A stretch of DNA of 38,095 nt, from the IMG/VR virus record IMGVR_UViG_2526164613_000026. The stretch is one strand, 5' to 3'. Positions 1-38,095 of this stretch are shown here, one piece after another. The position numbers and the translations under genes are program-made. Within the stretch, counting starts at the first letter, position 1. The number at the start of each line of letters is the position of its first letter. Below the pieces are notes generated by a model. It saw only the letters and a list, made by a program, of their open reading frames with translations, had not been told where the DNA came from and ran no database searches. This DNA is from a virus. Taxonomy: Duplodnaviria > Heunggongvirae > Uroviricota > Caudoviricetes.

Positions 1-618
1 TGCATGATCCATAATTGTGTGTGATTGCCCTGAAAGTAGGGTACGTCCGACATCAATCCCGCGCCCATCATCCCAGATACGAATGAAATCACCGCGTGCG
101 TCAGGTAATGCCAGCGCCGGAAACACTTTCGCCAGCACAGGGTAATCAGTGGCAGAGAATTTCGCGCCGTTGAACTTCAAAAACACCATACCGGACCAGC
201 TATCGATTACGGTATCTGGCATTGCAGCGGACGGCCAGAAGAACGGAACGCCAATAGCTGGAGCTCCTTCTCCCAAACCAAGGTTTTCGAGAGCCGTTTT
301 CACCGTGCCATCCGATTTGATATCACCAAACGGATTCTTGCGGCTCAGGTATTCAACAGCAAACCCCGATCCCAGCAATTCAACAAAACCGGGCAGATCA
401 CCATTATCAAGCACATCCCGTTGCGTTTTATCACTTACAAACTGGGCCAGAGCTGCAGCAATAAAGCTGGCCTGCCGAATAACCTTATTGACTTGCGCAC
501 TGGAGGCTTTCCCTGCTGTAAATCCGGATAAAAGCGCGGGCAACGCTTCCCATTCCTCCTGCGATATAACATTGGCATTTCGATCCGTTGCAAACGCTTT
601 AAAGTCATTTTTCGTCAT
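1..618 (-). CDS. Tail fibre protein, N-terminal part (gene continues beyond window start)
   Basis: Minus-strand frame open from ATG at 618 to position 1 with no stop (hand-translated). ATGA overlap with upstream gene stop. Residues about 150-206 match the phage tail-collar motif ([42 protein letters not shown]). Confidence 0.7.
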
Positions 619-1298
619 CAGAGTAATACTCCCCATGCTCCTACATCAAAACCACTGATGAATTCGTTATCCATATCAAAACCAAAAAATTTTGAGCCTT
701 CCGATGGGGTTTCCACCGAAGGTGTTTCAATGCCACCCGCCCATACCCCGGCGGCTTTTACTGTGAGATACCCCTGTTTAATTGCCGCAATTAACTCACG
801 CGATACATCTGAAATATCAGTATCAGGAAAGACCCAGACCGATATCGTCATGTCCTGGTTATCGACTATCTGCATTCGCAGCCCGGATCCTGCTGTTGCC
901 GCGTCAAGAATTGCCGGAAGCGAATCATTCCGTCCGTCCCAGTTATTAATCGCAATCTTCGCTTTAAGAATGACACGATAAGTTTCATCGCTGAGATACA
1001 TGTATCCTGAATCAGGATCGTATGGTCCCTGCCATACCCCCTGATCATATCCAAGCCCGTCGGTATCCCAGCTGAAATAGACACCTGAGATAGGCTGGCT
1101 GACAACACGGCTACGTCCGATCCACAATCCAAGAATGTCAAGTTGCACACCAACCGCAGAGTCAATATCAAATGCAGTAATCAGCCCTCTGGTGGCAGCC
1201 GCAACATCAATAAGTGGCCGGGTCATCAGATCAACATGCGCAAGAAATTTAGGTTTGGTGGCGTGGTAGTTCGTGATTAGTTCGGTGTATTTGCTCAT
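618..1298 (-). CDS. Baseplate/tail fibre-associated protein (position of Mu gp48 / P2 gpI)
   Basis: 226 aa ORF, ATG verified at 1298, translationally coupled to J-like gene upstream and fibre gene downstream. Family assignment by synteny only. Confidence 0.55.
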
Positions 1299-2494
1299 GA
1301 CTCCACCGTTATAACGATATTTTCCGGGGTACAGGACACAGATTCGTTGTATCTGATATCAATGTTTGATGACGACAAAGCCCCCGGGGATTTCCCAATC
1401 GTCAGTTCCTGAATATCGTAATAGCGTGCATTCCCGCCACTCACCACGCCAAGATTCGCCGGTGAGTAAATGCGACTTAAAAGGACCGAATCACCAATCA
1501 TCAGACTATTGATATAGTCGGAAATAGCCTGCTGGATCTGCTGCCCTATCTGTGAGGTATAACCCGTAAAAACTTGTAATTTGATCCGGGCATAAACAGG
1601 TACATCACTGGAACGCGAGAACTTGATTACATGGGGATTGCCGTATTTATCCGGAATCGTAACGGATGTTGTACCGTGAGTGGCTGTCCCCTGACCTTTA
1701 TTCCCTCTGATAGCCTGAGCAATATCCGTCACATCACCGCCATCCACAATCACAGCAACAGAGTGTGGCGGTAACCCGTTACCGTCCTCCGAACCAGTAT
1801 CATTTTCATAGAGTTTGTGGCGGGTTACACCGGTAACATTAGAAACAGCACCATCCAGTGCTTCAAATGGGGTTATTGATGGCAACGCAACACTTTGCGA
1901 CTGACGGATACGTAACTCCGCATCAGTTTCTGCCGGAGAGCCAACAGTAGCCGCAGCAGGATTAGTTACCGAAACCCAGCCACGGGTTGGCGTATTAATT
2001 TCAGTGATTGTTCCAGCCAGCGCCGCCACTGCACCACTGACGGAACATGTTGCGGTCGCCATCACTGTACCATCCACGCCGACCACCACTGAAGCAGGCA
2101 AACGCCATATCACATTATTACTGTCTTTCACGCTGCCATTAATGATGGTTGTTCCGGCAGTTCCTGTAAGAAGCAAATCAACCGTAGAGTTCGTCGCGCC
2201 TTTACGTGAAATACCATTTATTTTCACGTTACTGGTCAGTGCAGCCCCATAGCCGGTTGCCGGTGAAAAACAGTTGTAGACAGTTATCGCCGTATTATTG
2301 GCATCATGAATCGCCAGTGCCATCAGAGCCACCATCTGGCCGTCTTTGCTGTCCGGTTCGAGGTAGGCATCACTGCCATAAATCTGCTGAAAATAGCTAA
2401 TCAGGGTGCTGAGTATCGTCTGATAATCAGGCGCACTGATCCCCTCTGCGGTTACCTTTGCAGATAAACCGAGAGAATCAAGGTTCAGAGCCAT
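1295..2494 (-). CDS. Baseplate J-like protein
   Basis: 399 aa, ATG at 2494, overlaps neighbours. Size and position after W-like and V-like genes fit baseplate J / Mu gp47. Confidence 0.75.
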   Translation of the reverse strand: MALNLDSLGLSAKVTAEGISAPDYQTILSTLISYFQQIYGSDAYLEPDSKDGQMVALMALAIHDANNTAITVYNCFSPATGYGAALTSNVKINGISRKGATNSTVDLLLTGTAGTTIINGSVKDSNNVIWRLPASVVVGVDGTVMATATCSVSGAVAALAGTITEINTPTRGWVSVTNPAAATVGSPAETDAELRIRQSQSVALPSITPFEALDGAVSNVTGVTRHKLYENDTGSEDGNGLPPHSVAVIVDGGDVTDIAQAIRGNKGQGTATHGTTSVTIPDKYGNPHVIKFSRSSDVPVYARIKLQVFTGYTSQIGQQIQQAISDYINSLMIGDSVLLSRIYSPANLGVVSGGNARYYDIQELTIGKSPGALSSSNIDIRYNESVSCTPENIVITVES

Positions 2495-2847
2495 TACGCC
2501 TCCGATGTAACAGTCGTTATTCCATAAAGAGTGTCGATTTCAGCGGAAAACATGACACGTCGGGTCGTGGTATCCACCGTCGTATTGAAAGAGAGGATTG
2601 ATTTAACGCCCCGAGTTTCGAGGATGCGCTTACGGATCGCCAGGTTGTAGGTTTCCGGCTTCTGCTTACCGAGCACAGACCGGATCCACGGAGTCCCTTC
2701 GGTGGTATCGAGAAACCATTGCCCATACCACAATTCGAATCGCGTTTTTACCGCCTGCGCCACGGCCTCCGGTGAGTTAATCAGCCAGGTGTCATCACCG
2801 CTGCCAAAGGTGTAATCGCCATCGGCGTCTTCACGTCTGTATCGCAT
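2494..2847 (-). CDS. Baseplate protein, W/gp25-like (Mu gp46-like)
   Basis: 117 aa, ATG at 2847, ATGA overlap with V-like stop. Size and position typical. Confidence 0.6.
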   Translation of the reverse strand: MRYRREDADGDYTFGSGDDTWLINSPEAVAQAVKTRFELWYGQWFLDTTEGTPWIRSVLGKQKPETYNLAIRKRILETRGVKSILSFNTTVDTTTRRVMFSAEIDTLYGITTVTSEA

Positions 2848-3599
2848 CAGTTTACCCCGTCGGTACTGCTTCCACCGCGCTGAACACCGCCATGAGAGTG
2901 CGTATCATCGATTGGCTTGCCGTTAGCCTTCACGCTCCCCAAGAACTCAACAGCACCAGTGATTTTTGAAGCCACACCAGAAACCACAGACCCCACCATG
3001 CCCCCCATCCAGGTTAACAGGCCATGAATGGTTACTTTCTCAGAAAAATCAGCCAGAGGGGCAACCACATCAAGACCACCCGGAGCGACAATTTTAATTT
3101 TCCTGGTATCAGGATTAAGCTCAAAATAGGTGCTGCCGTCGTCACTACGCAACTGTGTGGCACTGGTATTAATGCCGCTAATCTTCCTCGCCTGCGACTG
3201 GGGACCGACAATACAAAACGCATCCGATAAATCATGCATTCTGTCATCAACAGGCTCCTGTATCCCGCCGTTCTGCCACCAGAAATCAATACAACGATCG
3301 GCAAAAACGACAAGACACTCATCCCCGGCTTTTACCGGAAAAGTCAACGTACAGCCTCCGCCGCGCGGGAATACCACTGGCACATCCACCAGCAATGGGT
3401 AATTTTTGGTAATGCGGTTACCGTAATTATCCTTTTCAACCGAACGGATAGCTGGCTGCACAACCGCCGTCACCGCGTCAGGATCGAATGACTGAATAAT
3501 GCCAGGCAAGGCGACGCGGATCTGGTTCTTTGTTGTTTCCCGCTCGGACTTGAATGTTTCGGCAAGGTCACCGCTACGAGTCTGGTCTGATATGGCCAT
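2847..3599 (-). CDS. Baseplate assembly protein V / central spike
   Basis: ORF track starts at TTG 3632 inside a terminator hairpin. First ATG is at 3599 with AGGAG 8 nt upstream (250 aa). C-terminal HSHGGVQRGGSSTDG is typical of gpV / Mu gp45 spikes. Confidence 0.8.
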   Translation of the reverse strand: MAISDQTRSGDLAETFKSERETTKNQIRVALPGIIQSFDPDAVTAVVQPAIRSVEKDNYGNRITKNYPLLVDVPVVFPRGGGCTLTFPVKAGDECLVVFADRCIDFWWQNGGIQEPVDDRMHDLSDAFCIVGPQSQARKISGINTSATQLRSDDGSTYFELNPDTRKIKIVAPGGLDVVAPLADFSEKVTIHGLLTWMGGMVGSVVSGVASKITGAVEFLGSVKANGKPIDDTHSHGGVQRGGSSTDGVN

Positions 3600-3613
3600 T
3601 TGATAAACTCCTG

Positions 3614-3640
3614 AAAACAAAAAACCCGCCAAGTGGCGGG
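3614..3640 (-). terminator. Intrinsic terminator ending the accessory cassette, 24 nt upstream of the V-like start
   Basis: Minus-strand RNA CCCGCC-ACUU-GGCGGG (perfect 6-bp stem) followed by UUUUUUGUUUU. Confidence 0.7.
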
Positions 3641-3661
3641 TCTACAGGAACAACTCTAAGT

Positions 3662-3832
3662 TTATTTTTTCTGTTTAAAATTGTCCAACTCAGGTTCTTT
3701 AACGCTTTCTGTCATGTAATCCAATCCACCAAAAGGTACTTCAAGCATTATACTGCTTTCATAATCAGCCATGGATTGCTCTGCTTGCGTTGGCTTGCTT
3801 TGCTGTGAGTTGTCATTATTTGATGTTGTCAT
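3662..3832 (-). CDS. Small hydrophilic protein, 56 aa (third gene of tail-module cassette)
   Basis: Hand-translated (MTTSNNDNSQQSKPTQAEQSMADYESSIMLEVPFGGLDYMTESVKEPELDNFKQKK). Below ORF-track size cutoff. ATG 6 nt after upstream stop, AAGG 9 nt upstream. Confidence 0.35.
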   Translation of the reverse strand: MTTSNNDNSQQSKPTQAEQSMADYESSIMLEVPFGGLDYMTESVKEPELDNFKQKK

Positions 3833-3835
3833 CAA

Positions 3836-4390
3836 CTATGCCTTATTTATCAAAAGAAAAGTAACCGATAATATGAAAAAACCGAAAGATAACGCAATTC
3901 CTTCAAAAAGATAACGAGCGTAAACTGCCTTTTCTTTATGAAGACTTTCGATCAATTCAACAGCTTTACCATACTGAAACATATGGTATCTAAGCGTTTT
4001 AATTTTATCACCGTAAAATAAAAAATCATGCTCTTCTTTTCGCTTATGAATAGGCATTTTTGGTATATCTTTCAGTCCCCAAGTACGCCATAGGAAAAAA
4101 AAGCACATAACAATACAAACAAAGCACAGATATGCACAAAGTATAGATAATGTTAAAAACCAATTACTCTTTAGCCCACTTTTGAAATCAACAGTCCCAA
4201 ATACAGCCAGTAGAGCAGAGGTTTCTACAGCTAAAATAGCAAGAAGGTAGTTAACTTTGTCCTCAAGACGACGATATGTTGATTTTGCTTCCTCATATCT
4301 ATCTTTATAATATGACGAAATAAAATCAGCGCCTATAGTCTCAATTGCCTTTTGTTCTTCTGTTGTATCTATTGACGAACGCTTGCTCAT
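3836..4390 (-). CDS. Accessory inner-membrane protein, 184 aa, three predicted TM helices, unknown function
   Basis: ATG verified at 4390, 7 nt after the secreted-protein stop. AT-rich by eye. Hydrophobic stretches LLAILAVETSALLAVFGTV, WFLTLSILCAYLCFVCIVMCFFFLW, ALSFGFFILSVTFLLI. Sits between baseplate genes. Confidence 0.6.
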   Translation of the reverse strand: MSKRSSIDTTEEQKAIETIGADFISSYYKDRYEEAKSTYRRLEDKVNYLLAILAVETSALLAVFGTVDFKSGLKSNWFLTLSILCAYLCFVCIVMCFFFLWRTWGLKDIPKMPIHKRKEEHDFLFYGDKIKTLRYHMFQYGKAVELIESLHKEKAVYARYLFEGIALSFGFFILSVTFLLINKA

Positions 4391-4397
4391 TTCTCAA

Positions 4398-4745
4398 TCA
4401 ACCAACAACTTTCTTACACGGGAAAGAGCCAATAATTTTCGGAGCATCCATGCTGTTCTGCAACAACTGGACGTTCAGGAAACGCGTTTTAGTGCCAGGT
4501 CGATGGATATACTCGAACCCATAATTGTTGCCATCTTTGGCAGGCATCAGGTCCATTTTGATCTGCATGCCTGTACCGTCTTTACCCAACATTTTTACTT
4601 TTTGGGACGTTACTGTTTCGCCATTGATTTTAAATAATGAATCAGGGATCGCATCCATACGAAAGTTGCCGCATTGCATCGTTATGGTGTTTGCACTTAC
4701 ACCAACAGACACTAATGCCAGCAATGAAAATATCCATCGTTTCAT
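4398..4745 (-). CDS. Accessory secreted/periplasmic protein, 115 aa precursor, unknown function
   Basis: ORF-track N-terminal extension overlaps the hub gene. Internal ATG at 4745 has GAGAGGA upstream and gives MKRWIFSLLALVSVGVSA followed by NT (signal peptide with AxA-like cleavage site, no lipobox Cys). Two Cys in mature part. Confidence 0.6.
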   Translation of the reverse strand: MKRWIFSLLALVSVGVSANTITMQCGNFRMDAIPDSLFKINGETVTSQKVKMLGKDGTGMQIKMDLMPAKDGNNYGFEYIHRPGTKTRFLNVQLLQNSMDAPKIIGSFPCKKVVG

Positions 4746-4747
4746 TT

Positions 4748-5812
4748 CTATAATCCTCTCTGAAAAGCAGTGCTGGATGGGATATCCTGCGCACCGCGCG
4801 CTTCGCACATCATATCCATGTACCACGCCTGGCCCCTTGTGTCGCCAGTGTACATAATCCCGCGCACAATATAAACGCCATCCGTTGCGATGCTGGCAGG
4901 CTGCGATGTGGTGCCGCTTAGCGTGATATTTCCATCCGTGTTCTGGTCGGTGATCTGACCACCAGCCATCGCGATATCGTTGTTCGACAACGCGGTACGA
5001 TACACTGAAGCCTGATCCAGTTGAATGAGCCCGTTAACCCGGATGTTCGGATTAATAAGCGCGCGGACATTTACGCCGTTGCCGATGGTCTGCTGCGGCA
5101 TGCCAATAAGCCCGGTAGCGCTGTTGAGCACAATCGCTTTGTGAACATATTCATTATTCTCCACCATCTGGCGTTGACCGTCCACGAATTGCCATGTTGC
5201 GCCACATTGACCGGCTACGTTATCCATAAGATGCCGCGTCATGCCAAAGAGTACCCGCCCCCGGGGGAATACAGTAGCAGGCATTTCAGGCGTCAGGCCT
5301 TCGGTCGCGCCTTTGGCTTCGAAGTCTTTCATCAGCGCACGGTTCACATCAGCGACCGTGTAACCGGCAGCCAGCGTCTGTGAGGTTATACTGGTGGCAA
5401 AAGCCAGATCAGTATCTGCTGCCTGAATCAGGACGTAGGAATCAACCGGACTGTCTTTTCCTGTGACCGAGTAGCGAATTTCACCGCTGAAAATCAGTCC
5501 GTAGTTGCGACCATCACTCTGGCCCACGTCCGCCGCGTCAACTTCCCGCACTGTCCCGACGTCGCTTGCCGACACCTCCGGCGCGATACCGTCGTAACCC
5601 GCAATCAGACGCACTTTCGAAAACTCCTGCCCGGTAATTCGGTTCACAGTATCTGCCGAAAGGTTATAAATTTTGATAGTCCCTACCCGGGACGCGCTGC
5701 TGATGTTGAACCAGTCGATCGTAAAGGTGACTTTGAAATCACTTAGCTCAATTCCCTGACCGTTCCCGTCCACAAGCTGCAGCTCGAAATGTCTCATCCA
5801 GTTCTGTGACAT
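4748..5812 (-). CDS. Baseplate hub-like tail protein (position of Mu gp44 / P2 gpD)
   Basis: 354 aa, ATG verified at 5812. Assignment by size and synteny, downstream of the tape measure and upstream of the V-like spike. Confidence 0.55.
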   Translation of the reverse strand: MSQNWMRHFELQLVDGNGQGIELSDFKVTFTIDWFNISSASRVGTIKIYNLSADTVNRITGQEFSKVRLIAGYDGIAPEVSASDVGTVREVDAADVGQSDGRNYGLIFSGEIRYSVTGKDSPVDSYVLIQAADTDLAFATSITSQTLAAGYTVADVNRALMKDFEAKGATEGLTPEMPATVFPRGRVLFGMTRHLMDNVAGQCGATWQFVDGQRQMVENNEYVHKAIVLNSATGLIGMPQQTIGNGVNVRALINPNIRVNGLIQLDQASVYRTALSNNDIAMAGGQITDQNTDGNITLSGTTSQPASIATDGVYIVRGIMYTGDTRGQAWYMDMMCEARGAQDIPSSTAFQRGL

Positions 5813-5814
5813 GC

Positions 5815-6117
5815 TTATTCCGTTGATACCAGTAAATGACTGCGCCCGCCCAAGTCTGTTTTCGTGGGATAATCCTGTGTGCTGTCATCGCAGACCACCA
5901 ACAGCTTAAAACCAAGTCCCATACAGGCGTACTGCGCCAGCAGATCAGCGCCAGTGACGAGAGGAATACCGGAGATTACCGGCTCCCCTCTGTCATTCTG
6001 CAGGTCCATAATCCAGTAAAGATCGCGCCATATGATGCTAATTCGCCAGGTGACACCACCCAGGACGATGCTGAACTGCTGGTTGTCCGCTGTCAGCGGA
6101 ATTTCCTGAATTGTCAT
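5815..6117 (-). CDS. Tail/baseplate protein, 100 aa
   Basis: ATG at 6117 with ATGA overlap to upstream gene. Conserved position after tape measure. Confidence 0.5.
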   Translation of the reverse strand: MTIQEIPLTADNQQFSIVLGGVTWRISIIWRDLYWIMDLQNDRGEPVISGIPLVTGADLLAQYACMGLGFKLLVVCDDSTQDYPTKTDLGGRSHLLVSTE

Positions 6118-6704
6118 TAGCCGCCCCCCAGTAATGACGCCACGTTACCCGTGATGCTTTTCAGCAGTGAAGTATCTGGAGGCTTTGTGGTTTTGTTGCC
6201 GCTATTCTGTACCGCCGACGTGCTGGCCCCTTCCTTCATGTTGGTTTTATCCGCGACGGTAATCTGCTGTGTCCGGGAGATAAGGACCTCCCTCAGGGTG
6301 AGGACGGCGGACAGGACGTTTTCGGTTGTCTTGTCCGTCGTCACTTCCAGCGCCCGGATCAACATGTTGCTGTACAGCCGTTTACCGGTTACCACATCGA
6401 AGGGGATACGACTTTCCTGCAGATCCAGTAGCTCCTGATACGTCTGCTGAGGACTCAGGCCGAGCAGGCTGGTAGCCGTCAGGTTACTGGCAAAATCCAG
6501 CAATGCGCCGCCACCGGCGAAACCAACCTCCATCACCACTTCTGACGGTTTTTTATAGGCATGATCAGCGACAGCGGCCCCGACCTCTACCGGATGCTCT
6601 GTTATTTCAAGCATATCTGTATGCTTCTCTGAAATAACAACACTGGGAACAATCATTCCTATTTTTCTGCTCTGCTGATGAAAAAGTGTAGAGAGAATAT
6701 CCAC
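6117..6704 (-). CDS. Tail protein following tape measure, 195 aa (GTG start) or shorter from ATG 6656
   Basis: GTG at 6704 is preceded by GGTGAGGGTGGG. Alternative ATG at 6656. Function by position only. Confidence 0.5.
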   Translation of the reverse strand: MDILSTLFHQQSRKIGMIVPSVVISEKHTDMLEITEHPVEVGAAVADHAYKKPSEVVMEVGFAGGGALLDFASNLTATSLLGLSPQQTYQELLDLQESRIPFDVVTGKRLYSNMLIRALEVTTDKTTENVLSAVLTLREVLISRTQQITVADKTNMKEGASTSAVQNSGNKTTKPPDTSLLKSITGNVASLLGGG

Positions 6705-8692
6705 TAACCCACCCTCACCTGATTACTTCGCATGACCTGAGCATTTGCAGACTGTTGCCGACGTGCAACCTCATTACCGACAGCGTGCGGATCTCCGCCA
6801 CCGTAAATGTGGTAAGTATTTTGCTGGTTAACCTCTGTCACTTTGCCACTAATTCCTGCCACGGCAGCCTTATTAATCAGCTCTCGGGAATAGATATTTC
6901 TTCCATTTTCATGCTGGATAATACTGCTCATCAATGCTGACATGGTTTGCGGATCGCTCATATTCAGGGCAGCCCGGGGATCCACTCCCAGTCGTTGCGA
7001 TACAGCCCTGATATACGCAGTTGTGTTGTTATTATCAGACGCAGGTGCCCAGGTAGAGATAATTTTCTCCACACTGTTTATTCCCCGTCCGGCGTACAGC
7101 ATTAACTGACGAGCAAGAGCCCGTAATCCATCAAAGGCAGTTTCAAATCTGGCAAATCGCCCGCCCGGGCGTTCAAGAGAAGCCCCTGCCTGACCAGCAA
7201 AATTAAGGTTTCCCGGATTGTTATTCCGTTCTCCTCGTTTCGTAGCCTGTGCATGTTGTTCCGGCTCATCATCACCAAACCAGCTGCGTACCGTCCGGCC
7301 CACGCTACGGGGATCGAATCCCCAGTGCTCTTTAATCCAGTCGGCAGTACTGTTAGCGCTGTCTGTAACCATCGGCATCGCTGACGGATTTGCGCTGCCC
7401 TGATTAAGTATCTGTTTGCCGATGCTGACGGCATCAGCCCAGCGGCCATCTTTGATAGCGTTGAGCAGGTCGGCGATCATGTTCAGCATTTTGCTGAATT
7501 CGCCCATCTGGTCGATGAAGTTGCTGAAATCCCACTTCAGGGACCATGATTTGGGGTCAATATTGAGTAGTTTCGCCAGCGCTTTCGCCAGGTCGTTAAC
7601 GGTCGTTTTAAGGTCACGAACCATCTTCAGCGCGGCATCGACCTCCGGTTTCCACTTGCCCCAGTCAATCAGGCTGTCGCCGCCTTCCTTCCAGGTCTGA
7701 TAGTCCTCCCACAGGAGGGCAATACCCGCCGCCAGCGCGGTAATGAGGCCAATCGGCGACATCCAGAACGTACTGTTCAGAATGCGCAGCGCAATCGTCA
7801 GTGCGCCAAACAGCGAGATCAACTCCCGCGTTTGCTTATCCAGCGATTGCCACCAGGTGATGAGGCTTGATGTTCCTTCAATCAGTCTGAAGAACAGCCG
7901 CCCGATAATATCCCCGAGCGCCAGAATGCCTTTTATGGCTTTCGTCAGGGTCTGCTCGATACGAGGGAAGTTGTCCAGGATATGGCGGCGCAGGGTGTCC
8001 AGCGAACCCGCAAGCCCACCCGCAAGATTAGAGCCGATTTTGTCACGGGCCATGCCTGCCATCGCGCCAAACTCACGCAGGGAGGTCATAAATTTGTTGG
8101 AGCTTCTGGCCGCCTCGTCAGCATTGAAGCCGATAGCTTTCGCCATTGCGCTGTACTGCCCGGAGAAGCCACCCACACCCCGGCGCATCGCCATAAGGGT
8201 ATTTTCGTCAATGCCCAGCATCTGCGCATACTGGTTAGCCCGGTAATACGGCATGCCGCTGAGCTTCTGGCCTACACCTGTAAAAATAGCGGCCATGTCA
8301 CGCATGTTACCGCTGGCATCCCGTGTCTGTACCCCCAGGCGATTCAGAAATCCCTCTGCCCCGGGATTGTTACGAATAAACCGGGAGAGGCTTTCCAGAG
8401 AAGATCGCGCAGCGTCCACGCTGCCGCCAACCTGCGAAACCGCATAGCCAATAGACTGAATTCCCTGGACTGTCGCGCCAGTGCGCTGTGACGCCCAGTA
8501 AAGATTATCCAGGCCGGAGGCAATCTTAGCCGTAAAGGCCACCACGGACAGTGCAGCTCCTTCAACGGCCAACCCCATTTTGATGACATTTGCAGTTGTC
8601 CCGGCGAGGACAGAACCGAATTTTTTTGCTCCAGCATCATCCACACTGAAGCCAAGCGAGACGAGGAAATCTTTAATAGTTTCAGCGTTCAT
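6704..8692 (-). CDS. Tail tape measure protein
   Basis: About 660 aa. ORF track starts at TTG 8713; first ATG is 8692 with GAGAGGA upstream. Ala/Gly-rich repeats and hydrophobic segment, directly downstream of chaperone. Confidence 0.8.
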   Translation of the reverse strand: MNAETIKDFLVSLGFSVDDAGAKKFGSVLAGTTANVIKMGLAVEGAALSVVAFTAKIASGLDNLYWASQRTGATVQGIQSIGYAVSQVGGSVDAARSSLESLSRFIRNNPGAEGFLNRLGVQTRDASGNMRDMAAIFTGVGQKLSGMPYYRANQYAQMLGIDENTLMAMRRGVGGFSGQYSAMAKAIGFNADEAARSSNKFMTSLREFGAMAGMARDKIGSNLAGGLAGSLDTLRRHILDNFPRIEQTLTKAIKGILALGDIIGRLFFRLIEGTSSLITWWQSLDKQTRELISLFGALTIALRILNSTFWMSPIGLITALAAGIALLWEDYQTWKEGGDSLIDWGKWKPEVDAALKMVRDLKTTVNDLAKALAKLLNIDPKSWSLKWDFSNFIDQMGEFSKMLNMIADLLNAIKDGRWADAVSIGKQILNQGSANPSAMPMVTDSANSTADWIKEHWGFDPRSVGRTVRSWFGDDEPEQHAQATKRGERNNNPGNLNFAGQAGASLERPGGRFARFETAFDGLRALARQLMLYAGRGINSVEKIISTWAPASDNNNTTAYIRAVSQRLGVDPRAALNMSDPQTMSALMSSIIQHENGRNIYSRELINKAAVAGISGKVTEVNQQNTYHIYGGGDPHAVGNEVARRQQSANAQVMRSNQVRVG

Positions 8693-8921
8693 TATCCTCT
8701 CTCCATTTCTCAATGCGCCGCTGGTTATCCGCTTTTACCGCCAGATGGTCATTCAAGAGAGCAATATCGTACAAATCGACAGAGCCATCTTTAAGTGCTG
8801 TATAAGGAATTAACCCGGCGTCAACCGGATTGAGAAGGTAGGACAGCCCGTCCGGCAGGCTGTTAAACGTCAGCCCTGTTGCAGGCTCTGCGTCGTACTG
8901 GTAAGGGATGTAGGCAAAAAA
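8682..8921 (-). CDS. Minus-1 frameshift extension of tail assembly chaperone (G-T-like fusion product)
   Basis: Slippery run GGG-AAA-TTTTTT-G in the chaperone 0 frame (A_AAT_TTT / T_TTT_TTG, plus 8915..8924). The -1 frame is open for 80 codons with no start codon of its own and ends at TGA 8684..8682, just inside the tape-measure start. Confidence 0.5.
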   Translation of the reverse strand, partial: FFAYIPYQYDAEPATGLTFNSLPDGLSYLLNPVDAGLIPYTALKDGSVDLYDIALLNDHLAVKADNQRRIEKWREDNER

Positions 8922-9322
8922 TTTCCCAGCGAATTGGCGACCACCCGCGCCACCAGATGAAGCATGACCAGCAGGTCAATATCATCAAACATCAGTTCGC
9001 CCTGGGTAAATACCGGCACCCATCCGTCCATATGACGCCGCGATACCACCGCAAGACAGGGATGAATAATCGCATCGGTGTCATCTTCGGTCAGGGAAGA
9101 CAGTTCCTCAGCGATACGCGGGAGCATGGTTTCAAACACCGGTTTTAACTGCTCGAATTTCACGGTGTCGATTTTACCATCAGCAGGCAAACGGGAGCGA
9201 ATGCTCCCGAAATCTGACATCATTCCCGCCAGCACCGGCAGAAGTTTGCGGGTCACTTTCAGCTGGTCAAAAACGCTGAGTTTTGCCACGCGATATTTCA
9301 CGCCTTTAATTTCGAATTCCAT
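8870..9322 (-). CDS. Tail assembly chaperone
   Basis: 150 aa, ATG verified at 9322, between tube and tape measure genes. Carries the slippery site 15 codons before its stop. Confidence 0.7.
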   Translation of the reverse strand: MEFEIKGVKYRVAKLSVFDQLKVTRKLLPVLAGMMSDFGSIRSRLPADGKIDTVKFEQLKPVFETMLPRIAEELSSLTEDDTDAIIHPCLAVVSRRHMDGWVPVFTQGELMFDDIDLLVMLHLVARVVANSLGNFLPTSLTSTTQSLQQG

Positions 9323-9325
9323 GCA

Positions 9326-9766
9326 TTAAAACTCCCCGAGAACCTGGTCAATCTTGCCGCAGTCAAACACCCACGGCATCGTATTACCGGTTTTAGCGTT
9401 GGCGTTATCCGGTTGTTTCTGGAACGCAACACTGCGTGCCGTGATGATGTCGCCGCTGACCTTGTTGCGGATCACGATAACGTTATTCCCCCATGTGGCA
9501 GAAGACTGGCTCTGTGCGTTATACGCCAGCGACAATTTTTTATTTGTCGGTGATGTCTTCAGAAGGTTAACGGTAATTGTCCCGCTTTTATCTGCATGGA
9601 GACTGTGCATCACTTCGCCATCAGAACCGATGGTCATGGTGTTTTTAGGACCGCCCATCGCAACCACAATCCCCTCTTCAGAACTTGCCGAACCGTACCC
9701 GAGGTCAATCGAACCGGTCGGCCCGGTCAGCGTCGCAGTGACATCCATAAAAGAATAGGTAGACAT
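9326..9766 (-). CDS. Tail tube protein
   Basis: 146 aa, ATG at 9766, directly downstream of sheath gene. Confidence 0.7.
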   Translation of the reverse strand: MSTYSFMDVTATLTGPTGSIDLGYGSASSEEGIVVAMGGPKNTMTIGSDGEVMHSLHADKSGTITVNLLKTSPTNKKLSLAYNAQSQSSATWGNNVIVIRNKVSGDIITARSVAFQKQPDNANAKTGNTMPWVFDCGKIDQVLGEF

Positions 9767-9776
9767 TCACTTCCCC

Positions 9777-10922
9777 TTAGCGAACAACGTTAATCTGTAC
9801 GTCAGCGTAATGAACCGCGCCTGCAAGTTTTATTGCAGCCTGAATCACCGGAGCCTTACGGGCTTCACGTTCTGATTGTGCCTGTTCATCCAGCGGCTGG
9901 GCGTATACGTAATAACCTTTGGGCAGCGTGTCACCTGATGACAACTGACCAAGGTCGCCCCCGTTCCATACGCCCGGAGCAATCAGTCCATTCTGAACGG
10001 CCTGATCCAGTGATTTTTCAACATTTGATAACAGTCGGGTAATACCGGCTTCAGTCTGGGGAACTTTCGTGGTGCTGGTATAAAGCAGGTTATAAAGGTT
10101 GGTCTGCACATAATTCTGTAACCAGTCCAGGCCGTGGCGTTCATCAAAGAAATCGCCGTTAGCCATCACTCCCTGCTGGAGGATAGCCGTATCATTCTGG
10201 TAGTACACGAACACATTGCAGTTTTTTGCATCAAGTGCCGATGCCTGGCTGACTGTCAGTGTTTCATACCCGACACCCGGCTCCTGCTTAAACTTGAGCG
10301 TAATCGCGGTATTACTGCCATTGAAATTAACCGTGAATGCCCGGCCAAATGCAGATAACGCAGCGTATTTATTACCCGATGAATACTGAATAAAACTGCG
10401 TGAATATCCGGCGGTTTTCAGTTTTGATGCCAAATCATCGCTGGATGCAGTCTGCAGGCATTTCTCATCGCTTGTCGTAATCGCCAGAATACGGCTTACA
10501 GAAGAGGATTCGATCGCCGCAGCCACTTTCAGCCAGTCTGCATCCGGAATATCTTCATCGTCTGCAATCCCCAGCCCATACCATGAAGTATAATCAAGCA
10601 TGGCATTCACAGCCTGCTCCAGCGTCTCATGCGTGGCCTGTTCGCTGTCTCCCTTCGTTTTCACCCAACGACCAACAAAAACCTCCTGAGGTTTCGGTGA
10701 TTGTGAGAAAAACACCTGCGCAGCCTTATATTCTGGTGATTCCACGCCAAAATCTTTTCCAATATCTTCCGCGGCAGAATAACGGCGAATGCGCTCACTT
10801 ACCGGAATGATTGTGGACGGGCCGAGAATGAGTAATGCACCAAAATTTCGCCCTGATGCTGCACGCGGCGACATGATCACATCAACATTAACAACGTTTG
10901 ATACAGGCAAGCCCTGTGCCAT
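9777..10922 (-). CDS. Tail sheath protein (short sheath family of contractile tails)
   Basis: 381 aa, ATG at 10922. Position before tube/chaperone/tape measure; family recalled from memory as DUF3383-type sheath. Confidence 0.7.
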
Positions 10923-10925
10923 AGC

Positions 10926-11489
10926 TTAATCTCCGAAAAAGATGACTGGTGCTTCCACCAGCGATTTAATACCGTACTCGCGCACAACCTTCCGGCGCAG
11001 ACGCACCGTCATATCGTAGCGGCGGACCCATTGCTGATTAATAAGTTCAGGGAAGGGAGTCAGACCTGTGTAATCGCCAAGAGACAGCCCCAGCGCATTC
11101 AGTGCTGCGTTGTTCTGCGGTACAGATATACCGTCACGAAACCGGGACGCATACACCATCCCCGCCGGACCATAAAACGAAGCCATACACTCAATCGTTT
11201 CATGCCGCCAGAGCTGAGAGCCATCATCGGTCTGTCTGGTGAATGCCGGACTGTCATCACCTGACCATCCGATAACCCCAAACGCACACCAGTTCGTTTC
11301 AGCCGGTAGCAGTGGCGGTTGCTCTTTCTGCCAGCGCGGACGAACCATCCCGGCAGACAGACCGGAAACGTTACGCATCCACTGGCTTAACAGCCTGTCG
11401 AGCGCTTCGTCATAATCCGGATCGCCACTGGTTGGTATCAGCCATCCGCGCTCTGTGCTGGTGTTATTGCTCAACCGGAATTCCCCCAT
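10926..11489 (-). CDS. Virion protein (neck / tail completion region), unknown function
   Basis: ORF track gives 202 aa from ATG 11534, which overlaps the upstream gene by 71 nt. ATG at 11489 gives 187 aa. Start uncertain. Confidence 0.5.
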   Translation of the reverse strand: MGEFRLSNNTSTERGWLIPTSGDPDYDEALDRLLSQWMRNVSGLSAGMVRPRWQKEQPPLLPAETNWCAFGVIGWSGDDSPAFTRQTDDGSQLWRHETIECMASFYGPAGMVYASRFRDGISVPQNNAALNALGLSLGDYTGLTPFPELINQQWVRRYDMTVRLRRKVVREYGIKSLVEAPVIFFGD

Positions 11490-11853
11490 CAAACGGCAGC
11501 AACTCACAATGCGCCTGAACGAATCCGGCACCATACGCTGTATACGGGTCGACGAAAGTCACACGATAATCACGGCCCTGATACGTCACGATATCGGCAT
11601 CACGGCCAGTCTGTCCCTGCGTCAGTCGCTCAGTCGTCACAATCAGAATTGCACCACTGATTACCTGCCCGGCCTGCATACGACGGTTTTCCAGAGAGCG
11701 ATCAACAGTTACGACTCCGGCAAACTGCTTTTTAACTTCGCTGTCGCTGCCGATCCCGTCCTCATCCACCGTTTGCACACGGCGTGTTACCCACAAATTG
11801 AAGTCGCAAAAATCGGGGTCAAAAAGCACATCTGTTACATCAAGAGTCGGCAT
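11464..11853 (-). CDS. Virion protein (head-tail joining region), 129 aa
   Basis: ATG at 11853. Coupled gene series between capsid and sheath genes. Confidence 0.5.
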   Translation of the reverse strand: MPTLDVTDVLFDPDFCDFNLWVTRRVQTVDEDGIGSDSEVKKQFAGVVTVDRSLENRRMQAGQVISGAILIVTTERLTQGQTGRDADIVTYQGRDYRVTFVDPYTAYGAGFVQAHCELLPFDGGIPVEQ

Positions 11854-12394
11854 TTTTATCCCTCACAACATGGGTAATCGCTCTGCGATATTGCCCGGTG
11901 TCAATTAATGGTTTCGCCAGTTCGGTTCCCGGGGATTCGCCAGCAGCACGCCGGGCAAGTTCCAGTGTTGCCCCCTTGCGCCCCCGACGAGCCCGGGCTT
12001 CAACAGTACTGTCAGCAAGCGGCGTAAAGCCGGTAATGGTCATGTAACGCCTGACGCCATTAGCGGCCAGTGTTCCGGCACGGTTGAGTGCGCTTTCTGC
12101 TCCCGCAGCATTACCATCAAGTGCAGCCTGCGCCGCGGCTTTGAGCTGCGGCACCGTCTGCTCTTCTGCCGATTTAACGCCGGGGACCAGGTGAGGTCGT
12201 GGCGGGATGTTCTGCTCTGGTGAGCCGTATTCGTTGAGGTAACCGATGCCCGCATTACCAAACGGAACATCATCCCGCTCGCTGTCTTCCGAAGGGATGC
12301 CGACCAGAACATCTTTTTTGGTTAACGACCTGAGCGCATCCAGAATGGCCTTAGCGTTATCCACCCTCGTTGTTACACCGCTTTTGAAACTCAT
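11840..12394 (-). CDS. Virion protein (head-tail connector region), 184 aa
   Basis: ATG at 12394 with ATGA overlap to upstream gene. Confidence 0.5.
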
Positions 12395-12798
12395 AGCTGG
12401 CGACCACCTGCACCGAACATCGTGATCAACTGATAAAATTCAGCGCCATATCGGGTGTTATTCCAGAAACCTGCATCAGGATTCAGCGTCGCGCTGGTGT
12501 CATAACTGACGCTTACCTTATCCACGGACTTTGAGGACTGAACACCATTGGTTGAACCGCCCGGCCCGCCAGCCAGCATCGCCCGGATGTCTGCCGCCCA
12601 GAGCGTCATGTAGTGTGCAACGAACAATCCGGCAAAGTACGGAAACAACTTTTTGCTGGTGACGTTTTCGCTCAGCAGTTCATCGGCCAGATTCAGACGA
12701 AACTGGATTTGCGCTTCGGGATATTTGGCAGGGTCAGCAAACTGCGGGAAGTCGCGGCGAAAATCACTTACCGCTGGCAGACTTTGATTCTTTGGCAT
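12391..12798 (-). CDS. Head-tail adaptor-like protein, 135 aa
   Basis: ATG at 12798. Size and position downstream of major capsid gene. Confidence 0.5.
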
Positions 12799-12985
12799 TT
12801 TTTACCTCGTTACGCGCGTCTGTGGCTTTGCCAACGGATACTTCCGCGTGCGCACGAGTGAACCAGTGCGTGGCAACGTCTTCCTCCACAGCATGACGGC
12901 CTTTAACAAACTCGCTCCGCGAACCGTCGGGAAGCGTGAGCACAAACGGGGTATGTACGTGTATTACTGCATTATTTTTTGCCAT
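12764..12985 (-). CDS. Small phage protein, 73 aa
   Basis: ATG at 12985 with AAGGA upstream. Overlaps downstream gene by 35 nt. Confidence 0.4.
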
Positions 12986-13026
12986 CGGGTCATCCTTAAT
13001 GGCCCCGCCAGGGGGCCATATGGCTG

Positions 13027-13968
13027 TTAAATGCCATCAACGTACGAAATGGTTTCTTTGTACACTGGCTCGACTGCACCCAGCTTGCCGTAGTAAGTGA
13101 CGATCTGATACAGACCGCGATACTGCACCGGCACGCTCTGAAGCGGAACCAGCGGGTAGCGGACGTATTTTTTATCGTTGGTGTACGCAACCATGCGATC
13201 CTTATTCCCCACACCACGGCCTTTCAGCCATTTAACCGCGCGGATATTCAGCGGAACACCGTTCTGGTGATAGCTGATGGTGTTGGTCTGAAGGTACGTC
13301 AACAGGGACTGGTTACCCGCAGATGAAACGATGATGCTGGACAACAGAGCAAACTGCTCAGGCGGGATCAGCAAATCACGCGGAACCACAGAGTAACCGG
13401 AAGCGGCCCACGCATCAGACAGCACCTGGTTAATGCTTGCGCGGATTTCGTCCGATGTTGAGGTTGCCCACGTTTTGGCAGCGTTGTTGACAGGCACGCC
13501 GTCCAGGGTAACAAGGCCTTTCAGGTTTAATGCGGAATCGCCAACATATACCTGTTCATCGTTATCCATCTGCCATTTCAGTTGCATACCGTCATACTTC
13601 TGCGTATCAATCGGGCGGCCGACCTGCTGAGCAGCCTGCAATTCTATGACCGTCCAGCCAAGTTCCATCCCCCACAGGTTCAGCGGGTTACCGGATTTGC
13701 CGATATCCACGTTCACGCCAGCAATAGCGGTTGAGTCTTTGCCTACCCAGTTTTTTCCATTCGGATTTGCACCAGTACCCGCAGCGGCGAAGCTGGTATT
13801 CGTCCAGCTGGAAATGTCATCTGCGATGGAGACGTCTTCACGCAGTTGAATATCGCGGCTCCAGGTGTACCCCACCAGTGGCAGGTTCAGCGTCTGGTCG
13901 AGTCGTTCCAGCTCCCCGATGAGAAAGGCACCAGAGCTGTCAACGGTTGCCTGATCAAAAGTAATCAT
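13027..13968 (-). CDS. Major capsid protein
   Basis: 313 aa, ATG at 13968. Follows scaffold-like and decoration-like genes. Family recalled as the DUF2184-type coat that co-occurs with DUF2213 and Mu F-like proteins. Confidence 0.75.
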   Translation of the reverse strand: MITFDQATVDSSGAFLIGELERLDQTLNLPLVGYTWSRDIQLREDVSIADDISSWTNTSFAAAGTGANPNGKNWVGKDSTAIAGVNVDIGKSGNPLNLWGMELGWTVIELQAAQQVGRPIDTQKYDGMQLKWQMDNDEQVYVGDSALNLKGLVTLDGVPVNNAAKTWATSTSDEIRASINQVLSDAWAASGYSVVPRDLLIPPEQFALLSSIIVSSAGNQSLLTYLQTNTISYHQNGVPLNIRAVKWLKGRGVGNKDRMVAYTNDKKYVRYPLVPLQSVPVQYRGLYQIVTYYGKLGAVEPVYKETISYVDGI

Positions 13969-13979
13969 TCGTCTGTTCC

Positions 13980-14486
13980 TTAAATCTTCCAGGAAATTTC
14001 TGCATTGCCGTCAGCATCACCGGCACCTGTGAATTCAGCGTTGGTCAGCACCACGTTTTTGCCACTGACTGACGTGGCCATGAATCCACCCAGCGGCACT
14101 TTGATGGATTCATCAGTGGAGACGACAACGTATACCGGGTCGCCTTTTTTGATGGTGCTGGCATCAAAATCAGAACCGAGATTAACGGTCACGTAGCCAC
14201 GCTTCATGGCGTCGCCCGGGAAGTTCTTGCCACTCCCCACCTGGCGAACCATGTCCGGCTGCGACGTGGTCGGATAAGGGCGCACGTAGATCCCCTTCAC
14301 CTTGTCTGCGGTATCACCATCTGCCAGCGGCACGAAAAAACCGTCATCATCGTATTTACCAGCCAGCCCATAGGCAGCGAAGGCGTTATCGGATTTAAGG
14401 GCCACCGGTTCGACGGTTAAGTCCTGCGGGCGAGAGACAGCCCCGGCAATGCCAACAGGCATCCGATACAGAAATACATTATTCAT
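13980..14486 (-). CDS. Head structural protein (decoration/cement-like), 168 aa
   Basis: ATG at 14486. Between scaffold-like gene and capsid gene. Confidence 0.5.
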   Translation of the reverse strand: MNNVFLYRMPVGIAGAVSRPQDLTVEPVALKSDNAFAAYGLAGKYDDDGFFVPLADGDTADKVKGIYVRPYPTTSQPDMVRQVGSGKNFPGDAMKRGYVTVNLGSDFDASTIKKGDPVYVVVSTDESIKVPLGGFMATSVSGKNVVLTNAEFTGAGDADGNAEISWKI

Positions 14487-14489
14487 TTT

Positions 14490-15710
14490 TTACCCTTTAC
14501 GGTTTGCCCAGAATTCAGCGTTTTGTTTGTTCAGGGAAGCGATACTGGTCATGCCCATGTTTGGGCGCTGTGCATCGCCGGTGGTGGCGCGGGTGTTTCG
14601 CCCTTTGGCAATCTCTAACACGGCATTAAACGCCATGTCGACCGATTGTTTCGGTAATTTGCGGATATCCGCATCACCGACTATCTGGCGAACCAGCGTT
14701 TTGTCAGCAGAAGCCAGAACCTCGCGTTTGAACGCGGTCGGTTTCATCTTACGGCTCAGATCGATACCCGGAACGATAACTTCGGCACGCCAGGCTGAGT
14801 CACCAGTAATCGTGGTTTCCTCTTCATCGTCCTCGCCGTCACCGGTCGGATTATCGTCAGGCTTATTGTCGTTATCGCCCGTCGCATTTCCTTCCAGCTT
14901 AGCCAGCAGGGCTTTCAGTAATGTTTTGAGGTCATCATCACTGTCGCCGGTTGGACCTCCGCCCATCTCTGGTGCTTTGTCCGGTAGCGGTTGCTGCGGG
15001 GACAGATTGATGTTGAGATTAACGCCCTGCGGCAAATCCCCCTCATCTCCTGTAACCGATGCGGGAGCCGACTCCACCAGTTCGTTCATGGTGTCAGCGT
15101 CACCCGTTTTGATGGCCGTGCGCATGCGGGTCCACCAGCTTTTCTTTTGATTTGCCATTGTGTCTCTGTCTCCAATTGCACAACGATTTCCGGCTCTGCC
15201 TTTAGGGACAAGAGCCACATGGTTTCCGGTAATATCGACCTGCCCGGCTTTACCTGGCTCGGTCTGCTCATACTCCGCGTCATAGCCGCACGACACTTCG
15301 CGCAGGCCATCTTCGATAAGCTGAATGGCGTTTTCGTCTTTGACGATAAGGTCAGCCAGCATCAAATCAGACTGCTCACCCGTCCCGCGCCGGACATTCT
15401 GGAGGTGCCCGACAGCAAGCTCTTTCCAGTTCTCGGGATTTACCAGCCGCACATTCCCGTTTTCATCTTCAGGATGCAGAATCGTGATGCTCATCCCTTC
15501 GAATGAGGCAAGCGTGGCCGGATGGAATACCTGCACAGGAGAACGCGTGACGACTATTTCACCGAACTTATCGGGTTTCAGTTTTGGCAGGTCATCAGCA
15601 CCATAGAGCTGCTTACCTGTTCGTCCTATCGGCACGTCTCTGCACAGCAACGAGCCGTCAGCCAGCTGATAGCGGGTTTCCCCCAGCCGGGTATTGAAAA
15701 AATATTTCAT
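14490..15710 (-). CDS. Prohead scaffold-like protein with acidic low-complexity linker
   Basis: 406 aa, ATG at 15710. Asp/Glu/Gly-rich central stretch (GDSDDDLK, NPTGDGEDDEEETT). Family recalled as DUF2213-like. Confidence 0.6.
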   Translation of the reverse strand: MKYFFNTRLGETRYQLADGSLLCRDVPIGRTGKQLYGADDLPKLKPDKFGEIVVTRSPVQVFHPATLASFEGMSITILHPEDENGNVRLVNPENWKELAVGHLQNVRRGTGEQSDLMLADLIVKDENAIQLIEDGLREVSCGYDAEYEQTEPGKAGQVDITGNHVALVPKGRAGNRCAIGDRDTMANQKKSWWTRMRTAIKTGDADTMNELVESAPASVTGDEGDLPQGVNLNINLSPQQPLPDKAPEMGGGPTGDSDDDLKTLLKALLAKLEGNATGDNDNKPDDNPTGDGEDDEEETTITGDSAWRAEVIVPGIDLSRKMKPTAFKREVLASADKTLVRQIVGDADIRKLPKQSVDMAFNAVLEIAKGRNTRATTGDAQRPNMGMTSIASLNKQNAEFWANRKG

Positions 15711-15724
15711 GTGTTACCTGCGAT

Positions 15725-16498
15725 TCAGGCGGGATAAGATTGGGAGGTGGGAAAAACGATTTCTTTATAACAGCGACAATTCGGGAGCTCGCCAGCGTGA
15801 CCTGTCATGCCGTCAAGCGTTGGAGGTTTGCCCCATTCGACAAATTTACCTTCCATTTCCCGATGAGAATGCCTGACGTCACCATCTTCGGCTGTACGCC
15901 AGATATAACCATTCGAACCAATTGACAGCGCACGCGCCTGATCCAGCGCGCCGGTTGCACGTCCAAGTTCAGTACGGGCAATCAGGTCAGCTCTGGACTT
16001 TGCTATATCACCCGATGCGGCTATTTCTTTAGCAAAATATTCTGCTCTCCCACCGGTCACAACAGCTTCTGTCGCCCGATTCTGGATGTCGTACACCCTG
16101 TCAGCCGCCTCGAGGGGGAGCGATTTGATGTACTTGACCTGTTCGGCGATGATGGATTGCATCACCTGGCCCACAGGAGCGCTTTCCACAAGATTGCGGA
16201 GCTCGCGACTGATGTTCTTGCTGTGTTGCCGCCAAACTTTCTCGTTCTGCCGGGTTAGGTCCGCAGTAAAGTTTTCCGCGACCTTTGTCGCCCAGGGGGT
16301 GATGATTTCACTGTAGCGTTCCAGCGCCTCAATAATTTCCGTGATACTGTCATTTGAACCATCGTAGCGACCATTTACGATGTCTCCGACCGCCCGCGCT
16401 ATCCTGCGTAGGCTGGTTCGATAGCGGATTTCCGCCTGACGGTTCCTGCGGTTCGTCATCAGATTCGCCGATGCCGGGCGGCGCTTCATCTTCGGCAT
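15725..16498 (-). CDS. Phage Mu F-like minor head (head morphogenesis) protein
   Basis: 257 aa, ATG at 16498. Overlaps portal 3' end by 149 nt. C-terminal HSHREMEG, Cys-rich tail, and position right after portal. Confidence 0.7.
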   Translation of the reverse strand: MPKMKRRPASANLMTNRRNRQAEIRYRTSLRRIARAVGDIVNGRYDGSNDSITEIIEALERYSEIITPWATKVAENFTADLTRQNEKVWRQHSKNISRELRNLVESAPVGQVMQSIIAEQVKYIKSLPLEAADRVYDIQNRATEAVVTGGRAEYFAKEIAASGDIAKSRADLIARTELGRATGALDQARALSIGSNGYIWRTAEDGDVRHSHREMEGKFVEWGKPPTLDGMTGHAGELPNCRCYKEIVFPTSQSYPA

Positions 16499-17816
16499 TC
16501 TCGATGTCCTCGTCGGTAATGGATGCCCCGATGCCGGTTACGTCAGAATTTTCGCGCAAATCAGTCATAGCGGCTTTCAGTGTCATCAGACCATCACCCA
16601 GCGCCGTACTGATTGCGTTGGTAGTGTTTAACGCCACCGTTGAGCGATCGACATCAGACATTTGCCAGAGCGGGTTAAACTCAAACGTGAAATCGTCCGG
16701 CAGCGGCTTGCCAAGCTCCGAACGATGCATGATGTCCAGTATCCGCCGCACCGGAAGACGTAAACGCCTCTCCTGTAACGAGCTTACCCGGTCGTAATAG
16801 TTGGCAAGGTCTGCATCGCCGGTAGAAAATCCTTTCGGGGACTGTCCGAACAACCGCACCAGTGGGATACCAACAGCGCCACTAATCTGTTCTGCAAACT
16901 GCGAAAGGATGTCATCCAGACCACTGAAGCTGTACTGATGCGTTTCAAACTTATCCCGCGAGTCCATGAGTGTCATACCTTCATTGCTCTGGAACTGTCG
17001 AATCAGGTCGATATTCTTCAGCAACGCTTCATACGCAGGACCACCAAGTGCGATAAGCTCGCGTAGCTTCTCCACGCTGTAGGTGCGCAGATGCGCCTTG
17101 TAGACCAGCTGCGCCGCGCCGACAGTAGCGCTGTCGAACGCGGTAAGACGATCCCAGATACGCTCTACAACCGACATTCCCCATTCGTTCTCGGTCATCT
17201 TCTGCTGAAATGGCAGCGTGACGCCATCAAAGCGAATCAGGCGACTGTGATGAATGCGCCAGGCTGGAATGCCCGTTGCTGTGGTCACCACATCGTAAAA
17301 CTCAGGTTTACCCAGGTCCGGCCCCATATCTTTAATGCGGCGGGTCAGTACCGGGTCGATCATCCAGCGGTCGAGCGGGAGAATCCCCTTAAACTTGCCC
17401 TTACCGATGGTTTCGGGTCGCAGCGGGGTCATTGGTGCCTGCCCCTCAATCATGATGAAACCCACCGCGCCGCCGTAGAGGCGCGACCATTTCAGCACGT
17501 CATTCAGCGCATCCCAGATTTGCAACTCATCCAGTTGTGATTCGAGAATGCCACGATCTTTTGCATCAATTTCCGACGTGATGCGAATGCCTTTGCGGGT
17601 CATATCATCCGGGATAGCATCGACTGCTTCGCCGATGATCCAGGATGAACGATAGGACCATTCCACCAGCATGCGGTTACGACTGGTGAAATTAGCCCGG
17701 TAGGTGGATGCTGAGTGCTGGTTAGGTGTCTGCATCCCTACGCGGGCAATAAAATTCTCATAACCATCAGCTGTGGCCTGCGCAGTTCGCCGCAGGGCTT
17801 GTTTGTTTCGTGCCAT
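16350..17816 (-). CDS. Portal protein
   Basis: 488 aa, ATG at 17816 with ATGA overlap to large terminase stop. Acidic C-terminal tail. Confidence 0.8.
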   Translation of the reverse strand: MARNKQALRRTAQATADGYENFIARVGMQTPNQHSASTYRANFTSRNRMLVEWSYRSSWIIGEAVDAIPDDMTRKGIRITSEIDAKDRGILESQLDELQIWDALNDVLKWSRLYGGAVGFIMIEGQAPMTPLRPETIGKGKFKGILPLDRWMIDPVLTRRIKDMGPDLGKPEFYDVVTTATGIPAWRIHHSRLIRFDGVTLPFQQKMTENEWGMSVVERIWDRLTAFDSATVGAAQLVYKAHLRTYSVEKLRELIALGGPAYEALLKNIDLIRQFQSNEGMTLMDSRDKFETHQYSFSGLDDILSQFAEQISGAVGIPLVRLFGQSPKGFSTGDADLANYYDRVSSLQERRLRLPVRRILDIMHRSELGKPLPDDFTFEFNPLWQMSDVDRSTVALNTTNAISTALGDGLMTLKAAMTDLRENSDVTGIGASITDEDIENAEDEAPPGIGESDDEPQEPSGGNPLSNQPTQDSAGGRRHRKWSLRWFK

Positions 17817-19438
17817 CAGGCCTGTCTCCCTAGCAGCTCCCAGATGTTCAGGGCTGAATTCATTGGGGCATAGTTGATCATCACCGAGTCGGCAAGGTTT
17901 GGCGATCGGGTTCCATCAGGCTGTTTATCAATAACGATTTTTCCCACACCATTAATGGAATAGGTCGGCTGCGAAAGCTCGATGATGAGTTTATCTTTGA
18001 GTGCCATGCTACTGCTGATTGAGATGATTTCGTCCGGGTTGTAAGCCATACCTTCAACCACGGCGCGCCAGGTATTCTGAAAAAGTTTACGTAACCGCCA
18101 CCAGCTCTGGGCTTTGGCGTTAGCGAAGAAGTCCTTGTTCAGACGTGCGGCTTGCCCGTTGTCCCCGCGAACAGCTTCATCATCCGGATCAAATACCGCG
18201 CCACTACCTCGAAACGGTGTGGCAAGTATTGACGGTCGACGCGCAGCGTTACGCAGTTCGTTGATAGCGCGTGCATCGCCGCGAACGCCAGCGCCCAGCC
18301 CGTCCTCGTCAAAGCGAAACTCTTCGAGGTTGTCCTGTTCGCAAAAGCCGAAAACCTTCTCGACGGACTGATAAATGTCGCTGCCCACACCGGACCATTC
18401 CCGCACATTTTCCAGGAGGAAGCCATGACGGGTGGAAAAGGCATTTTTGTCCCTGCCTTCGTCGGCGACATCCATCGCGCCAAGTCGTTTGCCTGTTGGC
18501 TGGATACCCAGTTTGATATGCGCATCAACGGCAGCCTGTACCCATTCGGATGGAATCAGAACGCCTTCCGCTGATGCGCTGTAGTTCAGATCAAGTTCCT
18601 GTGCCACCACCACCGGATTATCGATTTTCTCGCATTCCCTGCGATACCACTCTTCATCCTTGCGAGGATCATCCCGCCAGTGGAATGTGAATACCGGTAT
18701 CTTCCCGCCATGACGCTTCTGAGCGAACGGGTTAGCCATGCCGTTAACTGAACTCAGGTCGATACGGCAACGCGTTGTTTGTGACAACGCCGCATCAATC
18801 AGCAGAGGACGCTGAAGGAATGCAGCCTCATCAACCAGATAAAGCGTGGTACGGTCACCACGACCAATATTATCGCCAGCCTCGCCTTTGATAACGGCAC
18901 CAGTTTCAGGAAACTCAACACGCATATATGGCGCGTGCTTCTTCTCGCTCCACGAACCGCGAAACTCTACAGGTAGCGTTTCCACGAACTTGCGTGCCTT
19001 CCAGAACAATGCTTTCGGGTCACCGGTGCTGTCGACGTATTCCTCTTTACGGGAGCCGAAACCGATAACCATTTCTTTGTTGAAGAGACAAAGCGAGCAG
19101 GCCAGTCCGATCGCGGTCCAACTGAGCCCCATTTCACGGGATTTTTCGGTAATACCATTCTCCCGATTGCCCCAGCGTTCCATAATCCAGTGGATCCACT
19201 CCTCCTGCTTAGGGAAGAGTAAAAACGGAATGGTCACCGGCAGGCCATAATCAATATTACGCGGGTCCGTTGTCATGCCCCAGTCGATGATGAACTGAGC
19301 CGGATTGGTTCGGTAAAACTGCTTCAATACGGGCAATATTTCAGGATTCTGGCGAATGCGCTGTAGGCGTTCCATCCGCCATTCAAAAACCATCTGGTAA
19401 TCAGGATGTTTAAAATCGAAGGGGAATGGTAACGGCAT
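17816..19438 (-). CDS. Terminase large subunit
   Basis: 540 aa, ATG at 19438. ATPase-like N-terminal and nuclease-like C-terminal halves. Immediately downstream of small terminase. Confidence 0.9.
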
Positions 19439-19440
19439 AC

Positions 19441-20013
19441 TTAGCCCATCATTTTTCTATACGCCTCTGCGGCCTGCTCCGGCGTTAAGTTGGTAATTTC
19501 TGTTCTGACGGGTCCTCCATCAGCGCCAGTCACTTCATTTTTGACGTTGTCTTTAAACGCCTGAACAGAAACATGACGCCCAAGCAACTCAAGGTTTTTA
19601 ACCTTATCAGGCCACTTAATCTTTTTAAGGATCCCGACCATTTCTCTGTCATCTCCTCGCCCCTCAAACATTTCAGCGAGGTTAAATCCACTCAGGTACC
19701 GACGCCACGATTCCGGCCACGCAGACAGAGGCTTAATACTTAAATCGTCCTCCAGGATGTCAGCCACATCGAGCCTGTCGATCTCAACCAGTCGCATCAG
19801 CACATAATTAGCATCAATGCCCAGTTGATCAATACGCTCCTGCTTTAGCTCGTTAATACGGGCGCGTATCTCAGGTTTACCGTATAGTTCAGCCCCCGTA
19901 ACATGTGCTCGCCTGGAGACGTAGCCTGCGCGAATAGCTGCTTGTGTAGCATTCAGATCGACAAGAAACTCGCGACAAAACACCTCGTGTTTTGCTTTCA
20001 GCTTCTTAGTCAT
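19441..20013 (-). CDS. Terminase small subunit
   Basis: 190 aa, ATG at 20013. N-terminal [25 protein letters not shown] is typical of small terminase DNA-binding domains. Confidence 0.75.
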
Positions 20014-20074
20014 TTTATTTTCCAGTTATCAGGTCATTATCGAAGCCCCTCCTGGAAGAGCTTCTGTAATGCTA

Positions 20075-20599
20075 TTACCGGGACTGTTCTATTTGTCGGA
20101 CACCAGCCAACTGGTTATTCGCCTTCTCGATGGCTGCCAACAGTGGGTTAATCCACAGAACAGCCTGGCAATATGTCAACGTTCTGGTGGTAGTGGCACG
20201 ATCACCGGCTGAGTCAATGTCCCCGGAATCGGCGTGCAATGCGCTGGCGCGTAAACGGTTCGCGTAGTTGAGCAACCCGACAGCAATATCAACAGGAACA
20301 GGGAAATCACAGTTCTTTTCACGGAGCAGAACCTCACGGTATTTGATGACTGTCTTCTCGTGACCGATGTCGACCAGAGAATTTAATCGGCTTGCGTTTT
20401 CTGCTATCTGGTTAAAACGATTGAAGTTTAATGCCTGATTAGCTATCACTTTCCCTTGATATTCAGCTTCACCTTCCGCTTTATCAGCCCGCAACTTTTC
20501 TGCCTGATACTTGCTGTGGTAATGGTTTGCAGACCAGACGAGCGCCCCAAAGGCAGAGAAGAAAAATGCCGCGATGACAATCTTATAAGTCAGCTTCAT
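20075..20599 (-). CDS. Rz: Rz-like i-spanin
   Basis: 174 aa, ATG at 20599. N-terminal signal-anchor (IVIAAFFFSAFGALVWSANHYH), coiled-coil-like periplasmic part, directly after endolysin. Confidence 0.8.
   Translation of the reverse strand: MKLTYKIVIAAFFFSAFGALVWSANHYHSKYQAEKLRADKAEGEAEYQGKVIANQALNFNRFNQIAENASRLNSLVDIGHEKTVIKYREVLLREKNCDFPVPVDIAVGLLNYANRLRASALHADSGDIDSAGDRATTTRTLTYCQAVLWINPLLAAIEKANNQLAGVRQIEQSR
20176..20322 (-). CDS. Rz1: Rz1-like o-spanin lipoprotein embedded in Rz (+1 frame)
   Basis: Hand-translated 48 aa: MKRTVISLFLLILLSGC-STTRTVYAPAHCTPIPGTLTQPVIVPLPPER. GTG start at 20322 with GAGG upstream, lipobox LLSGC, proline-rich C-terminus. Absent from ORF track (GTG start, under 60 aa). 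Confidence 0.6.
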   Translation of the reverse strand: MKRTVISLFLLILLSGCSTTRTVYAPAHCTPIPGTLTQPVIVPLPPER

Positions 20600-21059
20600 T
20601 TACCATCCCACCAGCATCTTTAAACCTGGAAATCAGGTCACCGATTTTATGTTCATACTGACCGTAACCTGCACCAGGTAACGACGCCCAGATATTGCTG
20701 CAACGGTCGATTGCCTGACGAATATCGCCACGGTCAATCATCGGTAAAGCGCCACGCTCTTTAATCTGCTGCAGCGCCACAGCGTCCTGACTTTCTGGCG
20801 AAAAATCTTTCAGGCCAAGCTGCTTGCGGTAGGCATCCCACCAGCGTGAAAGAAGCTGATACCGGCCTGCGGCTGTTGATTTAAGCTTCGGGTTTAGCGT
20901 GACAAGTTTGCGAGGGTGATCGGAGTAATCAGTGAACAACTCACCTCCGACGATAACGTCATAACCGTGATTACGTGTCGGTTGTCGCCCGTTATCCGTT
21001 CCTTCTGACCATGCCACCATATCCAGGAAAGCTTTGCGTTGGGAATTTAGTGTCTGCAT
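20583..21059 (-). CDS. R: Endolysin, lambda R-type lytic transglycosylase
   Basis: 158 aa, near-identical over most of its length to lambda R as recalled (NSQRKAFLDMVAWSEGTDNGRQ...DRGDIRQAIDRCSNIWASLPGAGYGQ). Confidence 0.9.
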   Translation of the reverse strand: MQTLNSQRKAFLDMVAWSEGTDNGRQPTRNHGYDVIVGGELFTDYSDHPRKLVTLNPKLKSTAAGRYQLLSRWWDAYRKQLGLKDFSPESQDAVALQQIKERGALPMIDRGDIRQAIDRCSNIWASLPGAGYGQYEHKIGDLISRFKDAGGMVNEADL

Positions 21060-21062
21060 GAA

Positions 21063-21404
21063 TTACTCCTTAGAGCCACCAAACTTGTTACCGATTACTC
21101 GCATTGCAGCCCCACGAATAGCATCGACACCGATCAGCCCAACACCACCACCAATGGCAACAGAAAGAGATTTAGGCCATCCAACATACTCAAGAGCGGA
21201 TGCAAAGGTCAGCGTCAGAGCACCACAGAGCAAAATCTCAAGCGTTTTTCGTTTCCAGCCGCCGCCACCGCCAAAATAGGCAATGCGCAAGCCAGCCATA
21301 ACAATTGACATAACCACTGCGCCCAACGGCGTATCTCCACGCCACCAACTTTGTAAGAGTTCCAGTAAGTCAGGCCAGGAATGAGGAGCATTGTGCATTT
21401 TCAT
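21063..21404 (-). CDS. Holin, class I-like with dual-start motif
   Basis: ORF track starts at ATG 21422 (119 aa). GGAGGTG sits before the ATG at 21404 (MKMHNAPHSW, 113 aa), with a further ATG at 21398. Three hydrophobic segments. Immediately upstream of R. Confidence 0.75.
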   Translation of the reverse strand: MKMHNAPHSWPDLLELLQSWWRGDTPLGAVVMSIVMAGLRIAYFGGGGGWKRKTLEILLCGALTLTFASALEYVGWPKSLSVAIGGGVGLIGVDAIRGAAMRVIGNKFGGSKE

Positions 21405-21503
21405 ACTTCCCACCTCCGCCATTACGGGGTGTTGTTGAAAGGCGGGCCCTGCGTATACGCCCGTAGGATTGGGTTATGAGCCGTCCTTCGGTGGGCCCTG
21501 AAT

Positions 21504-21527
21504 ACAAAAAAGTTCGCCATAGCGAAC
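21504..21527 (-). terminator. Intrinsic terminator about 80 nt upstream of holin (tR'-like position)
   Basis: Minus-strand RNA GUUCGC-UAUG-GCGAAC (6-bp stem) followed by UUUUUUGUAUU. Confidence 0.6.
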
Positions 21528-21753
21528 CTTGTTAAATTTGTTAAAAAGGAAGTTATTTAACATAATGTACGTTATAGGAACCACACGATCCCCGCTCGCA
21601 ATAGATTTGCGATGAAAGGCCTATTTAATCAACTTAAGTGGTCCAGAATGACGAAATTCGAGTGAATAAAAGGTGCATAAAAAAGGGCAAAAACTGCATA
21701 GCGTTTTTTCGCAGCGAAAGCCCTGTTTTATTAACTTTTCCCCAGAATGGGGC

Positions 21754-21780
21754 AATAAAAAAGGCCCCCTTGCGGAAGCC
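21754..21780 (-). terminator. Intrinsic terminator downstream of Q and the 113-aa gene, strand-specific
   Basis: Minus-strand RNA GGCUUCC-GCAA-GGGGGCC (7 pairs including two G-U) followed by UUUUUUAUU. The same helix on the plus-strand transcript would need C-A mispairs. Confidence 0.6.
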
Positions 21781-21847
21781 TCTTCGTGATGAACTGTTTT
21801 CAACAGATATCAGGCTAATCGGCTTTTTGGAATTCCACAACTATTTT

Positions 21848-22189
21848 TTATCTTACCTTGATGCCTGATGCCGTCAGATGTTTACGACAGTCCTGAATAC
21901 CTTCGTTATAACCCGCATCGTAGAAGCTATCCGGCTTTGCCTTCAGCGCAGGAAGCGTAACGCTGGTAGCTCTTCGTTCGGCCAGAACACCTGCCTGAAA
22001 GAGTGTCCACATCAACTGAACTGCTGAATCACAGTAAGTAACATCTTCACTGTACAATTCTCGTTCAATCCTGATGCCAAGTTGAGCCTTCATTGATGCG
22101 CCAATATTACCTTTGACCTGCAACGACAGGTCTGGGTACCTCTGTTCCATGAAGCTTTCAAATCTGTTGCGAACGCTGATCAGAGCCAT
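21848..22189 (-). CDS. Hypothetical protein, 113 aa, between Q and the late/lysis region
   Basis: ATG at 22189 with AAGGGAA 6 nt upstream. Only 31 nt after Q stop. No family recognised. Confidence 0.5.
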   Translation of the reverse strand: MALISVRNRFESFMEQRYPDLSLQVKGNIGASMKAQLGIRIERELYSEDVTYCDSAVQLMWTLFQAGVLAERRATSVTLPALKAKPDSFYDAGYNEGIQDCRKHLTASGIKVR

Positions 22190-22220
22190 CTGGTTCCCTT
22201 ACGTGATTGATTGCTGGATA

Positions 22221-22643
22221 TTATGCCGCCGAGCAGCTCCTACGCAAAGTCCTGATAGCCTGAGGCTTTGACTGAACCGACTGATCCATTTCGAGCACCA
22301 CATCCAGCATGGCTAAGCAACCGTCAATAAATCCCTCTGCCGCCTGAAGCCTCTTCAGAACGTGGGTGTGAGATACGCCGAGCTTCTCACCCATCGCCCG
22401 CACGGGCATGGCCTGGACGTAATGCCACTCAAGGAGCGTGCACAGATACGGATCTTTTTTCTTCAGGCAGCTCATAGCGGAGTTGATGATAAGACCGTCA
22501 TTGTCACTGCATTTCAGCCTTCCAGACTGCGTCGCGGGTAGCAGATTCTTAAACCCGGCTGCAACAGGAGGAAAGTAGACGCTACCACCTTCACTCGCTG
22601 CCCAGCCACCCCAGCGCTCTAAAACCTGTTGAATATTACGCAT
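22221..22643 (-). CDS. Late-gene antiterminator Q (QuuD-like family)
   Basis: 140 aa, ATG at 22643. N-terminus MRNIQQVLERWGGWAA and overall pattern resemble DLP12 QuuD as recalled. Sits immediately upstream of the late region. Confidence 0.75.
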   Translation of the reverse strand: MRNIQQVLERWGGWAASEGGSVYFPPVAAGFKNLLPATQSGRLKCSDNDGLIINSAMSCLKKKDPYLCTLLEWHYVQAMPVRAMGEKLGVSHTHVLKRLQAAEGFIDGCLAMLDVVLEMDQSVQSKPQAIRTLRRSCSAA

Positions 22644-22774
22644 GGCTCTGACCTCTACGTTTTGCTACGAAAAAATTTTCTGAGAACTACGTCTGTTTAT
22701 CCGTGGGTGTGGATAACGCAGTTCCGATTCGCATATTGCATGTATCAACATGCAAAAAGTTGCTAATGCGGAGT

Positions 22775-22962
22775 GGAACCACCTGCCCCCACCTGGAACC
22801 ACCTTTTCCTAACCTTTCCCTCAATCGACTTATATATATATATGGGGTTTCTAGTAGAAAGGCGGTTCCAGTGGTTCCAGTGGTTCCGCCCCGCTTGCCA
22901 CAAGGTCTGCAAGGTGGAACCACCTTCTCTTTTAGGTGGTTCCGCGTGGTTCCAGCGGTTCC
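22775..22962. repeat. Iteron cluster, putative replication origin
   Basis: Nine GGAACC/GGTTCC hexamers counted by hand (consensus about AGGTGGTTCCA): three in one orientation at 22775, 22795, 22916 and six inverted at 22864, 22873, 22882, 22938, 22948, 22957. They flank a (TA)n tract TATATATATATAT at 22831..22843 and overlap the primase-helicase 3' end. Confidence 0.65.
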
Positions 22963-25118
22963 CAAACCTTGCATTTTTTCCCCCCAATTCGCCTTTGGGC
23001 ACGCTTATACCCGCAATTTTGCAAAACATTACTAATTCGCATTTCTTCGCGTTTTCCGATGCGGTCAGGATTTAGCCCAATCGCATCACGCAAAACATCA
23101 CTTGCGCGTAAAAATTCGCAATTTCGCGGAAGTTCATTAGTCATCAGGTCTGGCGTGTCGAGCCATTTCTCTACCGTTTCAAGCCAAGCATCCTTGATGG
23201 TGTACTGTTCATGGACACTCGCTGCCAGTTGTTCAGCCTCACGGAACTGGATACCCCCCAGACGCTGAAACACCTCACGAGCCTCAGCCCAAAGTAAAAG
23301 GAGATCTCTTTTTATCACTTTCACGTCGACTTTCGACACTTCCACGGGGAGCCAGCGACGGTTACCAGTCTTGTCCGCAAGGAATTCGTCCTCATTGGTG
23401 GTACCAACGAACACCAAGCGACGAGGAAACTGGGTGGCGAACTCCCGGTATTTCGGGATCCAGTTTTCGTGAGTACGCGTCACAAACGCTTTGATTGACT
23501 CCAGCTCTTTGGTATTAAGTCCGCGCAGTTCACCAATCTCTGCCACCAGCCGACCACGCATTTTTCGAGCGAGATCATCGTCTTTTTCGGCAAAAGAGAT
23601 TTCAGTAAAAAACGCAGGATCAGGGCTCAGTGCCTCCACTCCGGAAGACTTACCGCAGCCCTGCGGACCAACGAGGATCGGCACCATATCCGCTTTGATG
23701 CCTGGCTCCAGTACTCGCCCCGCCAACGCGGTCCACATGTACATAGACACCGCACGGGTATAAGGCGTGTCGGCTGTACCGAAGTGCGTATGGTAGAAAC
23801 ATTCGATGCGCGGCACGCCATCCCACTCCAGCCCGTTCAGCCAGGTGATCGCTGAATCGAATGGTTGTTCATCGGCTGCAAGTAACACCACATCGCGAAT
23901 AAGTTCACGACCAACAGGTTTAAATCCCCGCTTTTCCATCGTGATGCGCAGGCGCGCATAATCCGCATCGGTGAATGCCCGCCATTGTCCGGATCCTGCA
24001 GGGGCAAACATGATTTCGTCGCGGAACTGGTCAAAGCGAATATCGATGTCCACAAAATCAGGGCGTACTACTGCTTTGGCTGCGTTGCTGATGGTTGCCT
24101 CGATACGCCCCCATTTATCACGCTCGAAAGCAGGCAGCGGTAAAGGTTCCGCCACTTCGGTGCTGGTCAGATCTTCGAAATCGTCGTTGCGGATCCCGAT
24201 GGCATTAAGGAAATCTCCGTCATCACGATGCGCACAACTGGCATGCAGGCATTTAAAATGCCCCTGCTCAAAGCCCGCGGTTCCCGCAGGAAAATAAGCT
24301 GTGCTTGTTGGATCGCCCCCGCTACTGTGGCCGTCTTCAAACGGACAGCGGATATATCGTTCACCATTTGCGCCATCCAGCAGCGTCCAGCCATTGGCAT
24401 CAAGATATTCAGCTGTATCATCCGTCGCGCCGGGCGTGAATGCTGATCGGTCGCGCATCTTCGTGTTGCCCGCTTCGGTGGTTACCGACACAGGGAGTTG
24501 TTCAGCCAGGCGCTGCCACAGCGTTTCAAGCTGCTCACCAGTAATAGCCGGAGGTTCATCCGGCAAACCACCGTCCCATTCAATACGCGCGCCGCTGCTG
24601 TGCGTACCACAGGCAACGAACTGCTGCCCGTTCGCCAGCAACTCGATAATGCCCATATCCCCCGCCAGGCGATGGATACGCTTACGGAAATCACCATCAA
24701 CGGCCAGCAGATACAGACACTTATTACTGTTTGCTCGCCAGCGTCGCGGCGGCAACTCCCCCAGAAGTTGCACAAGCGTTTTGCGAATATCTGCCTGAAT
24801 GTCTTCATCTTCGCTATCGCAGTCCAGCGCCAGCCAGCCATGGCCTGTACGCACGCAGATGCCATAATCCGGTTCATTCGACCAGCGGGCAAAATCATGC
24901 TCAGTAGCAACATACCCGGTCCATTGAGCAATACCGGTGACCTGGCGGTCCCGGTTATAGCGACTTGGCGTCTTACCCAGCGCTTTCAGTTTACTATCAG
25001 GGGATATAGTCGCACCGGGGTTACATACAACTGGGAGAAGATGATCAGTTCTCCCCAATACCAGGTCGAAATGAAACCACTCATCAGGCGTAGCTCCCCA
25101 TGGTTTGCTATCGGACAT
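22932..25118 (-). CDS. Replicative primase-helicase (PrimPol-like N-terminus plus VirE-type P-loop C-terminus, P4 alpha-like architecture)
   Basis: 728 aa, ATG at 25118, 3 nt after Cro-like stop. Walker A ILVGPQGCGKSS and Walker B-like RLVFVGTTNE in the C-terminal half. Last codons are encoded by the iteron repeats. Confidence 0.8.
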   Translation of the reverse strand: MSDSKPWGATPDEWFHFDLVLGRTDHLLPVVCNPGATISPDSKLKALGKTPSRYNRDRQVTGIAQWTGYVATEHDFARWSNEPDYGICVRTGHGWLALDCDSEDEDIQADIRKTLVQLLGELPPRRWRANSNKCLYLLAVDGDFRKRIHRLAGDMGIIELLANGQQFVACGTHSSGARIEWDGGLPDEPPAITGEQLETLWQRLAEQLPVSVTTEAGNTKMRDRSAFTPGATDDTAEYLDANGWTLLDGANGERYIRCPFEDGHSSGGDPTSTAYFPAGTAGFEQGHFKCLHASCAHRDDGDFLNAIGIRNDDFEDLTSTEVAEPLPLPAFERDKWGRIEATISNAAKAVVRPDFVDIDIRFDQFRDEIMFAPAGSGQWRAFTDADYARLRITMEKRGFKPVGRELIRDVVLLAADEQPFDSAITWLNGLEWDGVPRIECFYHTHFGTADTPYTRAVSMYMWTALAGRVLEPGIKADMVPILVGPQGCGKSSGVEALSPDPAFFTEISFAEKDDDLARKMRGRLVAEIGELRGLNTKELESIKAFVTRTHENWIPKYREFATQFPRRLVFVGTTNEDEFLADKTGNRRWLPVEVSKVDVKVIKRDLLLLWAEAREVFQRLGGIQFREAEQLAASVHEQYTIKDAWLETVEKWLDTPDLMTNELPRNCEFLRASDVLRDAIGLNPDRIGKREEMRISNVLQNCGYKRAQRRIGGKKCKVWEPLEPRGTT

Positions 25119-25121
25119 GGG

Positions 25122-25334
25122 TTAAGCCTTTTTATCGTTTTGTGAGCCATACAACAGCCAATTAGGGTCGCAATCCAATGCTATAGACATTTCAAGAAGA
25201 TAACGTGGCCGAGCAATAACACCACTTTCAATTCTGTTTATTGCCTGCTGGCTCACTCCTGTGAGCTCAGCCAACGTAACTTGCGTCATTTTGAGTTCTT
25301 TACGTCGTTCTTTTACTCGGGTCGCTAAGGTCAT
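25122..25334 (-). CDS. Cro-like XRE-family HTH regulator
   Basis: ORF track starts at TTG 25352. ATG at 25334 has GAGGTG 6 nt upstream (70 aa). HTH pattern QVTLAELTGVSQQAINRIESG. Divergent from repressor gene. Confidence 0.7.
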   Translation of the reverse strand: MTLATRVKERRKELKMTQVTLAELTGVSQQAINRIESGVIARPRYLLEMSIALDCDPNWLLYGSQNDKKA

Positions 25335-25454
25335 TGCTTTCACCTCATACAATTTTAGTGGTATTTAGCAACAACAAACGGGGTTTGTCAAATACAACAA
25401 AAATTGTTTTTAATGTGGGTATACACATTAATACAACCCAGAAGGACTAATCCC
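25335..25454. promoter_or_regulatory. Divergent immunity-region promoter/operator interval
   Basis: Perfect -35 TTGACA on the minus strand (plus 25386..25391) directed toward cro. Overlapping inverted repeat ACAAAC-GGGG-TTTGT (about 25371..25386) plus further ACAA/TTGT half-sites. Confidence 0.5.
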
Positions 25455-26078
25455 ATGTCTCTCGCAGCCCGTTTTAAAGCACGTCGTTTGGAATTAGGAA
25501 TGACTCAAGTGGAAGTAGCGAATTCTGCAGGGGTTAGCCAACAATCCATAGAATCCATCGAAAGTGGACGAACCAAAAAGCCACGCAATCTTCTGGATCT
25601 GGCTAAGGCCTTGAAATGTAGCCCAGACTGGCTACTGAACGGTAAAAATATTATGCCTCTCGCGGAGATAAGTACCAGACGCATACCTATATTAAGTTAC
25701 ATTCAGGCAGGAGAGCTTACAGAAGCAAGAGACATAACAGATCTGACAGGGGAATTTGAATATATTTTGGCAGACTCTGACATTCCAGAAACATGCTTCG
25801 CATTACGTATTGATGGCGACAGCATGCAACCAGAGTTTAAAGAAGGAGACATTGTTATCATCGATCCTGATCTATGTCCTGCACCAGGGGAGTTTGTTGT
25901 CGCCAAAAACGACGGTCACGAAGCTACATTTAAAAAATACCGTCCATTAGGAATCGGCATCGACGACTTTGAATTAATCCCCCTAAATCCTGATTACCCT
26001 ATTTTTCGTAGTGCAGATATGAACTTACAGATCATAGGTGTAATGATCGAACACCGTATTTACCGCCGTAAACGTTAG
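25455..26078 (+). CDS. CI-like repressor (N-terminal HTH, C-terminal S24 LexA-like peptidase)
   Basis: ORF track starts at TTG 25404. ATG at 25455 has AAGGA upstream (207 aa). HTH QVEVANSAGVSQQSIESIESG. C-terminal catalytic-type pattern (DGDSM...K) as in lambda CI/LexA. Confidence 0.85.
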   Translation: MSLAARFKARRLELGMTQVEVANSAGVSQQSIESIESGRTKKPRNLLDLAKALKCSPDWLLNGKNIMPLAEISTRRIPILSYIQAGELTEARDITDLTGEFEYILADSDIPETCFALRIDGDSMQPEFKEGDIVIIDPDLCPAPGEFVVAKNDGHEATFKKYRPLGIGIDDFELIPLNPDYPIFRSADMNLQIIGVMIEHRIYRRKR

Positions 26079-26097
26079 TATTCCCACCGTAAATATC

Positions 26098-26117
26098 GGG
26101 AGGCGTAACAGCCTCCC
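26098..26117 (+). terminator. Hairpin after repressor gene (weak terminator)
   Basis: GGGAGGC-GTAACA-GCCTCCC, perfect 7-bp stem 20 nt after cI stop. Trailing U-tract is poor. Confidence 0.4.
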
Positions 26118-26191
26118 TTACCCCATTTGTAAAGTCTTACAAATTAAATTCACTTAAATATCAATAAAGTAGTATTCACATCCCACAAAAT

Positions 26192-26213
26192 ACCACGTTT
26201 GTGGTTTACACAA
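26192..26213. promoter_or_regulatory. Operator-like inverted repeat upstream of the rightward early operon (OL-like position)
   Basis: CCACAAA-N8-TTTGTGG, sharing the ACAAA/TTTGT half-site with the cI-cro intergenic palindrome. Followed by promoter-like TTTACA-17-TATCTT. Confidence 0.35.
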
Positions 26214-26400
26214 TACAACTCAAATTGTATCTTTAGCCACAAGTCGAACGGCGCGACTCTAAACCATGCGTCGGGACCGTGGCGGGACAGGATGTCGGCA
26301 ATACGGGTCAGTAAGTTCCCTTTGGGGTGCGGCGAAGCACTGTCTACTGATACAAGTCGAAGCCGCCGAACCACCAAAGTGAACTGAATGAGGAAACGGC

Positions 26401-26595
26401 GTGAAAACGTATAAACCGCTCAAAGGTGAATGCCCTGCTTGCCAAACACAGCTTCAGACACCAAAGCCAAAACGATACCAAATCAACGAATGTTATGAGC
26501 ACTGCCCTGGATGTGGTGCTTTCCTGCATACCATTGCAACGCACTGGCGTGTCCGCTTCAACCTTGTGGTACCACGTACGCACAATACCAACTGA
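26401..26595 (+). CDS. Small Zn-ribbon protein, 64 aa
   Basis: GTG start with GAGGAA 6 nt upstream. Two Cys pairs (CPAC ... CPGC). First gene after the OL-like promoter. Confidence 0.45.
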   Translation: MKTYKPLKGECPACQTQLQTPKPKRYQINECYEHCPGCGAFLHTIATHWRVRFNLVVPRTHNTN

Positions 26596-26626
26596 ATCAT
26601 CCATGTAATTGCTGTGTGTAGTCTTT

Positions 26627-26654
26627 GCCCGCCGCAAGTGACGGGCTTTTTTAT
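26627..26654 (+). terminator. Intrinsic terminator after the Zn-ribbon gene
   Basis: GC-rich stem (GCCCGCC ... CGGGC) followed by TTTTTTAT. Confidence 0.55.
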
Positions 26655-26711
26655 GTCTGAAAGCGCACTCGCAACAGCGCGCTCCCCGATATGAAAAAAG
26701 GAATACAACCG

Positions 26712-26861
26712 ATGAAACCTGAACACCTCTATCGACTGACGGGGCGCGATGTTCTCCGTTATCGCCGTAAAAACTTCGATTTGATGACCGGTCTGGCCGT
26801 TGCCACTGCGCTCGGTCTGATCATCACTTTCATTCTCCTTGTAGCGAGGACCATAGTATGA
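26712..26861 (+). CDS. Small membrane protein, 49 aa
   Basis: Hand-translated [55 protein letters not shown] 8 nt upstream. TGA overlaps ATG of next gene. Below ORF-track cutoff. Confidence 0.3.
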   Translation: MKPEHLYRLTGRDVLRYRRKNFDLMTGLAVATALGLIITFILLVARTIV

Positions 26862-27760
26862 GTTTAGAAACCAGTCTCGAACTTAATAATCAACTTCTGG
26901 CACAACATAATGCGCTGCTTGAACGTCTTATCCGCACAATGGCATCAGGTATTGTTATGCATCCTGACACGATTTCACGAGTGCAGGAATGTCGGGATAC
27001 AGCAACTGAAACTGAAAATATGTCAGCGGCAATGACACTGGATGATCTGGAGTTCAGCGACGTTATCGCACTGGCTGGTTTCTACCCGGTAGCCACCCCT
27101 ATCACAGAAGACATGCTGCAACGTGCTGTTGCCTACCGTGATGCTGAAGGCGATAAACGAGTAGTTCAGATTGATGCTCTCGACAGCGCGTTGCAGGGCG
27201 TCAAACGAGCCAGGGCGCTGCTTAAACCTGCTCTCCTGGACCTGTCCCGTAACATTCTTAAGTTCTGGGACGACCTGCCAACCATCGGCGAGCGACGTGC
27301 TTTTGCCGAGCAGCTACTTGATGCACCTGCAGATGGGCGTGATGAAGTTAAGCCGAAAAAGGCCAGTAACAAAGATGGAGAACGCACGGGGCCGTTTTAC
27401 GTCAAAAATGTATCCGGCACAGCAACCAGTGAACTCCACACCTTACGCAAGTTGAACGAGATGCTGAAAAAAGGCCATATCGAGATCAACCGTGTTGAGT
27501 ATCTTCAGCTGCAGGAAGAATTTGCACGCAGAGACGCAGCAAATTCCAGCCAGAATAATGACGCCAAAGATGACCATACAATTGATTTCGCGGCACTACG
27601 CAAACAAGCTGAAGGGTTGATCCTCCAGTTAGCAAAAGGGGGTTACCGGGCAGAAGCTATTGCAATTCTGGAAAAACAGGGAGCCAGGAAACTTGGTGAA
27701 GTAACGGATGAAAATCTCGCTGAAGTAATCACCCTGGCTGAAAAAGCACTGGAGGGTTAA
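26858..27760 (+). CDS. Hypothetical protein, 300 aa, first gene of replication/recombination module
   Basis: ATG at 26858, translationally coupled to the downstream nuclease gene. No family recognised. Confidence 0.55.
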
Positions 27761-27762
27761 TC

Positions 27763-29064
27763 ATGCCAGACGTTCATGCACAACTTTCTCCATCATCAGC
27801 GCATCGATGGATGCGCTGCCCAGGAAGTCTGGCGCTGGAGGCCACACAACCGGATAAAGAAACAACTTTTGCAATCGAGGGCACTGCAGCGCACGCGCTT
27901 GCTGAAAAAGTTCTACGAAACAGGCAAAGCCACCCGGAACACTACGCCGGATGCAATGTTTCTATGTTTCTCGGCTCATACCCCCTTCGCGAAAATCCTG
28001 ATAATACATCTGGCCCACAGGTGGATGATGAAATGGTCGAAGCCGTTGGCCGGTATGTTGATACGGTCTGGACTCTTGCACAGAATAATGAACTATTGGT
28101 TGAACAACGTGTTGATTTCTCACATATAACGGGGGTGGAAGAATCTTTCGGAACTGCCGACGGCATAATCATCGCTGGTAACGAATTACAAATCCACGAC
28201 CTGAAATATGGCAAAGGCGTCCGCATTGATGCAGAACAAAATGAGCAACTACAACTGTATGCTCTGGGTGCGCTCGAACAATTCAGCATGCTGTATGACT
28301 TTGAGACTGTAAGATTATTTATTCACCAGCCAAGGCTCAACCACGTTTCAGAATGGTCGTTAACCGTACAGGAACTTCAGTCTTTCGGTGAACGGGCACA
28401 GGAGGCCGCAACCAGTGCGATCCTTGTTCTCAATATTGCTGAATGCGAAGGCATTGAGACACTACCGCTGGAAAACTTCATACCTGGAGAAAAACAGTGC
28501 CGCTTCTGTAAAGCAAAAGCTATTTGCACTGCCCAGAAAATGCAGCATTTACAAACAGCGGCCAGCGATTTTGAAGATCTGACAAAGCCTGTCAGCGAAA
28601 TAATCACCAATGCCAGCGCACGTGTACCTCTGTTAACCATTGAGCAGCTTGCGGAGATCTATAGCCAGGCCGACTTTATTGAATCCTGGCTAAAGGCAGT
28701 ACGAGACCGGGTTCACAATGAACTCAATGCCGGACATCCGGTACCGGGGTTTAAACTGGTAACAGGAAAACAAGGTAACCGGGCCTGGAGTGATGAAGAG
28801 GCAGCACGCGCACTTCTGAAGGACCAGTTCAGGTACAAAACTGAAGAAGTATTCGACTTTAAACTTATTAGCCCCACAAAAGCCGAAAAACTTATCAAAA
28901 AGGCCAGTCCGCGCCGTTGGTCAAAAGTCGAGGCACTGATAACACGAGCTGATGGTAAACCCACCGTCGTTCCCGAGTCAGACCCACGCCCCGCACTCAA
29001 TATCAACCCTATAAATGATTTCGACGACGTATCCGACGATACGCTAACCGCAGACCTCATCTGA
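27763..29064 (+). CDS. PD-(D/E)XK (Cas4/RecB-like) nuclease, DUF2800-type
   Basis: 433 aa. N-terminal [15 protein letters not shown] and C-terminal Cys cluster [10 protein letters not shown] as recalled for this family, which co-occurs with family-A polymerases in phage replication modules. Confidence 0.7.
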
Positions 29065-29079
29065 TTTAAGGAAATCCCC

Positions 29080-29628
29080 ATGAAACTGAAGCTGAACAAT
29101 GTTCGTCTGGCCTTCCCGTCTCTGTTTGAAGCTAAAACTGTAAACGGCGAAGGCGATCCACGTTTCTCCGCAGTATTTTTAATGTCACCCAAACACCCAC
29201 AACTGGAAGAAATCCGTAAAGCTATGAAGCAGGTAGCGAAGGAAAAATGGGGAGAGAAGTGGGAGCCCATTTATAACCAGCTGGAGAAAAAACTCAATCT
29301 GTGCCTGCATGATGGTGATGAAAAAGCAGAGTATGAAGGCTTTCCCAGTAATTTCTTCCTGAATGCTGCTAACAAAGCGCGCCCAGCTGTTCTTGATCGC
29401 GATCGTTCGCCACTTATTCAGGCTGACGGACGTCCCTATGCAGGGTGCTATGTAAACGCCGTTATCGATATCTGGGCACAGGACAATAATTTCGGTAAAC
29501 GCATTAATGCCTCACTCGGCGGAGTCCAGTTCCTGCGAGACGGCGATGCATTCGCTGGCGGCGGAGTGGCAAGCGCTGACGATTTCGACGATATCAGCGA
29601 AGGTGCTGATGCTGAAGCACTAATTTAA
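29080..29628 (+). CDS. DUF2815-type protein (SSB-like, replication module)
   Basis: 182 aa, ATG with AAGGAA upstream. N-terminal MKLKLNNVRLAFPSLFE pattern. Conserved partner of the DUF2800 nuclease and PolA. Confidence 0.65.
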   Translation: MKLKLNNVRLAFPSLFEAKTVNGEGDPRFSAVFLMSPKHPQLEEIRKAMKQVAKEKWGEKWEPIYNQLEKKLNLCLHDGDEKAEYEGFPSNFFLNAANKARPAVLDRDRSPLIQADGRPYAGCYVNAVIDIWAQDNNFGKRINASLGGVQFLRDGDAFAGGGVASADDFDDISEGADAEALI

Positions 29629-29643
29629 CCCTACTTCATAGAC

Positions 29644-29662
29644 GCCCGGTTAAACACCGGGC
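29644..29662. terminator. Perfect hairpin between convergent genes (possible bidirectional terminator)
   Basis: GCCCGGT-TAAAC-ACCGGGC, 7-bp stem, no strong U-tract on either strand. Confidence 0.4.
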
Positions 29663-29680
29663 TACTGATTAGGCGTATAA

Positions 29681-30061
29681 TCACTCAGGAATCTTAATCT
29701 TTCTCAATTCTTTATTTAGTTCACAGATCTTTTTCTTAGACGGGAAAGTATCATACATCCAAAAACCAACAGTCTCTAAAACTATTATCATAACCATATA
29801 CACAAGATAATTTAAAAGGCCTTCATTTTGCCCTATGGAAATAATGCAGATAATAGAAAAAAGGGTAAACAGCACAAAACACAGAAAGGAAAACAGACGA
29901 CTAATAATAAATAAAAAACCTGAAAAATCAACATTAATAAAAAACACTCCGTTATCTTTCTCTATATAATTCTGAAGCTTAATCAACTGATTTATATACT
30001 GTCTTTTTTCTAATCTATTGCAAATGTAAATAACATCTCTTCGGTTATAAGAGGATTGCAA
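29681..30061 (-). CDS. Accessory membrane protein ORF, 126 aa from TTG (or C-terminal part of a longer gene interrupted by TAG)
   Basis: AT-rich, antisense to replication module. Two long hydrophobic segments. Starts at TTG without a Shine-Dalgarno. In frame with the ORF upstream across a single TAG. Confidence 0.45.
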   Translation of the reverse strand: MQSSYNRRDVIYICNRLEKRQYINQLIKLQNYIEKDNGVFFINVDFSGFLFIISRLFSFLCFVLFTLFSIICIISIGQNEGLLNYLVYMVMIIVLETVGFWMYDTFPSKKKICELNKELRKIKIPE

Positions 30062-30121
30062 TTTCAGCGCATCACGAATAATTTTATCATTTATTCTTTT
30101 TTCTATGGCTTTCTTATCCTC

Positions 30122-30310
30122 CTAATCCAGATAACGTTCATACTTAATTAAATATAAAATTAACTTCTTGACATATTTAGGCTCTTTATACTTATAATTA
30201 AAAATGATCTTTCTTATCCAGACTCCCATAACAATCAAACATGAAAAAATATATCCAGCTATTTTCTCCAGATGCTCTGTATGGTCAATCAAGTATTGGA
30301 TCATATGCAT
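30122..30310 (-). CDS. Small accessory membrane protein, 62 aa (or N-terminal part of interrupted gene)
   Basis: ATG at 30310, one hydrophobic segment (IAGYIFSCLIVMGVWI). Stop TAG at 30122..30124, followed in frame by 20 sense codons and then the 126-aa ORF. Confidence 0.4.
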   Translation of the reverse strand: MHMIQYLIDHTEHLEKIAGYIFSCLIVMGVWIRKIIFNYKYKEPKYVKKLILYLIKYERYLD

Positions 30311-30356
30311 AATTAATCTTTTAATCAGTTAATAGAATAAAAACCAAGGTAAACAC

Positions 30357-32420
30357 ATGTCCAATATACTATGGGGCGACCTGGAAACCTATTGCGAAAT
30401 CCCTATTACGAACGGTACCCATGCGTATGCCGAAGGCGTTGAAGTGATGCTTTTCGCATGGGCTATCAACGACGGGCCAGTAAACGTGTGGGATATCACT
30501 GCCGGTGGTGGTATTCCACACGGCTTATACGAAGCAATCGCAGCCCCTGAAACCCTGCTTTATTTCCATAACTCTCACTTCGACCGCACCGTTCTGCGTT
30601 ATGCAATGCCGCGACTGGCACCGCCAGTCGAACGTTGGCGCGACACGATGGTGCAGGCGCTGGCGCACGGTCTCCCGGGGTCTCTGGGGGAACTCTGCGA
30701 AATACTAGGCGTCCCGCAAGACAAAGCGAAGAACAAAGAAGGTAAAGCGCTGATCCAGCTGTTCTGTAAGCCACGCCCGAAAAACAGCAAACTGCGCCGT
30801 GCCACCAGCAAAACCCACCCGGAAGAATGGCGGCGCTTTGTTGCTTACGCCGGACTGGATATCGAGGCAATGCGCGAAGTCTATAAACGTCTGCCGAAGT
30901 GGAATTATCAGGGGACAGAGCTGGCGCTCTGGCATCGTGATCAGCAGATCAACGACCGGGGCGTCTGCATGGACATGCAACTCGCGCGCGCTGCGATCGA
31001 AGCGGTAGACCAGGAGCAAAAGCGCCTAGCAAAGCGTACACAGGAAATGACTGATGGCGAAGTGCAGGCAGCCACACAACGAGACGCGTTGATTAAGCAC
31101 ATTGTTGAATCCTACGGTGTGGAGCTACCAGACATGCAACGCAGTACTCTGGAACGTCGTATTGCCGACCCCCATTTACCATCTGCCGTGAAAGAACTGC
31201 TGGCTATCCGCCTGCAAGCCAGTACTACCAGCACCAGTAAATACAAGGCACTGATGAAAGGCGTAAGCCACGACGGGCGCTTACGCGGTACGCTACAGTT
31301 CTGCGGGGCGTCACGTACCGGTCGTTGGGCCGGACGGCTATTCCAGCCCCAGAACCTTCCCCGCCCTTCACTAAAACAGGAACAAATAGACGAAGGCATC
31401 GAAGCACTGAAAGCCGGATGTGCAGACCTGCTGTTTGACAATATCATGGAACTAACCAGTTCAGCGTTACGTGGCTGCATTATCGCGCCAACAGGCAAAA
31501 AACTGGTGGTAAGTGACTTGTCGAATATTGAAGGCCGTATGCTGGCATGGCTGGCGGGAGAAGAATGGAAACTGAATGCATTCAGAGAGTACGACGCCGG
31601 AACGGGTCCAGACTTATATAAACTGGCGTATGCAAAAGCTTTCGATATTGCACCAGATGATGTTGATAAACACATGCGTCAGATCGGTAAAGTCATGGAA
31701 CTCGGTCTGGGTTATGGAGGTGGTGTATCGGCTTTCATCACTTTTGCTCTGGTTTACGGTCTAGATCTCGACGAGCTGGCGAACGCCGCACTGCCAAACA
31801 TTCCCCGCGATGTTATCCGCGAGGCGAAAAGCTGGTACAACGAATCGGTTAAACATAAGTCGACCTTTGGCCTGTCCGAGCGTGTATTCATCGCATGTGA
31901 CTCGCTCAAGCGCCTGTGGCGCAGGGCGCACCCGGCGACCTGCGATTTCTGGTACGAGCTGGAGCGCACTGTCCGCACAGCAATCGCCACACCGCAAAAA
32001 ACATTGTATTGCGGCTATCTTAAAATCCGACGTGATGGCGCGTGGCTGCGCATACAGCTGCCATCTGGACGCGCTGTATGCTACCCGTCTCCGATTATCG
32101 AAAAAGGGAATATCACCTATATGGGTGTTAACTCTTATTCGCGTAAATGGCAACGACTCAAAACCTACGGCGGAAAGCTGGTAGAGAACGTCACCCAGGC
32201 GGCCGCCCGCGACGTTCTGGCCGGAAACATGCCGCTTATCGAAGATGCCGGTTACAGCATTGTGCTGACGGTACACGACGAGGTGATCACCGAAGCACCT
32301 AACACAGAAGATTTCAACGATAAAGCGCTTTCCGCGCTTCTCTCCACTAACCCCGAATGGGCGCCCGATATCCCACTGAACGCTGGCGGTTTTGAAGCGT
32401 ACCACTACCGTAAGGACTGA
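30357..32420 (+). CDS. DNA polymerase I family (family A) with N-terminal 3'-5' exonuclease-like domain
   Basis: 687 aa, ATG with AAGG upstream. Polymerase motifs seen directly: [15 protein letters not shown] (motif A-like), [16 protein letters not shown] (motif B-like), LTVHDEVI (motif C). Confidence 0.9.
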
Positions 32421-32505
32421 TCCCAGCTCACAAATCAGATACATGACATCATTGAAGATATATGTATCATATAGCTATCCTTAACAGATTGTTTTTGGTG
32501 CTTTA

Positions 32506-33015
32506 ATGGAAAATACAGATGTCTGGCTATCAAGGATAGGTACTTTTGTTACCATAATTGGTGCTATGTGTTCACTATGGGGGTGGAAAAAGTCGCGGGA
32601 TGCCGCCACAGAAGCTCAAAAGGCTTTAGCTACGGTCAATTATCAACGTAGTATAAGGGACGCAGGCAACCTTCATGGAAAGTTATCAACCGCCATAAAA
32701 TCTCTAAGAGCAATTGGTCCTGGTTCGAATGAGGAAAATGTTCGAGGCATAAGTTTAGAACCAATAATTTCGGAAATAGAGGATTTCATCGATTTATTTG
32801 CAGCCCAAGCAATAAAACCTAACAATAAAGTAAAATTGAGCATAGACTCAGAAAATTTTTGTGCTGAAATAAGGGAAAATATTTCTGAACTTTCAGATGC
32901 AAAAACTCCTGCGGAAAAGTTAAGAACAGGTAGAGTTTTGCATGCAAAAATATTGGCTATTCAACCTCACATAGATCTACTCGTTGATGATTTAACGTTT
33001 AACACTCAAGGATAA
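32506..33015 (+). CDS. Accessory membrane-anchored protein, 169 aa, unknown function
   Basis: AT-rich. N-terminal hydrophobic anchor (IGTFVTIIGAMCSLWGW). Upstream inverted repeat GATACAT-N17-ATGTATC at 32438..32468. Confidence 0.5.
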   Translation: MENTDVWLSRIGTFVTIIGAMCSLWGWKKSRDAATEAQKALATVNYQRSIRDAGNLHGKLSTAIKSLRAIGPGSNEENVRGISLEPIISEIEDFIDLFAAQAIKPNNKVKLSIDSENFCAEIRENISELSDAKTPAEKLRTGRVLHAKILAIQPHIDLLVDDLTFNTQG

Positions 33016-33020
33016 AAAAC

Positions 33021-33571
33021 ATGCAACTTTCAGATGGCGAAAAACTAATTCTAATGATGCTGTGTGACCTGTACGATAAAAACGAGATTGAAGGCGAAAT
33101 CGATCACACATTTGTCCGTGATGCTATATTCGAAAACCAAACATGGGCACTCCCTTGGAAATTTAGTGGTATTCCATTTAAAAACACCGAAACTCCACGT
33201 GTTGTAAAAAAAGTTCTAGACATCCTAGATATGTGGAGAGTTATTGAATATAGCTACAGTGAACTTACAGAAGAAGAAAAAAGAAGTTAAAAGAAAATGT
33301 TGAGTTATTTGGAAAAAAACCAATATTCAAAGGATTCGATGGAAATAACGAAACTGAGTATCTTGCAGCCGCTGATTTCGTCATCAATAAACTGGATAGA
33401 TTTGAAGAATTCAAATTAAGAGATCTTAATTCTCACATGCCTTCGCTGGCATCATACGAACGCATGATGCATGTATTCAATCCATTATTTCATGAGAATT
33501 TTGGCGAGCCATTGACACTAGAACAACTAACCTTAGTTCTCCGTGAAAAAATTCATCCCAGCCGTCGCTAA
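33021..33571 (+). pseudogene. YfbU-family (UPF0304) protein gene interrupted by a 1-nt frameshift in an A6 run
   Basis: Frame 0 (89 aa, ATG 33021, AGGA upstream) stops at TAA 33288..33290. The -1 frame is open from 33263 to TAA 33569..33571 with no start before codon 47 of the continuation. Both halves align with E. coli YfbU as recalled. Adding one A to the run at 33277..33282 would give a single ~183-aa ORF. Confidence 0.5.
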
Positions 33572-33580
33572 AGATTCCCA

Positions 33581-33600
33581 GCCCTCAAACTAGAGGGCTA
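33581..33600 (+). other. Perfect hairpin at 3' boundary of the accessory cassette
   Basis: AGCCCTC-AAACTA-GAGGGCT, 7-bp stem, immediately before the VRR-NUC ribosome-binding site. Confidence 0.35.
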
Positions 33601-33613
33601 AAGGAAACCTCAT

Positions 33614-33883
33614 ATGATATATGAACGTGAAAACCTAATCGAGAAGCATCTCGTCGCCGAAGTGAAAAAGGCTGGTGGGGTCGCCTTTAAGTTCATATCA
33701 CCTAGTCGCCGCTCGGTACCAGATCGCATTGTTCTGCTACCCGGCGGCCGTCTCGTTTTCGTTGAATGTAAATCTCCCGGCAAGCCACCACGGCCTGACC
33801 AGTTGCGCGAGCATGAACGTCTGCGAAAGCTGGGCTTTACCGTGGTAGTACTGGATAGCAAAAATTTAGAGGGGATATTGTGA
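33614..33883 (+). CDS. VRR-NUC domain nuclease
   Basis: 89 aa, ATG with AAGGAAA upstream. PD-(D/E)XK-type D...E.K core (PDRIVLLPGGRLVFVECKSPG). Confidence 0.7.
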   Translation: MIYERENLIEKHLVAEVKKAGGVAFKFISPSRRSVPDRIVLLPGGRLVFVECKSPGKPPRPDQLREHERLRKLGFTVVVLDSKNLEGIL

Positions 33884-33888
33884 GACAA

Positions 33889-34599
33889 TCATTCTGAGCG
33901 ACTTTTCTTGAGCTTAGAAGCTTTTAAAAAACATACTTTTAGTTGTTGTGTTTCTTTTATGCTTACAGGAATTAATTTCCCCTCAATTCCTTCGACACTC
34001 ATAAATTCAGAGCTATTTTTTTTACAGTTCCCCAAGACAAATTTTCCGTTATAGCTTTCGATAATATAAGCATTATATTTTTTAGAATAAAAAAGGGGCT
34101 CATCTGATAAGTATGCCCATGCCCACCCAAGGACTGAAGGAAGCATTGCTATGGATATAAAAAGCATAACCCCATGAGTTTTGTTTTTTATTCTAAATTC
34201 ATTCCTAATAAAAACAGATACTGCCCTGACACTGATAGGGCTAATAAATCCCAATAGTATTGCTTGGGTAGCCACATCCCTTATGGATTTTTCATAAAGG
34301 TATGAGCTACCGCCATATAAATACATTGTCCAGTATGAAAGCAAAGAGGCCAAAATGAAGAAAAATAAATACACCCACCATGGAATATTCTTCTCTTCAG
34401 TATCAATATGCAGCAAAGCGACTAAGGTGCACAAAAGTCCTAATGCAATAACAGAAAATTTAACTATTTCCTCAATCCCAATAGAAATAAAACTTACAGG
34501 GAATCCATAAAATGAGCTGTACCCTTTGTAAAAAGAAAAAGCCATAAAATAAAGGGCGGCCAAGAGAACCGTTGTAATTGATAAATCTTTTACATTCAT
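33889..34599 (-). CDS. Accessory polytopic membrane protein, 236 aa, unknown function
   Basis: ORF track starts at GTG 34614; ATG at 34599 (MNVKDL). About five hydrophobic helices then a soluble Lys-rich C-terminal domain. AT-rich, antisense, convergent with VRR-NUC (5-nt gap) and divergent from the SNF2 gene (38-nt gap). Confidence 0.55.
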   Translation of the reverse strand: MNVKDLSITTVLLAALYFMAFSFYKGYSSFYGFPVSFISIGIEEIVKFSVIALGLLCTLVALLHIDTEEKNIPWWVYLFFFILASLLSYWTMYLYGGSSYLYEKSIRDVATQAILLGFISPISVRAVSVFIRNEFRIKNKTHGVMLFISIAMLPSVLGWAWAYLSDEPLFYSKKYNAYIIESYNGKFVLGNCKKNSSEFMSVEGIEGKLIPVSIKETQQLKVCFLKASKLKKSRSE

Positions 34600-34637
34600 G
34601 ATGTTCAAGAGCACCTTTCTAATCAGGGATTTTCTTC

Positions 34638-36029
34638 ATGATAACTTTTAAACCACGTCCCTACCAAGATCTCATCATCAATCATCAAATCGAGACCCTG
34701 CGCGGCAACATCTGGGCAGGGATGGGGATGGGTAAAACCGTAGCGACACTCACCACGCTGGAAGATCTTTTCATGGCTGGAGCAGAAACACGCCCCGCGC
34801 TGGTCCTCGCGCCGCTACGCGTTGCAGCAAGCACTTGGCCTGATGAAGCTGTTAAATGGGGGCATCTGCGTAATATTGAGGTACAGCCGATCATCGGTAA
34901 CGCCAAAGCGCGCTCTACAGCGCTGGCGAACAGCAACGCGAGCGTGTTCACAATCAACTACGATAACCTTGTCTGGCTGGTTGAAGAATTGGGAGAACGA
35001 TGGCCGTTCGGTACTGTCATTCCAGATGAAAGCACCCGGCTAAAATCCTTCCGGCTGCGAGGTGGTGGTAAGCGCGCGGCGGCGCTGGGCAAAGTGGCGC
35101 ACAAGTATGTCCGGCGCTGGATAAATCTCACCGGTACGCCAGCACCGAACGGCCTGGTAGATTTGTGGGGACAATCGTGGTTTGTGGACCAGGGGCAACG
35201 TCTCGGGCGCACTTACGGTGCGTTTACCTCACGCTGGTTCAAATCGATACAGTTTCCGGGGCAGAGCTGGACCAAACTGGAGCCTTTTGCTCACTCACAG
35301 GGTGAAATACAGCGAGCGTTAGCCGATGTGACCCTCTCGCTGGATGCAGCCGACTGGTTCGATATCAAAGACCCCATCCATAACGTAATCCGCGTGGATA
35401 TGCCGCCGAAGGCCCGTCAGCAGTATCGTGAAATGGAAAAGGAAATGTTCCTCGAGCTGAATGGCGAAGGCATCGAAGCACCGAACGCCGCGGCAAAGAC
35501 ACTGAAGTGTCTGCAAATCGCCAGCGGCGCAGTATACACAGATGACACCGGAAGTTGGTCAGAACTGCATGACACCAAACTACAGGCGCTGGACAGCATA
35601 CTGACCGAAGCAGCTGGCGCACCTGTGCTGGTTGCTTATCACTGGAAACACGATCTTGAACGCTTGCTTAAAGCATTTCCTCGCGGTCGTCACCTCGACC
35701 AGGATCCACAGACACTACGTGACTGGAATTCCGGAAAGATTCCTGTTCTCTTTGCACACCCAGCCAGCGCGGGCCACGGTCTGAACATGCAGGACGGCGG
35801 AAACATACTGGTATTTTTCTCACATTGGTGGGACCTGGAGCAGTATCAGCAAATTATTGAACGTATCGGCCCAACCAGACAGATACAGGCCGGACACAAT
35901 CGTCCGGTATTTATTCACCACATTATTGCTGCCGACACTATGGACGAAATGGTGATGGAGCGGCGCAACTCAAAACGAACAGTGCAGGACATCCTGCTCG
36001 ATGCCATGAAAAAGAGAGGTATAGCATGA
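34638..36029 (+). CDS. SNF2/DEAD-like helicase
   Basis: 463 aa. Walker A GMGMGKT, DEAD-like box IPDESTRL, C-terminal helicase domain. Confidence 0.85.
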   Translation: MITFKPRPYQDLIINHQIETLRGNIWAGMGMGKTVATLTTLEDLFMAGAETRPALVLAPLRVAASTWPDEAVKWGHLRNIEVQPIIGNAKARSTALANSNASVFTINYDNLVWLVEELGERWPFGTVIPDESTRLKSFRLRGGGKRAAALGKVAHKYVRRWINLTGTPAPNGLVDLWGQSWFVDQGQRLGRTYGAFTSRWFKSIQFPGQSWTKLEPFAHSQGEIQRALADVTLSLDAADWFDIKDPIHNVIRVDMPPKARQQYREMEKEMFLELNGEGIEAPNAAAKTLKCLQIASGAVYTDDTGSWSELHDTKLQALDSILTEAAGAPVLVAYHWKHDLERLLKAFPRGRHLDQDPQTLRDWNSGKIPVLFAHPASAGHGLNMQDGGNILVFFSHWWDLEQYQQIIERIGPTRQIQAGHNRPVFIHHIIAADTMDEMVMERRNSKRTVQDILLDAMKKRGIA

Positions 36030-36226
36030 GCGAGAAACCCGACGATTTACTCACCCCGGATGAAGTATGCCAAAAGTTAGGTATTACACAGAAAACGCTA
36101 TGTGAGTGGAATATTAAGCATCGTCATCGGGCTATCCTGGCACCAATTCGTTTCAGTGCAAAAGTAGTTCGTTATGAGCGCCGAAATGTCGACGCTTTTA
36201 TTCAAAAATGTCGCAGCCAGTATTAA
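36026..36226 (+). CDS. AlpA/Xis-like excisionase or small HTH regulator
   Basis: 66 aa, ATG overlaps helicase stop. Pattern LLTPDEVCQKLGITQKTLCEW is typical of AlpA-family HTH proteins. Converges on the integrase gene. Confidence 0.65.
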   Translation: MSEKPDDLLTPDEVCQKLGITQKTLCEWNIKHRHRAILAPIRFSAKVVRYERRNVDAFIQKCRSQY

Positions 36227-37620
36227 CCTCGCCGCCGTAGCAATGCCACCTGCGCAAGTATGCTCCGCTCGTGAGCCTCGAAAGCTTCGCGCTTCAACGC
36301 AATCTCTTCCTGTAAAATCTCATCAGAAAAGTCGTAATGTTCTGCCATCGGGTCATCTGACTTGCTGGAGTGGTGAAGGCAAAGGAGGCTGATTTCCCTT
36401 CGGTCTGAGCGGGAATAGCCTCTTTCCTTCATCAAGGCAATAACATTGCTCTTAAGGAATTTACGGCACATCGTATTAAATGCACCGTCTTTCCCTTTAA
36501 CAGTTCCATCATGTTTTATTCCTTTTACAGCCCCGTCCGGGCTGTATGTTTTCACCAGCTTATCCAGTGATCGTTTTGAAAATGGCTGCATTGGATCACG
36601 TGGCTGCAAAAATACATAATCCCTGTTGCACTCAGGAACTGAATCACGCCAGGCTTTCTGCTCGTCGATAATCCGCCGGATCTCAGGCGTTATCGGCAGG
36701 CGGAAAGCCTTTTGTGTTTTCATAGCCCCTCGCATGCCGATAACCCCTTCCGGATAAACAATTTCACCAGCCTCCTCGTGAACGTAGTCCCAGCGCAGGT
36801 TATGGACATTAATCGGACGAACACCAGTGATGATCATGAAGCGAACAGCATTCTTCTGGTGTACAGAGGTGCAGGCAGCAACATTGAGCCAGAGTCGGGC
36901 GATTGATTCAATATCGGTAAAAAGCCGTGTGGGGGTAGGTTTCTGTACGCGGGAGGAAACATAATCATCTGGCAGACTGGCGGCAACATTGCGGCCGTTG
37001 CAAAGAGTAGGTGCGCAGAACTTCCAGAACCGACGGAGCTCGGCAAACAACTCCAGGGCGTTATTGTTCGAGCGAGTGGCGATCCACTCGTCCAGCACTT
37101 CCACCAGCCGACTGTATGTTACGTCGCTGAACACCTCGCGCTCGCCGAACGTTGATTTAATCCGGTCGATACGCACCCCATAGGTTGTGAAACTGTCCGG
37201 GCTCAGCTTCTGACGGGCTACTTTGGCTTTGAGGTCATCCCGGTACATTTCCAGCGCTGCATGTACGGACTCTGCCCGCAGTCCACCGTCAGCCATACCT
37301 AGTGCTTTTTCGCGCGCCAGCTGGATAGCGAGCTCCGGCCACTCGCCGAGCTTTTTACCTTTGAGGCCCATCTTTTTTGGAAACTCGGCGTAAAATGTAA
37401 CCTTACCGGCTTTGCTGAAATCGATACGGAGATAGTTCTCTTTTTCGTATTTGGAACGGCGAGCCACGCCGGAAGCAGCGAGGATGATTTTGGCGGCAGC
37501 AACACAGATTTTCATGTGTGCGCTGGTATAGGGGGGTTTACAGGCGTCCCATTTTTCAGAAGCGGCTAAAACATCGTCATTATTGGGGCTATCCGGATTA
37601 TGTGTTACAGTGCGCGGCAT
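36223..37620 (-). CDS. int: Tyrosine integrase
   Basis: ORF track starts at TTG 37626; ATG at 37620 has AAGGA 7 nt upstream (465 aa). Recombinase-like motifs (MIITGVRP, C-terminal LCLHHSSK...EHYDF). Terminal position next to a host gene. Confidence 0.8.
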   Translation of the reverse strand: MPRTVTHNPDSPNNDDVLAASEKWDACKPPYTSAHMKICVAAAKIILAASGVARRSKYEKENYLRIDFSKAGKVTFYAEFPKKMGLKGKKLGEWPELAIQLAREKALGMADGGLRAESVHAALEMYRDDLKAKVARQKLSPDSFTTYGVRIDRIKSTFGEREVFSDVTYSRLVEVLDEWIATRSNNNALELFAELRRFWKFCAPTLCNGRNVAASLPDDYVSSRVQKPTPTRLFTDIESIARLWLNVAACTSVHQKNAVRFMIITGVRPINVHNLRWDYVHEEAGEIVYPEGVIGMRGAMKTQKAFRLPITPEIRRIIDEQKAWRDSVPECNRDYVFLQPRDPMQPFSKRSLDKLVKTYSPDGAVKGIKHDGTVKGKDGAFNTMCRKFLKSNVIALMKERGYSRSDRREISLLCLHHSSKSDDPMAEHYDFSDEILQEEIALKREAFEAHERSILAQVALLRRRG

Positions 37621-37825
37621 TCTCAATCCTTATCTGCGTAGGCGCAGAAAACAAGCTCACACATACAAGTCTTTTCTACGGGACAAAATGCAATGTGTTG
37701 CGGTTTTGTGTTGCTGGACTGAGTTTATCAAGGTTAAATACACTGGATCAACATACAGTAAGTTAATGACAATAAAGCATACAAACTCGATACAACTTAC
37801 TGATTTTAAAATAATTTAACGGTAA

Positions 37826-38095
<270 letters not shown>

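Follow-up and report, generated by a model that had tools for sequence, protein, structure and literature searches.

The interval between the baseplate hub gene and the membrane-puncturing spike gene of a SEN34 (Brunovirus)-like, Q-antiterminated prophage is a variable accessory-gene slot, whose contents are exchanged between conserved baseplate genes. In the DNA analysed here the slot holds three genes, A, B and C. The mobile cargo is B-C, a compositionally foreign two-gene unit of 730 bp, and A lies outside this unit. Judged from its sequence, B-C is probably an uncharacterised membrane effector with its regulator, for phage defence or exclusion. The explanation of the slot put forward here has three layers, namely a fixed gene A, B-C as exchangeable defence or exclusion cargo and a terminator that is part of the phage backbone, and we give it an even chance of being correct.

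The window, which is the whole stretch of 38,095 nucleotides that was analysed (IMG/VR record IMGVR_UViG_2526164613_000026), is 100% identical to E. coli O55:H7 DEC5B over the stretch tested (3400..5000). Its relevant features are listed in Table 1. The host phage is a temperate myophage with late control of the lambda type: the Q gene precedes the genes for lysis, head and tail and is accompanied by a tR'-like terminator, and the Q system was assigned from these two elements. Lysis genes are already present in the phage, comprising a lambda-family holin, an endolysin and one further lysis-region gene. An Rfam scan of the whole window gave no family, and a tRNA and tmRNA search gave none.

Table 1. 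Features of the hub-spike slot, its flanks and the late control region of the window
Feature	Position	Strand	Basis and remarks
Membrane-puncturing spike gene (V-like), right flank	2847..3599	-	PF18352, E 2e-44; weak Apex motif; PGAP annotation
Intrinsic terminator, right border of slot	3614..3643	-	Stem 3643..3622, T-run to 3614
Gene C, 56-aa acidic hydrophilic partner of B	3662..3832	-	PHROG 18231; alternative start TTG at 3835
Gene B, 184-aa membrane protein, main cargo gene	3836..4390	-	PHROG 18554; three hydrophobic segments
Gene A, exported 115-aa protein, STY1065/STY2022 family	4398..4745	-	PHROG 3443; first gene of slot
Baseplate hub gene, left conserved flank	4748..5812	-	PHROG 196 baseplate hub, E 2e-88; weak PF22759 E217_GP41 match
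Holin gene	21063..21422		PF05106, E 1e-27
tR'-like intrinsic terminator, between Q and holin genes	21509..21530	-	9-pair hairpin and T-run
Q antiterminator gene	22221..22643	-	Full-length match to PF06530 Phage_antitermQ, E 5e-42; annotated by PGAP as 'antiterminator Q family protein'

The flanks of the slot were matched in 307 E. coli genomes, i.e. in about 6% of the complete genomes of this species (307/5426), and the slot also occurs in Salmonella, Klebsiella, Serratia and other Enterobacterales. Only 21 of the 307 genomes have the slot content of the window. Among 101 IMG/VR loci the length of the hub-spike interval varied from 355 to 1882 nt and at least 12 different contents were found, with gene A in 87 loci, B-C in 9 and A alone in 3. 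These counts bear out the view of the preliminary description that the insertion is variable among related prophages; its statement that tails of this kind have no genes at such a site does not hold for this lineage, where the site is hardly ever without A or another exported protein. In other loci the cargo is, among further kinds, a YafO toxin pair, DUF4282 or DUF2335, the YafO match being to PF13957 (E 3.5e-17), a type II toxin that occupies the same slot in other phages. None of the alternative cargos tested matched a known defence model of PADLOC 2.0.0, and a HEPN identity considered for two of them from Rx4H-like motifs seen by eye was dropped, as it had no Pfam support. The identity of the hub is 82-99% in most E. 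coli-type loci and 59-63% in the most distant loci, independent of the cargo. The spike matched TIGR01644 (phage_P2_V) at E 5e-8, which is below the cut-off.

Three packed genes on the minus strand, with the sizes, signal peptide, two cysteines and three hydrophobic segments described earlier, are present in the window. The hub stop is followed after 2 nt by A, the A stop after 7 nt by B and the B stop after 3 nt by C. The GC content is 0.425 for A, 0.337 for B and 0.368 for C, against 0.539 for the hub, 0.515 for the spike and 0.514 for the late operon, in agreement with the reported AT-richness of the interval (0.34-0.37 in B-C vs 0.52-0.54 in the flanks). B and C have a low GC content unlike that of their neighbours, A is intermediate, and B-C is absent or replaced among close relatives between conserved genes, both of which are properties of a moron in the sense of Hendrix and Juhala. 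The classic moron architecture proposed earlier is nevertheless unsupported, because it needs a promoter and none exceeded chance: there is no intergenic space, and sigma-70-like sites upstream of A, B or C were no more frequent than in shuffled sequences (4 found vs 5.6 expected; 10 vs 12.8). The scan of the consensus against shuffles is a weak test and an embedded promoter is possible. Since no promoter rose above chance, expression in the lysogen is hypothetical, and A, B and C may be produced solely from the late transcript.

The terminator at the right border is strong. Its stem has 9 pairs, 6 of them G-C, and a loop ACTT; the RNA folds at -21.3 kcal/mol (z = -3.4; none of 200 shuffles as good), and it has the best score on its strand within positions 1 to 20000 of the window. 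The T-run abuts the Shine-Dalgarno sequence of the spike (CAGGAG, 3613..3608), and the end of the stem lies 22 nt from the spike ATG at 3599, close to the 24 nt given before. Of 21 distinct sequences upstream of the spike, taken from Escherichia, Salmonella SEN34, Klebsiella, Serratia and Enterobacterales 8AC, 20 have the same hairpin and T-run, and the spike gene follows the hairpin in 119 of 120 IMG/VR pattern matches. The hairpin stands behind every cargo and also behind A alone. As it precedes the spike whatever lies upstream, it is a feature of the phage backbone; the preliminary description was right that a real intrinsic terminator precedes the spike gene, and its assignment to the cassette is not supported. 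A strong terminator does follow C, yet it is a conserved backbone element common to all cargos. Late transcription has to pass it, as was pointed out before, and the Q antiterminator with its tR'-like terminator supplies the means, which explains read-through of the slot terminator in lytic growth.

C lies directly after B, in the same order, in every locus read with a close B-C, and the pair is conserved with intact ORFs down to 39% identity of B, which argues that both genes are real. Comparison of alleles across loci showed that B-C assorts independently of A and of the backbone. In one locus (L031) the identity is 66% for A and 98% for B and C; in another (L039) it is 94% for A and 50% for B; and in three others (L033, L035, L037) it is 96-97% for the hub and spike, 67% for A and 52% for B. 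A is upstream of B-C in most B-C loci, and B-C also occurs with other genes in front of it: in Serratia (L011) a 224-aa lipoprotein takes the place of A, and in Klebsiella aerogenes (L008) the preceding gene encodes a 296-aa lipoprotein-like protein with an A-type domain fused C-terminally. The single coupled three-gene cassette envisaged before is not supported, given this independent assortment.

Gene A is real, given 386 clusters of homologues. It carries an N-terminal MKRWIFSLLALVSVGVSA/N signal-peptide-like sequence and two cysteines (Cys25 and Cys110) and, as was noted before, has no lipobox. It matched phrog_3443 over residues 1-114 of 115 (E 2.1e-51), is identical to WP_000832849.1, which PGAP names as STY1065/STY2022 family, and belongs to this family by its full-length profile and its conserved position after the hub (87/101 loci). 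Pfam and NCBIfam gave nothing usable for A, and neither a Pfam MliC match nor a fold match with inhibitory loop motifs places it among the MliC/PliC lysozyme inhibitors. No publication was retrieved for STY1065 or for the WP accessions under which A, B and C are recorded. A is best described as a near-fixed, fast-diversifying exported protein, predicted to be a small periplasmic beta-barrel closed by a disulfide; that it acts as a surface or periplasmic exclusion factor or inhibitor is a guess. PliC/MliC, Brucella PhiA and T4 Spackle, which are periplasmic peptidoglycan-hydrolase inhibitors or exclusion proteins, form a comparison set for A only. The idea that A is an allele-matched inhibitor of the C-terminal domain of its own tape-measure protein or of the spike was rejected in that form, since an identity of 66-67% for A goes together with 96-100% for the tape-measure and spike.

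The hydrophobic segments of B span residues of about 48-66, 77-103 and 160-181, and R41, E43, D44, K45, E56, P110 and P113 are invariant. Close homologues are rare (only 12 clusters in 5.8 billion sequences), and a profile search gave 78 remote relatives, of which 73 were scanned. B matched the PADLOC PycTM model PDLC02365 at E 2.6e-4 (residues 31-140 of B against 8-109 of 165 of the model), a weak match for a hydrophobic protein, and a PADLOC 2TM effector model at E 7e-3. Three PycTM models were matched by 21, 14 and 11 of the 73 scanned relatives (best E 1.1e-8), and one relative, P0142, is colinear with an entire PycTM model; 8 of the 10 top remote relatives matched no PADLOC model. Pfam, including SLATT, placed B in no family at E <= 0.1, and across 11 close and 73 remote relatives it gave scattered weak matches and no consistent family. 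Matches to 8xMP (PF24838) were taken as noise (E >= 0.019 in 6 of 11 close relatives; 2 of 73 remote, best 1.8e-4), and a search of the 8xMP literature found nothing relevant. The AF2 model of B consists of long helices (pLDDT 80.5). Fold searches returned generic helical bundles only, Foldseek had no match among viral structures at E <= 0.001, a sequence profile search of the PDB was likewise negative, and pattern and tblastn searches of GTDB species-representative genomes found no relative of B. No gene for a cyclase or CD-NTase lies in the window or beside B or its relatives in about 35 contexts read, so that the adjacent pyrimidine cyclase gene of Pycsar is missing from the window and from all loci of B and its relatives. 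From these sequence comparisons B is a remote, weakly supported relative of the PycTM/2TM abortive-infection effectors, and only a candidate member of that class. The earlier impression that A, B and C match no characterised family stands in the Pfam, NCBIfam and PADLOC searches; what homology and structure searches added is a PHROG match for each protein and the weak PycTM/2TM match for B, without a Pfam family.

C is acidic and hydrophilic (pI 4.3, charge -5.5, GRAVY -1.1), has no signal peptide and contains the conserved block YExxIMxxVPFGxLxxxTES, whose motif, in a ..V.TES.-like form, is shared by the small ORFs next to remote relatives of B and by the tails fused to them. These relatives, from the cargo of Tn7, from prophage regions elsewhere and from mobile islands, almost always have a small hydrophilic ORF behind them or carry it as a fusion. 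Nine were examined in context. A separate hydrophilic ORF of 34-70 aa follows in seven, which are located in a defence-island-like region (L023), a metagenome contig (L025), two hotspot homologues (L041, L079), an island with RelA_SpoT and SocA_Panacea (L042), Tn7-like cargo (L044) and a prophage-like region (L170); one (L045) has a fused tail, and one (L169) a different gene downstream. A fused tail is present in about 12 of the 78 remote relatives, and some of the fusions have an internal Met. Outside this phage lineage the remote relatives keep the small ORF and have no A-like neighbour. An HMM of the motif block, built from close C alleles only, gave the distant ORFs and tails a summed score of -88 against -194 +/- 34 for shuffles (0/500 reached it), and outside the close family the partner-ORF motif was individually significant in only 3 of 18 cases. 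The block was used after a full-length HMM of C had given mainly low-complexity matches on distant partner ORFs. A read-through fusion was considered, because a single TAG separates B from C in the same reading frame of the window; it was judged coincidental, because other alleles are in the +1 or +2 frame or overlap by ATGA. The predicted topologies of tail and peptide conflict, in that the fused tails follow the last hydrophobic segment and would face the periplasm, and free C is without a signal peptide.

In the mechanism proposed, B would be a helical inner-membrane protein, remotely akin to the membrane-disrupting PycTM/2TM effectors, and C a small acidic partner, probably disordered, whose motif ..[LI]x[VI]x[TL]ES[YFH].. 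may be the detachable counterpart of the C-terminal tail fused in relatives. B might oligomerise in the membrane, where it could collapse membrane integrity or block DNA entry, and C or the fused tail would restrain or gate it. Upon infection by another phage C may be lost, displaced or titrated, releasing B, and the lysogen population would be protected or the invader excluded. No cyclic-nucleotide cyclase would take part. The hairpin would halt any transcription without Q modification, whether begun within the slot or before it, and the spike and baseplate genes are thereby proposed to be silent in the lysogen, and Q-modified RNA polymerase would pass it in lytic growth. The exclusion or toxin/immunity function suggested before is plausible as a hypothesis. 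A wider proposal, which we advance only tentatively, is that B-C is an undescribed and widespread two-part system found in prophage hotspots, Tn7-like cargo and defence islands, in which a PycTM-like pore or perturber is gated by a short peptide or fused tail bearing a strand motif (..LGV[AS][TL]ES[YHL]..), needs no nucleotide signal and, released by a trigger, causes abortive infection or a block of DNA entry; the deeply conserved hairpin would then be a purpose-built insulator, by which phages of this lineage could accommodate such cargo, expressed from the prophage, within the baseplate operon.

Several other readings of B-C were weighed. The pair could be of use to the phage itself in lytic growth, made from the Q-dependent late transcript only, by setting lysis timing or modulating the holin, or by late exclusion of superinfecting or re-adsorbing phage. 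Its genes do abut each other and the hub, leaving no intergenic room or promoter above chance, and lie within the late operon downstream of the Q/tR' control region; furthermore, a membrane protein with a small soluble partner, and fusions with an internal Met, recall the similar layout of dual-product lysis regulators. This reading is nonetheless unlikely: most related phages do without B-C and fill the slot with unrelated cargo or none, remote relatives accompanied by the small partner are found on Tn7-like cargo and on islands that are not of phage origin, the holin, endolysin and further lysis-region gene are already at hand, and a backbone terminator after the slot fits best with Q-free transcription of the slot genes. 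Another reading is a simple toxin-antitoxin (addiction) pair, which would stabilise the prophage or hitch-hike with no anti-phage role. The layout is that of a type II system, with adjacent, co-oriented small genes, an acidic C and a 3 nt gap, the two genes are translationally coupled, and a membrane protein is joined to a small acidic, probably labile partner; moreover, the slot holds the bona fide type II toxin YafO in other phages, and pairs of the B-C type are found in several kinds of mobile elements. On the other hand, Pfam, NCBIfam and PADLOC gave no similarity to known toxin-antitoxin families, and the natural fusions of a B-like domain with its tail fit poorly with a freely degradable antitoxin, which makes simple addiction distinctly unlikely, and the boundary between toxin-antitoxin and abortive infection is blurred anyway.

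It is very unlikely that B works as an orphan effector gated by cyclic nucleotides, as in Pycsar/CBASS, responding to a signal from a chromosomal cyclase or from an invading element. The only similarity to characterised families is to PycTM, 2TM and CARF_TM effector models, but it is weak, Pfam places B in no family, no cyclase or CD-NTase adjoins B or its relatives in the roughly 35 contexts read, and the neighbour that is conserved is a small ORF of the C type. A joint system of all three genes, in which A would supply the periplasmic protein, B its membrane partner and C the peptide, is scarcely credible. The genes are adjacent and tightly packed, their products are all exported, membrane-bound or small, and A precedes B-C in most of its loci; against this, the numbers of loci differ (87/101 for A, 9/101 for B-C), alleles of A and B-C combine freely, B-C stands behind other proteins in the Serratia and K. 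aerogenes loci, and remote relatives of B keep their small ORF outside this lineage with no A-like neighbour.

Accessory slots of temperate phages are a main source of new anti-phage and lysogenic-conversion genes. The position of the present one, a hub-spike interval in the baseplate block, is unusual, and it gives access to a dozen or more small uncharacterised cargos. B-C could be signal-independent kin of the Pycsar/CBASS membrane effectors, and its peptide partner could show how these are kept shut, and the fixed terminator offers a handle on the way in which structural genes of a phage are insulated from cargo expressed in the prophage. Should B-C turn out to be no more than an accessory of late lytic growth, or an inert passenger, the site would be an ordinary moron slot.

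Lambda bor and lom are among the lysogen-protecting morons located in late or structural operons. As cited in PMC10884400, HK97 gp15, a small inner-membrane protein, and Tab of Pseudomonas JBD26 are defence morons inside late operons. As with these, the slot presents extra genes of odd composition and variable presence between conserved virion genes, with a terminator after the slot genes that Q-type late transcription has to pass. Unlike them, it has no promoter that could be found, a terminator that is a fixed backbone element and not brought by the cargo, and a fixed first gene (A) followed by a variable second position. In sequence A, B and C are unlike gp15 and Tab and also unlike Bor and Lom, as the preliminary description had held for Bor and Lom, and Pfam, PHROG and NCBIfam scans of the three proteins found no known superinfection-exclusion family (SieB, Imm, HK97 gp15-like, Cor/Llp).

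PycTM acts by membrane disruption leading to abortive infection (PMC11224242). B and its relatives resemble PycTM and the CBASS 2TM effectors, which are SLATT-like abortive-infection effectors, in their size of about 160-190 aa, in an N-terminal amphipathic helix followed by hydrophobic helices, and in weak but colinear matches to the PADLOC models. They differ from Pycsar and CBASS in that B has no cyclase partner in the roughly 35 contexts read and no Pfam match, its partner being a hydrophilic peptide of 34-70 aa that is sometimes fused. The slot can also be compared with the defence hotspots of P2/P4 phages and satellites (Rousset et al. 2022, as cited). It differs from these in belonging to a SEN34/Brunovirus-like lineage, in its site within the baseplate block between hub and spike, and in that the alternative cargos tested matched no defence model of PADLOC 2.0.0, the weak PycTM/2TM matches of B apart; it is like them in offering a fixed site between conserved genes to many mutually exclusive small systems, toxin-antitoxin genes included.

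Between the baseplate hub gene and the spike gene, three minus-strand genes, here called A, B and C, abut with spacers of 2 nt (hub/A), 7 nt (A/B) and 3 nt (B/C). A has a typical Sec-type signal sequence and two cysteines (25 and 110), with no lipobox in its sequence; B has three hydrophobic segments, and C is a strongly hydrophilic, acidic protein (pI 4.3). The GC content of A, B and C is 0.425, 0.337 and 0.368, and that of the hub gene, the spike gene and the late operon 0.539, 0.515 and 0.514, respectively. The hairpin ahead of the spike gene has a folding energy of -21.3 kcal/mol (z = -3.4, equalled by 0 of 200 shuffles) and is the top-scoring terminator-like site on the minus strand of the first 20 kb. 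The preliminary description of the gene set, the hairpin and the AT-richness is therefore correct.

Positions of the features discussed
Feature	Position	Strand	Remark
Spike gene	ATG at 3599, down to 2847	minus	Shine-Dalgarno precedes ATG
Slot terminator, GC-rich hairpin and T-run	3643..3614	minus	
Gene C	3662..3832	minus	56 aa
Gene B	3836..4390	minus	184 aa
Gene A	4398..4745	minus	115 aa
Baseplate hub gene	4748..5812	minus	
Tape measure	6704..8713		Pfam: weak PhageMin_Tail match, nothing else
Lambda-family holin	21063..21422	minus	
Second strong hairpin and T-run	21530..21509	minus	between Q and holin genes; lambda tR'-like by position
ORF between Q gene and second hairpin	21848..22189		113 aa; no Pfam match
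Q antiterminator	22221..22643	minus	PF06530, E 5e-42
Early region	~23000..36000		

Over the stretch compared (3400..5000), the window shows 100% identity to a prophage that E. coli O55:H7 DEC5B carries between yfhL and yfhH, and the window's tail and baseplate genes resemble those of Salmonella phage SEN34 (genus Brunovirus), Escherichia phages of the vB_EcoM-606R2 group and Yersinia phage YP3. A Q system is present in the window and late control is lambda-like, the second hairpin being followed by holin, endolysin, terminase, head and tail genes in this order, on one strand throughout. In lambda, Q-modified polymerase ignores terminators; by analogy it would also pass the slot terminator, and the Q system would explain how a strong terminator can sit within the baseplate block. 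The early region encodes a replication/recombination set (VapE-domain protein, DNA polymerase, DUF2800/DUF2815, VRR-NUC and SNF2-related proteins), together with a LexA-family repressor and a YfbU-family protein; two hypothetical genes there are a possible second accessory region. Tape-measure homologues at three comparison loci (L005, L011 and L041) have an SLT lytic-transglycosylase domain (PF01464), and the C-terminal 200 residues of the window's tape measure are a separately exchanging module (38-56% identity in some phages, against 59-88% for the middle part). In the vB_EcoM-606R2 group (L003 3005..4069; L017, E. coli 15.TR.026_OXA) the hub gene is split into two ORFs, and the matching prophage has an internal stop marked by RefSeq; as the group is reported as isolated phages, possible causes of the split are an error in sequencing, recoding or a hub that is defective.

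The hub-to-spike interval is a real, well-delimited accessory slot, as such an already known kind of thing, and its contents vary. Its flanks were matched in 307 of 5426 complete E. coli genomes, with A-B-C content at the DNA level in 21 of these 307, which is a lower bound, since E. coli also has B-C alleles whose divergence puts them beyond the reach of megablast, some of them unannotated. In E. coli ECONIH2 (NZ_CP014667.1; L016, 562..1268), the roughly 770 nt that separate the A homologue from the spike gene carry no RefSeq annotation and contain intact diverged alleles of both B (176 aa) and C (59 aa); annotation-based counts therefore underestimate B-C. Slot ORFs were clustered in the 101 listed IMG/VR loci in which the hub end could be placed, where the hub-to-terminator distance is 355 to 1882 nt. 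The A family stands right after the hub in 87 of these 101 and is replaced by a 241-aa lipoprotein in 7 and by a 153-158-aa exported protein in 5. Behind the first gene, the same loci carry no cargo (A only, 3 loci), a pair of 243-276-aa and 123-142-aa proteins (about 40), a DUF4282 membrane protein (14), B-C (9), a 192-aa protein with a YafO-family toxin (7), an antisense 121-aa gene (6), a 245-aa exported OB-fold-like protein (5), a SEN34-type 140-aa protein (3) or one of several singletons. Pfam assignments among the alternative cargos were YafO_toxin (E 3.5e-17), DUF4282 and DUF2335; none of those scanned matched a PADLOC defence model, the weak PycTM/2TM matches being B's alone. The commonest cargo among the matches listed, the 243-276-aa and 123-142-aa pair (A, cluster 1, cluster 2; e.g. 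L110, L073), also occurs in phage YP3 (L004 2221..3021). Neither of its proteins has a Pfam match, the YP3 266-aa protein (the single member scanned) has no PADLOC match, and the pair is another uncharacterised two-gene candidate.

The preliminary description had taken A, B and C for one moron-like cassette closed by its own terminator. We surveyed the 75 nt that precede the spike start in loci found without the hairpin as query, by protein homology to B or by megablast of the flanks. An ACCCGC(C)-loop-(G)GCGGG stem, then T6-7 and the spike Shine-Dalgarno, occurs in 20 of 21 distinct upstream sequences (Escherichia, Salmonella SEN34, Klebsiella aerogenes, Serratia and an Enterobacterales isolate), the sole exception being phage YP3. 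The stem is kept while the loop varies (ACTT, ACCC, ACCA, GGAT, TTCG, TTAG, CGCCGA), even where the N-terminal 120 residues of the spike are 56-63% identical. An IMG/VR pattern scan found the hairpin at 120 or more loci, the spike gene lying at most 60 nt past it in 119 of the 120 matches listed. Standing behind at least 8 different upstream genes, the hairpin belongs to the phage backbone and not to a cassette.

The genes themselves also come apart. At loci L033, L035 and L037, the backbone proteins are 96-100% identical to those of the window (tape-measure C-terminus 98-100%, Dit-like 99-100%, hub 96-97%, spike 96-97%) and the slot proteins 66-67% (A), 52% (B) and 45% (C). L031 combines hub 88% and A 66% with B and C both 98%, and L039 combines hub 83% and A 94% with B 50% and C 43%. 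B-C is preceded by a 224-aa lipoprotein in Serratia and, in Klebsiella aerogenes, by a 296-aa lipoprotein-like protein with an A-type domain at its C-terminus. A and B-C thus re-assort freely, and with B-C also standing behind other first genes, A, B and C are not one cassette: A, B-C and the terminator are independent of one another. The moron idea was right in spirit but named the wrong unit and the wrong terminator.

A belongs to PHROG 3443 (E 2e-51), and the identical protein is named 'STY1065/STY2022 family phage-derived protein' by PGAP. The family comprises 386 clusters spread over Enterobacterales, in which both cysteines and a C-terminal block (FLNVQLLQNSMDAP..GSFPC) are near-invariant. 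Because it is exported, A is ruled out as a part of the virion assembled in the cytoplasm. We also considered A as an allele-matched inhibitor of the phage's own muralytic tape-measure domain; co-variation gives no support to this. In SEN34 (NC_028699.1; L046, ~2645..2990), SEN34_20 is annotated as 77 aa and its frame runs upstream to a complete A-family protein, signal sequence included, so the true start probably lies upstream of the annotated one. At L021 (567..932) and L149, a 121-aa cargo directly after a normal A resembles it in layout (signal peptide, one cysteine near the mature start and one near the C-terminus); the slot can therefore hold two such exported small proteins in tandem.

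B is a rare protein: 5.8 billion sequences contain 12 clusters of it at 90% identity, and a pattern scan of species-representative genomes did not find it. A juxtamembrane block (Y27, R31, Y32, E34, Y39, R41-L-E-D-K45, N47) is invariant across eleven homologues, which also have in common E56 within the first hydrophobic helix and a P110-x-M-P113 turn; the structure model (pLDDT 80.5) has long helices at 21-66, 77-104 and 129-183. When 1.84 billion representatives were searched exhaustively with a profile, 78 full-length relatives at 15-25% identity came up. Pfam recognises neither B nor the relatives scanned, and structure searches with B were uninformative. The sole tie of B to anything characterised is to PADLOC models, those of the Pycsar membrane effector PycTM (E 2.6e-4, marginal for B itself) and the CBASS 2TM effector (E 7e-3). 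Three PycTM models are matched by 21, 14 and 11 of 73 relatives scanned (best E 1.1e-8), the alignment of one, P0142, spanning a whole PycTM model, and a few match 2TM, CARF_TM or RT-SLATT models. Membership of B in a PycTM/2TM superfamily is on these matches probable, if unproven; membership in Pycsar is ruled out because a cyclase is absent from every neighbourhood read.

C directly follows B at every B-C locus, its alleles sharing YExxIMxxVPFGxLxxxTES and a lysine-rich end. Seven of the nine remote relatives of B (about 15-25% identity) examined in context likewise have a 34-70-aa hydrophilic ORF next on the same strand, at -4 to +25 nt; another, L169, has a different neighbour. Such partners lie beside UvrD-like helicase, DUF4760 and DUF5677 genes (L023, 38 aa), on short metagenome contigs (L025/L026, 34 aa), in the same hub-spike slot, both in another Enterobacterales phage (L041, 70 aa, uncalled) and at L079 (60 aa), in an island with RelA_SpoT, pRha and SocA_Panacea genes (L042, 40 aa), in the first cargo position beside tnsD of a Tn7-like element (L044, 53 aa) and in a prophage-like region (L170, 61 aa). 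In a non-mobile-looking neighbourhood (L045) the hydrophilic tail is fused onto the B-like protein; about 12 of the 78 relatives have a fused 45-80-aa hydrophilic extension after the last hydrophobic helix, often with an internal Met where the separate ORF would start. A motif recurs in partner ORFs and tails (LQIVTESY, VEVCLESF, LGVSLESL, KVVTEGY, KPVTESD, LGVALESY, YQVSIESV, LRMSLESL, AIITESD). An HMM built solely from the 11-residue motif block of close C alleles gave a summed score of -88 on 18 distant ORFs and tails, against -194 +/- 34 for shuffles (0 of 500 reaching -88); it was individually strong in 3 of the 18, and this motif reading is partly post hoc. From the pattern of fusion and fission and the conserved positions, B and C are predicted to be a functional pair.

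The B-C family is uncharacterised, and its architecture is suggestive and open to testing. The chance that it has a conflict function (defence, exclusion or addiction) is put slightly above even. B would be a membrane-acting effector, as its remote similarity to PycTM/2TM effectors suggests, and C, or the fused tail, would regulate it; the specific gated-effector reading is rather doubtful. The topology is in conflict: with all three segments crossing the membrane, the fused tail would lie in the periplasm, yet free C has no signal peptide. The backbone terminator may shield the spike and baseplate genes when slot genes are transcribed independently of Q; promoter scans detected no promoter for the slot genes. 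The action described for PycTM/2TM effectors in PMC11224242 is membrane disruption and abortive infection, and B-C could benefit the lysogen by making infections with other phages abort or by keeping such phages out. Such a benefit would fit the carriage of B-C-type genes in prophage slots, as Tn7-like cargo and in islands with toxin-antitoxin-type genes, and also the precedents inside late operons described in PMC10884400, HK97 gp15 and JBD26 Tab.

What the first reader, a model, noticed from the sequence alone, without database searches (positions are those of the whole stretch)
8682..8930. Programmed -1 ribosomal frameshift site in the tail assembly chaperone
The chaperone gene contains the slippery run GGGAAATTTTTTG (A_AAT_TTT and T_TTT_TTG in the 0 frame) 15 codons before its stop. 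The -1 frame has no start codon of its own, is closed just upstream by TGA, and stays open for 80 codons until it terminates a few bases inside the tape-measure start. This is the signature of the conserved G/GT-type chaperone frameshift, here with a U-rich heptamer rather than the lambda G_GGA_AAG site.
Basis: partly seen in the sequence, partly recalled or inferred. Interest (0 to 1): 0.5.

Follow-up and report, generated by a model that had tools for sequence, protein, structure and literature searches.

The report
Prophage tail-chaperone −1 frameshift site
This is a real but ordinary example of the programmed −1 ribosomal frameshift that tailed phages use to make a short and a long tail-assembly chaperone from one gene; its main practical value is correcting a widespread mis-annotation of the downstream "DUF6889" piece as a separate gene.

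Summary
On the minus strand, the 150-aa chaperone gene (9322..8870, Pfam Phage_TAC_15) contains GGGAAATTTTTTG (8927..8915) in the 0-frame register CTG GGA AAT TTT TTG, 15 codons before its stop. The −1 frame has no usable start. It stays open for 79 codons to a TGA (8684..8682) that overlaps the tape-measure ATG (8692) by 11 nt. The predicted 213-aa fusion gains a DUF6889 domain.

Comparative evidence is strong. About 70 related loci, down to ~30% identity, keep the two-frame layout. pN/pS in the unique part of the extension is 0.40 in the −1 frame against 1.3–1.4 in the other frames. Synonymous sites are frozen across A AAT TTT TTG. 69/70 loci keep T_TTT at the same Phe codon.

The U-rich site is not unusual: phage P2 E/E+E′ uses the same T_TTT_TTG, and a lambda-like G_GGA_AAT also overlaps here. 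No downstream RNA structure is conserved. An SD-like GGTGG 14–17 nt upstream is a possible stimulator.

Homologues in Klebsiella phage Mulock and Burkholderia phage Magia already carry joined frameshift CDSs in GenBank. RefSeq instead annotates the window's extension as a separate CTG-initiated gene.

Verdict: new member of a known kind, low interest. No experiment exists for this family.

The parts
8870..9322 (-). Tail assembly chaperone gene, 0-frame product of 150 aa (the short form)
8915..8927 (-). Slippery run GGGAAATTTTTTG, made of three overlapping in-register heptamers: G_GGA_AAT (8927..8921), A_AAT_TTT (8924..8918) and T_TTT_TTG (8921..8915)
   Evidence: Synonymous positions are frozen across relatives: Phe TTT 60/60, Asn AAT 54/54, Leu TTG 55/55, Gly GGA 53/60. 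T_TTT at the Phe codon is kept in 69/70 loci.
8941..8945 (-). SD-like GGTGG within CGG GTG GTC, a possible upstream stimulator (inferred, not shown)
   Evidence: [quoted passage not shown] 46/54 unique relatives meet the published SD criteria (GGNGG etc., 6-17 nt), against 12% background. It is stronger than a synonymous-codon null, at -7.4 vs -5.2 kcal/mol. The Val codon is GTG in 55/60.
8870..8921 (-). Overlap zone where both the 0 frame (poorly conserved P/T/S-rich tail of the short form) and the -1 frame (linker of the long form) are open; the shift must occur at its 5' end
   Evidence: In four enterobacterial loci (L032, L053, L057, L058) a -1-frame stop abuts the T-run, and the same is seen in Providencia phage PSTCR3. 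pN/pS in the overlap is 0.56 in the -1 frame and 1.34 in the 0 frame. The 0-frame tail is predicted disordered.
8682..8921 (-). -1-frame extension: 79 codons plus the TGA stop at 8684..8682. The long form is 213 aa.
   Evidence: Conserved as protein in 59 unique relatives. In the unique region pN/pS is 0.40 in the -1 frame against 1.31 and 1.44 in the other frames, and third-position diversity is 0.55 against 0.30 and 0.24.
8691..8807 (-). DUF6889 domain (Pfam PF21829; PHROG 4364 'unknown function'), residues 173-211 of the long form
   Evidence: Pfam E=8.9e-20 on the fused sequence. PHROG 4364 at E=1e-23. A low-confidence model suggests a small three-helix unit after a linker of about 23 residues.
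8682..8846 (-). RefSeq's separate 54-aa 'DUF6889 family protein' CDS (WP_071819661.1), judged an annotation artefact
   Evidence: It starts at CTG. That Leu is Glu in most relatives. Database DUF6889 entries have inconsistent starts and lengths of 48-102 aa.
6704..8692 (-). Tape measure protein gene. Its ATG is at 8692..8690 and its SD (GGAGAGAGG, 8704..8696) lies inside the KWRE codons of the extension.
   Evidence: PHROG 2276 'tail length tape measure protein' at 5e-283. RefSeq start. The 11-nt overlap with the -1 stop compares with 8 nt in lambda and P2.
9326..9766 (-). Tail tube gene (DUF3277 / KPP10_Orf10), immediately upstream of the chaperone
   Evidence: Pfam PF11681 at 6.8e-60.
9777..10922 (-). 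Tail sheath gene (DUF3383), context showing a contractile tail
   Evidence: Pfam PF11863 at 4.9e-101. PHROG 205 'tail sheath'.

Best explanation
The window carries a SEN34-like (Brunovirus-type) myovirus prophage of E. coli O55:H7. Its tail assembly chaperone gene is decoded in two ways.

Most ribosomes read the 0 frame to the TGA at 8872..8870 and make the 150-aa short form. A minority slip back one nucleotide on the run A_AAU_UUU_UUG at the conserved Phe135 codon. They then read 77-78 further codons in the -1 frame and terminate at the TGA at 8684..8682, just inside the tape-measure gene. This yields a 213-aa long form: the chaperone domain, a linker of about 23 residues, and DUF6889.

By analogy with lambda gpG/gpGT and P2 E/E+E', the shared N-terminal domain would coat the tape-measure protein. 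The C-terminal DUF6889 domain would recruit the tube protein. The fixed slip frequency would set the short:long ratio.

Shown here: the anatomy, its conservation, coding selection on the -1 frame, selection on the slippery nucleotides, and the absence of a conserved start or a downstream RNA structure.

Inferred: that ribosomes actually shift, which heptamer they use, the efficiency, a stimulatory role for the upstream GGUGG, and the binding partners of each domain.
For: 1. Anatomy in the window.
2. Identity and synteny: Phage_TAC_15 plus DUF6889, between tube and tape measure.
3. Conservation: 60 of 62 loci analysed at the site (the window, SEN34, YP3 and 59 scorable genome-contig loci from the 61 fetched) keep a 77-84-codon -1 ORF across the chaperone stop. 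All 40 phage records match the fused query in two pieces, i.e. two reading frames, down to about 30% identity.
4. Coding signal: in the unique region pN/pS is 0.40 in the -1 frame against 1.31 and 1.44 in the other frames.
5. Site selection: the heptamer is T_TTT_TTG in 57, T_TTT_TTT in 3 and T_TTT_TTC in 2 of the 62 loci. The preceding codon always ends in T whatever the amino acid. Synonymous positions of GGA AAT TTT TTG are frozen while neighbouring codons vary freely.
6. In four enterobacterial loci a -1-frame stop abuts the T-run, and Providencia phage PSTCR3 shows the same, which pins the shift to the run.
7. No independent start: 49/60 loci have no ATG, GTG or TTG before the conserved domain, and only 1 has an SD. 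RefSeq has to use CTG.
8. Distant relatives that lack T6 still have canonical heptamers at the same Phe codon: C_CCT_TTT, A_AAT_TTT, G_GGT_TTT.
9. Precedent: P2 shifts at TTTTTTG and has no hairpin. A_AA.U_UU.U-type and U_UU.U_UU.Y motifs are efficient in E. coli.
10. Curators of phages Mulock and Magia annotated joined frameshift CDSs for homologues.
Against: - There is no experimental evidence for this family. No peptide, reporter or mutant data were found. The SEN34 and Mulock papers do not mention the frameshift.
- No conserved downstream stem-loop or pseudoknot exists: RNAalifold returned an empty structure, the mean z-score is -0.1, the window's z-score is -0.33, and Rfam gave no hit.
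- U_UU.U_UU.G is not in the top E. coli motif list of Sharma et al..
- The exact slip heptamer cannot be resolved.
- 11/60 loci do have some potential start codon in the -1 frame.
- The SD-like element overlaps conserved Arg-Val-Val codons. Half of the synonymous-null sequences also score <= -6 kcal/mol, and the sequences are phylogenetically related.
- The structure models are of low to moderate confidence.
Confidence: 0.9

Rival explanations
1. Transcriptional slippage: RNA polymerase adds one extra U on the T6 tract, giving a subpopulation of mRNAs in which chaperone and DUF6889 are in frame. The ribosome does not shift.
For: A +1-nt change in the run gives exactly the fused ORF, as in the T7 database variant L004. 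Conservation of the T-run would be expected under this model too.
Against: Six T is short for efficient polymerase slippage (my own knowledge of the known bacterial cases, which use runs of about 9). Distant homologues keep the same two-frame layout with only T4 but with canonical ribosomal heptamers, C_CCT_TTT or A_AAT_TTT. Selection also covers the A of GGA and the G of TTG, outside the homopolymer. The identical P2 site is described as a translational frameshift.
Confidence: 0.05
2. Two separate genes, as in RefSeq: DUF6889 is translated on its own from a non-canonical start (CTG at 8846) as a peptide of about 54 aa. The slippery run is incidental.
For: RefSeq/PGAP annotates it this way in hundreds of E. 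coli genomes. Some lineages have ATG or GTG near the start of the domain, and gene callers emit 58-63-aa ORFs.
Against: The CTG codon is not conserved; it is Glu in most relatives. 49/60 loci have no canonical start and only 1 has an SD. Protein-level conservation and -1-frame constraint extend upstream of any candidate start, right to the T-run (FFARTPRQRD). Called starts and lengths are inconsistent, at 48-102 aa. This model does not explain the frozen synonymous sites at the slip run.
Confidence: 0.04
3. No function: the open -1 frame and the slippery run are chance features or a decaying remnant in this prophage.
For: A few relatives are decayed: L012 has a broken chaperone, and L034 and L057 have truncated extensions.
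Against: The window is 100% identical to a complete genome, and the locus is present in 342/5426 E. coli genomes. It is conserved across many genera, with purifying selection on the -1 frame. SEN34 is a plaque-forming myovirus with the same locus.
Confidence: 0.01

Closest known systems
Bacteriophage P2 E / E+E' tail chaperone frameshift (Christie et al. 2002; Xu, Hendrix & Duda 2004, as cited in PMC3091744)
   Same: Both are contractile-tailed phages with the gene between tube and tape measure. The heptamer T_TTT_TTG is identical and in the same 0-frame register. Neither has a downstream hairpin. In both, the -1 extension ends a few nt inside the tape-measure gene: 8 nt in P2, 11 nt here.
   Different: There is no detectable sequence homology (hhalign probability <1%). 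The Pfam families differ: PF10109+PF06528 against PF21822+PF21829. The products are larger here, 150/213 aa against 91/142 aa. The 0-frame tail after the site is longer, 14 codons against 6. The window has two further overlapping heptamers. P2's GGTGG lies 2-3 nt upstream, not 14-17 nt.
Phage lambda gpG / gpGT (Levin et al. 1993; Xu et al. 2013, 2014, as reviewed in PMC5009743)
   Same: The gene position and logic are the same: a short form and a -1-extended long form at a fixed ratio, with the long form ending 8 nt inside the tape-measure gene H. A G_GGA_AAN heptamer is also present here.
   Different: Lambda is a siphovirus with G_GGA_AAG as its only site, a 144-codon T extension and no SD-like element upstream (best -2.5 kcal/mol). 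There is no sequence homology, and the Pfam families are PF06894+PF06223.
Klebsiella phage Mulock CPT_Mulock_014/015 and Burkholderia phage Magia CPT_Magia_015/016, annotated 'tape measure chaperone frameshift product'
   Same: These are true homologues of the window's chaperone and extension. Mulock is about 57% identical and has the same GGA AAT TTT TTG site. Both are already drawn as joined CDSs in GenBank.
   Different: They exist as annotation only, and the Mulock paper does not mention them. Magia uses C_CCT_TTT instead of the T6 run. The window's own lineage (E. coli prophage, SEN34, YP3) is not annotated this way.
TAC-N / TAC-NC locus of Pakpunavirus (phage Adele) and Andersonviridae (PMC12846349)
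   Same: These are myoviruses with the same type of tube protein (KPP10_Orf10 family). [quoted passage not shown] The downstream 'hypothetical' ORF is re-interpreted as the C-terminal part of a -1 frameshift product, using the same comparative argument.
   Different: The conserved motif is different (GTTTTT) and so are the phage families. No direct homology was tested here.
SD-stimulated -1 frameshift signals of E. coli dnaX and IS911/IS3
   Same: These are bacterial -1 sites where an internal SD-like sequence 6-17 nt upstream stimulates slippage. The window's GGTGG meets the published sequence and spacing criteria for two of its three heptamers.
   Different: Those signals also use a downstream hairpin or pseudoknot, and none is found here. 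The SD-like element here may be only a by-product of conserved Arg-Val-Val codons.

Membership tests
Conserved tail-assembly-chaperone -1 frameshift (G/GT class of Xu, Hendrix & Duda 2004) | Gene lies between the major tail/tube gene and the tape-measure gene | tested here: met
   The order is sheath, tube, chaperone, tape measure on the minus strand.
Conserved tail-assembly-chaperone -1 frameshift (G/GT class of Xu, Hendrix & Duda 2004) | A second ORF in the -1 frame overlaps the 3' end of the first, lacks its own start, and ends at or in the tape-measure start | tested here: met
   The overlap with the tape-measure gene is 11 nt, against 8 nt in both lambda and P2.
Conserved tail-assembly-chaperone -1 frameshift (G/GT class of Xu, Hendrix & Duda 2004) | Canonical X_XXY_YYZ slippery heptamer in 0-frame register inside the overlap | tested here: met
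   Three overlapping heptamers lie at 8927..8915, with frozen synonymous sites.
Conserved tail-assembly-chaperone -1 frameshift (G/GT class of Xu, Hendrix & Duda 2004) | Two-frame arrangement conserved among diverged relatives, with the -1 frame evolving as coding sequence | tested here: met
Conserved tail-assembly-chaperone -1 frameshift (G/GT class of Xu, Hendrix & Duda 2004) | Both short and long proteins are made at a fixed ratio and are required for tail assembly | not testable with these tools
   This needs a western blot or mass spectrometry, plus genetics. No published data were found for this family.
Conserved tail-assembly-chaperone -1 frameshift (G/GT class of Xu, Hendrix & Duda 2004) | N-terminal domain has the tail-assembly-chaperone fold | tested here: inconclusive
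Lambda gpG/gpT protein families (PF06894 / PF06223) | Sequence homology to gpG and gpT | tested here: not met
   hhalign probability is 0.25%. The Pfam families are different.
P2 gpE/E' protein families (PF10109 / PF06528) | Sequence homology to gpE and E' | tested here: not met
   hhalign probability is 0.7%. The Pfam families are different.
P2 gpE/E' protein families (PF10109 / PF06528) | Slip site T_TTT_TTG in 0-frame register with no downstream hairpin | tested here: met
Pfam Phage_TAC_15 (PF21822) with DUF6889 (PF21829) extension | Significant match above the gathering score to both models on the conceptual fusion | tested here: met
   106.1 bits against a cut-off of 22, and 70.6 bits against 23.9.
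SD-stimulated bacterial -1 frameshift signals (dnaX / IS911 type) | [quoted passage not shown] | tested here: inconclusive
   The criterion is formally met for G_GGA_AAT and A_AAT_TTT (46/54, background 12%), and exactly at the 50% threshold for T_TTT_TTN (27/54). The signal is confounded by conserved Arg-Val-Val codons and by relatedness of the sequences.
SD-stimulated bacterial -1 frameshift signals (dnaX / IS911 type) | Downstream stimulatory hairpin or pseudoknot | tested here: not met
   RNAalifold gave an empty consensus and a mean z-score of -0.1. The window's z-score is -0.33. Rfam gave no hit.

The most novel reading that the evidence does not exclude
The site is a composite signal: three overlapping heptamers (G_GGA_AAU / A_AAU_UUU / U_UUU_UUG) under joint synonymous-site selection, plus an upstream SD-like GGUGG and no downstream structure. 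Such a signal could give higher or more robust frameshifting than single-heptamer chaperone sites, and two junction isoforms (NFFA and NFLA). DUF6889 would be a previously unrecognised T-like domain that docks the chaperone on DUF3277/KPP10-type tail tubes of contractile phages.
Probability: 0.3. Interest if true: 0.35.

Novelty: new member of a known kind. Interest (0 to 1): 0.2.

Why it matters
The biology is textbook: chaperone frameshifting is conserved in most long-tailed phages. The value is mainly in annotation.

- **A function for orphan families.** It gives a role to Pfam DUF6889 and PHROG 4364, currently "unknown function". They are the C-terminal, frameshift-encoded domain of Phage_TAC_15 chaperones.
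- **A correction for RefSeq.** Separate "DUF6889 family protein" CDSs with non-canonical or arbitrary starts should be replaced by one joined CDS. This applies to 342 of 5426 complete E. coli genomes and, by extension, to other Enterobacterales. The same goes for entries named "NTP pyrophosphohydrolase" or "lytic transglycosylase".
- **A test case for heptamer usage.** The overlapping-heptamer layout and the possible SD-like stimulator could be used to study how bacterial ribosomes choose among adjacent slip sites.

Tried and rejected
1. **Downstream stimulatory RNA structure.** RNAalifold on 59 aligned sequences gave an empty consensus, single-sequence z-scores were about 0, and Rfam gave no hit. 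Rejected.
2. **Natural in-frame fusions as proof of the long form.** A 213-aa fused cluster exists (P0001), but its members have heterogeneous junctions: T7, T4, and T5 plus a second indel. These look like homopolymer or indel errors and are not used as evidence.
3. **Homology to P2 E or lambda G.** None was detectable. PDB sequence searches with both domain profiles found nothing.
4. **Structure of the long form.** AF2 gave mean pLDDT 56, too low for fold searching. It was used only for a rough domain layout.
5. **A_AAT_TTT as the single functional heptamer.** It is lost in eight of the 62 loci analysed at the site (five with T_TTT_TTG only, three with T_TTT_TTT only) and in several of the distant phages.
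6. **T_TTT_TTG as the single functional heptamer.** It is absent in several distant phages.
7. **Other slippery sites in the window.** T_TTA_AAG at 598(+) lies in a shadow ORF opposite real minus-strand genes. GGGGGGC at 6129(-) simply precedes the next gene's overlapping start.
8. **A bug.** My heptamer finder was out of register. It was corrected.
Full report
**Observation**

The genes in this part of the window lie on the minus strand.
- The 150-aa ORF at 9322..8870 is a tail assembly chaperone: Pfam Phage_TAC_15 at E=2.3e-30, and PHROG 1688.
- It sits between a DUF3383 sheath gene (10922..9777), a DUF3277/KPP10-type tube gene (9766..9326), and a 662-aa tape-measure gene whose ATG is at 8692.
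- The run GGGAAATTTTTTG occupies 8927..8915 in the register CTG GGA AAT TTT TTG.
- Fifteen codons follow Phe135 before the 0-frame stop.
- The -1 frame is closed by TGA 18 codons upstream of the run. It then stays open for 79 codons to the TGA at 8684..8682, which overlaps the tape-measure ATG by 11 nt.
- No ATG, GTG or TTG lies in that frame ahead of its conserved domain.
- The conceptual 213-aa fusion matches Phage_TAC_15 plus DUF6889, the latter at E=8.9e-20.
- Within the window, 40 in-frame canonical heptamers have a median -1 open length of 11.5 codons. Apart from two trivial cases, only the chaperone heptamers run past their gene's stop.

**Origin and current annotation**

- The window is 100% identical to an E. 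coli O55:H7 DEC5B prophage. Related copies occur in 342 of 5426 complete E. coli genomes.
- It is related to Salmonella phage SEN34 (Brunovirus), a plaque-forming myovirus, and to Yersinia phage YP3.
- RefSeq draws the extension as a separate 54-aa "DUF6889 family protein" starting at CTG 8846.
- SEN34 and YP3 leave the 177-nt gap empty.

**Comparative test**

A one-genome-per-species scan returned 61 loci from Enterobacterales, down to 46% chaperone identity. Together with the window, SEN34 and YP3, 62 loci could be analysed at the site.
- In 60 of 62 loci the -1 frame is open for 77-84 codons from the run. It encodes a conserved peptide and ends at the next gene's start. The exceptions look like decayed prophages.
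- In the part of the extension not overlapped by the 0 frame, pN/pS is 0.40 in the -1 frame against 1.31 and 1.44 in the other two frames. Third-position diversity is 0.55 against 0.30 and 0.24.
- Even in the overlap the -1 frame is the more constrained, at 0.56 against 1.34. This matches the poorly conserved, predicted-disordered P/T/S-rich tail of the short form.
- 49 of 60 loci have no canonical start codon in the -1 frame before the domain, and only one has an SD.
- A tblastn of the fusion against 50,697 phage genomes found 40 records. All of them match in two pieces, i.e. two reading frames. They reach Bordetella, Ralstonia, Burkholderia and Acinetobacter phages at about 30% identity.

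**The slip site**

- Across the 62 close loci the heptamer is T_TTT_TTG in 57, T_TTT_TTT in 3 and T_TTT_TTC in 2.
- The preceding codon is AAT, AGT, GGT or GAT. It always ends in T, whatever the amino acid.
- In four of these loci, and in Providencia phage PSTCR3, a -1-frame stop (TAG, TAA or TGA) directly abuts the T-run. The shift there can only be on the run.
- Synonymous-site usage isolates a 10-nt element, A AAT TTT TTG:
  - Phe is TTT in 60/60, while other Phe codons nearby are about 60% TTC.
  - Asn is AAT in 54/54.
  - Leu is TTG in 55/55, while other Leu codons are mostly CTG.
  - Gly is GGA in 53/60, while other Gly positions use GGA in 3/51 and 4/29.
- Distant phages often lack T6 but keep a canonical heptamer at the same Phe codon:
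  - C_CCT_TTT in Magia and BgManors32.
  - G_GGA_AAT/A_AAT_TTT in AbTJ.
  - G_GGT_TTT/T_TTT_TTC in a Ralstonia phage.
  - G_GGA_AAT plus T_TTC in a Bordetella phage.
  - Only the tetramer T_TTT in two phages.
- The constant feature, in 69 of 70 loci, is T_TTT at the conserved Phe codon.
- In E. coli, H_HH.U_UU.Y heptamers (which include A_AA.U_UU.U), U_UU.U_UU.Y and C_CC.U_UU.U are frameshift-prone, as are U_UU.Y tetramers.
- Which heptamer the ribosome uses in the window cannot be decided from sequence. G_GGA_AAU or A_AAU_UUU would give ...GNFFAY..., and U_UUU_UUG would give ...GNFLAY....

**Stimulators**

- No conserved downstream structure was found. P2 has none either.
- By the criteria of Sharma et al., 46 of 54 unique sequences carry such an SD-like motif, against 12% at other in-frame positions of the same genes.
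- The predicted pairing with the 16S 3' end is stronger than a synonymous-codon null, at -7.4 against -5.2 kcal/mol.
- Several distant phages have SD-like sequences 8-18 nt upstream despite different amino acids.
- Two caveats apply. The Arg-Val-Val codons alone give half of the signal, and the sequences are related. I therefore treat this as a lead, not a finding.

**Comparison with known systems**

| System | Short / long product (aa) | Heptamer | -1 extension (codons) | Overlap with tape-measure gene (nt) |
|---|---|---|---|---|
| P2 E/E+E' | 91 / 142 | T_TTT_TTG, same register | 57 | 8 |
| lambda G/GT | 140 / 279 | G_GGA_AAG | 144 | 8 |
| this window | 150 / 213 | T_TTT_TTG (plus two overlapping) | 77 | 11 |

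True homologues already carry joined "tape measure chaperone frameshift product" CDSs in GenBank. These are Klebsiella phage Mulock (about 57% identical, same GGA AAT TTT TTG) and Burkholderia phage Magia. The Mulock paper itself does not mention the frameshift. A 2025 paper argues in the same way for a poly-T -1 frameshift in chaperones of Pakpunavirus and Andersonviridae, which share the KPP10-type tube.

**Rivals**

- **Independent translation of DUF6889.** Against it: the non-conserved CTG, inconsistent database starts (48-102 aa), and -1-frame conservation reaching the T-run.
- **Transcriptional slippage on T6.** It cannot be excluded without experiment. It is disfavoured because distant homologues keep the layout with only T4 plus canonical heptamers, and because selection extends beyond the homopolymer.
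- **Fused 212-213-aa database proteins.** These are indel artefacts with heterogeneous junctions and carry no weight.

**Verdict**

The finding is real and correctly interpreted. It is a new member of a well-known kind, already recognised by some annotators for homologues. Its practical consequence is re-annotation of DUF6889/PHROG 4364 as the frameshift-encoded C-terminal domain of Phage_TAC_15 chaperones. Interest is low. The composite slip site and the possible SD-like stimulator are the only mildly novel aspects.

Noticed in passing
window 8941..8945 (-), within CGG GTG GTC: An SD-like GGTGG lies 14-17 nt upstream of the slip heptamers. It is conserved in 46/54 unique relatives against 12% background, and the Val codon is GTG in 55/60. 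It may be a -1 stimulator or merely a by-product of conserved Arg-Val-Val codons.
   Followed up: partly
window 8682..8846 (-); RefSeq WP_071819661.1: RefSeq annotates DUF6889 as a stand-alone CDS starting at CTG. Across databases the same fragment appears at 48-102 aa, named 'NTP pyrophosphohydrolase', 'lytic transglycosylase' or 'DUF6889 family protein'. These names look like propagated mis-annotations.
   Followed up: yes
L004 and proteins P0001, P0241-P0253: About ten database 'fusion' proteins of 212-213 aa arise from T7, T4, or T5-plus-second-indel versions of the T6 run. They are most likely homopolymer or indel sequencing errors, though real hypermutable variants cannot be excluded.
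   Followed up: partly
window 8696..8704 (-) and 8682..8692 (-): The tape-measure SD (GGAGAGAGG) lies inside the conserved KWRE codons of the extension, and the -1 stop overlaps the tape-measure ATG by 11 nt. The C-terminal conservation of DUF6889 may therefore be partly a dual-coding constraint, and termination of the long form could couple to tape-measure initiation.
   Followed up: no
window 6704..8692 (-), residues ~441-650 of the product: The C-terminal third of the tape-measure protein matches endolysin and 'tail injection transglycosylase' PHROGs. This explains why RefSeq names the whole protein 'lytic transglycosylase' in many genomes.
   Followed up: no
window 149..658 (+), site at 598: An in-frame T_TTA_AAG with a 127-codon open -1 frame lies in a 169-aa ORF. 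That ORF is a shadow of the real minus-strand genes (618..1298 and 1295..2494), so this is not a candidate frameshift site.
   Followed up: yes
L016 (contig labelled Chryseobacterium sp. 18061) and L078 (Elizabethkingia phage EKP1): Records labelled as Bacteroidota (host or phage) carry enterobacterial-type chaperone loci, with 54-69% identity and the identical GGA AAT TTT TTG site. The host labels look questionable, perhaps through contamination or mis-assignment.
   Followed up: no
L012 (Apirhabdus), L034 (Enterobacter sp. R1), L057 (Arsenophonus MAG): These are decayed copies. L012 has a chaperone broken by a frameshift. L034 and L057 have a -1 extension truncated by premature stops. This fits degrading prophages, and these three are the only exceptions to the conserved layout.
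   Followed up: partly
L068 (phage P2) 2670..2692: P2 also has GGTGG (AAGGTGGTCGG) upstream of its TTTTTTG, but only 2-3 nt away, which is outside the spacing reported to stimulate -1 shifting. The resemblance to the window's GGTGGTCG is probably coincidental.
   Followed up: no

Follow-up and report, generated by a model that had tools for sequence, protein, structure and literature searches.

An embedded Rz1 o-spanin gene in an Escherichia coli prophage lysis cassette, and its probable derivation from an overlapped LysC-type spanin pair

Kongari et al. (2018; SpaninDB, PMC6139136) list the embedded spanins of phages HK225, ZF40, and mEp237 as a family. The HK225 and mEp237 o-spanins are 48 aa long, and lie between 0.53 and 0.81 of the i-spanin length (PMC6139136). 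Gene callers are known to overlook embedded o-spanins; in RefSeq phages, 196 of 528 o-spanins had not been annotated (PMC6139136). The same survey describes no family that spans both the embedded and the overlapped classes (PMC6139136).

The overlapped arrangement is represented here by the LysC-type o-spanins (Pfam PF23793): P2 LysC; the Rz1 proteins of SfV, SfII, and SfIV; and the o-spanin of Klebsiella phage Mulock. In these phages the i-spanin has about 130 aa, and the o-spanin, encoded in a single frame, extends about 157 nt beyond the i-spanin stop. This single-frame form is found across P2-like, Mu-like, and lambdoid phages of Escherichia, Klebsiella, Yersinia, Vibrio, Aeromonas, and Hamiltonella.

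The DNA analyzed here (the window) is a stretch of 38,095 nucleotides from a caudoviricete virus record, IMGVR_UViG_2526164613_000026. It contains a late-gene cassette in the order holin, endolysin, Rz (minus strand, as are all features given below), which is closed by an Rz1 gene lying wholly inside Rz. The holin/antiholin (21063..21404, 113 aa) belongs to the lambda S family (PF05106, 1.2e-27; TIGR01594, 5.9e-40), and has the lambda-type dual start M-K-M, with Met codons at 21404 and 21398. The endolysin (20583..21059, 158 aa) is lambda R-like (GH104; phrog_90, 3.4e-63), and carries the RefSeq name "glycoside hydrolase family 104 protein". Rz, the i-spanin (20075..20599, 174 aa), matches the whole profile of phrog_214, "Rz-like spanin", at 1.6e-58, and its first 17 nt are shared with the end of the endolysin gene. 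The protein has a single N-terminal hydrophobic segment (approximately residues 3–21; mean Kyte-Doolittle hydropathy, 1.91), and its residues Cys97 and Cys144 are each at least 90% conserved. A search of the PDB with the Rz sequence gave no match. An AF2 single-sequence model of Rz is of low confidence (pLDDT 53.6), too poor for use; the coil (residues 123–133) and helix (residues 134–173) that it draws are weakly suggestive.

The ORF at 20322..20176 is very probably a genuine Rz1 gene, encoding the o-spanin of a two-component spanin with Rz (20599..20075) as its partner. A preliminary description of this DNA had noticed, at 20176-20322, a 48-aa ORF, started by GTG and read in the +1 frame within Rz, that has a ribosome-binding site, a canonical lipoprotein signal, and a short proline-rich mature part. 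Direct reading bears out this ORF, and its coordinates are exact; the strand, left unstated, is the minus strand. The Rz1 coding sequence (20176..20322) comprises 48 codons plus TGA, with the GTG at 20322..20320 and the stop at 20178..20176. It starts at Rz offset 277, and since 277 mod 3 is 1, it occupies the +1 frame of Rz. The ribosome-binding site corresponds to a Shine-Dalgarno-like GAGGT (20331..20335), read from the sequence 9 nt 5' of the GTG.

The 48-aa precursor, MKRTVISLFLLILLSGCSTTRTVYAPAHCTPIPGTLTQPVIVPLPPER, begins with a predicted signal peptide, MKRTVISLFLLILLSG (residues 1–16; 20275..20322), whose n-region consists of K2 and R3 and whose hydrophobic stretch covers residues 5–16. 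The lipobox L-S-G-C17 lies at 20283..20272, with Ser next after the Cys. In keeping with the lipoprotein signal of the preliminary description, the signal followed by Cys passes a PROSITE PS51257-type rule, and the lipobox recurs in 71 of 71 distinct Rz homologues (taken from 14 phage records and from 80 IMG/VR loci; lowest Rz identity, 31%). The rule was applied in our own implementation and is loose, as it is also satisfied by several spurious ORFs elsewhere in the window; the Pfam LPAM_1 score of Rz1 is 18.5 bits, just below the cutoff of 20. The mature part (20179..20274) runs for 32 aa from Cys17 (20274..20272), contains a second Cys, C29, and has a C-terminal PLPP motif. It is indeed short and proline-rich, with 7 Pro (22%).

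The window Rz1 family is one already catalogued, that of the HK225/ZF40/mEp237 embedded spanins. SpaninDB groups proteins at 40% identity or more over at least 40% of their length, and both Rz and Rz1 of the window fall within that bound, with the same +1 embedded architecture. Identity to Rz1 is 73% for the o-spanins of HK225 and mEp237, and 60% for that of ZF40. Rz is 54% identical to its HK225 and mEp237 counterparts over the full alignment, and 53–56% identical to the closer members of the family: HK225, mEp237, LLS, PHB10, and Flotzy. Rz1 extends from 277/525 to 424/525 of Rz, and the pair has in common with the family its +1 embedding, the 0.53–0.81 span, the 48-aa precursor and 32-aa mature o-spanin, and the pattern of Cys residues. 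Further, Rz1 matches phrog_456 at 8.5e-7, and the phage LLS record annotates a 48-aa o-spanin at the equivalent place.

There are differences in detail. The HK225-type lipobox is LVGC and the Shine-Dalgarno motif GGGAG, whereas the window has LSGC and GAGGT. The N-terminal 45 or so residues of the window Rz resemble SfV/SfII-type Rz, unlike those of the HK225 type, and at the nucleotide level the window is similar to SfV over S, R, and roughly the first 117 nt of Rz. Finally, the window endolysin is a lambda R-like transglycosylase, whereas several HK225-type relatives are annotated with a different lysozyme, and the LLS record suggests a SAR endolysin.

The embedded Rz1 in itself is therefore a correct but routine annotation repair, since both the family and the exact peptide are on record: GenBank BAI31869.1 is the exact 53-aa form, under the name "putative lipoprotein Rz1 precursor". 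That the gene had been missed by ORF calling, as the preliminary description put it, is true for RefSeq/PGAP, which labels Rz "hypothetical protein" and leaves Rz1 unannotated, and for phage records that are 99.4% identical. More than 100 complete E. coli genomes, as annotated by RefSeq/PGAP, lack Rz1, as do several phage records.

Lambda provides the other comparison. Lambda Rz and Rz1 have Pfam models of their own. Searches of Pfam at E values up to 10 retrieved no lambda-type Rz1 with the window Rz1 (LysC, LPAM_1, and DUF6726 only), and no lambda-type Rz with the window Rz (LysC and DUF4168 only); the sole lambda-like signal for Rz is a weak match to phrog_13 (1.7e-4, residues 5–64). NCBIfam likewise gave no spanin-family match for Rz1 (E up to 0.1), and has no useful model for Rz. 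In architecture, the lambda and window pairs have in common the +1 embedding and the position after S and R in a Q-dependent late operon, and each Rz1 is a lipoprotein whose mature part is rich in proline and largely unstructured. The mature lambda Rz1 has 40 aa and a penta-proline stretch, vs 32 aa and PLPP in the window. The number of periplasmic Cys residues is also the same in both pairs, a single one in Rz1 and two in Rz; those of lambda are Rz1 C29, and Rz C99 and C152 (PMC6139136).

The window Rz1 displays the features expected of an o-spanin: a lipobox with an invariant Cys; a +2 residue that is not Asp; a gene embedded in that of the i-spanin; and a periplasmic Cys (C29, with C97 and C144 in Rz), the disulfides themselves being predicted. 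In E. coli, the Lol sorting rule sends lipoproteins with a +2 residue other than Asp to the outer membrane. The earlier proposal that the embedded o-spanin completes a two-component spanin with Rz draws support from this architecture and from the conservation described below, and the pair would presumably act as follows. Translation of Rz1 would initiate at the internal GTG. The precursor would be exported, lipid-modified on Cys17, and cleaved by signal peptidase II, and Ser at +2 would direct the product to the outer membrane. As a type II inner-membrane protein, Rz would be bound at its periplasmic end by the C-terminal part of Rz1, and the complex of the two would span the periplasm, possibly stabilized by disulfides through the conserved residues Rz1 C29, Rz C97, and Rz C144. 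Once the holin has triggered and the endolysin has degraded the murein, such complexes would fuse or disrupt the outer membrane, allowing phage release. This scheme is modeled on lambda Rz/Rz1 work (PMC5295617, PMC6139136), and the spanin genetics behind it come from lambda, T4, and a few others, not from the HK225-type family. With its 32 aa, the mature o-spanin is among the shorter ones in SpaninDB, and it would presumably still reach and bind Rz.

The Rz1 start could lie further upstream. The longest version of the ORF has 53 aa, from a GTG at 20337; this is the form deposited in GenBank (BAI31869.1 and KRR57707.1), and it also passes the lipoprotein rule, with its Cys at position 22. However, a GTG aligned with 20337 is present in just 10 of the 71 homologues, all in the window's own close clade, and it has no Shine-Dalgarno motif upstream; indeed, the GTG itself overlaps the Shine-Dalgarno motif of the 20322 start. 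At the position aligned with 20322, by comparison, 66 of 71 homologues have GTG or ATG (ATG in one), and 63 of these 66 have a Shine-Dalgarno-like motif upstream; the homologues have GGGAG where the window has GAGGT. SpaninDB, too, uses the 48-aa start for HK225 and mEp237. Judged from these alignments, the 48-aa start given in the preliminary description appears better supported than the 53-aa start of BAI31869.1, and translation from 20337 seems unlikely. The mature lipoprotein is identical from either start.

The setting of the cassette in a chromosomal prophage raises a further alternative, that the prophage is decaying and that Rz and Rz1 are kept by descent after loss of their lysis function. 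The window is 99.99% identical to the prophage adjoining yfhL in E. coli DEC5B. That prophage nonetheless keeps its integrase, replication genes, Q antiterminator, terminase, and head and tail genes, and none of the four lysis ORFs is truncated relative to its profile. Moreover, the cassette is found at 99.4% identity in four deposited phage genomes named vB_EcoM-..., and at least 80% of it is present in 125 complete E. coli genomes. We regard decay as unlikely. The preliminary description had called the lysis cassette intact, and the full-length holin, endolysin, and Rz suggest the same. Scans of the window for tRNAs and against Rfam gave no match.

The comparison with LysC-type o-spanins leads beyond annotation: the 48-aa Rz1 appears to correspond to only the N-terminal half of that wider family. 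PF23793 is a 69-position domain with a gathering cutoff of 27 bits. Rz1 alone scores 16.9 bits, and its residues 12–46 cover profile positions 1–33, which makes it a homologue of half the domain rather than a member of PF23793 as it stands. The other half is found in the frame of Rz, whose residues 136–173 encode positions 31–68. When Rz1 is joined to the Rz tail, the score rises to 41.9 bits over positions 1–68, and the joined sequence matches SfV Rz1 by BLASTP at 7e-15. The Rz C-terminal tail (aa 138–174, TRTLTYCQAVLWINPLLAAIEKANNQLAGVRQIEQSR; 20078..20188) matches the C-terminal half of the LysC/SfV o-spanins; phrog_3001 is matched at 3e-7 by the whole of Rz and at 1.7e-8 by the tail alone, and an o-spanin HMM of our own build matches the tail in 70 of 71 Rz proteins. 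The NCBIfam model for P2 Rz1 (NF038368; cutoff 27 bits), on which P2 LysC itself scores 128.8 bits, was matched neither by Rz1 (E up to 0.1) nor by the joined sequence (E up to 0.01).

Other resemblances to the LysC-type phages extend through the cassette. The window and LysC-type o-spanins have in common the motif C-x-x-T-R-T-V-Y-V-P ... P-[IL]-P ... L-T. Residues 1–126 of the window Rz are 34% identical to SfV Rz (1e-19), and S and R are 88.6% identical to those of SfV at the nucleotide level. Unlike the single-frame o-spanins, however, that of the window ends at about profile position 33.

The junction between the two frames can be located closely (20176..20186). The +1 frame reads GAA CGT TGA (E, R, stop) and frame 0 reads ACG TTG ACA (T, L, T), so that the Rz1 stop sits within the Leu141-Thr142 codons of Rz. 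The interval from SLT to LTY is 42 nt in SfV vs 41 nt in the window, and removal of one C from the SfV sequence GAG CCG CTG ACC yields an o-spanin ending in IPER and a stop, identical to the end of Rz1. Given the score of the joined halves, the embedded pair looks like a descendant of an overlapped pair, altered by a net 1-nt change of frame. This suggests a model, which we consider probable, in which HK225-type embedded pairs, including that of the window, are frame-split derivatives of an overlapped LysC/SfV-type pair. In this model, a deletion of net 1 nt at the ...P-E-P/L-T-Y... junction would have ended the o-spanin after its proline-rich half; the deletion, together with the absence of an earlier i-spanin stop, would also have joined the C-terminal amphipathic helix of the o-spanin to the C-terminus of the i-spanin. 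Because the window o-spanin amounts to half the usual domain, the subunit interface has probably moved as well, to lie where the PLPP end of Rz1 meets the helix transferred to Rz. The C-terminal helix of the window Rz would then be of o-spanin ancestry, unlike that of lambda Rz. The same model would explain why profile-based annotation misses the window Rz1: half of the domain lies in another frame.

We looked for close natural relatives that encode both halves in a single frame and found no intermediate; the direction of change, from overlapped to embedded, is therefore argued from parsimony alone, given the wide spread of the single-frame form among phages. One candidate, a 78-aa protein from a single E. 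coli contig (P0019), is fused at another point (LTQ joined to TGDRATTT) and was taken as an indel or assembly error; the other matches were similar frameshifted fragments. No report of the frame-split relation was found in the searchable literature, and the result may be unreported.

If true, the frame split would be an instance in which an overlapped architecture gave rise to an embedded one, and it offers a concrete sequence-level route from one kind of gene pair to the other. It would also mean that a functional segment can switch owner between spanin subunits, and hence that the position of the non-covalent break along the chain spanning the periplasm can shift. Such a split amounts to a natural experiment that asks which of the two subunits has to bear the C-terminal helix. 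Both the spanin interface and the origin of the embedded gene thereby become directly testable in two related coliphage cassettes that are easy to manipulate, the SfV type and the HK225 type.

The two halves might instead be joined during expression: an approximately 82-aa LysC-like o-spanin would be made by programmed -1 frameshifting or transcriptional slippage, with the 48-aa form as one of two products. Joining the Rz1 frame to the Rz frame does restore a complete Pfam LysC domain, and conservation in frame 0 on the 3' side of the junction cannot by itself be credited to Rz alone. However, reading the mature region in the Rz1 frame reveals no slippery heptamer (X XXY YYZ) in any of the 71 family members; runs of seven or more A or T are likewise absent from all of them, and the position of the Rz1 stop is strictly conserved. 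We regard such a product as very unlikely, and prefer the evolutionary frame split.

That Rz1 is a gene, and not an accident of the Rz sequence, is decided by comparison. From the single sequence the evidence is suggestive only, because the lipoprotein rule is loose and 212 of 20000 synonymous recodings of Rz (1.1%) yield some +1 or +2 ORF that passes it; the comparative test is decisive. The preliminary description had pointed to related phages as a check, and the embedded ORF proves to be conserved: a +1 ORF with a lipobox, and a stop codon at the aligned position, are present in 71 of 71 distinct Rz homologues. The mature length is 32 aa in 70 of the 71, and all 71 have Ser at +2 and a second Cys at mature position 13 (precursor C29).

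The entropy of Rz third codon positions falls from 1.25–1.43 bits outside the overlap to 0.30–0.36 bits within it, where the most variable site is Rz position 1, i.e., Rz1 position 3. Over the same nucleotides, mean pairwise identity is 84% for mature Rz1 vs 58% for the Rz frame, and relatives with 31–46% Rz identity still have 61–77% identical mature Rz1. This sequence pattern is one of purifying selection on the Rz1 frame across the family. A chance open frame with a fortuitous lipobox, for which one could cite the weak single-sequence signal, the +1 open stretches of at least 68 codons in 18% of synonymous Rz recodings, and the unrelated window ORFs that satisfy the rule, is refuted by the invariant features of the 71 homologues, and by the shift of codon-position entropy to an Rz1 frame that is better conserved than that of Rz. 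The lipoboxes themselves vary around the invariant Cys: LVGC, LSGC, LAGC, LMGC, LIGC, LTGC, and LVSC all occur among the homologues.

The Rz (i-spanin) gene, at 20599..20075 on the minus strand, encodes 174 residues. Its start overlaps the 3' end of a lambda R-like endolysin gene (21059..20583, minus strand), which is preceded by a lambda-family holin gene (21404..21063, minus strand); the terminase small and large subunit genes come next after the lysis genes, on the same strand. Inside Rz, the preliminary description had placed a 48-residue Rz1 gene in the +1 frame at 20176-20322, starting at GTG behind a ribosome-binding site. These coordinates are exact (the strand, minus, had not been given), and GAGGT stands at 20335..20331, 9 nt 5' of GTG 20322. 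The precursor, MKRTVISLFLLILLSG up to the cleavage point and CSTTRTVYAPAHCTPIPGTLTQPVIVPLPPER beyond it, has the elements of the lipoprotein signal that had been read as ending in LLSGC: a K-R n-region; a 12-residue hydrophobic core; and the lipobox LSGC, with Ser after Cys. The mature part is short and proline-rich, as described, with 7 prolines among 32 residues and one additional Cys.

Taken singly, this sequence argues only weakly that Rz1 is more than chance. Among 20000 synonymous recodings of Rz, scored with a PROSITE-type lipoprotein rule, 212 yielded an off-frame ORF that passes, and 18% had a +1 frame open for at least as many codons as the actual one. Nor is the rule strict: ORFs that are spurious and unrelated pass it at several other places in the window.

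Comparative sequence evidence for a real gene is decisive. Rz from 14 phage records and 80 IMG/VR loci gave 71 distinct proteins, and the comparison with related phages that the preliminary description had called for finds the embedded ORF, with its lipobox, in every one. The Rz1 stop codon is aligned in 71/71; little or nothing varies in the +2 Ser, the second Cys (mature position 13), or the mature length (32); and the mature consensus is CS(T/N)TRTVYVPAQCTPIP..LTQP...PLPP.. Inside the overlap, entropy at Rz codon position 3 falls to 0.30-0.36 bits, from 1.25-1.43 bits upstream and 1.21 bits downstream of Rz1; position 1 has 0.73-0.90 bits inside, 0.63-0.94 upstream, and 0.48 downstream. Within the overlap, the most variable site is position 1 of the Rz codons (position 3 in the Rz1 frame). 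Over the same nucleotides, mean pairwise identity is 84% for mature Rz1 versus 58% for the Rz frame, and relatives whose Rz is 31-46% identical to that of the window still have mature Rz1 61-77% identical.

The longest ORF listed in the +1 frame has 53 codons (20337..20176), so that translation could instead begin at GTG 20337. This start is less likely. It has no Shine-Dalgarno (SD)-like motif of its own and overlaps GAGGT, and GTG is found at the aligned position in just 10 of the 71 homologues; GTG or ATG aligns with 20322 in 66, 63 of them with an SD-like motif. (Either start gives the same mature product.) The five homologues lacking an aligned start (from two Serratia phages, one Hafnia phage, one Providencia phage, and BUCT708, a phage labelled Stenotrophomonas) carry a TTG behind a strong SD, 24 codons ahead of the Cys. 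In the Serratia phages BZS1 (L003:492-815) and OS31 (L004:468-791), the annotated 'lipoprotein Rz1 precursor' is 107 aa long and starts about 74 codons before the lipobox Cys; it is almost certainly over-extended, and that TTG is the likely true start.

The embedded Rz1 as such is already known. Kongari et al. (2018) catalogued HK225, ZF40, and mEp237 as one family of embedded i-spanins and one of embedded o-spanins; their tables give the HK225 and mEp237 o-spanins 48 aa, with a periplasmic part of 32 aa, extending from 0.53 L to 0.80-0.81 L of the i-spanin (PMC6139136). The window matches these limits (277/525 = 0.53 and 424/525 = 0.81); its Rz1 and Rz are 73% and 54% identical to those of HK225/mEp237, and its Rz1 is 60% identical to that of ZF40. 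The 53-aa version has exact deposited copies, BAI31869.1 (named 'putative lipoprotein Rz1 precursor'; E. coli O103:H2 12009) and KRR57707.1, and phage LLS has a 48-aa o-spanin annotated at the same place. ORF calling did miss the gene elsewhere, as had been claimed for the window: RefSeq/PGAP records call Rz a 'hypothetical protein' and lack Rz1, which is also unannotated in phages vB_EcoM-606R2, 689R2, 611R5, and 683R1 (99.4% identical). This fits a known blind spot, 196 of 528 o-spanins having been found unannotated (PMC6139136). The reading of 20176-20322 as an embedded o-spanin is thereby upheld, both as observation and as interpretation. Enterobacterial-type Rz/Rz1 (about 52% Rz identity by tblastn) also occur in phages BUCT708 (record L011, Stenotrophomonas) and EKP1 (record L012, Elizabethkingia, a Bacteroidota genus); these recorded hosts are non-enterobacterial, and the assignments may deserve a check.

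A lipoprotein precursor embedded in the i-spanin gene that closes a holin-endolysin cassette, and kept in 71/71 homologues, bears out the claim that Rz1 completes a two-component spanin: judged from sequence, Rz1 (20322..20176, minus strand) is its o-spanin. By analogy with lambda (PMC5295617, PMC6139136), the precursor would be exported, lipidated at Cys17, cleaved by signal peptidase II, and sorted to the outer membrane; its C-terminal part would bind the periplasmic end of Rz; disulfides would stabilise the complex, with C29 contributed by Rz1 and C97 and C144 by Rz (lambda has the same 1 + 2 cysteine pattern); and outer-membrane disruption would follow the action of holin and endolysin. 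The cassette is unlikely to be dead, the genes being full length and near-identical phage genomes having been deposited; the cassette thus appears intact, as first described. The host prophage adjoins yfhL, and the window is 99.99% identical to the prophage of E. coli O55:H7 DEC5B, which keeps integrase, replication genes, Q, terminase, and head and tail genes. Window 1..266 does not align to that prophage; the break falls in its tail-fibre/tail-fibre-assembly region, a host-range module of the kind that typically varies.

An M-K-M dual start of the lambda kind (holin/antiholin) opens the holin, its Met codons lying at 21404 and 21398 (minus strand). A longer in-frame ORF from ATG 21422 adds six residues; records annotate the 113-aa form. 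Upstream of the holin gene and downstream of a Q-family antiterminator gene (22223..22645, minus strand), a terminator-like hairpin with a T run (21509..21530, minus strand) resembles a lambda tR'-type site for Q-dependent late transcription; in a pattern scan, terminator-like sites showed no excess over shuffled sequence.

Rz1 and the tail of Rz together appear to make up one complete LysC domain, split between two frames, a homology well supported statistically. Pfam LysC (PF23793, 69 positions) matches Rz1 residues 12-46 on profile positions 1-33 (16.9 bits) and, in the other frame, Rz residues 136-173 on positions 31-68 (13.5 bits), and the two matches are collinear on the DNA. PHROG matches point in the same direction: phrog_456 covers Rz1 with just the first half of its profile, and phrog_3001 matches Rz 138-174 (20078..20188, minus strand) at 3e-7. 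Joined into one peptide, the two pieces match Pfam LysC over positions 1-68 (41.9 bits, E 9e-11; cutoff 27) and both PHROGs end to end (phrog_456, 3e-13; phrog_3001, 1.6e-12). With tblastn, the joined sequence matches HK225-type phages as two pieces in two frames; in SfV, SfII, SfIV, vB_EcoM-720R4, Klebsiella phages including Mulock, and Yersinia, Vibrio, Aeromonas, and APSE phages, it matches unbroken, in one frame, at 33-43% identity, inside annotated Rz1 or o-spanin genes. PF23793 clearly includes SfV Rz1, the Mulock o-spanin, and P2 LysC (63-67 bits). SfV and Mulock have the overlapped architecture, with i-spanins of 130 and 129 aa; the SfV o-spanin extends about 157 nt past the i-spanin stop. 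By BLASTP, the joined sequence matches SfV Rz1 at 7e-15 (43% over 74 residues), its single gap falling at the junction; window Rz matches SfV Rz at 1e-19 over residues 1-126 only.

To avoid circularity with library profiles, a separate HMM was built from six overlapped-type mature o-spanins, each one continuous ORF from a different phage genome. It matched 71/71 mature Rz1 at positions 1-30 (median E 1.6e-5) and the last ~38 residues of 70/71 Rz at positions 30-67 (median E 2e-7); of the window's 684 six-frame segments, it matched those of Rz and Rz1 and no others.

The frame junction lies at 20186..20176 (minus strand), between the Rz1 (+1) and Rz (0) frames. Translated there, SfV gives P V I P E P L T Y G in a single frame; in the window, the +1 frame ends P L P P E R stop, and frame 0 gives T L T Y C Q. 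From SLT to LTY the distance is 42 nt in SfV and 41 nt in the window. Removing one C from SfV GAG CCG CTG ACC yields IPER-stop, the ending of the window Rz1. This suggests that a net 1-nt frame change turned an overlapped pair into an embedded one. Each of the six overlapped-type phages read has its i-spanin stop a few codons 5' of the junction (22 nt in SfV), so the loss of that stop is needed as well, one further change at the least. The HK225-type pair quite probably derives from an overlapped LysC-type pair, a direction proposed on parsimony only; no evolutionary intermediate between the two forms was found. The o-spanin's C-terminal helix would now be carried by the Rz tail. This helix is the best-conserved part of the HK225-type Rz family (T142, Y143, Q145, A146, W149, I150, P152, L153, L154, I157, and N161 are invariant); the Rz segment opposite mature Rz1 (...HADSGDIDSAGDRATTTRT) is poorly conserved, and part of it, residues 123-133, is coil in a low-confidence model.

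Just one close protein, P0019, has both halves in one frame (78 aa, 'Rz1-like lysis system protein LysC' at NCBI; a single 5.36 Mb E. coli contig). Its Rz1 N-terminal part joins the Rz frame at LTQ/TGDRATTT (about window 20310..20078, minus strand). The fusion point differs from the junction and occurs in one genome, so P0019 was rejected as an intermediate; it is an accidental fusion, probably an indel or assembly error. Several further proteins, P0020-P0024 (ENA and Logan), are likewise frameshifted chimeras. Programmed frameshifting from Rz1 into the Rz frame is unsupported, with a slippery heptamer or homopolymer in 0/71 members and the Rz1 stop strictly conserved.

Kongari et al. (2018) state that no family mixes embedded with overlapped or separated architecture, and favoured independent origins (PMC6139136). 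The frame-split relation is possibly unreported: no paper relating LysC-type to HK225-type spanins was found in the searchable literature, a scope that leaves novelty unproven. It somewhat raises the otherwise modest interest of Rz1, and is experimentally tractable.

Nucleotide similarity to SfV (88.6%; window 20483..21377, minus strand) covers holin, endolysin, and just the first ~117 nt of Rz, whose first 30-46 residues also resemble Rz of SfII and HK633. Together these features point to mosaicism: a recombination joint seems to lie inside Rz, just after the transmembrane segment.

Follow-up and report, generated by a model that had tools for sequence, protein, structure and literature searches.

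Between the antiterminator gene Q and the holin gene of this phage, two terminators lie on the late strand, which raises the question of where the late promoter is located and what occupies the DNA between the terminators. An earlier note on this DNA had placed the promoter and a Q-utilisation site (qut) between them, in a lambda-like arrangement. We consider it probable, from sequence comparisons, that the locus is instead a late switch of the Q21/Q933W type, with the promoter pR′ upstream of the first terminator (T1), plus a psi/cer-like Xer site between T1 and the second terminator (T2). The region is present in 145 of 5426 complete E. coli genomes; the window, i.e., the whole stretch of DNA analysed here, has 38,095 nucleotides.

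The genes that flank the region are encoded on one strand, in the order Q, 113-aa ORF, control region, and the holin is followed by genes for an endolysin, an Rz-like protein and the terminase small subunit:

22221..22643, minus strand: Q antiterminator gene, 140 aa, Q21/Q933W family (Pfam PF06530, E 5e-42; PHROG 79)
21848..22189, minus strand: accessory ORF of 113 aa, inserted between Q and the inferred late promoter
21405..21505, minus strand: holin leader with a conserved block
21063..21404, minus strand: lambda-family holin with a Met-Lys-Met dual start (Pfam PF05106; 342 nt in the annotation of relatives)

The name of the Q family was taken from bioRxiv 10.1101/651190. The 113-aa ORF had no match in a Pfam search; it is an out-of-frame remnant in phage 606R2 and in strain KKa019, and the related loci L020, L021 and L023 carry ORFs after Q whose N-terminal sequences look similar by eye. 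According to the annotation of relatives, the holin most likely starts at 21404 (ATG AAA ATG) rather than at 21422. In its leader, GGGCCC (21498-21493) pairs over a long range with GGGCCC (21449-21444), and relatives have GGGCTC...GAGCCC, a compensatory change. A lambdoid late cassette has a Q gene directly upstream on the late strand and at least one intrinsic terminator between promoter and late genes; here the Q gene is that of PF06530 (E 5e-42), and T1 and T2 are the terminators.

Two terminators and an inverted repeat, the latter seen directly in the sequence, were located on the late strand:

21757..21785, minus strand: terminator T1, ~+21 to +49 of the inferred late transcript (fold energy and compensatory stem)
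21740..21752, minus strand: inverted repeat CCCCA-TTC-TGGGG
21506..21530, minus strand: terminator T2, 24 nt past the XerD arm described below, with its 3′ end ~300 nt from the inferred start

T1 is composed of the stem GGCTTCC (21780-21774), the loop GCAA, the stem GGGGGCC (21769-21763) and a T6 tract (21762-21757), and RNAfold lengthens its helix to 21785-21758. Its folding energy is -17.1 kcal/mol (z -2.49), and none of 200 shuffles was equally stable. T2, ~230 bp away, has the stem GTTCGC (21527-21522), the loop TATG, the stem GCGAAC (21517-21512) and a T6 tract (21511-21506), and folds with -11.5 kcal/mol (z -3.35; 1 of 200 shuffles equally stable). A simple consensus terminator scan of the region gave 4 sites against 2.4 expected, which is not above chance, and T2 alone was listed on the late strand. 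We take T1 and T2 as real because, beyond the fold energies, they have comparative support in compensatory stems. In IAI1, T1 has a different stem (AGCTCCAA/TTGGGGCT) at the same position, and in relatives T2 is found with four different stems, its position and downstream sequence being unchanged. A strong terminator, with a hairpin that begins roughly 25-60 nt past the -10, follows soon after the shared promoter motif in 19 of 23 related Q loci; a terminator likewise lies 3′ of the Xer core of YP3 and of the second Xer core in layout-C phages. The inverted repeat is kept in layout-B relatives, has the compensatory form CCCG...CGGG in L153 and is absent in IAI1. The earlier description of a late control region with two well-formed leftward terminators and an inverted repeat CCCCA-N3-TGGGG (found at 21752-21740) was thus borne out.

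The most likely place of the late promoter and the Q-loading site is the stretch 21849-21793, upstream of T1, where these elements were recognised:

21849-21844, minus strand: A-tract
21840-21825, minus strand: 16-bp near-palindrome TTGTGGAATTCCAAAA, holding the -35 hexamer TTGTGG; candidate Q-binding element
21812..21817, minus strand: -10 hexamer TAGCCT of the inferred pR′, spacer 17 bp
21803..21807, minus strand: predicted transcription start (~21805), by homology only
21793..21806, minus strand: small inverted repeat CTGTT-GAA-AACAG, with the -10-like AACAGT at 21798-21793; candidate sigma-dependent pause element

The two hexamers have three of six consensus matches each and were not picked up by a promoter scan. 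The motif AAAAA / TTGTG(G/T) / 16-18 bp / TAnnnT / 7 nt / small inverted repeat is found in 23 Q loci of the Q21/Q933W family, with TAnnnT in all 23 and the A-tract and palindrome kept whether the DNA is coding or non-coding. Since the distance of the -35 from the Q stop varies from -37 to +380 across the 23 loci, the motif appears to be conserved as DNA and not as coding sequence. The -10 of the window aligns with TATCAT of pR′ in phage Sp5, the start of which was placed by dRNA-seq and Term-seq 258 nt before the 3′ end of tR′ (PMC7547250). This distance makes the Sp5 start the 7th nt past the -10 (position 1046 of locus L005), as cross-checked by the RNase E site GU|AUU at +173 (PMC7547250), and the start sits upstream of the first terminator-like hairpin, at +24 to ~+51. 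All related loci have a small inverted repeat at the equivalent place, with differing sequences (GTGG..CCAC, GTGA..TCAC, TAGAAT..ATTCTA), and at +4 to +12 relatives read TACATT, TACTTT or TAGAAT. In the window, AACAGT would span ~+8 to +13, with A in position 2 and T in position 6; its role in pausing is a guess, because most relatives have an initial transcribed region of the form GTGGTTAC..., from which that of the window departs.

The 16-bp palindrome over the -35 is likely to be the Q-binding element. Its variants (GGAATTCC, GTAATTAC, GTGCGCAC and ACGATCGT) preserve the symmetry, and the variant tracks the putative recognition helix of Q in 18 of 18 cases: the helix SHT pairs with GGAATTCC (13 of 13) and SHN with GTAATTAC/GTAATGAC (5 of 5). 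Linkage and shared ancestry could also produce this covariation, because helix and palindrome are so close together (~500 bp in the window, ~100 bp in relatives that lack the 113-aa ORF). The Q of phage 21 (structures 6P18 and 6JNX) belongs to the same Pfam family according to Yin et al., with faint sequence similarity to the window Q (E 0.13), and its site, like our candidate, is within the promoter and upstream of the start. It differs in kind: Q21 recognises a directly repeated TGAGCA (two copies, ~-25 to -12) that lies between -35 and -10 (PMC6606751), whereas the candidate site of the window is a palindrome that spans 16 bp (~-36 to -21) and covers the -35.

The closest parallel among the systems compared is pR′-tR′ of Sp5/933W, with Q933W and the StxS leader. 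The Q proteins belong to PF06530 and are 42% identical, the promoters share the layout AAAAAATAGTT with a palindromic -35 followed by TAnnnT and GATA, and each start is followed first by a strong hairpin plus U-tract (~+21 to +51) and then, at a distance of 250-300 nt, by another terminator. The Sp5 promoter overlaps the Q stop, whereas that of the window follows the inserted 113-aa ORF and has weaker hexamers; the DNA between the terminators is unrelated, Sp5 lacks a Xer core, and the window lacks downstream tRNA or toxin genes (ARAGORN found no tRNA). For the Stx phages themselves, the comparison reveals that the Sp5 leader contains a strong terminator-like hairpin (+24 to ~+51), of which the searched text of the StxS paper (PMC7547250) makes no mention. 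With pR′-qut-6S-tR′ of lambda the window shares a Q, a terminator and lysis genes; it would also share a constitutive late promoter, a pause element near that promoter and a short terminated RNA in lysogens. The Q families differ, however, and in the window the candidate Q site is the palindrome over the -35 and there are two terminators, the first ~50 nt from the start.

The sequence of the interval helps to decide between these arrangements. Three Q types, only 29-45% identical and with different putative recognition helices, share a T1-to-holin stretch that is ~96-99% identical, and the DNA before T1 varies with the allele of Q, the mosaic joint falling in T1. A model on the lines of the earlier note, in which T1 would end the early Q transcript only, promoter and qut would lie within 21530-21750, a ~200-nt 6S-like RNA would be made and T2 would be the sole Q-dependent terminator, requires that divergent Q proteins act on this unchanged DNA, contrary to known Q-qut specificity. 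The scan found no late-strand sigma-70-like site between the terminators, and the motif homologous to the mapped Sp5 pR′ is directly upstream of T1, as is the Sp5 start relative to its first hairpin. The ~230-nt spacing that suggested the 6S-like RNA lies downstream of the first terminator and is taken up by the Xer element described below. It is true that TATAAC and TATGTT, 12 nt apart, resemble the -10 and pause element of lambda, but TATAAC-N6-TATGTT (21576-21559) was rejected in that role, as it runs from the inner XerC arm through the centre into the XerD arm. T1 must also end early transcripts, given its position directly after Q in IAI1 and RMDEC465, and in the layout-A relatives without Q the Xer element is the only non-coding stretch between early and late genes at the loci inspected, and may hold a late promoter. 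We regard the model as very unlikely for the window. Morons and lysis genes both occur after T1 at other Q loci, so the genes found there were not decisive as evidence on promoter position. With the inferred promoter upstream of T1, both terminators are downstream of pR′, as in Sp5, and a terminated RNA of ~49 nt (pR′-T1) is expected in lysogens, with a minor species of ~300 nt that ends at T2.

The DNA between T1 and T2 looks like a plasmid-style site for the host recombinases XerC and XerD. The elements recognised are:

21555..21582, minus strand: XerCD core, 28 bp, GGTTCCTATAA-CGTACA-TTATGTTAAAT (dif match and logo)
21582-21572, minus strand: XerC arm GGTTCCTATAA
21571-21566, minus strand: Xer central region CGTACA
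21565-21555, minus strand: XerD arm TTATGTTAAAT
21583..21745, minus strand: conserved flank of accessory type, adjoining the XerC arm (family alignment)
21538..21566, plus strand: antisense sigma-70-like promoter TTGTTA-17-CATAAT, overlapping the XerD arm and pointing into the accessory region

In comparison with E. coli dif, GGTGCGCATAA-TGTATA-TTATGTTAAAT (PMC2731167), the XerD arm is identical at 11 of 11 positions and the XerC arm at 8 of 11. The site is single and internal, with no second core of this type in the 38-kb window. A logo over 78 distinct elements has an invariant XerD arm, a XerC arm (G/A)GTGC(G/C)N(G/A)TAA and a variable 6-bp centre, which fits the published rules for Xer sites: a XerD arm better conserved than the XerC arm, palindromic inner bases and a variable centre (PMC11724359). 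The core also has the make-up of an xrs, namely two 11-bp arms that are 6-8 bp apart, the better conserved XerD arm and near-palindromic inner 5 bp. The core of one phage variant matches that of psi at all but 4 of its 28 positions, and some phage copies carry the exact XerC arm of psi.

Like psi (pSC101) and cer (ColE1), the site combines a dif-like core, with 11-bp XerC and XerD arms, and a flank of ~170-180 bp next to the XerC arm; its centre is 6 bp long, as that of psi is. About 170 bp are conserved there in all family members, and the accessory sequences of psi and cer are of comparable length and on the same side (PMC5357621, PMC11724359); the flank thus has the dimensions of a plasmid-type resolution site, with ~180-200 bp beside the XerC arm, and its accessory role is predicted from sequence. 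It contains three direct repeats, CTATGCA (21701-21695), TTATGCAC (21680-21673) and TTATTCAC (21669-21662), at -119, -98 and -87 from the core and hence spaced 21 and 11 bp. By eye, none of these matches the ArgR box, which reads TGCATAGGTATTCA in cer, or the ArcA consensus, and in having such repeats in place of a clear box the window differs from psi and cer. Aligned globally, the region has no significant similarity to psi or cer apart from TGTGGCGAGTG close to the core, a sequence in common with psi; nor can psi and cer be aligned with each other. Type-B relatives share TGTGGCGAGTG-N10-core with psi, and the window has TATTGCGAGCG there. Unlike in psi and cer, the replicon is a tailed, integrating temperate phage, the site is within a late-operon leader between two terminators, and some phage relatives carry two sites. 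The attP sites of IMEX (CTX, VGJ and TLC phages; the gonococcal island) are likewise dif-like sites on mobile elements recognised by host XerCD, as predicted for the window. IMEX, however, are integrated at dif with dif-like flanks and lack an integrase, whereas the window prophage is integrated, carries at its end a tyrosine integrase of its own (36223-37626) and has an internal Xer site; it is not an IMEX.

Several other signals were considered within the region. The ori octamer GGAACCAC, noticed earlier as a lone copy, is indeed single here (21577-21584, plus strand), with seven more copies in the ori (22775-22953) and 9 in the window against 0.95 expected. It overlaps the outer five bases of the XerC arm and three flanking bases, and its reading as an iteron is probably coincidental because most relatives have GGCACCAC or GCGCACCA at that position. 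DnaA boxes, an rrn-type boxA (TTTAACAA), an ARG box and a tRNA-fMet-like CUCAUAACCC loop were seen by eye and discarded for insufficient conservation or match. A cos/pac site was also rejected, since the element is inconsistently beside terminase genes and the contigs that break off inside it do so at scattered points.

If the main product of the interval were a regulatory small RNA, it would be either a StxS-like processed pR′-T2 leader or an Rcd-like antisense RNA from TTGTTA-17-CATAAT on the plus strand, with its start near 21573. The Sp5 leader from pR′ to tR′ is an Hfq-binding sRNA (PMC7547250) and an A/U-rich stretch precedes T2, but no similarity to the StxS region was evident by eye and that region has no Xer core. 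The antisense site is the sole promoter-like match in a scan of 20500-23000, and TTGTTA-18-CATAAT is present in 62 of 110 family members. It may be loosely analogous to Pcer in ColE1, since cer encodes Rcd from an internal promoter (PMC4393325); its -10, CATAAT, is nevertheless an automatic consequence of the XerD arm, and the plus strand lacks a clear terminator. Rfam gave no match at gathering score in the window region, only weak terminator-like matches by E-value. In RNAalifold runs on family members (29 for the sense strand, 26 for the antisense strand), neither a consensus structure nor covariation emerged, which leaves a structured leader or sRNA unsupported. We consider a small RNA as the main product very improbable. 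Slightly less so, though still quite improbable, is that the Xer-like element serves no resolution, being a joint for module exchange, a packaging or other protein-binding region that resembles dif, or an inert remnant. The pdif modules of Acinetobacter are the comparison for module exchange at Xer sites. The element marks the early/late junction in three genome layouts, with morons inserted directly after it, mosaic copies occur within the family, and layout-C relatives have two direct cores 3.9 kb apart around TerL, portal and a head gene. However, accessory-type flanks normally confine Xer to intramolecular resolution, the element is not regularly found beside terminase genes, and in an inert remnant the 11-bp XerD arm would not have stayed invariant over 78 distinct copies while the centre varies.

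At least 120 viral contigs have the element in front of their late genes. In the Q-less phages a 91-aa helix-turn-helix protein, with a generic regulator annotation alone, is encoded upstream of it. The same core is found beside repA and a toxin-antitoxin pair in E. coli plasmids of 47-49 kb that resemble a circular Yersinia phage genome, and a phage of the window type was found on a 77-kb Enterobacter plasmid. The literature covered, which is incomplete so that an earlier description is possible, gave no account of tailed integrating phages with psi/cer-like sites.

From these sequence features, and from conservation, covariation and homology, we infer the following course of events for the Q21/Q933W-type switch. 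A weak pR′ directly after the 113-aa ORF (A-tract, -35 TTGTGG, 17 bp, -10 TAGCCT, start ~21805) would be active in lysogens, and AACAGT (~+8 to +13) may hold sigma-bound RNA polymerase until Q loads. Without Q, transcripts would end at T1 (~49 nt) and the few escapers at T2 (~300 nt), so that the lethal holin would stay off. After induction, Q made from the early operon would modify polymerase at pR′, which would then pass T1, the intervening DNA and T2 into the holin, endolysin, Rz and terminase genes. The Xer site would most likely let host XerCD, aided by PepA and one further accessory factor, convert dimers of the circular phage genome to monomers, a function that would be of importance during replication or plasmid-like persistence of the genome; T1 may shield the site from pR′ transcription before late expression begins. 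Because the prophage is integrated and encodes an integrase of its own, its need for dimer resolution is not obvious, and simple dimer resolution leaves the two direct cores of the layout-C relatives unexplained.

A more general proposal, which we find rather doubtful, is that psi/cer-like XerCD sites are a regular, hitherto undescribed part of the late-operon leader of tailed temperate enterobacterial phages, and that their position is functional. Termination of pR′ transcripts at T1 would then leave the site untranscribed, and XerCD/PepA could keep circles monomeric for lysogenisation or plasmid-like carriage; Q-modified read-through could disrupt the recombination complex, so that multimers or concatemers for packaging accumulate. 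Alternatively or additionally, the sites could be joints at which early or late modules are exchanged between phages, and the terminase-portal block between the two sites of layout-C phages could be exchanged likewise.

For the promoter, the results suggest that the Q933W subfamily uses a palindrome over the -35 as an allele-specific Q site. The T and N helix variants, with GG..CC or GT..AC palindromes, would be natural specificity pairs of relevance to Shiga-toxin expression. The prophage group that carries the region is widespread, and its annotation should place the late promoter ahead of both terminators. If our reading of the interval is true, a plasmid-type site for host Xer recombinases in the late operons of tailed phages would extend the exploitation of Xer beyond plasmids and filamentous phages, and would tie the control of recombination to late transcription.

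The 425-bp control region lies between a 113-aa ORF 3′ of Q and the holin gene, on the minus (late) strand, and is followed on that strand by genes for a lambda-family holin, an endolysin, an Rz-like product, the small and large terminase subunits and the portal. For the holin, 21404 (ATG AAA ATG) is the most likely start, in line with the annotation of relatives. The rest of the window encodes a CI-like repressor, a VapE-type primase and a family A DNA polymerase; the tyrosine integrase, the repressor and other genes thus identify an integrated temperate phage. Many complete E. coli genomes contain near-identical Q-holin DNA, as do induced phages, e.g., vB_EcoM-606R2. The 113-aa ORF, whose PHROG matches are families of unknown function, is dispensable: only an out-of-frame remnant, which arose via deletion between ATGG and AAGG, is left in phage 606R2 and strain KKa019. 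In other lineages (L020, L021, L023), Q is followed by ORFs whose N-terminal sequence resembles that of the 113-aa ORF.

Features of the late control region and associated genes
22643-22221, minus: Q, 140 aa (Pfam PF06530)
22189-21848, minus: 113-aa ORF
21840-21825, minus: near-palindrome with the putative -35
21817-21812, minus: putative -10, TAGCCT
about 21805, minus: transcription start predicted by homology to Sp5 pR′
21798-21793, minus: -10-like AACAGT
21785-21757, minus: terminator T1, fold -17.1 kcal/mol (as stable in 0/200 shuffles)
21582-21555, minus: candidate XerCD core GGTTCCTATAA-CGTACA-TTATGTTAAAT, by match to dif
21530-21506, minus: terminator T2, fold -11.5 kcal/mol (as stable in 1/200 shuffles)
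36223-37626: tyrosine integrase

The two tandem late-strand terminators that the earlier note saw before the holin are borne out by their fold energies and by changed stems in relatives, and its inverted repeat is present (CCCCA-TTC-TGGGG, 21752-21740). In a plain consensus scan of the control region terminator-like sites were not above chance, so that the real support for T1 and T2 comes from relatives. In the strain IAI1 prophage the T1 stem differs in sequence at an unchanged position, and in 19 of 23 related Q loci a strong terminator soon follows the promoter motif, its hairpin beginning ~25-60 nt past the -10. For T2, relatives show four different stems, with identical downstream sequence in each case. 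The holin leader (21405-21505, minus), 3′ of T2, is kept in relatives whose T2 stems differ; it carries a long-range pair, GGGCCC...GGGCCC, which reads GGGCTC...GAGCCC in relatives (a compensatory change), and a CUCAUAACCC motif like the initiator tRNA anticodon loop.

We place the putative late promoter (pR′) upstream of T1. The earlier note had put promoter and Q-utilisation site (qut) between the terminators; a mosaic joint, a shared motif, a mapped homologue in prophage Sp5 and covariation with Q all point upstream of T1 instead. The Q proteins of the IAI1 and RMDEC465 prophages are 45% and 29% identical to the window Q, and their putative recognition helices differ; despite this divergence, the DNA between the T1 U-tract and the holin is 96-99% identical. 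The joint lies inside T1, and the sequence upstream changes with each Q. As each known Q protein is specific for its cognate qut site, qut is expected in the variable part.

Within a set of 80 viral contigs that carry related Q genes, 23 distinct loci have a layout in common: an A-tract, TTGTG(G/T) (in two loci, TTTACG or TAGTGC), 16-18 bp, TAnnnT, 7 nt, and then usually a small inverted repeat. The -35 hexamer starts from 37 nt before to 380 nt after the Q stop codon, falling in the last Q codons, directly after Q or, as in the window, past an inserted ORF. Since its position is independent of the Q stop, the motif is conserved as DNA and not as protein-coding sequence.

The late promoter of Sp5, a Stx2a phage of E. 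coli Sakai whose Q is 42% identical to that of the window, aligns with this motif. Sy et al. mapped the Sp5 pR′ start (dRNA-seq) to 258 nt from the RNA 3′ end (Term-seq), and the leader has an RNase E site, GU|AUU, at +173 (PMC7547250). On the Sakai sequence (L005) this distance puts the start at 1046, the seventh base past TATCAT, and the RNase E site lies exactly at 1217-1221, which confirms the placement. Downstream, at +24 to about +51, there is a strong hairpin with a U-tract, of which the StxS paper, in the text searched, makes no mention (PMC7547250). This terminator-like hairpin (L005:1069-1097, GAACCCGC-CGATG-GCGGGTT plus T7) sits within the StxS leader of the pR′ transcript. The order in Sp5 therefore matches that in the window: the promoter comes first, then one terminator and, after about 200 nt, another.

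The window -35 hexamer is embedded in a 16-bp near-palindrome, TTGTGGAATTCCAAAA, which elsewhere shows symmetric changes (GGAATTCC, GTAATTAC, GTGCGCAC and ACGATCGT). The Q helix reads ...SHT.(V/I)LKR in 13/13 loci carrying GGAATTCC, and ...SHN in all five with GTAATTAC or GTAATGAC. This covariation fits a Q-binding role for the palindrome, although it could also arise by linkage. The Q21 binding element is a direct-repeat pair between the -35 and -10 hexamers (PMC6606751), whereas the candidate palindrome overlies the -35, and so would be a subfamily variant. The main caveat on promoter placement is that the window pR′ is weak relative to the consensus and was missed by a promoter scan.

Other phages also contain blocks of the T1-T2 interval. 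A pattern scan picked up a similar element, about 215 bp long, in at least 120 viral contigs; its orientation is always that of the flanking genes, and it stands at the head of late or morphogenesis genes, in three layouts.

Layouts of the element
A: primase, 91-aa helix-turn-helix protein, element, structural genes; without Q
B (window): Q, pR′, T1, element, late genes
C: small terminase-like gene, element, large terminase

In layout A (L089, L092, L107, L124, L162) the 91-aa protein belongs to PHROG 16553, labelled repressor, and its stop codon abuts the element; it may be the late regulator of these phages.

The invariant 3′ block of the element matches E. coli dif, GGTGCGCATAA-TGTATA-TTATGTTAAAT (PMC2731167), and the window has only one core of this kind. 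All 78 distinct family members have an identical XerD arm, their XerC arm reads (G/A)GTGC(G/C)N(G/A)TAA and their 6-bp centre varies, a pattern that agrees with published rules for Xer sites (PMC11724359). XerD-arm invariance is partly forced by the way the cores were located; the arm is likewise invariant in alignment A4 of the family, which was built independently of the core. One phage variant, GGTGCGCGCAA-CGTCCA-TTATGTTAAAT, differs from the pSC101 psi site at only 4 of 28 positions. Psi and type-B relatives have TGTGGCGAGTG in common exactly 10 bp before the core, where the window reads TATTGCGAGCG. Near-identical window-type elements (L006-L019, e.g., L009, L013, L017, L018) often differ in the centre (CGTACA, CATACA or CGCACA), and in L017 a 4-nt deletion shortens the core.

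The single GGAACCAC that the earlier note reported in the control region, as an origin iteron, is indeed there (21577-21584, plus). It overlaps the outer five XerC-arm bases and three flanking ones, and most relatives differ at this place. The window holds nine copies (0.95 expected), seven of them on both strands at 22775-22953, between the primase gene and Q and partly over the primase 3′ end; this cluster is probably an iteron origin.

The conserved ~170 bp of the element lie on the XerC side of the core, the same side as the ~180-200-bp accessory sequences of cer (ColE1) and psi, which are bound by PepA and ArgR or ArcA (PMC5357621, PMC11724359). Three direct repeats, CTATGCA, TTATGCAC and TTATTCAC, spaced by 21 and 11 bp, are about 90-120 bp from the core, roughly the distance of the cer ArgR box; they match neither the known ArgR nor the ArcA consensus. 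The same core is found on 47-49 kb E. coli plasmids that resemble the circular Yersinia phage vB_YpM_39, adjoining repA and a toxin-antitoxin pair. These plasmids (e.g., the 47-kb L209) are non-mobilisable, and the core lies between repA and the relE/higB toxin pair. A window-type phage resides on the circular 76.9-kb Enterobacter plasmid pE76_003 (L210), with genes for a regulator, primase, Q, holin and lysozyme, and the element. In layout-C phages there are two direct cores, separated by about 3.9 kb and bracketing TerL, portal and a 250-aa head gene (L096, 1589-1616 and 5802-5829; also L103, L105, L109, L112, L114 and others). The twin centres differ (CGACCA and GAACCC); the sequence upstream of the second core is distinct, and a terminator comes after that core. 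YP3 likewise has a terminator 3′ of its core, so that T2 may be part of the Xer module no less than of the Q switch. Directly past the XerD arm is an insertion hotspot (L088:2501-2620; L094, downstream of the element; L107), where the cargo is a higBA toxin-antitoxin pair under a promoter of its own or a sialyltransferase-like gene; hairpins there in L107 suggest reverse-oriented cargo.

A promoter and qut between T1 and T2 is improbable given the evidence pointing upstream of T1; the main reason to consider it is that in layout-A phages, which lack Q, late transcription has to begin or be antiterminated at some point close to the element. A small-RNA role for the interval, sense like StxS or antisense from a conserved TTGTTA-17/18-CATAAT over the XerD arm, is conceivable but lacks structural support: neither strand of the element has a consensus RNA structure, so the element would act as DNA. 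The most plausible use of the Xer site would be in dimer resolution, by host XerCD, of the circular phage genome, which leaves unexplained the phage's own integrase and the two direct cores of layout C.

In the scheme we infer, for pR′ firing, termination, Q loading and Xer recombination alike, pR′ would fire in the lysogen and polymerase would halt at T1 (RNA of about 49 nt), with escapers halting at T2 (about 300 nt); the holin would stay silent and the Xer site untranscribed. Upon induction, Q from the early operon would load at pR′, and polymerase would run past T1 and T2 to reach the lysis and packaging genes. A psi/cer-like Xer site within the late leader was not described for tailed integrating phages in the literature searched. 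The Q switch adds a further case to a known type of late control, and the putative Xer site in the late leader would be a variation on known Xer sites.

Follow-up and report, generated by a model that had tools for sequence, protein, structure and literature searches.

The moron concept arose from comparisons of phages HK97 and HK022, and stx of the Stx phages is the example of an extra gene carried between Q and S. In the lambdoid phages, a Q-S moron is variably present among otherwise syntenic phages; its place is between Q and S, with a terminator after it. The same part of the genome harbors other small and non-essential genes, namely the nin-region ORFs ninA-ninH and orf-64 of lambda, located in the distal pR operon or in the Q-S gap; orf-64 is present in the lambda record.

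The Q cassettes of lambda, 21, 82 and 933W share an order of Q, promoter, short leader, intrinsic terminator and lysis genes and include a sigma-dependent pause; in the textbook arrangement the late promoter pR' lies directly behind Q or overlaps its end. According to the structural paper on Q21, the cassette is made up of a promoter that carries a Q-binding element, then a short leader and the terminator tR', and the Q21 site consists of direct repeats. Lambda Q and Q21 are described as structurally different proteins.

The window analyzed here is the whole of a 38,095-nt stretch of DNA from a virus of the Caudoviricetes (IMG/VR record IMGVR_UViG_2526164613_000026). A first-pass annotation, made from the sequence alone, had singled out a 113-aa gene downstream of Q as an orphan in the Q-to-S interval, a known moron hotspot of the lambdoid phages. 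The window resembles the Q cassettes listed above: Q, a promoter-like block whose spacer measures 17 bp, a short leader and an intrinsic terminator precede the lysis genes. It departs from the textbook cassette in that a 342-nt gene is interposed between Q and the putative late promoter and in that the hexamers of this promoter are weak; moreover, the putative Q site is a 16-bp palindrome, unlike the direct repeats of Q21. The interposed gene resembles the lambdoid Q-S morons in being an extra, variably present gene of the Q-S interval with a terminator after it, but no convincing promoter of its own was found. Unlike stx, it lies upstream of the putative late promoter and so would be outside the late transcript. 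Like ninA-ninH and orf-64 it is small and non-essential; however, its product has no sequence similarity to any Nin family, and unlike orf-64 it is conserved across genera under purifying selection.

Results

A conserved gene downstream of Q

The 113-aa gene occupies 21848..22189 on the minus strand, with its ATG at 22189 in the ORF list and a ribosome-binding site, AAGGGAA (22200-22194), 4 nt 5' of the ATG. By direct reading of the sequence, the 31-nt spacer between Q and the gene (22190..22220, minus) carries only this AAGGGAA; it is too small for a terminator and contains none. The Q-gene spacers of the Rahnella, Logan and Escherichia sp. relatives are similarly short, at 15-31 nt. Reading of the sequence bears out all that the first-pass annotation had recorded of these signals: the coordinates, the start codon, the ribosome-binding site, the gap to Q and the position ahead of the first terminator. 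Its placement of the gene relative to Q also stands; both are encoded by the minus strand, as are the lysis genes.

Length alone is poor proof of coding in the window, where many spurious ORFs reach a similar size. The coding status of the 113-aa gene is instead established by homologues of 32-86% identity in other genera and by a dN/dS of 0.06 against the 86%-identical copy of Escherichia sp. E1130 (46 synonymous and 20 non-synonymous changes), a value like that of Q in the same comparison (0.07). The ORF is a genuine gene under strong purifying selection, in agreement with its initial description as a well-supported gene tightly linked to Q, and the dN/dS rules out a chance non-coding ORF.

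The segment of the window from 19.4 to 25.1 kb is transcribed on the minus strand. The VapE/primase gene (22932..25118, minus) lies 5' of Q (22221..22643, minus), which encodes a 140-aa antiterminator matched by PF06530 (E 5e-42) and PHROG 79 and annotated in RefSeq as 'antiterminator Q family protein'. This Q is ~42-46% identical to the Q of Stx-converting phages, and a tblastn search with it matches 402 phage records annotated as Q. On the other side of the 113-aa gene, 443 nt of non-coding DNA separate it from the holin gene. The first intrinsic terminator, T1 (21754..21782, minus), is tR'-like, with a 12-bp stem, a GCAA loop of the GNRA type and a T6 run (RNAfold, -19.1 kcal/mol), and lies ~65 nt past the stop codon of the 113-aa gene and ~50 nt past the putative pR' start. 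A second, T2 (21501..21530, minus), found in a terminator scan and with an RNAfold z-score of -3.7, is located in the leader 5' of the lysis genes. First among these genes is a lambda-family holin with the dual start M-K-M (21063..21404, minus; PF05106 E 1e-27, PHROG 126 and RefSeq), after which come a GH24 endolysin, Rz/Rz1 and the small terminase. The morphogenesis genes of the element are of the contractile-tail phage type, so that the lambdoid label given to the phage at first pass applies solely to the regulatory and lysis modules.

Several other features of this region were recorded. The lambda-like dual start of the holin is ATG-AAA-ATG at 21404-21396, preceded by GGAGG, and another in-frame ATG is found at 21422 (21396-21422, minus). 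The ~220 nt between T1 and T2 (21531-21753, minus) are conserved and non-coding, with no credible ORF, tRNA or Rfam family; an Rfam scan of positions 20000-24000 returned just sub-threshold hairpin matches, and a search for tRNA genes found none in the window. Between the primase/VapE stop codon and Q, overlapping the 3' end of the primase gene, the segment 22768-22964 holds at least nine copies of GTGGTTCC(A)/TGGAACCAC in both orientations, with an (AT)n run at 22832-22843 amid them. By its appearance the array could be of the iteron or origin type, or else serve to bind a regulator, and the core of the repeats resembles GTGGAATTCC of the palindrome in the putative pR'. Toward the other end of the element, a prophage related to the integrase-proximal end of the window (L001, 33407-34336 and 32390-33404) carries, by RefSeq annotation, a BstA C-terminal-domain protein and a frameshifted cytosine methyltransferase; the former we take to be a prophage-encoded defence protein. 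The prophage is inserted beside yfhL, again by RefSeq annotation.

Family membership and predicted structure

The gene is no orphan. Its product is 100% identical to RefSeq WP_001174014.1, for which the newer RefSeq annotation gives the name 'phiTE_015 family protein'. Precomputed matches to PF26207 (Phage_phiTE_015) cover the 99% identical cluster representatives P0001 and P0002 and 20 or more relatives, and the 86%-identical copy likewise matches this family (E at most 1e-5). PHROG 343, for which function is unassigned, is matched by residues 5-112 of the window protein (hmmscan E 2.8e-18) and by 35 of the 35 aligned relatives. Searches of 5.8 billion and 1.84 billion proteins returned relatives from Escherichia, Rahnella, Yersinia ruckeri, Providencia, Proteus, Xenorhabdus and Limnobaculum, and a search of IMG/VR added 38 further loci with homologues of the gene. 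In the phage collection, tblastn found a single record with a relative, vB_PvuS_Pm34; the scan of genome contigs found no relatives. Altogether ~35 diverged relatives were recovered, making the family small yet clear. The profile matches thus place the 113-aa gene in an already catalogued, functionally uncharacterised family, PF26207 / PHROG 343, and a literature search on phiTE_015, PF26207, WP_001174014 and vB_EcoM-611R5 found no papers.

The namesake of the family, phiTE_015 (JQ015307, 94 aa), is encoded by phiTE, a virulent Vequintavirinae phage with Pectobacterium as host. The conserved pattern is only weakly shared by phiTE_015, whose alignment with the subgroup studied here is likewise weak (hhalign E 0.022). 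Furthermore, this subgroup is linked to Q and is specific to temperate phages of the Enterobacterales, whereas the namesake comes from a virulent phage.

In the alignment of 35 sequences (32-86% identity), F10, E11, W61, G67, L79, P80, P86, D91, G93 and N95 are invariant, and the C-terminal part conforms to the motif LP..K..P[DE].[FY]YDAGYNEG[IV].[DE]C[RK][RK].L. Residues 30-45 constitute a variable loop, which is longer in the E. coli lineage. The window protein is soluble, with a mass of 12.7 kDa, a pI of 8.6 and a GRAVY of -0.25. Two AlphaFold2 runs, with alignments of 17 and 23 sequences, converged on the same model (pLDDT 77-78, pTM 0.61-0.62), in which a helix at 6-17, a disordered loop at 30-45, long helices at 55-74 and 89-107 and four short strands are predicted to form a small alpha/beta domain.

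Comparison of this model with known structures did not lead to a function. Foldseek against the PDB found no solved fold (best E 0.65, TM at most 0.38), and BRCT and RuvC matches from that search were dismissed for their low probability; against BFVD it found just uncharacterised phage proteins (TM at most 0.42), and phmmer and profile searches of PDB sequences gave nothing meaningful. At the level of profiles, scans with NCBIfam and with a local Pfam-A set that was without the PF26207 model, at E up to 1, assigned no family to the window protein. A Pfam scan of all 35 relatives gave noise, with no RusA, NinG, NinH, Q or similar family, and a PADLOC-DB 2.0 scan of the window protein at E up to 10 matched zero defence families. 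No HTH or sigma-like signature appeared in profile scans of the window protein and its relatives, nor was any enzyme, DNA-binding, membrane or structural signature recognisable in the window protein. A homologue of a Nin-region protein or a late regulator was rejected, as no profile matched. The original statement that the gene is not RusA-, NinG- or NinH-like is therefore upheld by the Pfam and NCBIfam scans of the protein and by the Pfam scan of its 35 relatives; of the checks proposed with it, the profile search led to PF26207 / PHROG 343 and the structure search ended without a PDB fold.

A candidate late promoter downstream of the gene

Immediately beyond the gene lies a segment that, judging from its position, spacing and comparison with related phages, is the probable Q-cognate late promoter, pR' (21806..21840, minus). 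It begins 7 nt past the stop codon and is composed of a -35 element TTGTGG (21840-21835), a 17-bp spacer and a -10 element TAGCCT (21817-21812), each hexamer matching the sigma-70 consensus at just 3/6 positions. A 16-bp palindrome, TTGTGGAATTCCAAAA (21840-21825, minus), covers the -35 element and part of the spacer.

The 12-mer TTGTGGAATTCC follows the 113-aa gene in every locus found by protein homology in which the PF06530 Q is at least 63% identical to that of the window, and an identical block, TTGTGGAATTCC(AAAAA) / TTGTGGAATTCCAAAAA, stands 7-12 nt past the stop codon in those loci, where the proteins themselves are merely ~45% identical. Scanning IMG/VR for the 17-mer yielded 57 stretches, ~30 of which have the order Q-gene-block, while ~20 have Q and the block without the gene; the remaining stretches match by chance, within coding DNA that is unrelated. 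In the ~20 gene-less stretches, Q is 61-71% identical to that of the window, and its end overlaps the block or is separated from it by 0-48 nt; in some phages the TAG stop codon of Q is the first triplet of the -10 element.

An independent scan of IMG/VR, seeded with a Q profile, recovered at least 581 loci with a Q. In the 80 best of these, the block, scored at up to three mismatches, starts ~405 nt past the start of Q in every gene-less locus where Q reaches ~57% identity, and it vanishes in Qs below that value, as fits a Q-specific site. Ten of these 80 closest Q relatives carry the 113-aa gene, always in the order Q-gene-block. Alignment of twenty distinct versions of the block gives the consensus AAAAAAGG-TTGTGG-(17 bp)-TA(N3)T-G-TTAAGAGTGG, and in most relatives a GC-rich hairpin with a T-run is found past a conserved leader, 50-70 nt 3' of the consensus block. 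The leader of the window past the -10 element, GATATCTGTTGAAAAC, is unlike the TTAAGAGTGG leader of the related phages. In one group of relatives (L118-L130 and L153), the palindrome takes the form TTGTGTAATTACAAAA, with both half-sites altered symmetrically, which suggests a site bound by a dimer, possibly the element at which the Qs of this subfamily bind.

We infer from these comparisons that 21840-21806 would serve as pR' and 21782-21754 as tR', because the layout matches the Q-dependent cassette of the Q21 structural paper. On this interpretation, the first terminator of the original annotation would be the tR' of the late leader. A late-operon gene was rejected for this phage on the ground that the putative promoter lies downstream of the gene.

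Position of the gene beside other Q families

Relatives of the 113-aa gene are found next to Qs of four families, PF06530, PF03589, PF06323 and DUF1133. Lambda-type Qs (PF03589) are found in Providencia, in phage Pm34 and in several contigs of IMG/VR; beside them the DNA from Q to the gene aligns with the authentic pR' of lambda over the -35 element, the spacer with the Q-binding element, the -10 element and the AATAGTGGG pause-like element; a hairpin terminator comes next and then the gene. Such relatives thus have a likeness to the lambda cassette itself. The order of terminator and then gene recurs beside a 53%-identical PF06530 Q (L040) and beside DUF1133 Q-like genes (L042-L048). In the lambda-type, DUF1133-type and L040-type lineages, the gene is the first ORF past pR'-tR'. 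With the 82-type Q (PF06323) of Limnobaculum, it lies 1.5 kb downstream, behind ORF6N and HicAB.

In all of the relatives checked, then, the gene adjoins the pR'-tR' cassette, upstream or downstream of it, whatever the family of Q. A terminator stands 3' of the gene in all contexts, and in the window this terminator would also serve the late leader past the putative pR'. The holins and virion types that the gene accompanies are varied.

Two details of individual loci may be mentioned. In L036, which has a lambda-type Q, a decayed leader of the PF06530 type (TAAGAGT..CACACAGCTTATTGAATTA and a terminator) occupies 4300-4410, 3' of the gene, and is homologous to the leader 5' of the gene in L040 (3770-3880); this suggests module swapping, or replacement of the Q module. 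In the Providencia-type loci L004 (3560-3592) and L049 (3975-4008), the 3' arm of the tR' hairpin and its T-run end 2-3 nt before the ATG of the gene, which raises the possibility that the ribosome-binding region is inside the terminator stem and that translation is coupled to antitermination.

Presence, absence and natural deletions

The junction of Q and holin was found in 147 of 5426 complete E. coli genomes, always chromosomal and once per genome. An intact gene is carried by 62-63 of the 147. At least 32 others retain just the last 57 nt of it, owing to a deletion of 286 nt (21900..22185, minus) that joins ATGG to TATTC at an ATGG/AAGG micro-homology and leaves a 9-codon remnant; the same deletion is present in the induced phages vB_EcoM-611R5, -689R2, -683R1 and -606R2. 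In ~50 of the 147 genomes the gene is absent, and a different Q allele is joined near T1. Frameshifted alleles with 1 nt missing were seen in three loci (L030, L031 and L039). In addition, N-terminal fragments of 41-58 aa (P0015, P0016 and P0021) are widespread, with P0016 on 85 contigs, and such truncated fragments probably seeded PHROG 37465.

The different Q allele of the ~50 genomes encodes a protein of 144 aa; the leader downstream of it is the same, with the join at the first terminator (L107, 640-760, minus). This type of junction has a different hairpin and no TTGTGGAATTCC block, so that the mosaic boundary falls exactly at tR'.

Loss of the gene is common, through the 286-nt deletion, through frameshifts and through Q alleles that lack it, and the gene is therefore dispensable for prophage maintenance. 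It is also dispensable for virion production, insofar as the deposited phages represent particles. The presence/absence survey proposed at the outset thus revealed a gene that is present or absent among otherwise syntenic prophages. In this respect the gene is moron-like; in this phage it would lie outside the Q-dependent late transcript.

Discussion

Taken together, the comparisons favor a selectively kept but dispensable accessory gene, placed between Q and the late promoter and encoding a host-directed protein for the middle-to-late switch, and on balance we consider this the probable explanation. Its parts are held with different confidence. The layout is the firmest: the order is very probably Q, gene, pR' and tR', with the gene as the last cistron of the Q transcript, because the spacer is 31 nt long, without a terminator, and no promoter is conserved. 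In this prophage the gene would then have been inserted between Q and the cognate late promoter of Q and would be transcribed at the end of the middle or delayed-early Q message. Without antitermination of RNA polymerase, both this message and the short pR' leader would stop 65 nt downstream, at the tR'-like hairpin. Elsewhere the gene would be the first late ORF. Since it is found on either side of pR'-tR', what is conserved may be the timing of its expression, at the middle-to-late switch, not partnership with one Q.

The functional class is more tentative, and we put it forward as somewhat short of an even chance: a non-essential, soluble, host-directed accessory protein, engaged in takeover or counter-defence. 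Such a protein would act in the cytoplasm on a host target and would not be part of the antitermination, lysis or assembly machinery. This assignment is suggested by the small size and solubility of the protein, by its dispensability for Q systems, by its association with four Q families and with varied holins and virions, and by a family named after a gene of a virulent phage.

An autonomous moron, with a promoter of its own at the 3' end of Q, expression in the lysogen and a conversion phenotype such as the exclusion of other phages, would account for the occurrence of the gene in some but not all syntenic prophages and for the terminator that follows it in every context. The gene is also slightly lower in GC than Q (47% vs 54%; GC3 0.48 vs 0.60). 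The one candidate for such a promoter is a promoter-like match, TTGCGT-16-CATAAT, which lies over the stop codon of Q (22220..22247, minus), is weak and falls below the criteria of the promoter scan. Its -10-like CATAAT is retained in the E. coli and Escherichia sp. copies, but this hexamer is largely imposed by the conserved Ala-stop codons, and the -35 element matches at just 3/6 positions. The Rahnella and Logan relatives, with spacers of 15-19 nt, have no comparable promoter, and in other lineages a terminator directly precedes the gene with no promoter between them. Nor does the protein have the membrane or secretion signal typical of exclusion proteins, or any PADLOC match. We regard an autonomous moron expressed in the lysogen as unlikely.

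The tie to pR'-tR' could alternatively mean a role in the late switch itself. The protein might then adjust how RNA polymerase pauses or terminates at pR'/tR', have RNA polymerase or NusA as its target, or couple late transcription with the timing of lysis. In that case PF26207 proteins would be an optional part of Q-dependent late switches that has so far gone unrecognised, affecting RNA polymerase, NusA, terminator read-through or the interval from Q action to lysis; the attachment of the gene to the cassette, immediately on one side or the other, beside Qs of four families, would then be explained. The overlap between the 3' arm of the terminator and the ribosome-binding region of the gene in some loci also speaks for it. 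However, the gene is rare among the closest Q relatives (10 of 80) and is frequently deleted in nature, which shows that Q systems can do without it. Its Q partners come from different Pfam families, and lambda Q is described as structurally different from Q21; the Pfam family takes its name from a gene of the virulent phage phiTE; and the protein has no HTH or sigma-like signature. A dedicated switch component is accordingly quite improbable in our estimation.

That the protein is a misfiled known one (a Nin or late regulator, a head-closure or connector protein, or a chance ORF) is hardly credible, since the one point in its favor, a match of residues 60-112 to PHROG 15831, labelled 'head closure' (E 2e-19), spans positions 9-60 of 112 of that profile only, and the gene lies between Q and holin in the regulatory region, far from a morphogenesis module that has its own neck and head-completion genes by RefSeq annotation, while no Pfam or NCBIfam profile of RusA, NinG, NinH or the like matches and the dN/dS excludes a chance ORF.

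Conclusions

The gene itself is of little consequence, as it encodes a catalogued protein that the phage can lose. More useful are two by-products of the analysis, the pR' candidate with its palindrome and the positional rule for PF26207. The comparison pins down a probable late promoter and Q-binding region for a large Q subfamily, represented by at least 581 IMG/VR loci and related to the Q of the Stx phages, in which the palindrome over the -35 element appears to keep its symmetry on mutation. That PF26207 genes are strictly attached to this cassette of promoter and terminator, whatever the Q family, is a clear and testable rule, and E. coli prophages and induced phages offer natural isogenic alleles that have or lack the gene. 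If the protein proved to act in counter-defence or to modulate the late switch, PF26207 would gain a function.

Follow-up and report, generated by a model that had tools for sequence, protein, structure and literature searches.

A Repeat Cluster at the 3′ End of a Primase-Helicase Gene as the Probable Replication Origin of a Temperate Phage of Escherichia coli

RESULTS

Location and Enrichment of the Repeats

A cluster of ten short repeats lies at the 3′ end of a primase-helicase gene in a 38,095-bp stretch of phage DNA, referred to here as the window. We conclude that this cluster is very probably the single replication origin of a temperate phage and that it would work like the pri-rep-ori module of the SaPI/PICI elements. 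The conclusion is supported by the enrichment of the repeats, the conserved architecture of the cluster, the covariation of the repeats with a predicted wing of the initiator, the constraint on the iterons and the kinship of the initiator with SaPI1 Rep. The element carrying the cluster is a 40-kb prophage of E. coli O55:H7 inserted between yfhL and yfhH, with genes for terminase (17816–20013), portal, head, tail, baseplate, holin, endolysin, Q antiterminator (22221–22643), cI/cro, SSB (29080–29628), DNA polymerase A (30357–32420) and integrase (36223–37626). A gap of 288 bp separates Q from the initiator ORF (22932–25118, minus strand). Among the prophage genes none of the O, P, or RepA type and none for partition were found.

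The original prediction, made from the sequence alone, had described nine copies of GGAACC/GGTTCC within about 190 bp in both orientations and had proposed a genome-wide count as a check. The window holds 18 copies of the hexamer, against an overall chance expectation of 17.2. Half of them (9 of 18) lie at 22775–22962, together with one degenerate tenth copy. At the density observed outside the cluster 0.047 copies would be expected per 196 bp, giving a Poisson probability of ∼3e-18 for the nine found, and the predicted local enrichment is thus real. Simulated Markov-1 sequences (n = 300) contained at most three copies per 196-bp window, and a scan of the whole window returned GGAACC/GGTTCC as the top clustered hexamer. 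All exact matches to GGTGGTTCCA in a scan of the window fall in the cluster, as do four of the seven matches with one mismatch. Neither a second iteron cluster nor a competing iteron array was found elsewhere in the window, in the 6 kb of prophage beyond it or in the flanking DNA.

Anatomy of the Cluster

The ten sites (22774–22963) form four groups in both orientations, two of which converge on a central core. Group I (22774–22804, minus strand) comprises three sites with a 10-bp period (Tandem Repeats Finder, period 10, 3.1 copies) in the orientation opposite to group II. On the plus strand these sites read TGGAACCACCT (22774–22784), the degenerate GCCCCCACCT (22784–22794) and TGGAACCACCT (22794–22804). 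A homologue of the triple is present in relatives. The degenerate middle site GCCCCCACCT had not entered the earlier count. Group II (22860–22888, plus strand) directly flanks the core and consists of three head-to-tail sites, AGGCGGTTCCA (22860–22870), AGTGGTTCCA (22870–22879) and AGTGGTTCCG (22879–22888), which follow the pattern (A)G[GT][CG]GGTTCC. These are the three tandem 9-bp units of the original prediction, found by Tandem Repeats Finder with period 9 and 100% matches. Nearly all relatives have this triple 9-bp array, each with its own iteron.

Iteron III (22915–22925, minus strand; TGGAACCACCT on the plus strand) is a lone inverted site whose position is constant across all iteron types. 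It and the first group IV site are the arms of a perfect 10-bp inverted repeat whose gap is 8 bp. Group IV (22934–22963, plus strand) consists of AGGTGGTTCCG (22934–22944), CGTGGTTCCA (22945–22954) and AGCGGTTCCC (22954–22963). The initiator stop codon is at 22932–22934, after a C-terminal tail reading ..WEPLEPRGTT*, and therefore the group IV sites overlap the stop and fall within the final ten codons. The cluster is thus directly downstream of the gene and partly inside it, as had been proposed, with the other groups in the 288-bp gap. In relatives the stop codon may precede or follow the sites (L028 versus L069), which argues that group IV represents DNA elements and that the encoded tail is incidental. 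There is no AT-rich tract among the four proximal sites at 22915–22963.

The core (22805–22859), a putative DNA-unwinding element, lies between the convergent groups I and II and contains a (TA)6T tract at 22831–22843. The repeats therefore do bracket a (TA)n tract, with three sites on either side. The core is kept across eight iteron types while the flanking iterons change, and it is near-invariant within the GGAACC type. It is the local duplex-stability minimum of the region 22400–23400, and only four other distinct 20-bp sites of the window are less stable. Its AT-rich tract is short (13 bp), and far less stable DNA is present at 29.7–30.35 kb. An alternative origin in that AT-rich gap (29629–30356) was considered and rejected, as the gap is free of repeat arrays and encodes small hydrophobic ORFs.

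The inverted repeat TTATCCgtgggtgtGGATAA (22696–22717) contains the sole perfect DnaA box of the window, TTATCCACA (minus strand, 22708–22716), which is 58 bp from the iterons. The inverted repeat is kept only in close relatives that share the region upstream of Q (L016 and L012); its sequence is changed in L032 and L029. Judged by this comparison, it probably does not belong to the conserved origin. The DnaA box was rejected as an origin component because it is not kept in relatives with the same origin architecture. The prophage does not fit a DnaA/DnaB-dependent origin of the iteron-plasmid or lambda type, given the unconserved DnaA box and the lack of O, P, and RepA genes.

Searches of the cluster region found no promoter-like site, no sense-strand terminator and no Rfam family. 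The lone terminator-like match is a palindromic iteron on the antisense strand, and the single Rfam match is a sub-threshold chance match outside the cluster.

The Initiator Protein

The initiator gene (22932–25118, minus strand) encodes a protein of 728 amino acids comprising an N-terminal PrimPol (AEP) primase, a zinc-ribbon-like segment (CxxxxxH...CxxxxC), a VapE/SF3-type helicase and a predicted C-terminal winged helix. The Prim-Pol family PF09250 matches residues 66–185 with 41.5 bits (cutoff 22.8), and VapE PF05272 (formerly named VirE) matches the helicase region of the same polypeptide (residues 427–639) with an E-value of 3.5e-60, confirming the identification as a PrimPol/VirE gene. 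RefSeq labels the product as a VapE domain-containing protein. The only sequence match in the PDB is SaPI1 Rep (7PDS; phmmer E-value 1.5e-33).

An AlphaFold2 model of residues 389–728 (340 amino acids) was built from an alignment of 34 sequences. SaPI1 Rep (7PDS) is also the top Foldseek match to this model (E-value 1.4e-14), the 385–391 aligned columns spanning the whole modeled region. Residues ∼644–721 are modeled with the topology helix-strand-helix-helix-strand-strand of a winged helix, with pLDDT values of 78–88. An earlier model of the last 140 residues, built from 15 sequences, was discarded (pLDDT 52); the homologue search with this 140-residue fragment had returned mainly partial proteins. 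A profile search of the C-terminal domain against the PDB recovered the helicase part of 7PDS only and gave no alignment to the SaPI Rep C-terminal domain.

The model and the alignments place a predicted recognition helix and β-hairpin wing at 22956–23054 (minus strand). The predicted recognition helix (residues 689–701, KREEMRISNVLQN) is invariant across iteron types. The wing strands are predicted at residues 704–711 and 714–721. Within the second strand, the pentapeptide Lys-715–Cys-716–Lys-717–Val-718–Trp-719 (22962–22976, minus strand) is variable among relatives and tracks the iteron type.

Conservation in Related Phages

Homologues of the initiator number 1,383 or more. About 100 related loci, many of them from Enterobacterales, share both the layout and the AT-rich core of the cluster, with at least 12 different iteron sequences. 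The layout is shared by 75 usable IMG/VR loci, among which there are nine iteron types. Ten other genera and one Burkholderiales MAG (50% identity) also share it and add further iteron types. In Yersinia phage YeP4 (GGTTGTCTA) and in Hamiltonella phage APSE-1 (GGTTGTTAC), too, it occupies the 3′ end of the homologous gene. Xenorhabdus yunnanensis XENO-10 has two such loci whose iterons differ.

In the GGAACC lineage, variability is 0.019 in iteron columns and 0.083 in spacers, a 4-fold difference (P = 0.002). This constraint bears on three other readings of the repeats: a partition site resembling a centromere, a packaging (pac) site, and slippage DNA with no function. Short repeats clustered in direct and inverted orientation are indeed also known from parS/sopC-type centromeres and from the vicinity of some pac sites. 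Nevertheless, we consider all of these exceedingly improbable here. A partition site would lack partition genes and would belong to a phage that integrates (integrase 36223–37626), a pac site would be more than 2.7 kb from the terminase genes, and slippage DNA is at odds with iterons that are conserved relative to their spacers. Moreover, the covariation of the iterons with the primase C terminus across genera, described below, would be unexpected for slippage DNA and for a terminase site alike.

The array remains beside the primase gene when the gene that follows it changes. In five loci (L028, L034, L035, L039, and L052) the downstream ORF starts MPVVATFKTDW rather than with the Q-type sequence MRNIQQVLERW. 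The repeats might otherwise be taken for operators at which a regulator, either the primase-helicase acting as autoregulator or roadblock or some other protein, controls read-through into Q, with no origin present. Such an arrangement would suit the position of the array, which has the early operon on one side and Q on the other, both on the same strand, with no sense-strand terminator predicted in between, and ten tightly bound sites could block RNA polymerase. We nevertheless assign this interpretation a very low probability. In addition to the constancy of the array beside the primase gene, symmetric iterons around a conserved TA core have the design of an origin and not of an operator, and the region has no promoter-like site. 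A roadblock role would in any case add to an origin function and not replace it.

Covariation of the Iterons with the Predicted Wing

Each of 15 wing pentapeptide variants is associated with one iteron type (75 loci), and the set was extended to 22 variants in 96 loci. The decapeptide directly before the pentapeptide, KRVQRRVDGK, is identical across five iteron types. Across different variable 4-mers, 12 of the 13 distinct combinations with a final wing Trp have G at iteron position 5, and 8 of the 10 with a final Phe or Tyr have T there. The exceptions are VCRVW and SQRVY, which both occur with GGTTGTTAC, and one Trp/T and one Phe/G combination.

The rest of the protein does not show this association. 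Protein bodies (residues 1–699) that are 99.9% identical have different iterons, whereas bodies only 72% identical have the same iterons. A Photorhabdus locus (L106) is 72% identical with a different N terminus, yet it has the KCKVW pentapeptide and 11 GGAACCAC sites. The window and locus L016 are ∼100% identical in DNA sequence apart from the segment −40 to +210 relative to the stop codon, and their proteins are 99% identical. The iteron types in this comparison are GGTGGTTCC in the window and GGTTGGTACA in L016. Across these aligned sequences, then, iteron type follows five residues of the predicted wing and neither the protein body nor the downstream gene.

The pentapeptide codons are 0–15 bp from the first iteron, so the covariation could in part be hitch-hiking within one recombination cassette. 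Covariation of the C-terminal tail is automatic because its last 8–10 codons are themselves iterons. We tentatively suggest, while giving it rather less than even weight, that ∼250 bp spanning the wing strand plus the iterons behave as a hot-swappable cassette that sets specificity through a simple, readable code. In this code AGGT would fall to the invariant helix, position 5 (G or T) to the last wing residue (Trp, or Phe/Tyr), and the variable 4-mer to the first three wing residues. Because the array separates the early operon from Q, its occupancy by the initiator might in addition set the timing of the late genes.

DISCUSSION

Comparison with Known Replicons

SaPI Reps recognize their iterons through a C-terminal winged helix, and a SaPI ori, as defined by experiment, consists of 6–12 iterons directly downstream of rep, with an AT-rich center and at least two iterons per side in opposite directions (PMC9371898). 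The prophage cluster corresponds to this description, with ten sites of which three plus three surround the (TA)6T core. Further similarities are the homology of the helicase to SaPI1 Rep (PDB 7PDS), iterons that start at the 3′ end of the gene, and an element-specific iteron specificity tied to the C-terminal domain, which here is a sequence association in 96 loci. The winged helix predicted at the C terminus would be another. The fusion of primase and helicase resembles PriRep5 of SaPI5. The differences are a Gram-negative host, iterons of 9–11 bp with a conserved and a variable half in place of penta- or hexanucleotides, the location of three sites within coding sequence, and a C-terminal domain whose sequence cannot be aligned with its SaPI Rep counterpart.

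The origins of E. coli PICIs take this form too, and in EcCICFT073 the rep-ori segment maintains a plasmid (PMC6092414). EcCICFT073 shares its host species with the prophage, the two origins being compared here by published description. PICIs are satellites of 10–20 kb with the gene order int-alpA-pri, whereas the prophage has a cI/cro switch, Q, lysis and tail genes. Unlike the SaPI and PICI satellites, it is a complete 40-kb temperate phage that has its own DNA polymerase, SSB and virion genes and is not helper-dependent. It is only the replicon module of the prophage that is of the SaPI/PICI type, and not the element as a whole. The probable origin belongs to a known kind and does not represent a new kind of system.

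The original prediction had likened the arrangement to the ori/crr organization of P4 α. This parallel holds for position only. P4 also has a multifunctional primase-helicase with an iteron-binding C-terminal domain (predicted in the case of the prophage protein) and a block of iterons in both orientations directly 3′ of the gene (crr, 4291–4590; α, 4636–6969; NC_001609). However, that block is crr; the true P4 ori is 2.1 kb upstream of α (NC_001609). The P4 ori and crr clusters are separated and both are required in cis, whereas the prophage has one cluster. In addition, P4 has a terminator between α and crr and no overlap with the gene. P4 α and the prophage initiator have no detectable similarity (best BLASTP E-value 0.68). 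P4 was therefore rejected as the family, on the grounds of the dissimilar α and the ori-plus-crr layout, and the positional analogy was kept.

The position of the P4 crr nevertheless raises the alternative that the prophage cluster is a crr-like cis element, at which the initiator, bound as P4 α is to crr, enhances or regulates replication by looping or handcuffing while synthesis starts elsewhere in the genome. The proximal sites, with no AT-rich tract between them, would agree with such a role, as would the much more AT-rich DNA at 29.7–30.35 kb. We regard this as unlikely. A P4-type crr is paired with an ori cluster, and a second cluster is absent from both the window and the remaining prophage; the region at 29.7–30.35 kb has small ORFs and no iteron arrays; and P4 α has no detectable homologue here. 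Furthermore, the prophage cluster includes a conserved AT-rich core enclosed by convergent sites, an arrangement that matches the self-sufficient design of SaPI/PICI origins.

In lambdoid phages the DNA-binding part of O and the iterons are exchanged together among relatives. As in lambda, the prophage iterons and the adjacent AT-rich region are in or beside the initiator's own gene. The lambda iterons, however, lie mid-gene, and it is the N-terminal domain of O that binds them; O is neither a helicase nor a primase and recruits host DnaB through P.

Proposed Mechanism

For the origin of the SaPI/PICI type that we favor, we infer the following course from iteron binding and melting to helicase self-loading and the start of synthesis. 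Expression of the early operon (the cro-like gene, then the primase-helicase gene) would yield a PrimPol-VapE helicase whose C-terminal winged helix binds the 9–11-bp iterons (AGGTGG TTCC A). The conserved AGGT(G/T)G half is probably read by the invariant recognition helix and the variable TTCC half by the second wing strand (KCKVW in this protein). The convergent triplets at 22860–22888 and 22774–22804 would seat initiator assemblies on either side of the 55-bp core, where the (TA)6T tract would melt. The helicase could then load itself without a separate loader, and the PrimPol domain would provide primers for extension by the phage's own DNA polymerase A and SSB. The four proximal sites at 22915–22963 may contribute cooperative binding or regulation.

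Implications

A literature search over a limited set of papers and terms found no origin or iterons described for APSE or this phage group. The cluster and its initiator offer a precise, testable candidate for an origin and its initiator sites in a group of temperate enterobacterial phages that is widespread yet unstudied and that spans the aphid-symbiont phage APSE-1 and prophages of pathogenic E. coli, Salmonella, Enterobacter, Klebsiella, Yersinia, and Xenorhabdus. If the reading of the cluster as an origin is correct, the pri-rep-ori module of SaPI/PICI satellites is also the replicon of complete Gram-negative phages. Near-identical initiators with a dozen iterons form a natural series for the study of DNA reading by winged helices and may provide orthogonal origin/initiator pairs for engineering. 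Should the tentative cassette model also prove true, the at least 12 cassettes would define replicon specificity groups, and related prophages could cohabit without cross-firing of their origins.

Organization of the Repeat Cluster

The 38,095-bp window contains 18 copies of the hexamer GGAACC/GGTTCC against 17.2 expected, which overall is chance level. Nine of the 18 copies fall within 22775-22962. The density outside the cluster predicts 0.047 copies per 196 bp (Poisson P ~3e-18), no 196-bp window of Markov-1 simulations (n = 300) exceeded three, and the hexamer is the most clustered in the window. The window-wide count bore out the local enrichment on which the original prediction of an iteron-type origin had been based.

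Sequence reading and repeat tools placed ten sites in four groups, numbered along the + strand. Group I (22774-22804) comprises three sites with a 10-bp period, TGGAACCACCT on the + strand, the middle one degenerate. A 55-bp core follows (22805-22859), with (TA)6T at 22831-22843. Group II (22860-22888) repeats AG(G/T)(C/G)GGTTCC three times, head to tail, at a 9-bp period; group III is a single inverted site (22915-22925); and group IV has three sites (22934-22963). The ORF for the 728-aa primase-helicase lies on the minus strand (22932-25118) with its stop codon at 22932-22934, and group IV therefore forms its last ten codons (WEPLEPRGTT). Groups I-III occupy the gap between this ORF and the next gene. 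The cluster had been described correctly on all points that could be checked.

The interval from the iterons to the Q start codon includes an inverted repeat, TTATCCgtgggtgtGGATAA (22696-22717), which contains the sole perfect DnaA box of the 38-kb window (22708-22716). This repeat is kept in close relatives with the same Q-upstream segment and altered in others. Because it is not conserved, the DnaA box was rejected as part of the origin.

The Element Is a Complete Prophage

The window represents an E. coli O55:H7 prophage, with yfhL and yfhH on either side of the insertion. A 3.4-kb query (window 22000-25400) matched strain DEC5B with 100% identity and had matches in 123 of 5,426 complete E. 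coli genomes. On the minus strand, a cro-like HTH gene precedes the 728-aa gene, after which come the repeat cluster, the Q antiterminator gene (22221-22643), and then lysis, terminase, head, and tail genes. Divergent from the cro-like/728-aa operon is a cI-like S24 repressor gene, followed by genes for a DUF2800 nuclease, a DUF2815 SSB, DNA polymerase A, VRR-NUC, an SNF2 helicase, and an integrase. The element is a complete phage, not a satellite.

Two conserved phage ORFs had no Pfam match: one of 300 aa (26858-27760) that opens the leftward replication/recombination operon, and one of 113 aa (21848-22189) between Q and the holin gene. Between the DUF2815 SSB and DNA polymerase A genes is a very AT-rich, RefSeq-unannotated stretch of 730 bp (29629-30356), where the window's least stable duplex segments are found. 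It encodes two small hydrophobic ORFs on the minus strand (126 aa with a TTG start, 29681-30061; 62 aa, 30122-30310). Considered as a rival origin site, it contains no iteron-like or other repeat arrays and resembles a foreign "moron" insertion.

Related Loci Share the Layout with Different Iterons

In a DNA search of cultured phages only the coding flanks found matches; the repeat cluster itself was unmatched. A related primase gene was found in Yersinia phage YeP4 and Hamiltonella phage APSE-1, and both have the same arrangement behind it, with repeats GGTTGTCTA and GGTTGTTAC, respectively. In each, inverted sets flank a TA tract, three repeats form an array of 9-bp period, and some sites overlap the gene 3' end. 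A further 80 loci were gathered from IMG/VR and 23 from species-representative genomes. Nearly all loci with sufficient downstream DNA have this layout, in genera including Trabulsiella, Pluralibacter, Pectobacterium, Xenorhabdus, Photorhabdus, Providencia, Morganella, Arsenophonus, and Phlomobacter, as does a Burkholderiales MAG with 50% protein identity.

At least 12 iteron types were distinguished, each fitting AGGT(G/T)G + NNNN, with variable 4-mers TTCC, GTAC, GGAC, TAAC, TTAC/ATAC, TCTA, CTAC, TGAC, and TCTT. In a type-by-type alignment the core that separates the convergent iterons, ACTAGAAACCCCATATATATATATAAGTCG.TT.GGGAAAGGTTAG.AAA, is kept while the iterons vary, a pattern consistent with one common unwinding element between protein-binding sites specific to each lineage. 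Among loci with the iteron type of the window (24 loci, 20 distinct sequences), iteron hexamer columns were 4-fold less variable than the rest of the origin span (0.019 versus 0.083); 8-mer site columns gave 0.033 (P 0.002 against other origin-span columns). Conservation drops sharply immediately outside the distal iterons.

Just beyond the distal iterons, most relatives have a T-run and then a small TTGCA...TGCAA inverted repeat, kept across iteron types. In the window this is TTGCATGTatcaACATGCAA (22736-22755), with homologous positions in the related loci L028, L034, L035, L039, and L052.

Lying ahead of Q, the array might serve primarily as an operator or roadblock for that gene. This is unlikely, as the array accompanies the primase gene even where a different gene lies downstream, and no promoter was found in the region. 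A secondary timing effect on Q is possible.

A Predicted C-terminal Winged Helix in the Putative Initiator

The 728-aa protein consists of Prim-Pol (PF09250), VapE (PF05272), and a C-terminal region of ~90 residues without a Pfam match. Its sole PDB sequence match was SaPI1 Rep bound to DNA (7PDS; E 1.5e-33, aa 393-657). A first structure model, of the last 140 residues, was poor; a second, of aa 389-728 and built from 34 homologues, had pLDDT 78-88 across the C-terminal domain, with the topology of a winged helix. The top-ranked Foldseek hits were the six 7PDS chains (E 1e-14 to 2e-12, 383-391 aligned columns); NrS-1, ASFV PrimPol, and poxvirus D5 helicases came next.

The model places helices at aa 644-653 and 672-680, a putative recognition helix, KREEMRISNVLQN, at aa 689-701, and a β-hairpin, the wing, at aa 704-711 and 714-721. 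The recognition helix is invariant among loci with differing iterons, and the second wing strand holds a variable pentapeptide. For this reason we infer that the helix would read the invariant AGGT(G/T)G half of the iteron and the wing its variable half.

APSE-1 (L003) and the Providencia, Morganella, Arsenophonus, Photorhabdus, and some Xenorhabdus loci have a different sequence in place of the N-terminal primase region (aa 1-310), while VapE and the C-terminal domain are kept at ~72-78% identity (L003, L091-L100, L106, and L107 compared with the window). The initiator thus shows mosaicism at each end.

Wing and Iterons Covary

The protein body (aa 1-699) has no predictive power for iteron type: 99.9%-identical pairs differ and 72%-identical pairs agree. 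In contrast, every variant of residues K715-W719 (KCKVW in the window) went with a single iteron type across 75 loci (15 variants, nine types). The decapeptide just before them, KRVQRRVDGK, is identical across five iteron types. Window and L016 DNA are ~100% identical on both sides of a divergent segment confined to about -40 to +210 from the stop codon, its onset directly after the conserved G713-K714. Photorhabdus locus L106, with 72% identity and a different N-terminal domain, nevertheless has KCKVW and eleven GGAACCAC sites.

In an enlarged set that included genome loci (96 loci, 22 wing variants), a final wing Trp accompanied G at iteron position 5 in 12 of 13 distinct combinations, and Phe or Tyr accompanied T in eight of 10. 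The rule was seen across variable 4-mers (QQRVF/T-TCTA versus QIRVW/G-TCTA; KMRIF/T-GGAC versus KQRIW/G-GGAC). The pentapeptide adjoins the first iteron, so linkage adds to the association; these parallels across independent cassettes are less easily explained by linkage alone. Roles as partition, packaging, or slippage DNA do not predict covariation with the primase C terminus.

Covariation of the last 8-10 codons is automatic, because those codons are themselves iterons. The C-terminal tail is dispensable, since proteins of the same iteron type end before or after the sites (L028 versus L069, L060 versus L016). In L012 and L066 (IMG/VR) one gene-internal iteron is missing, which shifts the end of the frame: the ORF crosses the next inverted iteron and stops 8 residues later (..EPLEPPKREGGSTLQAL). 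This extension is another sign that the tail is free of protein-level constraint.

Xenorhabdus yunnanensis XENO-10 has two related primase-helicase loci on two contigs, L091 and L092, which differ in iterons (GGTTGTTAC versus GGTGGTTAC/GGTGGATAC) and wings (SQRVY versus VCKVW). The pair is consistent with the coexistence of separate replicon specificity groups within a single cell.

Comparison with Known Origins

SaPI Reps are self-loading helicases that recognize iterons through a C-terminal winged helix and need ATP for neither binding nor melting; the SaPI ori has 6-12 iterons directly downstream of rep, at least two on each side in opposite directions, and an AT-rich region near the center (PMC9371898). 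E. coli PICI origins share this form, and a rep-ori segment of EcCICFT073 maintains a plasmid (PMC6092414). In layout, the window cluster matches this ori definition feature by feature. However, SaPIs and PICIs are satellites, whereas here a module of their type belongs to a complete phage. Searches of open-access text turned up no description of the origin of APSE or, with the terms used, of this phage group.

The likeness to P4 ori/crr that had been proposed holds for position but not for homology or paired clusters. No similarity between P4 alpha and the 728-aa protein was detectable, and this prophage has no second iteron cluster. In P4 (NC_001609) the iteron block adjoining the 3' end of alpha is crr, with ori located 2.1 kb upstream of that gene. 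An enhancer of the crr kind that does not itself initiate replication would share that 3' position; it is unlikely here, given the missing partner cluster and the array's own conserved AT-rich core.

The cluster is real, and its interpretation as an origin is supported. We predict with considerable confidence that it is the single replication origin of the phage, a pri-rep-ori module of the SaPI/PICI type. Within that module ~10 iterons (9-11 bp), which the predicted winged helix of the adjacent PrimPol-helicase would recognize, flank a short conserved core, the putative unwinding element. The main remaining possibility is an array that binds the initiator without being the start site. What the ~100 loci add is that wing strand and iterons are swapped as a ~250-bp cassette among otherwise near-identical initiators, and the wing-iteron code appears from these sequences to be partly readable.

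Follow-up and report, generated by a model that had tools for sequence, protein, structure and literature searches.

We have analyzed a stretch of 38,095 nucleotides (the window in what follows), a prophage located next to yfhL and found with 100% identity in Escherichia coli O55:H7 DEC5B, and compared its replication gene content with that of about 150 related loci from close and distant relatives. The features are the following.

22775-22962, no strand: putative origin of replication with 9 iterons G[T/C]GGTTCC
22826-22842, no strand: AT-rich stretch TTATATATATATATATG between two iteron groups
22932-25118, minus: initiator/primase-helicase of 728 aa (Pfam, PDB sequence search, AF2 model, Foldseek), with an AEP Prim-Pol domain (residues ~1-215), a VapE-type helicase (~330-640) and a winged helix (~645-721)
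25122-25352, minus: cro-type HTH repressor (Pfam), at the head of the leftward early operon
25347-25409, no strand: two half-palindromes of the ATACAA-N6-TTGTAT type in the cro/cI intergenic spacer, putative operators
25404-26078, plus: cI-type repressor, HTH and S24 self-cleaving peptidase (Pfam)
26205-26233, plus: TTTACA-17-TATCTT after cI, putative promoter
26858-27760, plus: conserved 300-aa protein, first large gene of the polymerase operon
27763-29064, plus: DUF2800 PD-(D/E)XK exonuclease with an acidic C-terminal tail (Pfam, 369 bits)
29080-29628, plus: T7 gp2.5-type SSB/annealing protein, DUF2815/Enc34 ORF6 family (Pfam, 147.5 bits; PMC5686142, PMC8093625)
29629-30356, minus: variable slot 1, two small genes (29681-30061 and 30122-30310), GC 0.28-0.29
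30357-32420, plus: family A DNA polymerase, PolA (Pfam DNA_pol_A, 52.8 bits)
32421-33613, plus: variable slot 2, genes 32506-33015 and 33021-33290, GC 0.36-0.38
33614-33883, plus: VRR-NUC nuclease of 89 aa (Pfam 19.9 bits, below the cut-off of 23.8)
33884-34637, minus: variable slot 3, predicted membrane protein of 241 aa (33889-34614), GC 0.34
34638-36029, plus: SNF2-family (SF2) helicase (Pfam), last replication gene
36026-36226: xis-like HTH gene, after SNF2
36223-37626, minus: integrase gene, after the xis-like gene

All the genes named in a preliminary description of this DNA were recovered in place by Pfam and motif searches (the VRR-NUC scores below the cut-off but keeps its motif), and so was their divergent layout around cI/cro. 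In the leftward arm, residues 1-333 of the primase-helicase scanned alone matched the Prim-Pol family PF09250 with 41.4 bits, and the C-terminal part matched VapE (PF05272) with 203.6 bits. The PDB sequence search retrieved 7PDS, the complex of SaPI1 Rep with dsDNA (E 1.5e-33), and Foldseek with the AF2 model found the same structure (E 1.7e-18) together with the pRN1 ORF904 prim-pol (1rni) and NrS-1. The model is of moderate confidence (mean pLDDT 69, and 66-84 in the winged helix), and at its end three helices (645-653, 672-678 and 689-701) lead into a beta-hairpin (704-721). Residues D99, D101 and H173, as well as G487, K490 and S491 of the Walker A motif, were kept in 36/36 homologues. Among the genes of this arm, Pfam and the ORFs gave no dedicated polymerase, leaving aside what the Prim-Pol domain may be capable of. 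Taken as a whole, the leftward arm combines initiator and origin in one cassette, whose greatest similarity is to SaPI1 Rep with its ori.

The iteron origin reported earlier beside this gene is indeed there. The motif G[T/C]GGTTCC appears 9 times within 22775-22962, in both orientations and around the AT run, and the other 38 kb contain only two exact copies. In the orientation of the gene, two direct copies and one inverted are followed by three direct ones, the AT run and two inverted copies. The origin takes in the 3' end of the gene, whose last 10 codons contain three iteron copies. The AT run TTATATATATATATATG is presumed to be the DNA-unwinding element, and relatives with other iterons keep an AT run at the equivalent position. 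SaPI origins have an equivalent position and design, with an AT-rich centre between iteron groups (PMC9371898). A second iteron cluster was not seen elsewhere in the window, the right arm being without an origin.

Every allele found in the primase slot of the relatives is backed by an origin of like architecture, with iteron sequences that differ and covary with the residues in the wing of the C-terminal winged helix. Proteins with the wing hairpin GKKCKVW are paired with the iteron GGAACCAC, those with GKMTRIF with CTGTACCAAC and those with GKQQR[VI]F with TAGACAACC; the last pair includes YeP4, even though it is only 73% identical overall. Further wing/iteron pairs exist, plus three of the DUF5906 type. 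In total, at least 12 iteron specificities and four helicase types were found beside nearly identical PolA arms. The initiator/origin cassette is the exchangeable part, swapped at the allele level independently of the polymerase arm.

The cro-type gene ends 3 nt before the start codon of the primase gene. The true start of cI is probably the ATG at 25455. Past cI, a perfect palindrome, ATACAACTCAAATTGTAT (26213-26230), overlaps the promoter-like site at 26205-26233, which by its sequence is a candidate for the pL-like early promoter/operator of the polymerase arm. The operator-like palindrome has three matches in the whole window, two in the cro/cI spacer and one on this site. The motif was defined on the same sites that were later counted, and with 1.4 matches expected the total does not reach significance by itself. 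In other immunity types, a 10-12-mer of the cro/cI spacer recurs 100-125 bp past cI.

The rightward operon begins with the 300-aa protein, which is kept in all close relatives and has 588 homologues, none of them named; Pfam and PADLOC searches gave no match, and neither did a fold search with its all-helical model. Its stop codon is 2 nt from the start of the DUF2800 gene, whose product appears from its sequence to be a RecB/AdnA-like resection nuclease; a homologue in Bas14 has been characterized as an AdnA/RecB-like nuclease (bioRxiv 10.64898/2026.07.14.737667). The DUF2815 SSB also carries an acidic C-terminal tail. In the polymerase, the motifs A (DLSNIE), B and C (HDE) are legible in the translation, the N-terminus has the 3'-5' exonuclease motif D8-x-E10, and there is a leucine at the position of E. 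coli Pol I residue 762. This Leu762 class has been described, with such enzymes adjoining RecB-like and SNF2 genes (PMC6302109). Homologues of PolA were present in 1650 phage records. The VRR-NUC protein has the D...ExK motif and homologues in all relatives. Neither an initiator nor a primase or replicative helicase was found by Pfam and ORF analysis among the genes of this arm.

As had been described, three accessory cassettes are inserted in the polymerase module, with a GC content of 0.34 in their genes vs. 0.52 in the core genes, and they occupy hypervariable slots. Slot 1 had 21 alternative contents in 77 relatives (87-2559 bp long), slot 2 had 25 in 73 relatives, with the window content unique among them, and slot 3 had 31 in 73 relatives (8-2199 bp), the window content being common only to the relative L026. 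The slots can shrink to 87, 218 and 8 bp, respectively. The genes of slot 1 had no match in Pfam or PADLOC, and a weak match to YfbU was the only family match in slot 2.

Among the close relatives, a primase-helicase of 714-754 aa occupied the divergent slot in 68/70 evaluable loci, and the two without it were deletion derivatives. The same association was found in 63 informative distant genomes that encode a homologue of PolA (32-89% identity; from Proteobacteria, Firmicutes, Bacteroidota and other groups), where a primase-helicase was located within 10 kb in 58 cases, 23 of them split like the window and 35 colinear, i.e., with the primase-helicase within the PolA operon, flanked by PolA and VRR-NUC. 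Of 49 distant loci of at least 20 kb, 43 had the complete set of primase-helicase, exonuclease, SSB, VRR-NUC and SNF2. The other five of the 63 loci had no recognisable primase-helicase within 10 kb of the PolA homologue; one of them (L103) has in the slot a 923-aa ORF that could not be assigned, and another (L115) is missing an intact PolA reading frame. The layout or the gene set recurs in phages with different virions: in the Chi-like TS13 the primase is divergent from the PolA set, and Staphylococcus phage 3A and the Jersey-like VSt10 have the colinear version. Viruses with a DNA polymerase of their own invariably encode a replicative helicase too, and 98% of them a primase (PMC4889955). 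One publication describes a "duf2800-gp2.5-polA module" (PMC8093625), and the replication module of Enc34 comprises primase, polymerase, VRR-NUC and helicase (PMC5686142). GC content and codon usage, which had been proposed for comparing the two arms, did not separate them (GC 0.529 and 0.516; codon-usage correlation between arms 0.83, the value that each arm gives with the structural genes).

We consider it probable that the primase-helicase with its ori and the polymerase arm make up one T7-like phage replisome, split between two early operons that diverge from cI/cro. PolA, the gp2.5-like SSB, the primase-helicase, the resection exonuclease, VRR-NUC and SNF2 read as its members. The leftward operon (cro, primase-helicase, ori and Q) would supply the initiator, a single polypeptide in which an AEP Prim-Pol primase and a VapE-type, self-loading hexameric helicase are joined to a C-terminal winged helix. 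The latter would bind the iterons that flank the AT-rich stretch immediately past the gene that encodes it, and the initiator would then melt this stretch, load itself and prime. The rightward operon, starting after cI from a putative promoter with an operator-like palindrome resembling those of cro/cI, would provide elongation and DNA processing, with a proofreading family A polymerase, a gp2.5-type SSB, a RecB/AdnA-like exonuclease, a VRR-NUC branch nuclease and a SNF2 translocase, a division of labour that parallels that of T7 gp5, gp4, gp2.5, gp6 and gp3. Loss of the repressor would turn on both halves together, and the proteins of the two arms may be physically coupled and essential. Unrelated helicase types replace the initiator beside near-identical PolA arms, an observation that speaks against close, allele-specific contacts between proteins of the two halves. 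Initiator and origin would be a specificity cassette swapped by recombination, with the polymerase arm as a conserved backbone that hosts three hypervariable cargo slots.

The preliminary description had seen two separate replication systems in this region. That they are independent and redundant, one gained in addition to the other and each sufficient for replication of the phage, is in our opinion very improbable. The gene groups do belong to separate operons on opposite strands, and initiator alleles and PolA arms reassort, but the contents of the arms complement each other with no duplication, the right arm has neither initiator nor origin (the iteron cluster is the only one seen), the pairing holds through different phyla and virion types and both arms are alike in composition. 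The same description asked if the modules co-vary or are exchanged, and took a fixed unit of both as the outcome opposed to its reading. At the level of presence the unit largely holds, the primase-helicase nearly always accompanying the PolA set (68/70 and 58/63), but the initiator/ori alleles swap independently.

Another explanation is that the primase-helicase and ori form a self-sufficient theta replicon that recruits the host Pol III, like SaPI Rep or P4 alpha. The PolA arm, with its exonuclease and annealing SSB, polymerase, branch nuclease and translocase, would then serve mainly in recombination and repair, and would be responsible for recombination-dependent replication at a late stage, for making concatemers or for filling gaps. 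Its place is the one that exo/bet have in the lambda pL operon. SaPI Rep/ori need no polymerase of their own (PMC9371898), and since these homologues replicate with host enzymes the left arm might in principle suffice by itself; VapE homologues are also found in small satellites devoid of PolA, such as the Streptococcus satellite Javan610 (7.9 kb). DUF2815 has been classed as an annealing protein with duf2800 as its partner nuclease (PMC8093625), DUF2800 resembles the RecB/AdnA resection nucleases, the arm sits between cI and xis/int as the lambda recombination genes do, and one and the same PolA arm goes with freely swapped initiator alleles. Against this, the PolA set is almost never without a nearby primase-helicase (58/63), sharing one operon with it in Firmicutes, and the polymerase has a proofreading domain, its clade providing the sole polymerase of virulent Chi-like and Jersey-like phages. 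Besides, the viral rule is one-way, polymerase implying helicase and primase (PMC4889955). We regard this explanation as unlikely, although less so than the redundant one.

The proposed single split replisome has close counterparts in Burkholderia phage BcepC6B and Yersinia phage YeP4, which like the window have the primase-helicase and a cro-like gene leftward and, rightward, cI, DUF2800, DUF2815, PolA, nuclease, SNF2/DEAD helicase, HTH and integrase. PolA is 57-75% identical to that of this group and the primase 73% to that of YeP4. The BcepC6B annotation cites homologues in Bordetella BPP-1, and the gene order is common to APSE, Xfas53, BcepC6B, BPP-1 and YeP4 according to the APSE paper, where YeP4 and Xfas53 are listed as Podoviridae and BcepC6B and BPP-1 called podoviruses (PMC8579659). 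In the window the early region is joined instead to a contractile-tail module with genes for baseplate J and tail fibres (relatives carry vB_EcoM names), and the late genes of YeP4 differ. BcepC6B has a D5_N/AEP-type primase-helicase instead of VapE, and its operon also includes a methyltransferase and RusA. The six-gene replication set is already known and widespread among phages. The same set forms the colinear module "duf2800-gp2.5-polA ... VirE-VRR-NUC-SNF2" of Staphylococcus Triavirus/PVL phages, streptococcal prophages and many Firmicutes prophages, where all the genes share a strand, the primase-helicase comes after PolA and before VRR-NUC, and the proteins are only ~30-35% identical to those of the window.

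The window protein shares a homologous helicase body with SaPI1 Rep1 (PDB 7PDS, E values above for sequence and fold) and the N-terminal primase fusion with SaPI5 PriRep5 (PDB 7OLA). In SaPIs too, ori lies directly downstream of the gene, with 6-12 short iterons that flank an AT-rich centre in opposite orientation, and the reader is a winged helix at the C-terminus (PMC9371898), the role that we propose for that of the window. However, SaPIs are satellites that depend on host or helper polymerases, while the cassette of the window belongs to a full phage that also encodes PolA, SSB and nucleases; its iterons are of 8-10 bp (5-6 bp in SaPIs) and the first three lie inside the coding sequence. 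With T7 it has in common a family A polymerase, a fused primase-helicase, an exonuclease plus a branch-cutting endonuclease, and an SSB of gp2.5 fold with an acidic tail (Enc34 ORF6 structure, PMC5686142). The primase is AEP and not DnaG/Toprim, and the helicase is VapE-type, kin of SaPI Rep and NrS-1, vs. the DnaB-like SF4 of T7 gp4 (PMC4889955). The two nucleases are analogous but not homologous to their T7 counterparts, the SNF2 helicase is an addition, replication starts from an iteron origin instead of T7 RNA-polymerase promoters, and the phage is temperate.

In lambda, pR transcribes cro-cII-O-P, with ori in O, and pL transcribes N-...-exo-bet-xis-int, and the initiator-iteron specificity of lambdoid O/ori differs between relatives. 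The window has the same early operons diverging from a cI/cro switch, with initiator and iteron origin in the cro operon, upstream of Q, and an exonuclease/annealase pair, xis and int on the cI side. It contains no homologues of O or P, and its origin is located behind the initiator gene, overlapping only the last codons, whereas that of lambda is mid-gene. Lambda borrows DnaB, primase and Pol III from the host, while this phage has its own primase, helicase and polymerase, i.e., as the preliminary description had pointed out, more replication machinery than classical lambdoid phages.

We consider it highly probable that the early region of this Escherichia coli prophage holds one replication module of a known and widespread kind, split by the immunity switch. 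The two separate replication systems of the preliminary description were not borne out: the contents of the two arms are complementary, they occur together (68/70 close and 58/63 distant loci) and their composition is alike. The list of genes in that description was correct, since Pfam domains were found for the set, including Prim-Pol and a strong VapE. The features are as follows.

149-21422, minus strand: virion and lysis genes
22221-22643, minus strand: Q antiterminator (PF06530 Phage_antitermQ, 143 bits)
22775-22962: iteron cluster, running into the 3' end of the primase-helicase gene
22932-25118, minus strand: primase-helicase, 728 aa (Prim-Pol and VapE, Pfam)
25122-25352, minus strand: cro-type HTH gene (Pfam)
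25404-26078, plus strand: cI-type HTH/S24 gene, divergent from cro (Pfam)
26401-26595: zinc-ribbon ORF, 64 aa, CxxC...CxxC (weak zf matches)
26858-27760, rightward operon: p300, a conserved 300-aa protein
27763-29064, rightward operon: DUF2800 PD-(D/E)XK nuclease (PF10926, 369 bits)
29080-29628, rightward operon: DUF2815/Enc34-type SSB (PF10991, 147.5 bits)
30357-32420, rightward operon: family A polymerase, PolA (PF00476, 52.8 bits)
33614-33883, rightward operon: VRR-NUC (19.9 bits, under the Pfam cut-off of 23.8)
34638-36029, rightward operon: SNF2 helicase (Pfam)
3' of SNF2: xis-like HTH gene, then the integrase gene on the opposite strand

The prophage of E. coli O55:H7 strain DEC5B matches the window at 100% identity. 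The early region was matched in 161 of 5426 complete E. coli genomes, always on the chromosome, and yfhL adjoins the integrase gene at the prophage end. The deposited 'complete genome' of the related phage vB_EcoM-606R2 (ON470579.1, our locus L001) starts with host genes (1-2254; tRNA adenosine deaminase, phosphatidylglycerophosphatase C and YfhH), ends where the SNF2 gene ends and is without an integrase gene. This makes it look more like an assembly of a prophage region with some host flank than like a packaged genome. We looked for literature on phages vB_EcoM-606R2, 689R2 and 611R5 and found no paper in the library searched.

[quoted passage not shown] Prim-Pol PF09250 reached 41.4 bits, over the Pfam cut-off, when the N-terminal third was scanned alone, and Foldseek matched the domain to the primase-polymerases of pRN1 (1rni, E 5e-5) and NrS-1 (6a9w). 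The catalytic DxD (D99, D101) and the conserved His (H173) are invariant in 36 homologues. The helicase body matched the SaPI1 Rep-dsDNA structure 7PDS by phmmer (E 1.5e-33, residues 393-657) and by Foldseek (E 1.7e-18, probability 1.00, about 457 aligned columns). In the AlphaFold (AF2) model made from 36 homologues (mean pLDDT 69) the protein ends, at residues 645-721, in three helices and a beta-hairpin (pLDDT 66-84), a predicted winged helix. No loader-like gene was seen in the three-gene leftward early operon.

Just beside this gene, the sequence G[T/C]GGTTCC appears nine times within 22775-22962, against two exact copies in the other 38 kb. In the orientation of the gene there are two direct and one inverted copies, three direct ones, an AT run (22826-22842) and two inverted ones, i.e., six on the gene side of the run and two inverted (plus one) beyond it. 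The first three fall on the final ten codons of the primase gene and on its stop codon. The iteron origin described beside the primase-helicase gene is thus borne out as a putative origin by the nine-copy cluster around the AT run, and the order is initiator gene, then putative cognate origin. We propose that the winged helix would bind the iterons and that the initiator would melt the AT run, load itself as a hexamer and prime, after which PolA and SSB would take over. A search of the polymerase arm for a second cluster of iterons or tandem repeats gave only short repeats of low score, and so no hint of another origin.

The polymerase arm holds the remaining parts. PolA is predicted to be an active family A polymerase with catalytic motifs A, B and C, and residues D387, S389, E392, R441, K445, H640, D641 and E642 are invariant in six diverse homologues; a 3'-5' exonuclease motif (D8-x-E10) was read from the sequence. 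Motif B (14 residues, 31677-31718) carries a Leu at the position of E. coli Pol I residue 762. The Leu762 class of PolA is reported to be typical of temperate phages and to have RecB-like and SNF2 genes as neighbours (PMC6302109). The nuclease gene lies directly upstream of the SSB gene, with a gap of 15 nt in the window, and in 75 relatives this junction is fixed at about 18 bp; that of p300 with the nuclease is fixed at about 5 bp in relatives. VRR-NUC and SNF2 follow PolA in the window, and both recur in 43/49 long distant loci. The primase-helicase lies in cis, 2.6 kb upstream of the nuclease gene and on the opposite strand. A classical (E. coli-type) ssb gene is absent from the neighbourhood of such modules (PMC8093625), and classical SSB PF00436 had no Pfam match among the ORFs of 20500-38095. 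The DUF2800 nuclease had no match among PDB sequences. p300 is an uncharacterised part of this module: its gene comes first in the polymerase operon of every close relative, and in the window its stop and the nuclease start are 2 nt apart. The protein had no match in Pfam or PADLOC, all 588/588 homologues are unnamed, and its AF2 model, all-helical with pLDDT 65, found no PDB match with E <0.9.

We have compared the region with 80 viral contigs with SSBs 91-99% identical, plus phage vB_EcoM-606R2 and Yersinia phage YeP4. Upstream sequence was sufficient in 70 loci, and in 68 of these the divergent slot is again occupied by a primase-helicase; the remaining two are deletion derivatives, with virion genes directly against the polymerase operon. 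Four alleles occupy the slot.

Alleles of the primase slot among the close relatives
Prim-Pol + VapE, 728 aa: 50 loci, including the window and YeP4
Prim-Pol + DUF5906, 753 aa: 12 loci
DUF5906-type N-terminus + second VapE type, 739 aa: 3 loci
Unrelated N-terminus + AAA_25, 714 aa: 1 locus

The polymerase arms beside these four alleles are 92-100% identical; therefore the function is constant and the allele is freely exchanged, and the initiator/origin half is a mobile specificity cassette. The primase alleles also reassort with those of cI and cro, as in a locus (L003) with the primase of the window at 99% and a cI at 27%. Co-variation of the two halves, which had been raised as a check, was found at the level of presence, a primase-helicase accompanying the PolA arm in nearly every locus, and not at the level of the allele, which is swapped independently. 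The 739-aa allele (L037, L038 and L042) keeps residues 1 to ~310 of the DUF5906-type allele with little change and continues as a second VapE-type helicase that has iterons of its own, TACTCAACC. This junction points to recombination in the linker between primase and helicase.

The iteron sequence changes with the protein in every allele examined. Among proteins of the 728-aa type most of the divergence falls in the 40 C-terminal residues, and iteron sequence follows the second strand of the predicted wing. The hairpin residues covary with the iteron sequence over about 12 specificities. Three further protein-iteron pairs are of the DUF5906 type. The pairing of GKQQR[VI]F holds for contigs of enterobacteria as well as for YeP4, with its overall identity of only 73%. 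From sequence and model we infer that the winged helix binds the iterons.

Wing residues and iterons in the 728-aa type
GKKCKVW: GGAACCAC
GKMTRIF: CTGTACCAAC
GKQQR[VI]F: TAGACAACC
GKVQRVW, GKVLKVW: GTAACCA
GKLMKVW: GGTAACA
GKQIRVW: ACCACCT
GKKMRIF: TGGGACA

For more distant relatives, an alignment of PolA gave 80 loci from species-level genomes (32-89% identity) of Proteobacteria, Firmicutes, Bacteroidota, Saccharibacteria and other phyla, whose ORFs were compared with a panel from six phages (primase-helicases, exonucleases, SSBs, VRR-NUC and SNF2 proteins). A primase-helicase was located within 10 kb of PolA in 58/63 loci with informative flanks, and the whole set was present in 43/49 loci of at least 20 kb. 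The layout of the window, divergent and upstream, was found in 23/58, with an S24 repressor gene between the halves in 12 of these 23, and in 35/58 the genes were colinear (exonuclease, SSB, PolA, primase-helicase, VRR-NUC, SNF2). The five exceptions included L115, without an intact PolA reading frame, and L103 (Cupriavidus sp. 2SB), where a 923-aa ORF (1401-4172) sits in the divergent primase slot, with a complete exonuclease-SSB-PolA-VRR-NUC-SNF2 set downstream. This ORF matched neither Pfam nor the primase-helicase panel, and may be an unrecognised initiator type. The numbers of phage records matching PolA and the primase-helicase, respectively, were nearly the same in each genus (Bacteroides 105/105, Paenibacillus 24/24, Staphylococcus 84/87). 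[quoted passage not shown] Inteins were seen in module genes of Jersey-like relatives, such as a Hint + LAGLIDADG insert in the SNF2 helicase of VSt10 (L085, 12257-14722), and their PolA genes (matches H51-H57) are annotated as intein-containing.

A separate origin of the two arms was checked by composition and rejected, the arms being alike in GC (0.529 vs 0.516). The codon-usage correlation was 0.82-0.83 among left arm, right-arm core and structural genes, and only about 0.3 between the cassettes and these three groups.

Composition of the gene groups
Left arm: GC 0.529, GC3 0.530
Right-arm core: GC 0.516, GC3 0.515
Structural genes: GC 0.528, GC3 0.573
Cassette genes: GC 0.339, GC3 0.309

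That three accessory cassettes have inserted in the polymerase arm holds good. Between conserved flanking genes there are three hypervariable cargo slots, with near-empty states in relatives.

Contents of the three slots among the close relatives
SSB-PolA: 21 distinct contents in 77 loci, 87-2559 bp
PolA-VRR-NUC: 25 distinct contents in 73 loci, 218-1610 bp
VRR-NUC-SNF2: 31 distinct contents in 73 loci, 8-2199 bp

In this sample no other locus has the middle cassette of the window. The five cassette proteins of the window had no significant match in Pfam or PADLOC and we have dropped the idea of calling them defence genes. In relatives the matched region carries TIR-like, SIR2 and ATP-binding proteins, per annotation, and phage 606R2 has an annotated TIR-like gene between PolA and a nuclease gene. 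The three well-delimited slots of this replication operon may repay a search for new accessory or defence genes carried by phages.

The immunity region between the arms is a lambdoid-type switch, with divergent cI (HTH + S24) and cro (HTH), and Q before the late genes. A single repressor may control both arms. The palindrome ATACAA-N6-TTGTAT has only three matches in the window, two in the cro/cI spacer and one over a promoter-like site 135 bp after cI, the motif being derived from these same sites. In other immunity types only 10-12-mers are common to the OR-like and OL-like regions, consistent in position and weak as exact-word matches. By eye, a hairpin (GCCCG-N10-CGGGC followed by a T6 run, 26627-26652) was seen after the zinc-ribbon ORF, both lying between the pL-like promoter and the polymerase operon. 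The ORF may code for an early regulator, and the hairpin may act in attenuation.

Two findings stand out beyond the module itself: the series of covarying wings and iterons, and the tails of exonuclease and SSB. Both proteins end in similar acidic tails (29011-29061 and 29575-29625) with a (D/E)DF(D/E) motif, which mirror each other lineage by lineage (also in L002, L083-L086 and L087-L166). In the window the nuclease tail (16 residues, not spelled out here) pairs with DDFDDISEGADAEALI of the SSB, in TS13 AWDDEDDDEV pairs with DAWDEDEDWEDEV, and in Staphylococcus phage 3A AEDDFDKL pairs with AEDDFDEL... Tail similarity was higher within loci (23.8) than across loci (19.4), with a permutation p of about 1e-4 over 76 loci, phylogeny uncorrected. 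This similarity suggests a shared docking site, like that of the T7 gp2.5 and gp4 tails on gp5.

Two readings follow, and taken together they are tentative, possible rather than probable. According to one, the prophage family keeps many replicon specificities that are orthogonal to one another (12 or more types of iteron and four of helicase, with domain-level mosaics as well, all beside one near-identical polymerase arm). If so, a few wing residues of the initiator's winged helix would set specificity as a readable, swappable code, under selection against origin cross-talk with co-resident or superinfecting relatives, or against satellite hijacking. In any case the family offers a natural series of initiators with their matched origins, the background being constant, which can serve work on iteron reading by winged-helix initiators and the construction of orthogonal replicons. 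According to the other reading, the two tails would share one docking site, on the polymerase or on the primase-helicase, and the DUF2800 nuclease would be a tethered replisome component, not a free recombination enzyme.

We have also weighed whether the polymerase arm serves mainly recombination-dependent or late replication, the initiator recruiting host Pol III for the first rounds. In phage lambda, exo and bet occupy the corresponding position, and the nuclease and the SSB form an exonuclease/annealase pair in their place; besides, homologous Rep/ori cassettes replicate SaPIs that have no polymerase of their own. The near-obligate co-occurrence speaks against full independence of the arms, and we regard this division of labour as unlikely. 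A single module remains our reading, and in prophages of this type both arms, polymerase and primase/origin, are best annotated as one replication module despite the immunity genes between them. The current understanding of phage replication is unchanged by these findings.

This PolA replication module has already been named in the literature (PMC8093625; PMC5686142; PMC6302109), and a shared early-gene order was described for APSE, Xfas53, BcepC6B, BPP-1 and YeP4 (PMC8579659). The split layout is common to BcepC6B, YeP4, Chi-like phages and 23 distant genomes. BcepC6B and YeP4 have precisely the split of the window, and the BcepC6B annotation names homologues in BPP-1 for the majority of these genes. 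In the Chi-like TS13 the primase is likewise divergent from the polymerase set; Staphylococcus phage 3A and the Jersey-like VSt10 are, unlike the window, colinear. The SaPI ori lies directly downstream of rep, with 6-12 short iterons, opposed on each side of an AT-rich centre (PMC9371898). The window has the same design, the origin directly 3' of the gene and opposed iterons around an AT-rich centre, and its protein has a VapE-family ATPase/helicase body homologous to that of SaPI Rep. The complementary parts of the arms correspond to those of T7: PolA with its proofreading motif to gp5, the fused primase-helicase to gp4 and the gp2.5-fold SSB to gp2.5, with the resection exonuclease and the branch nuclease standing in for gp6 and gp3.
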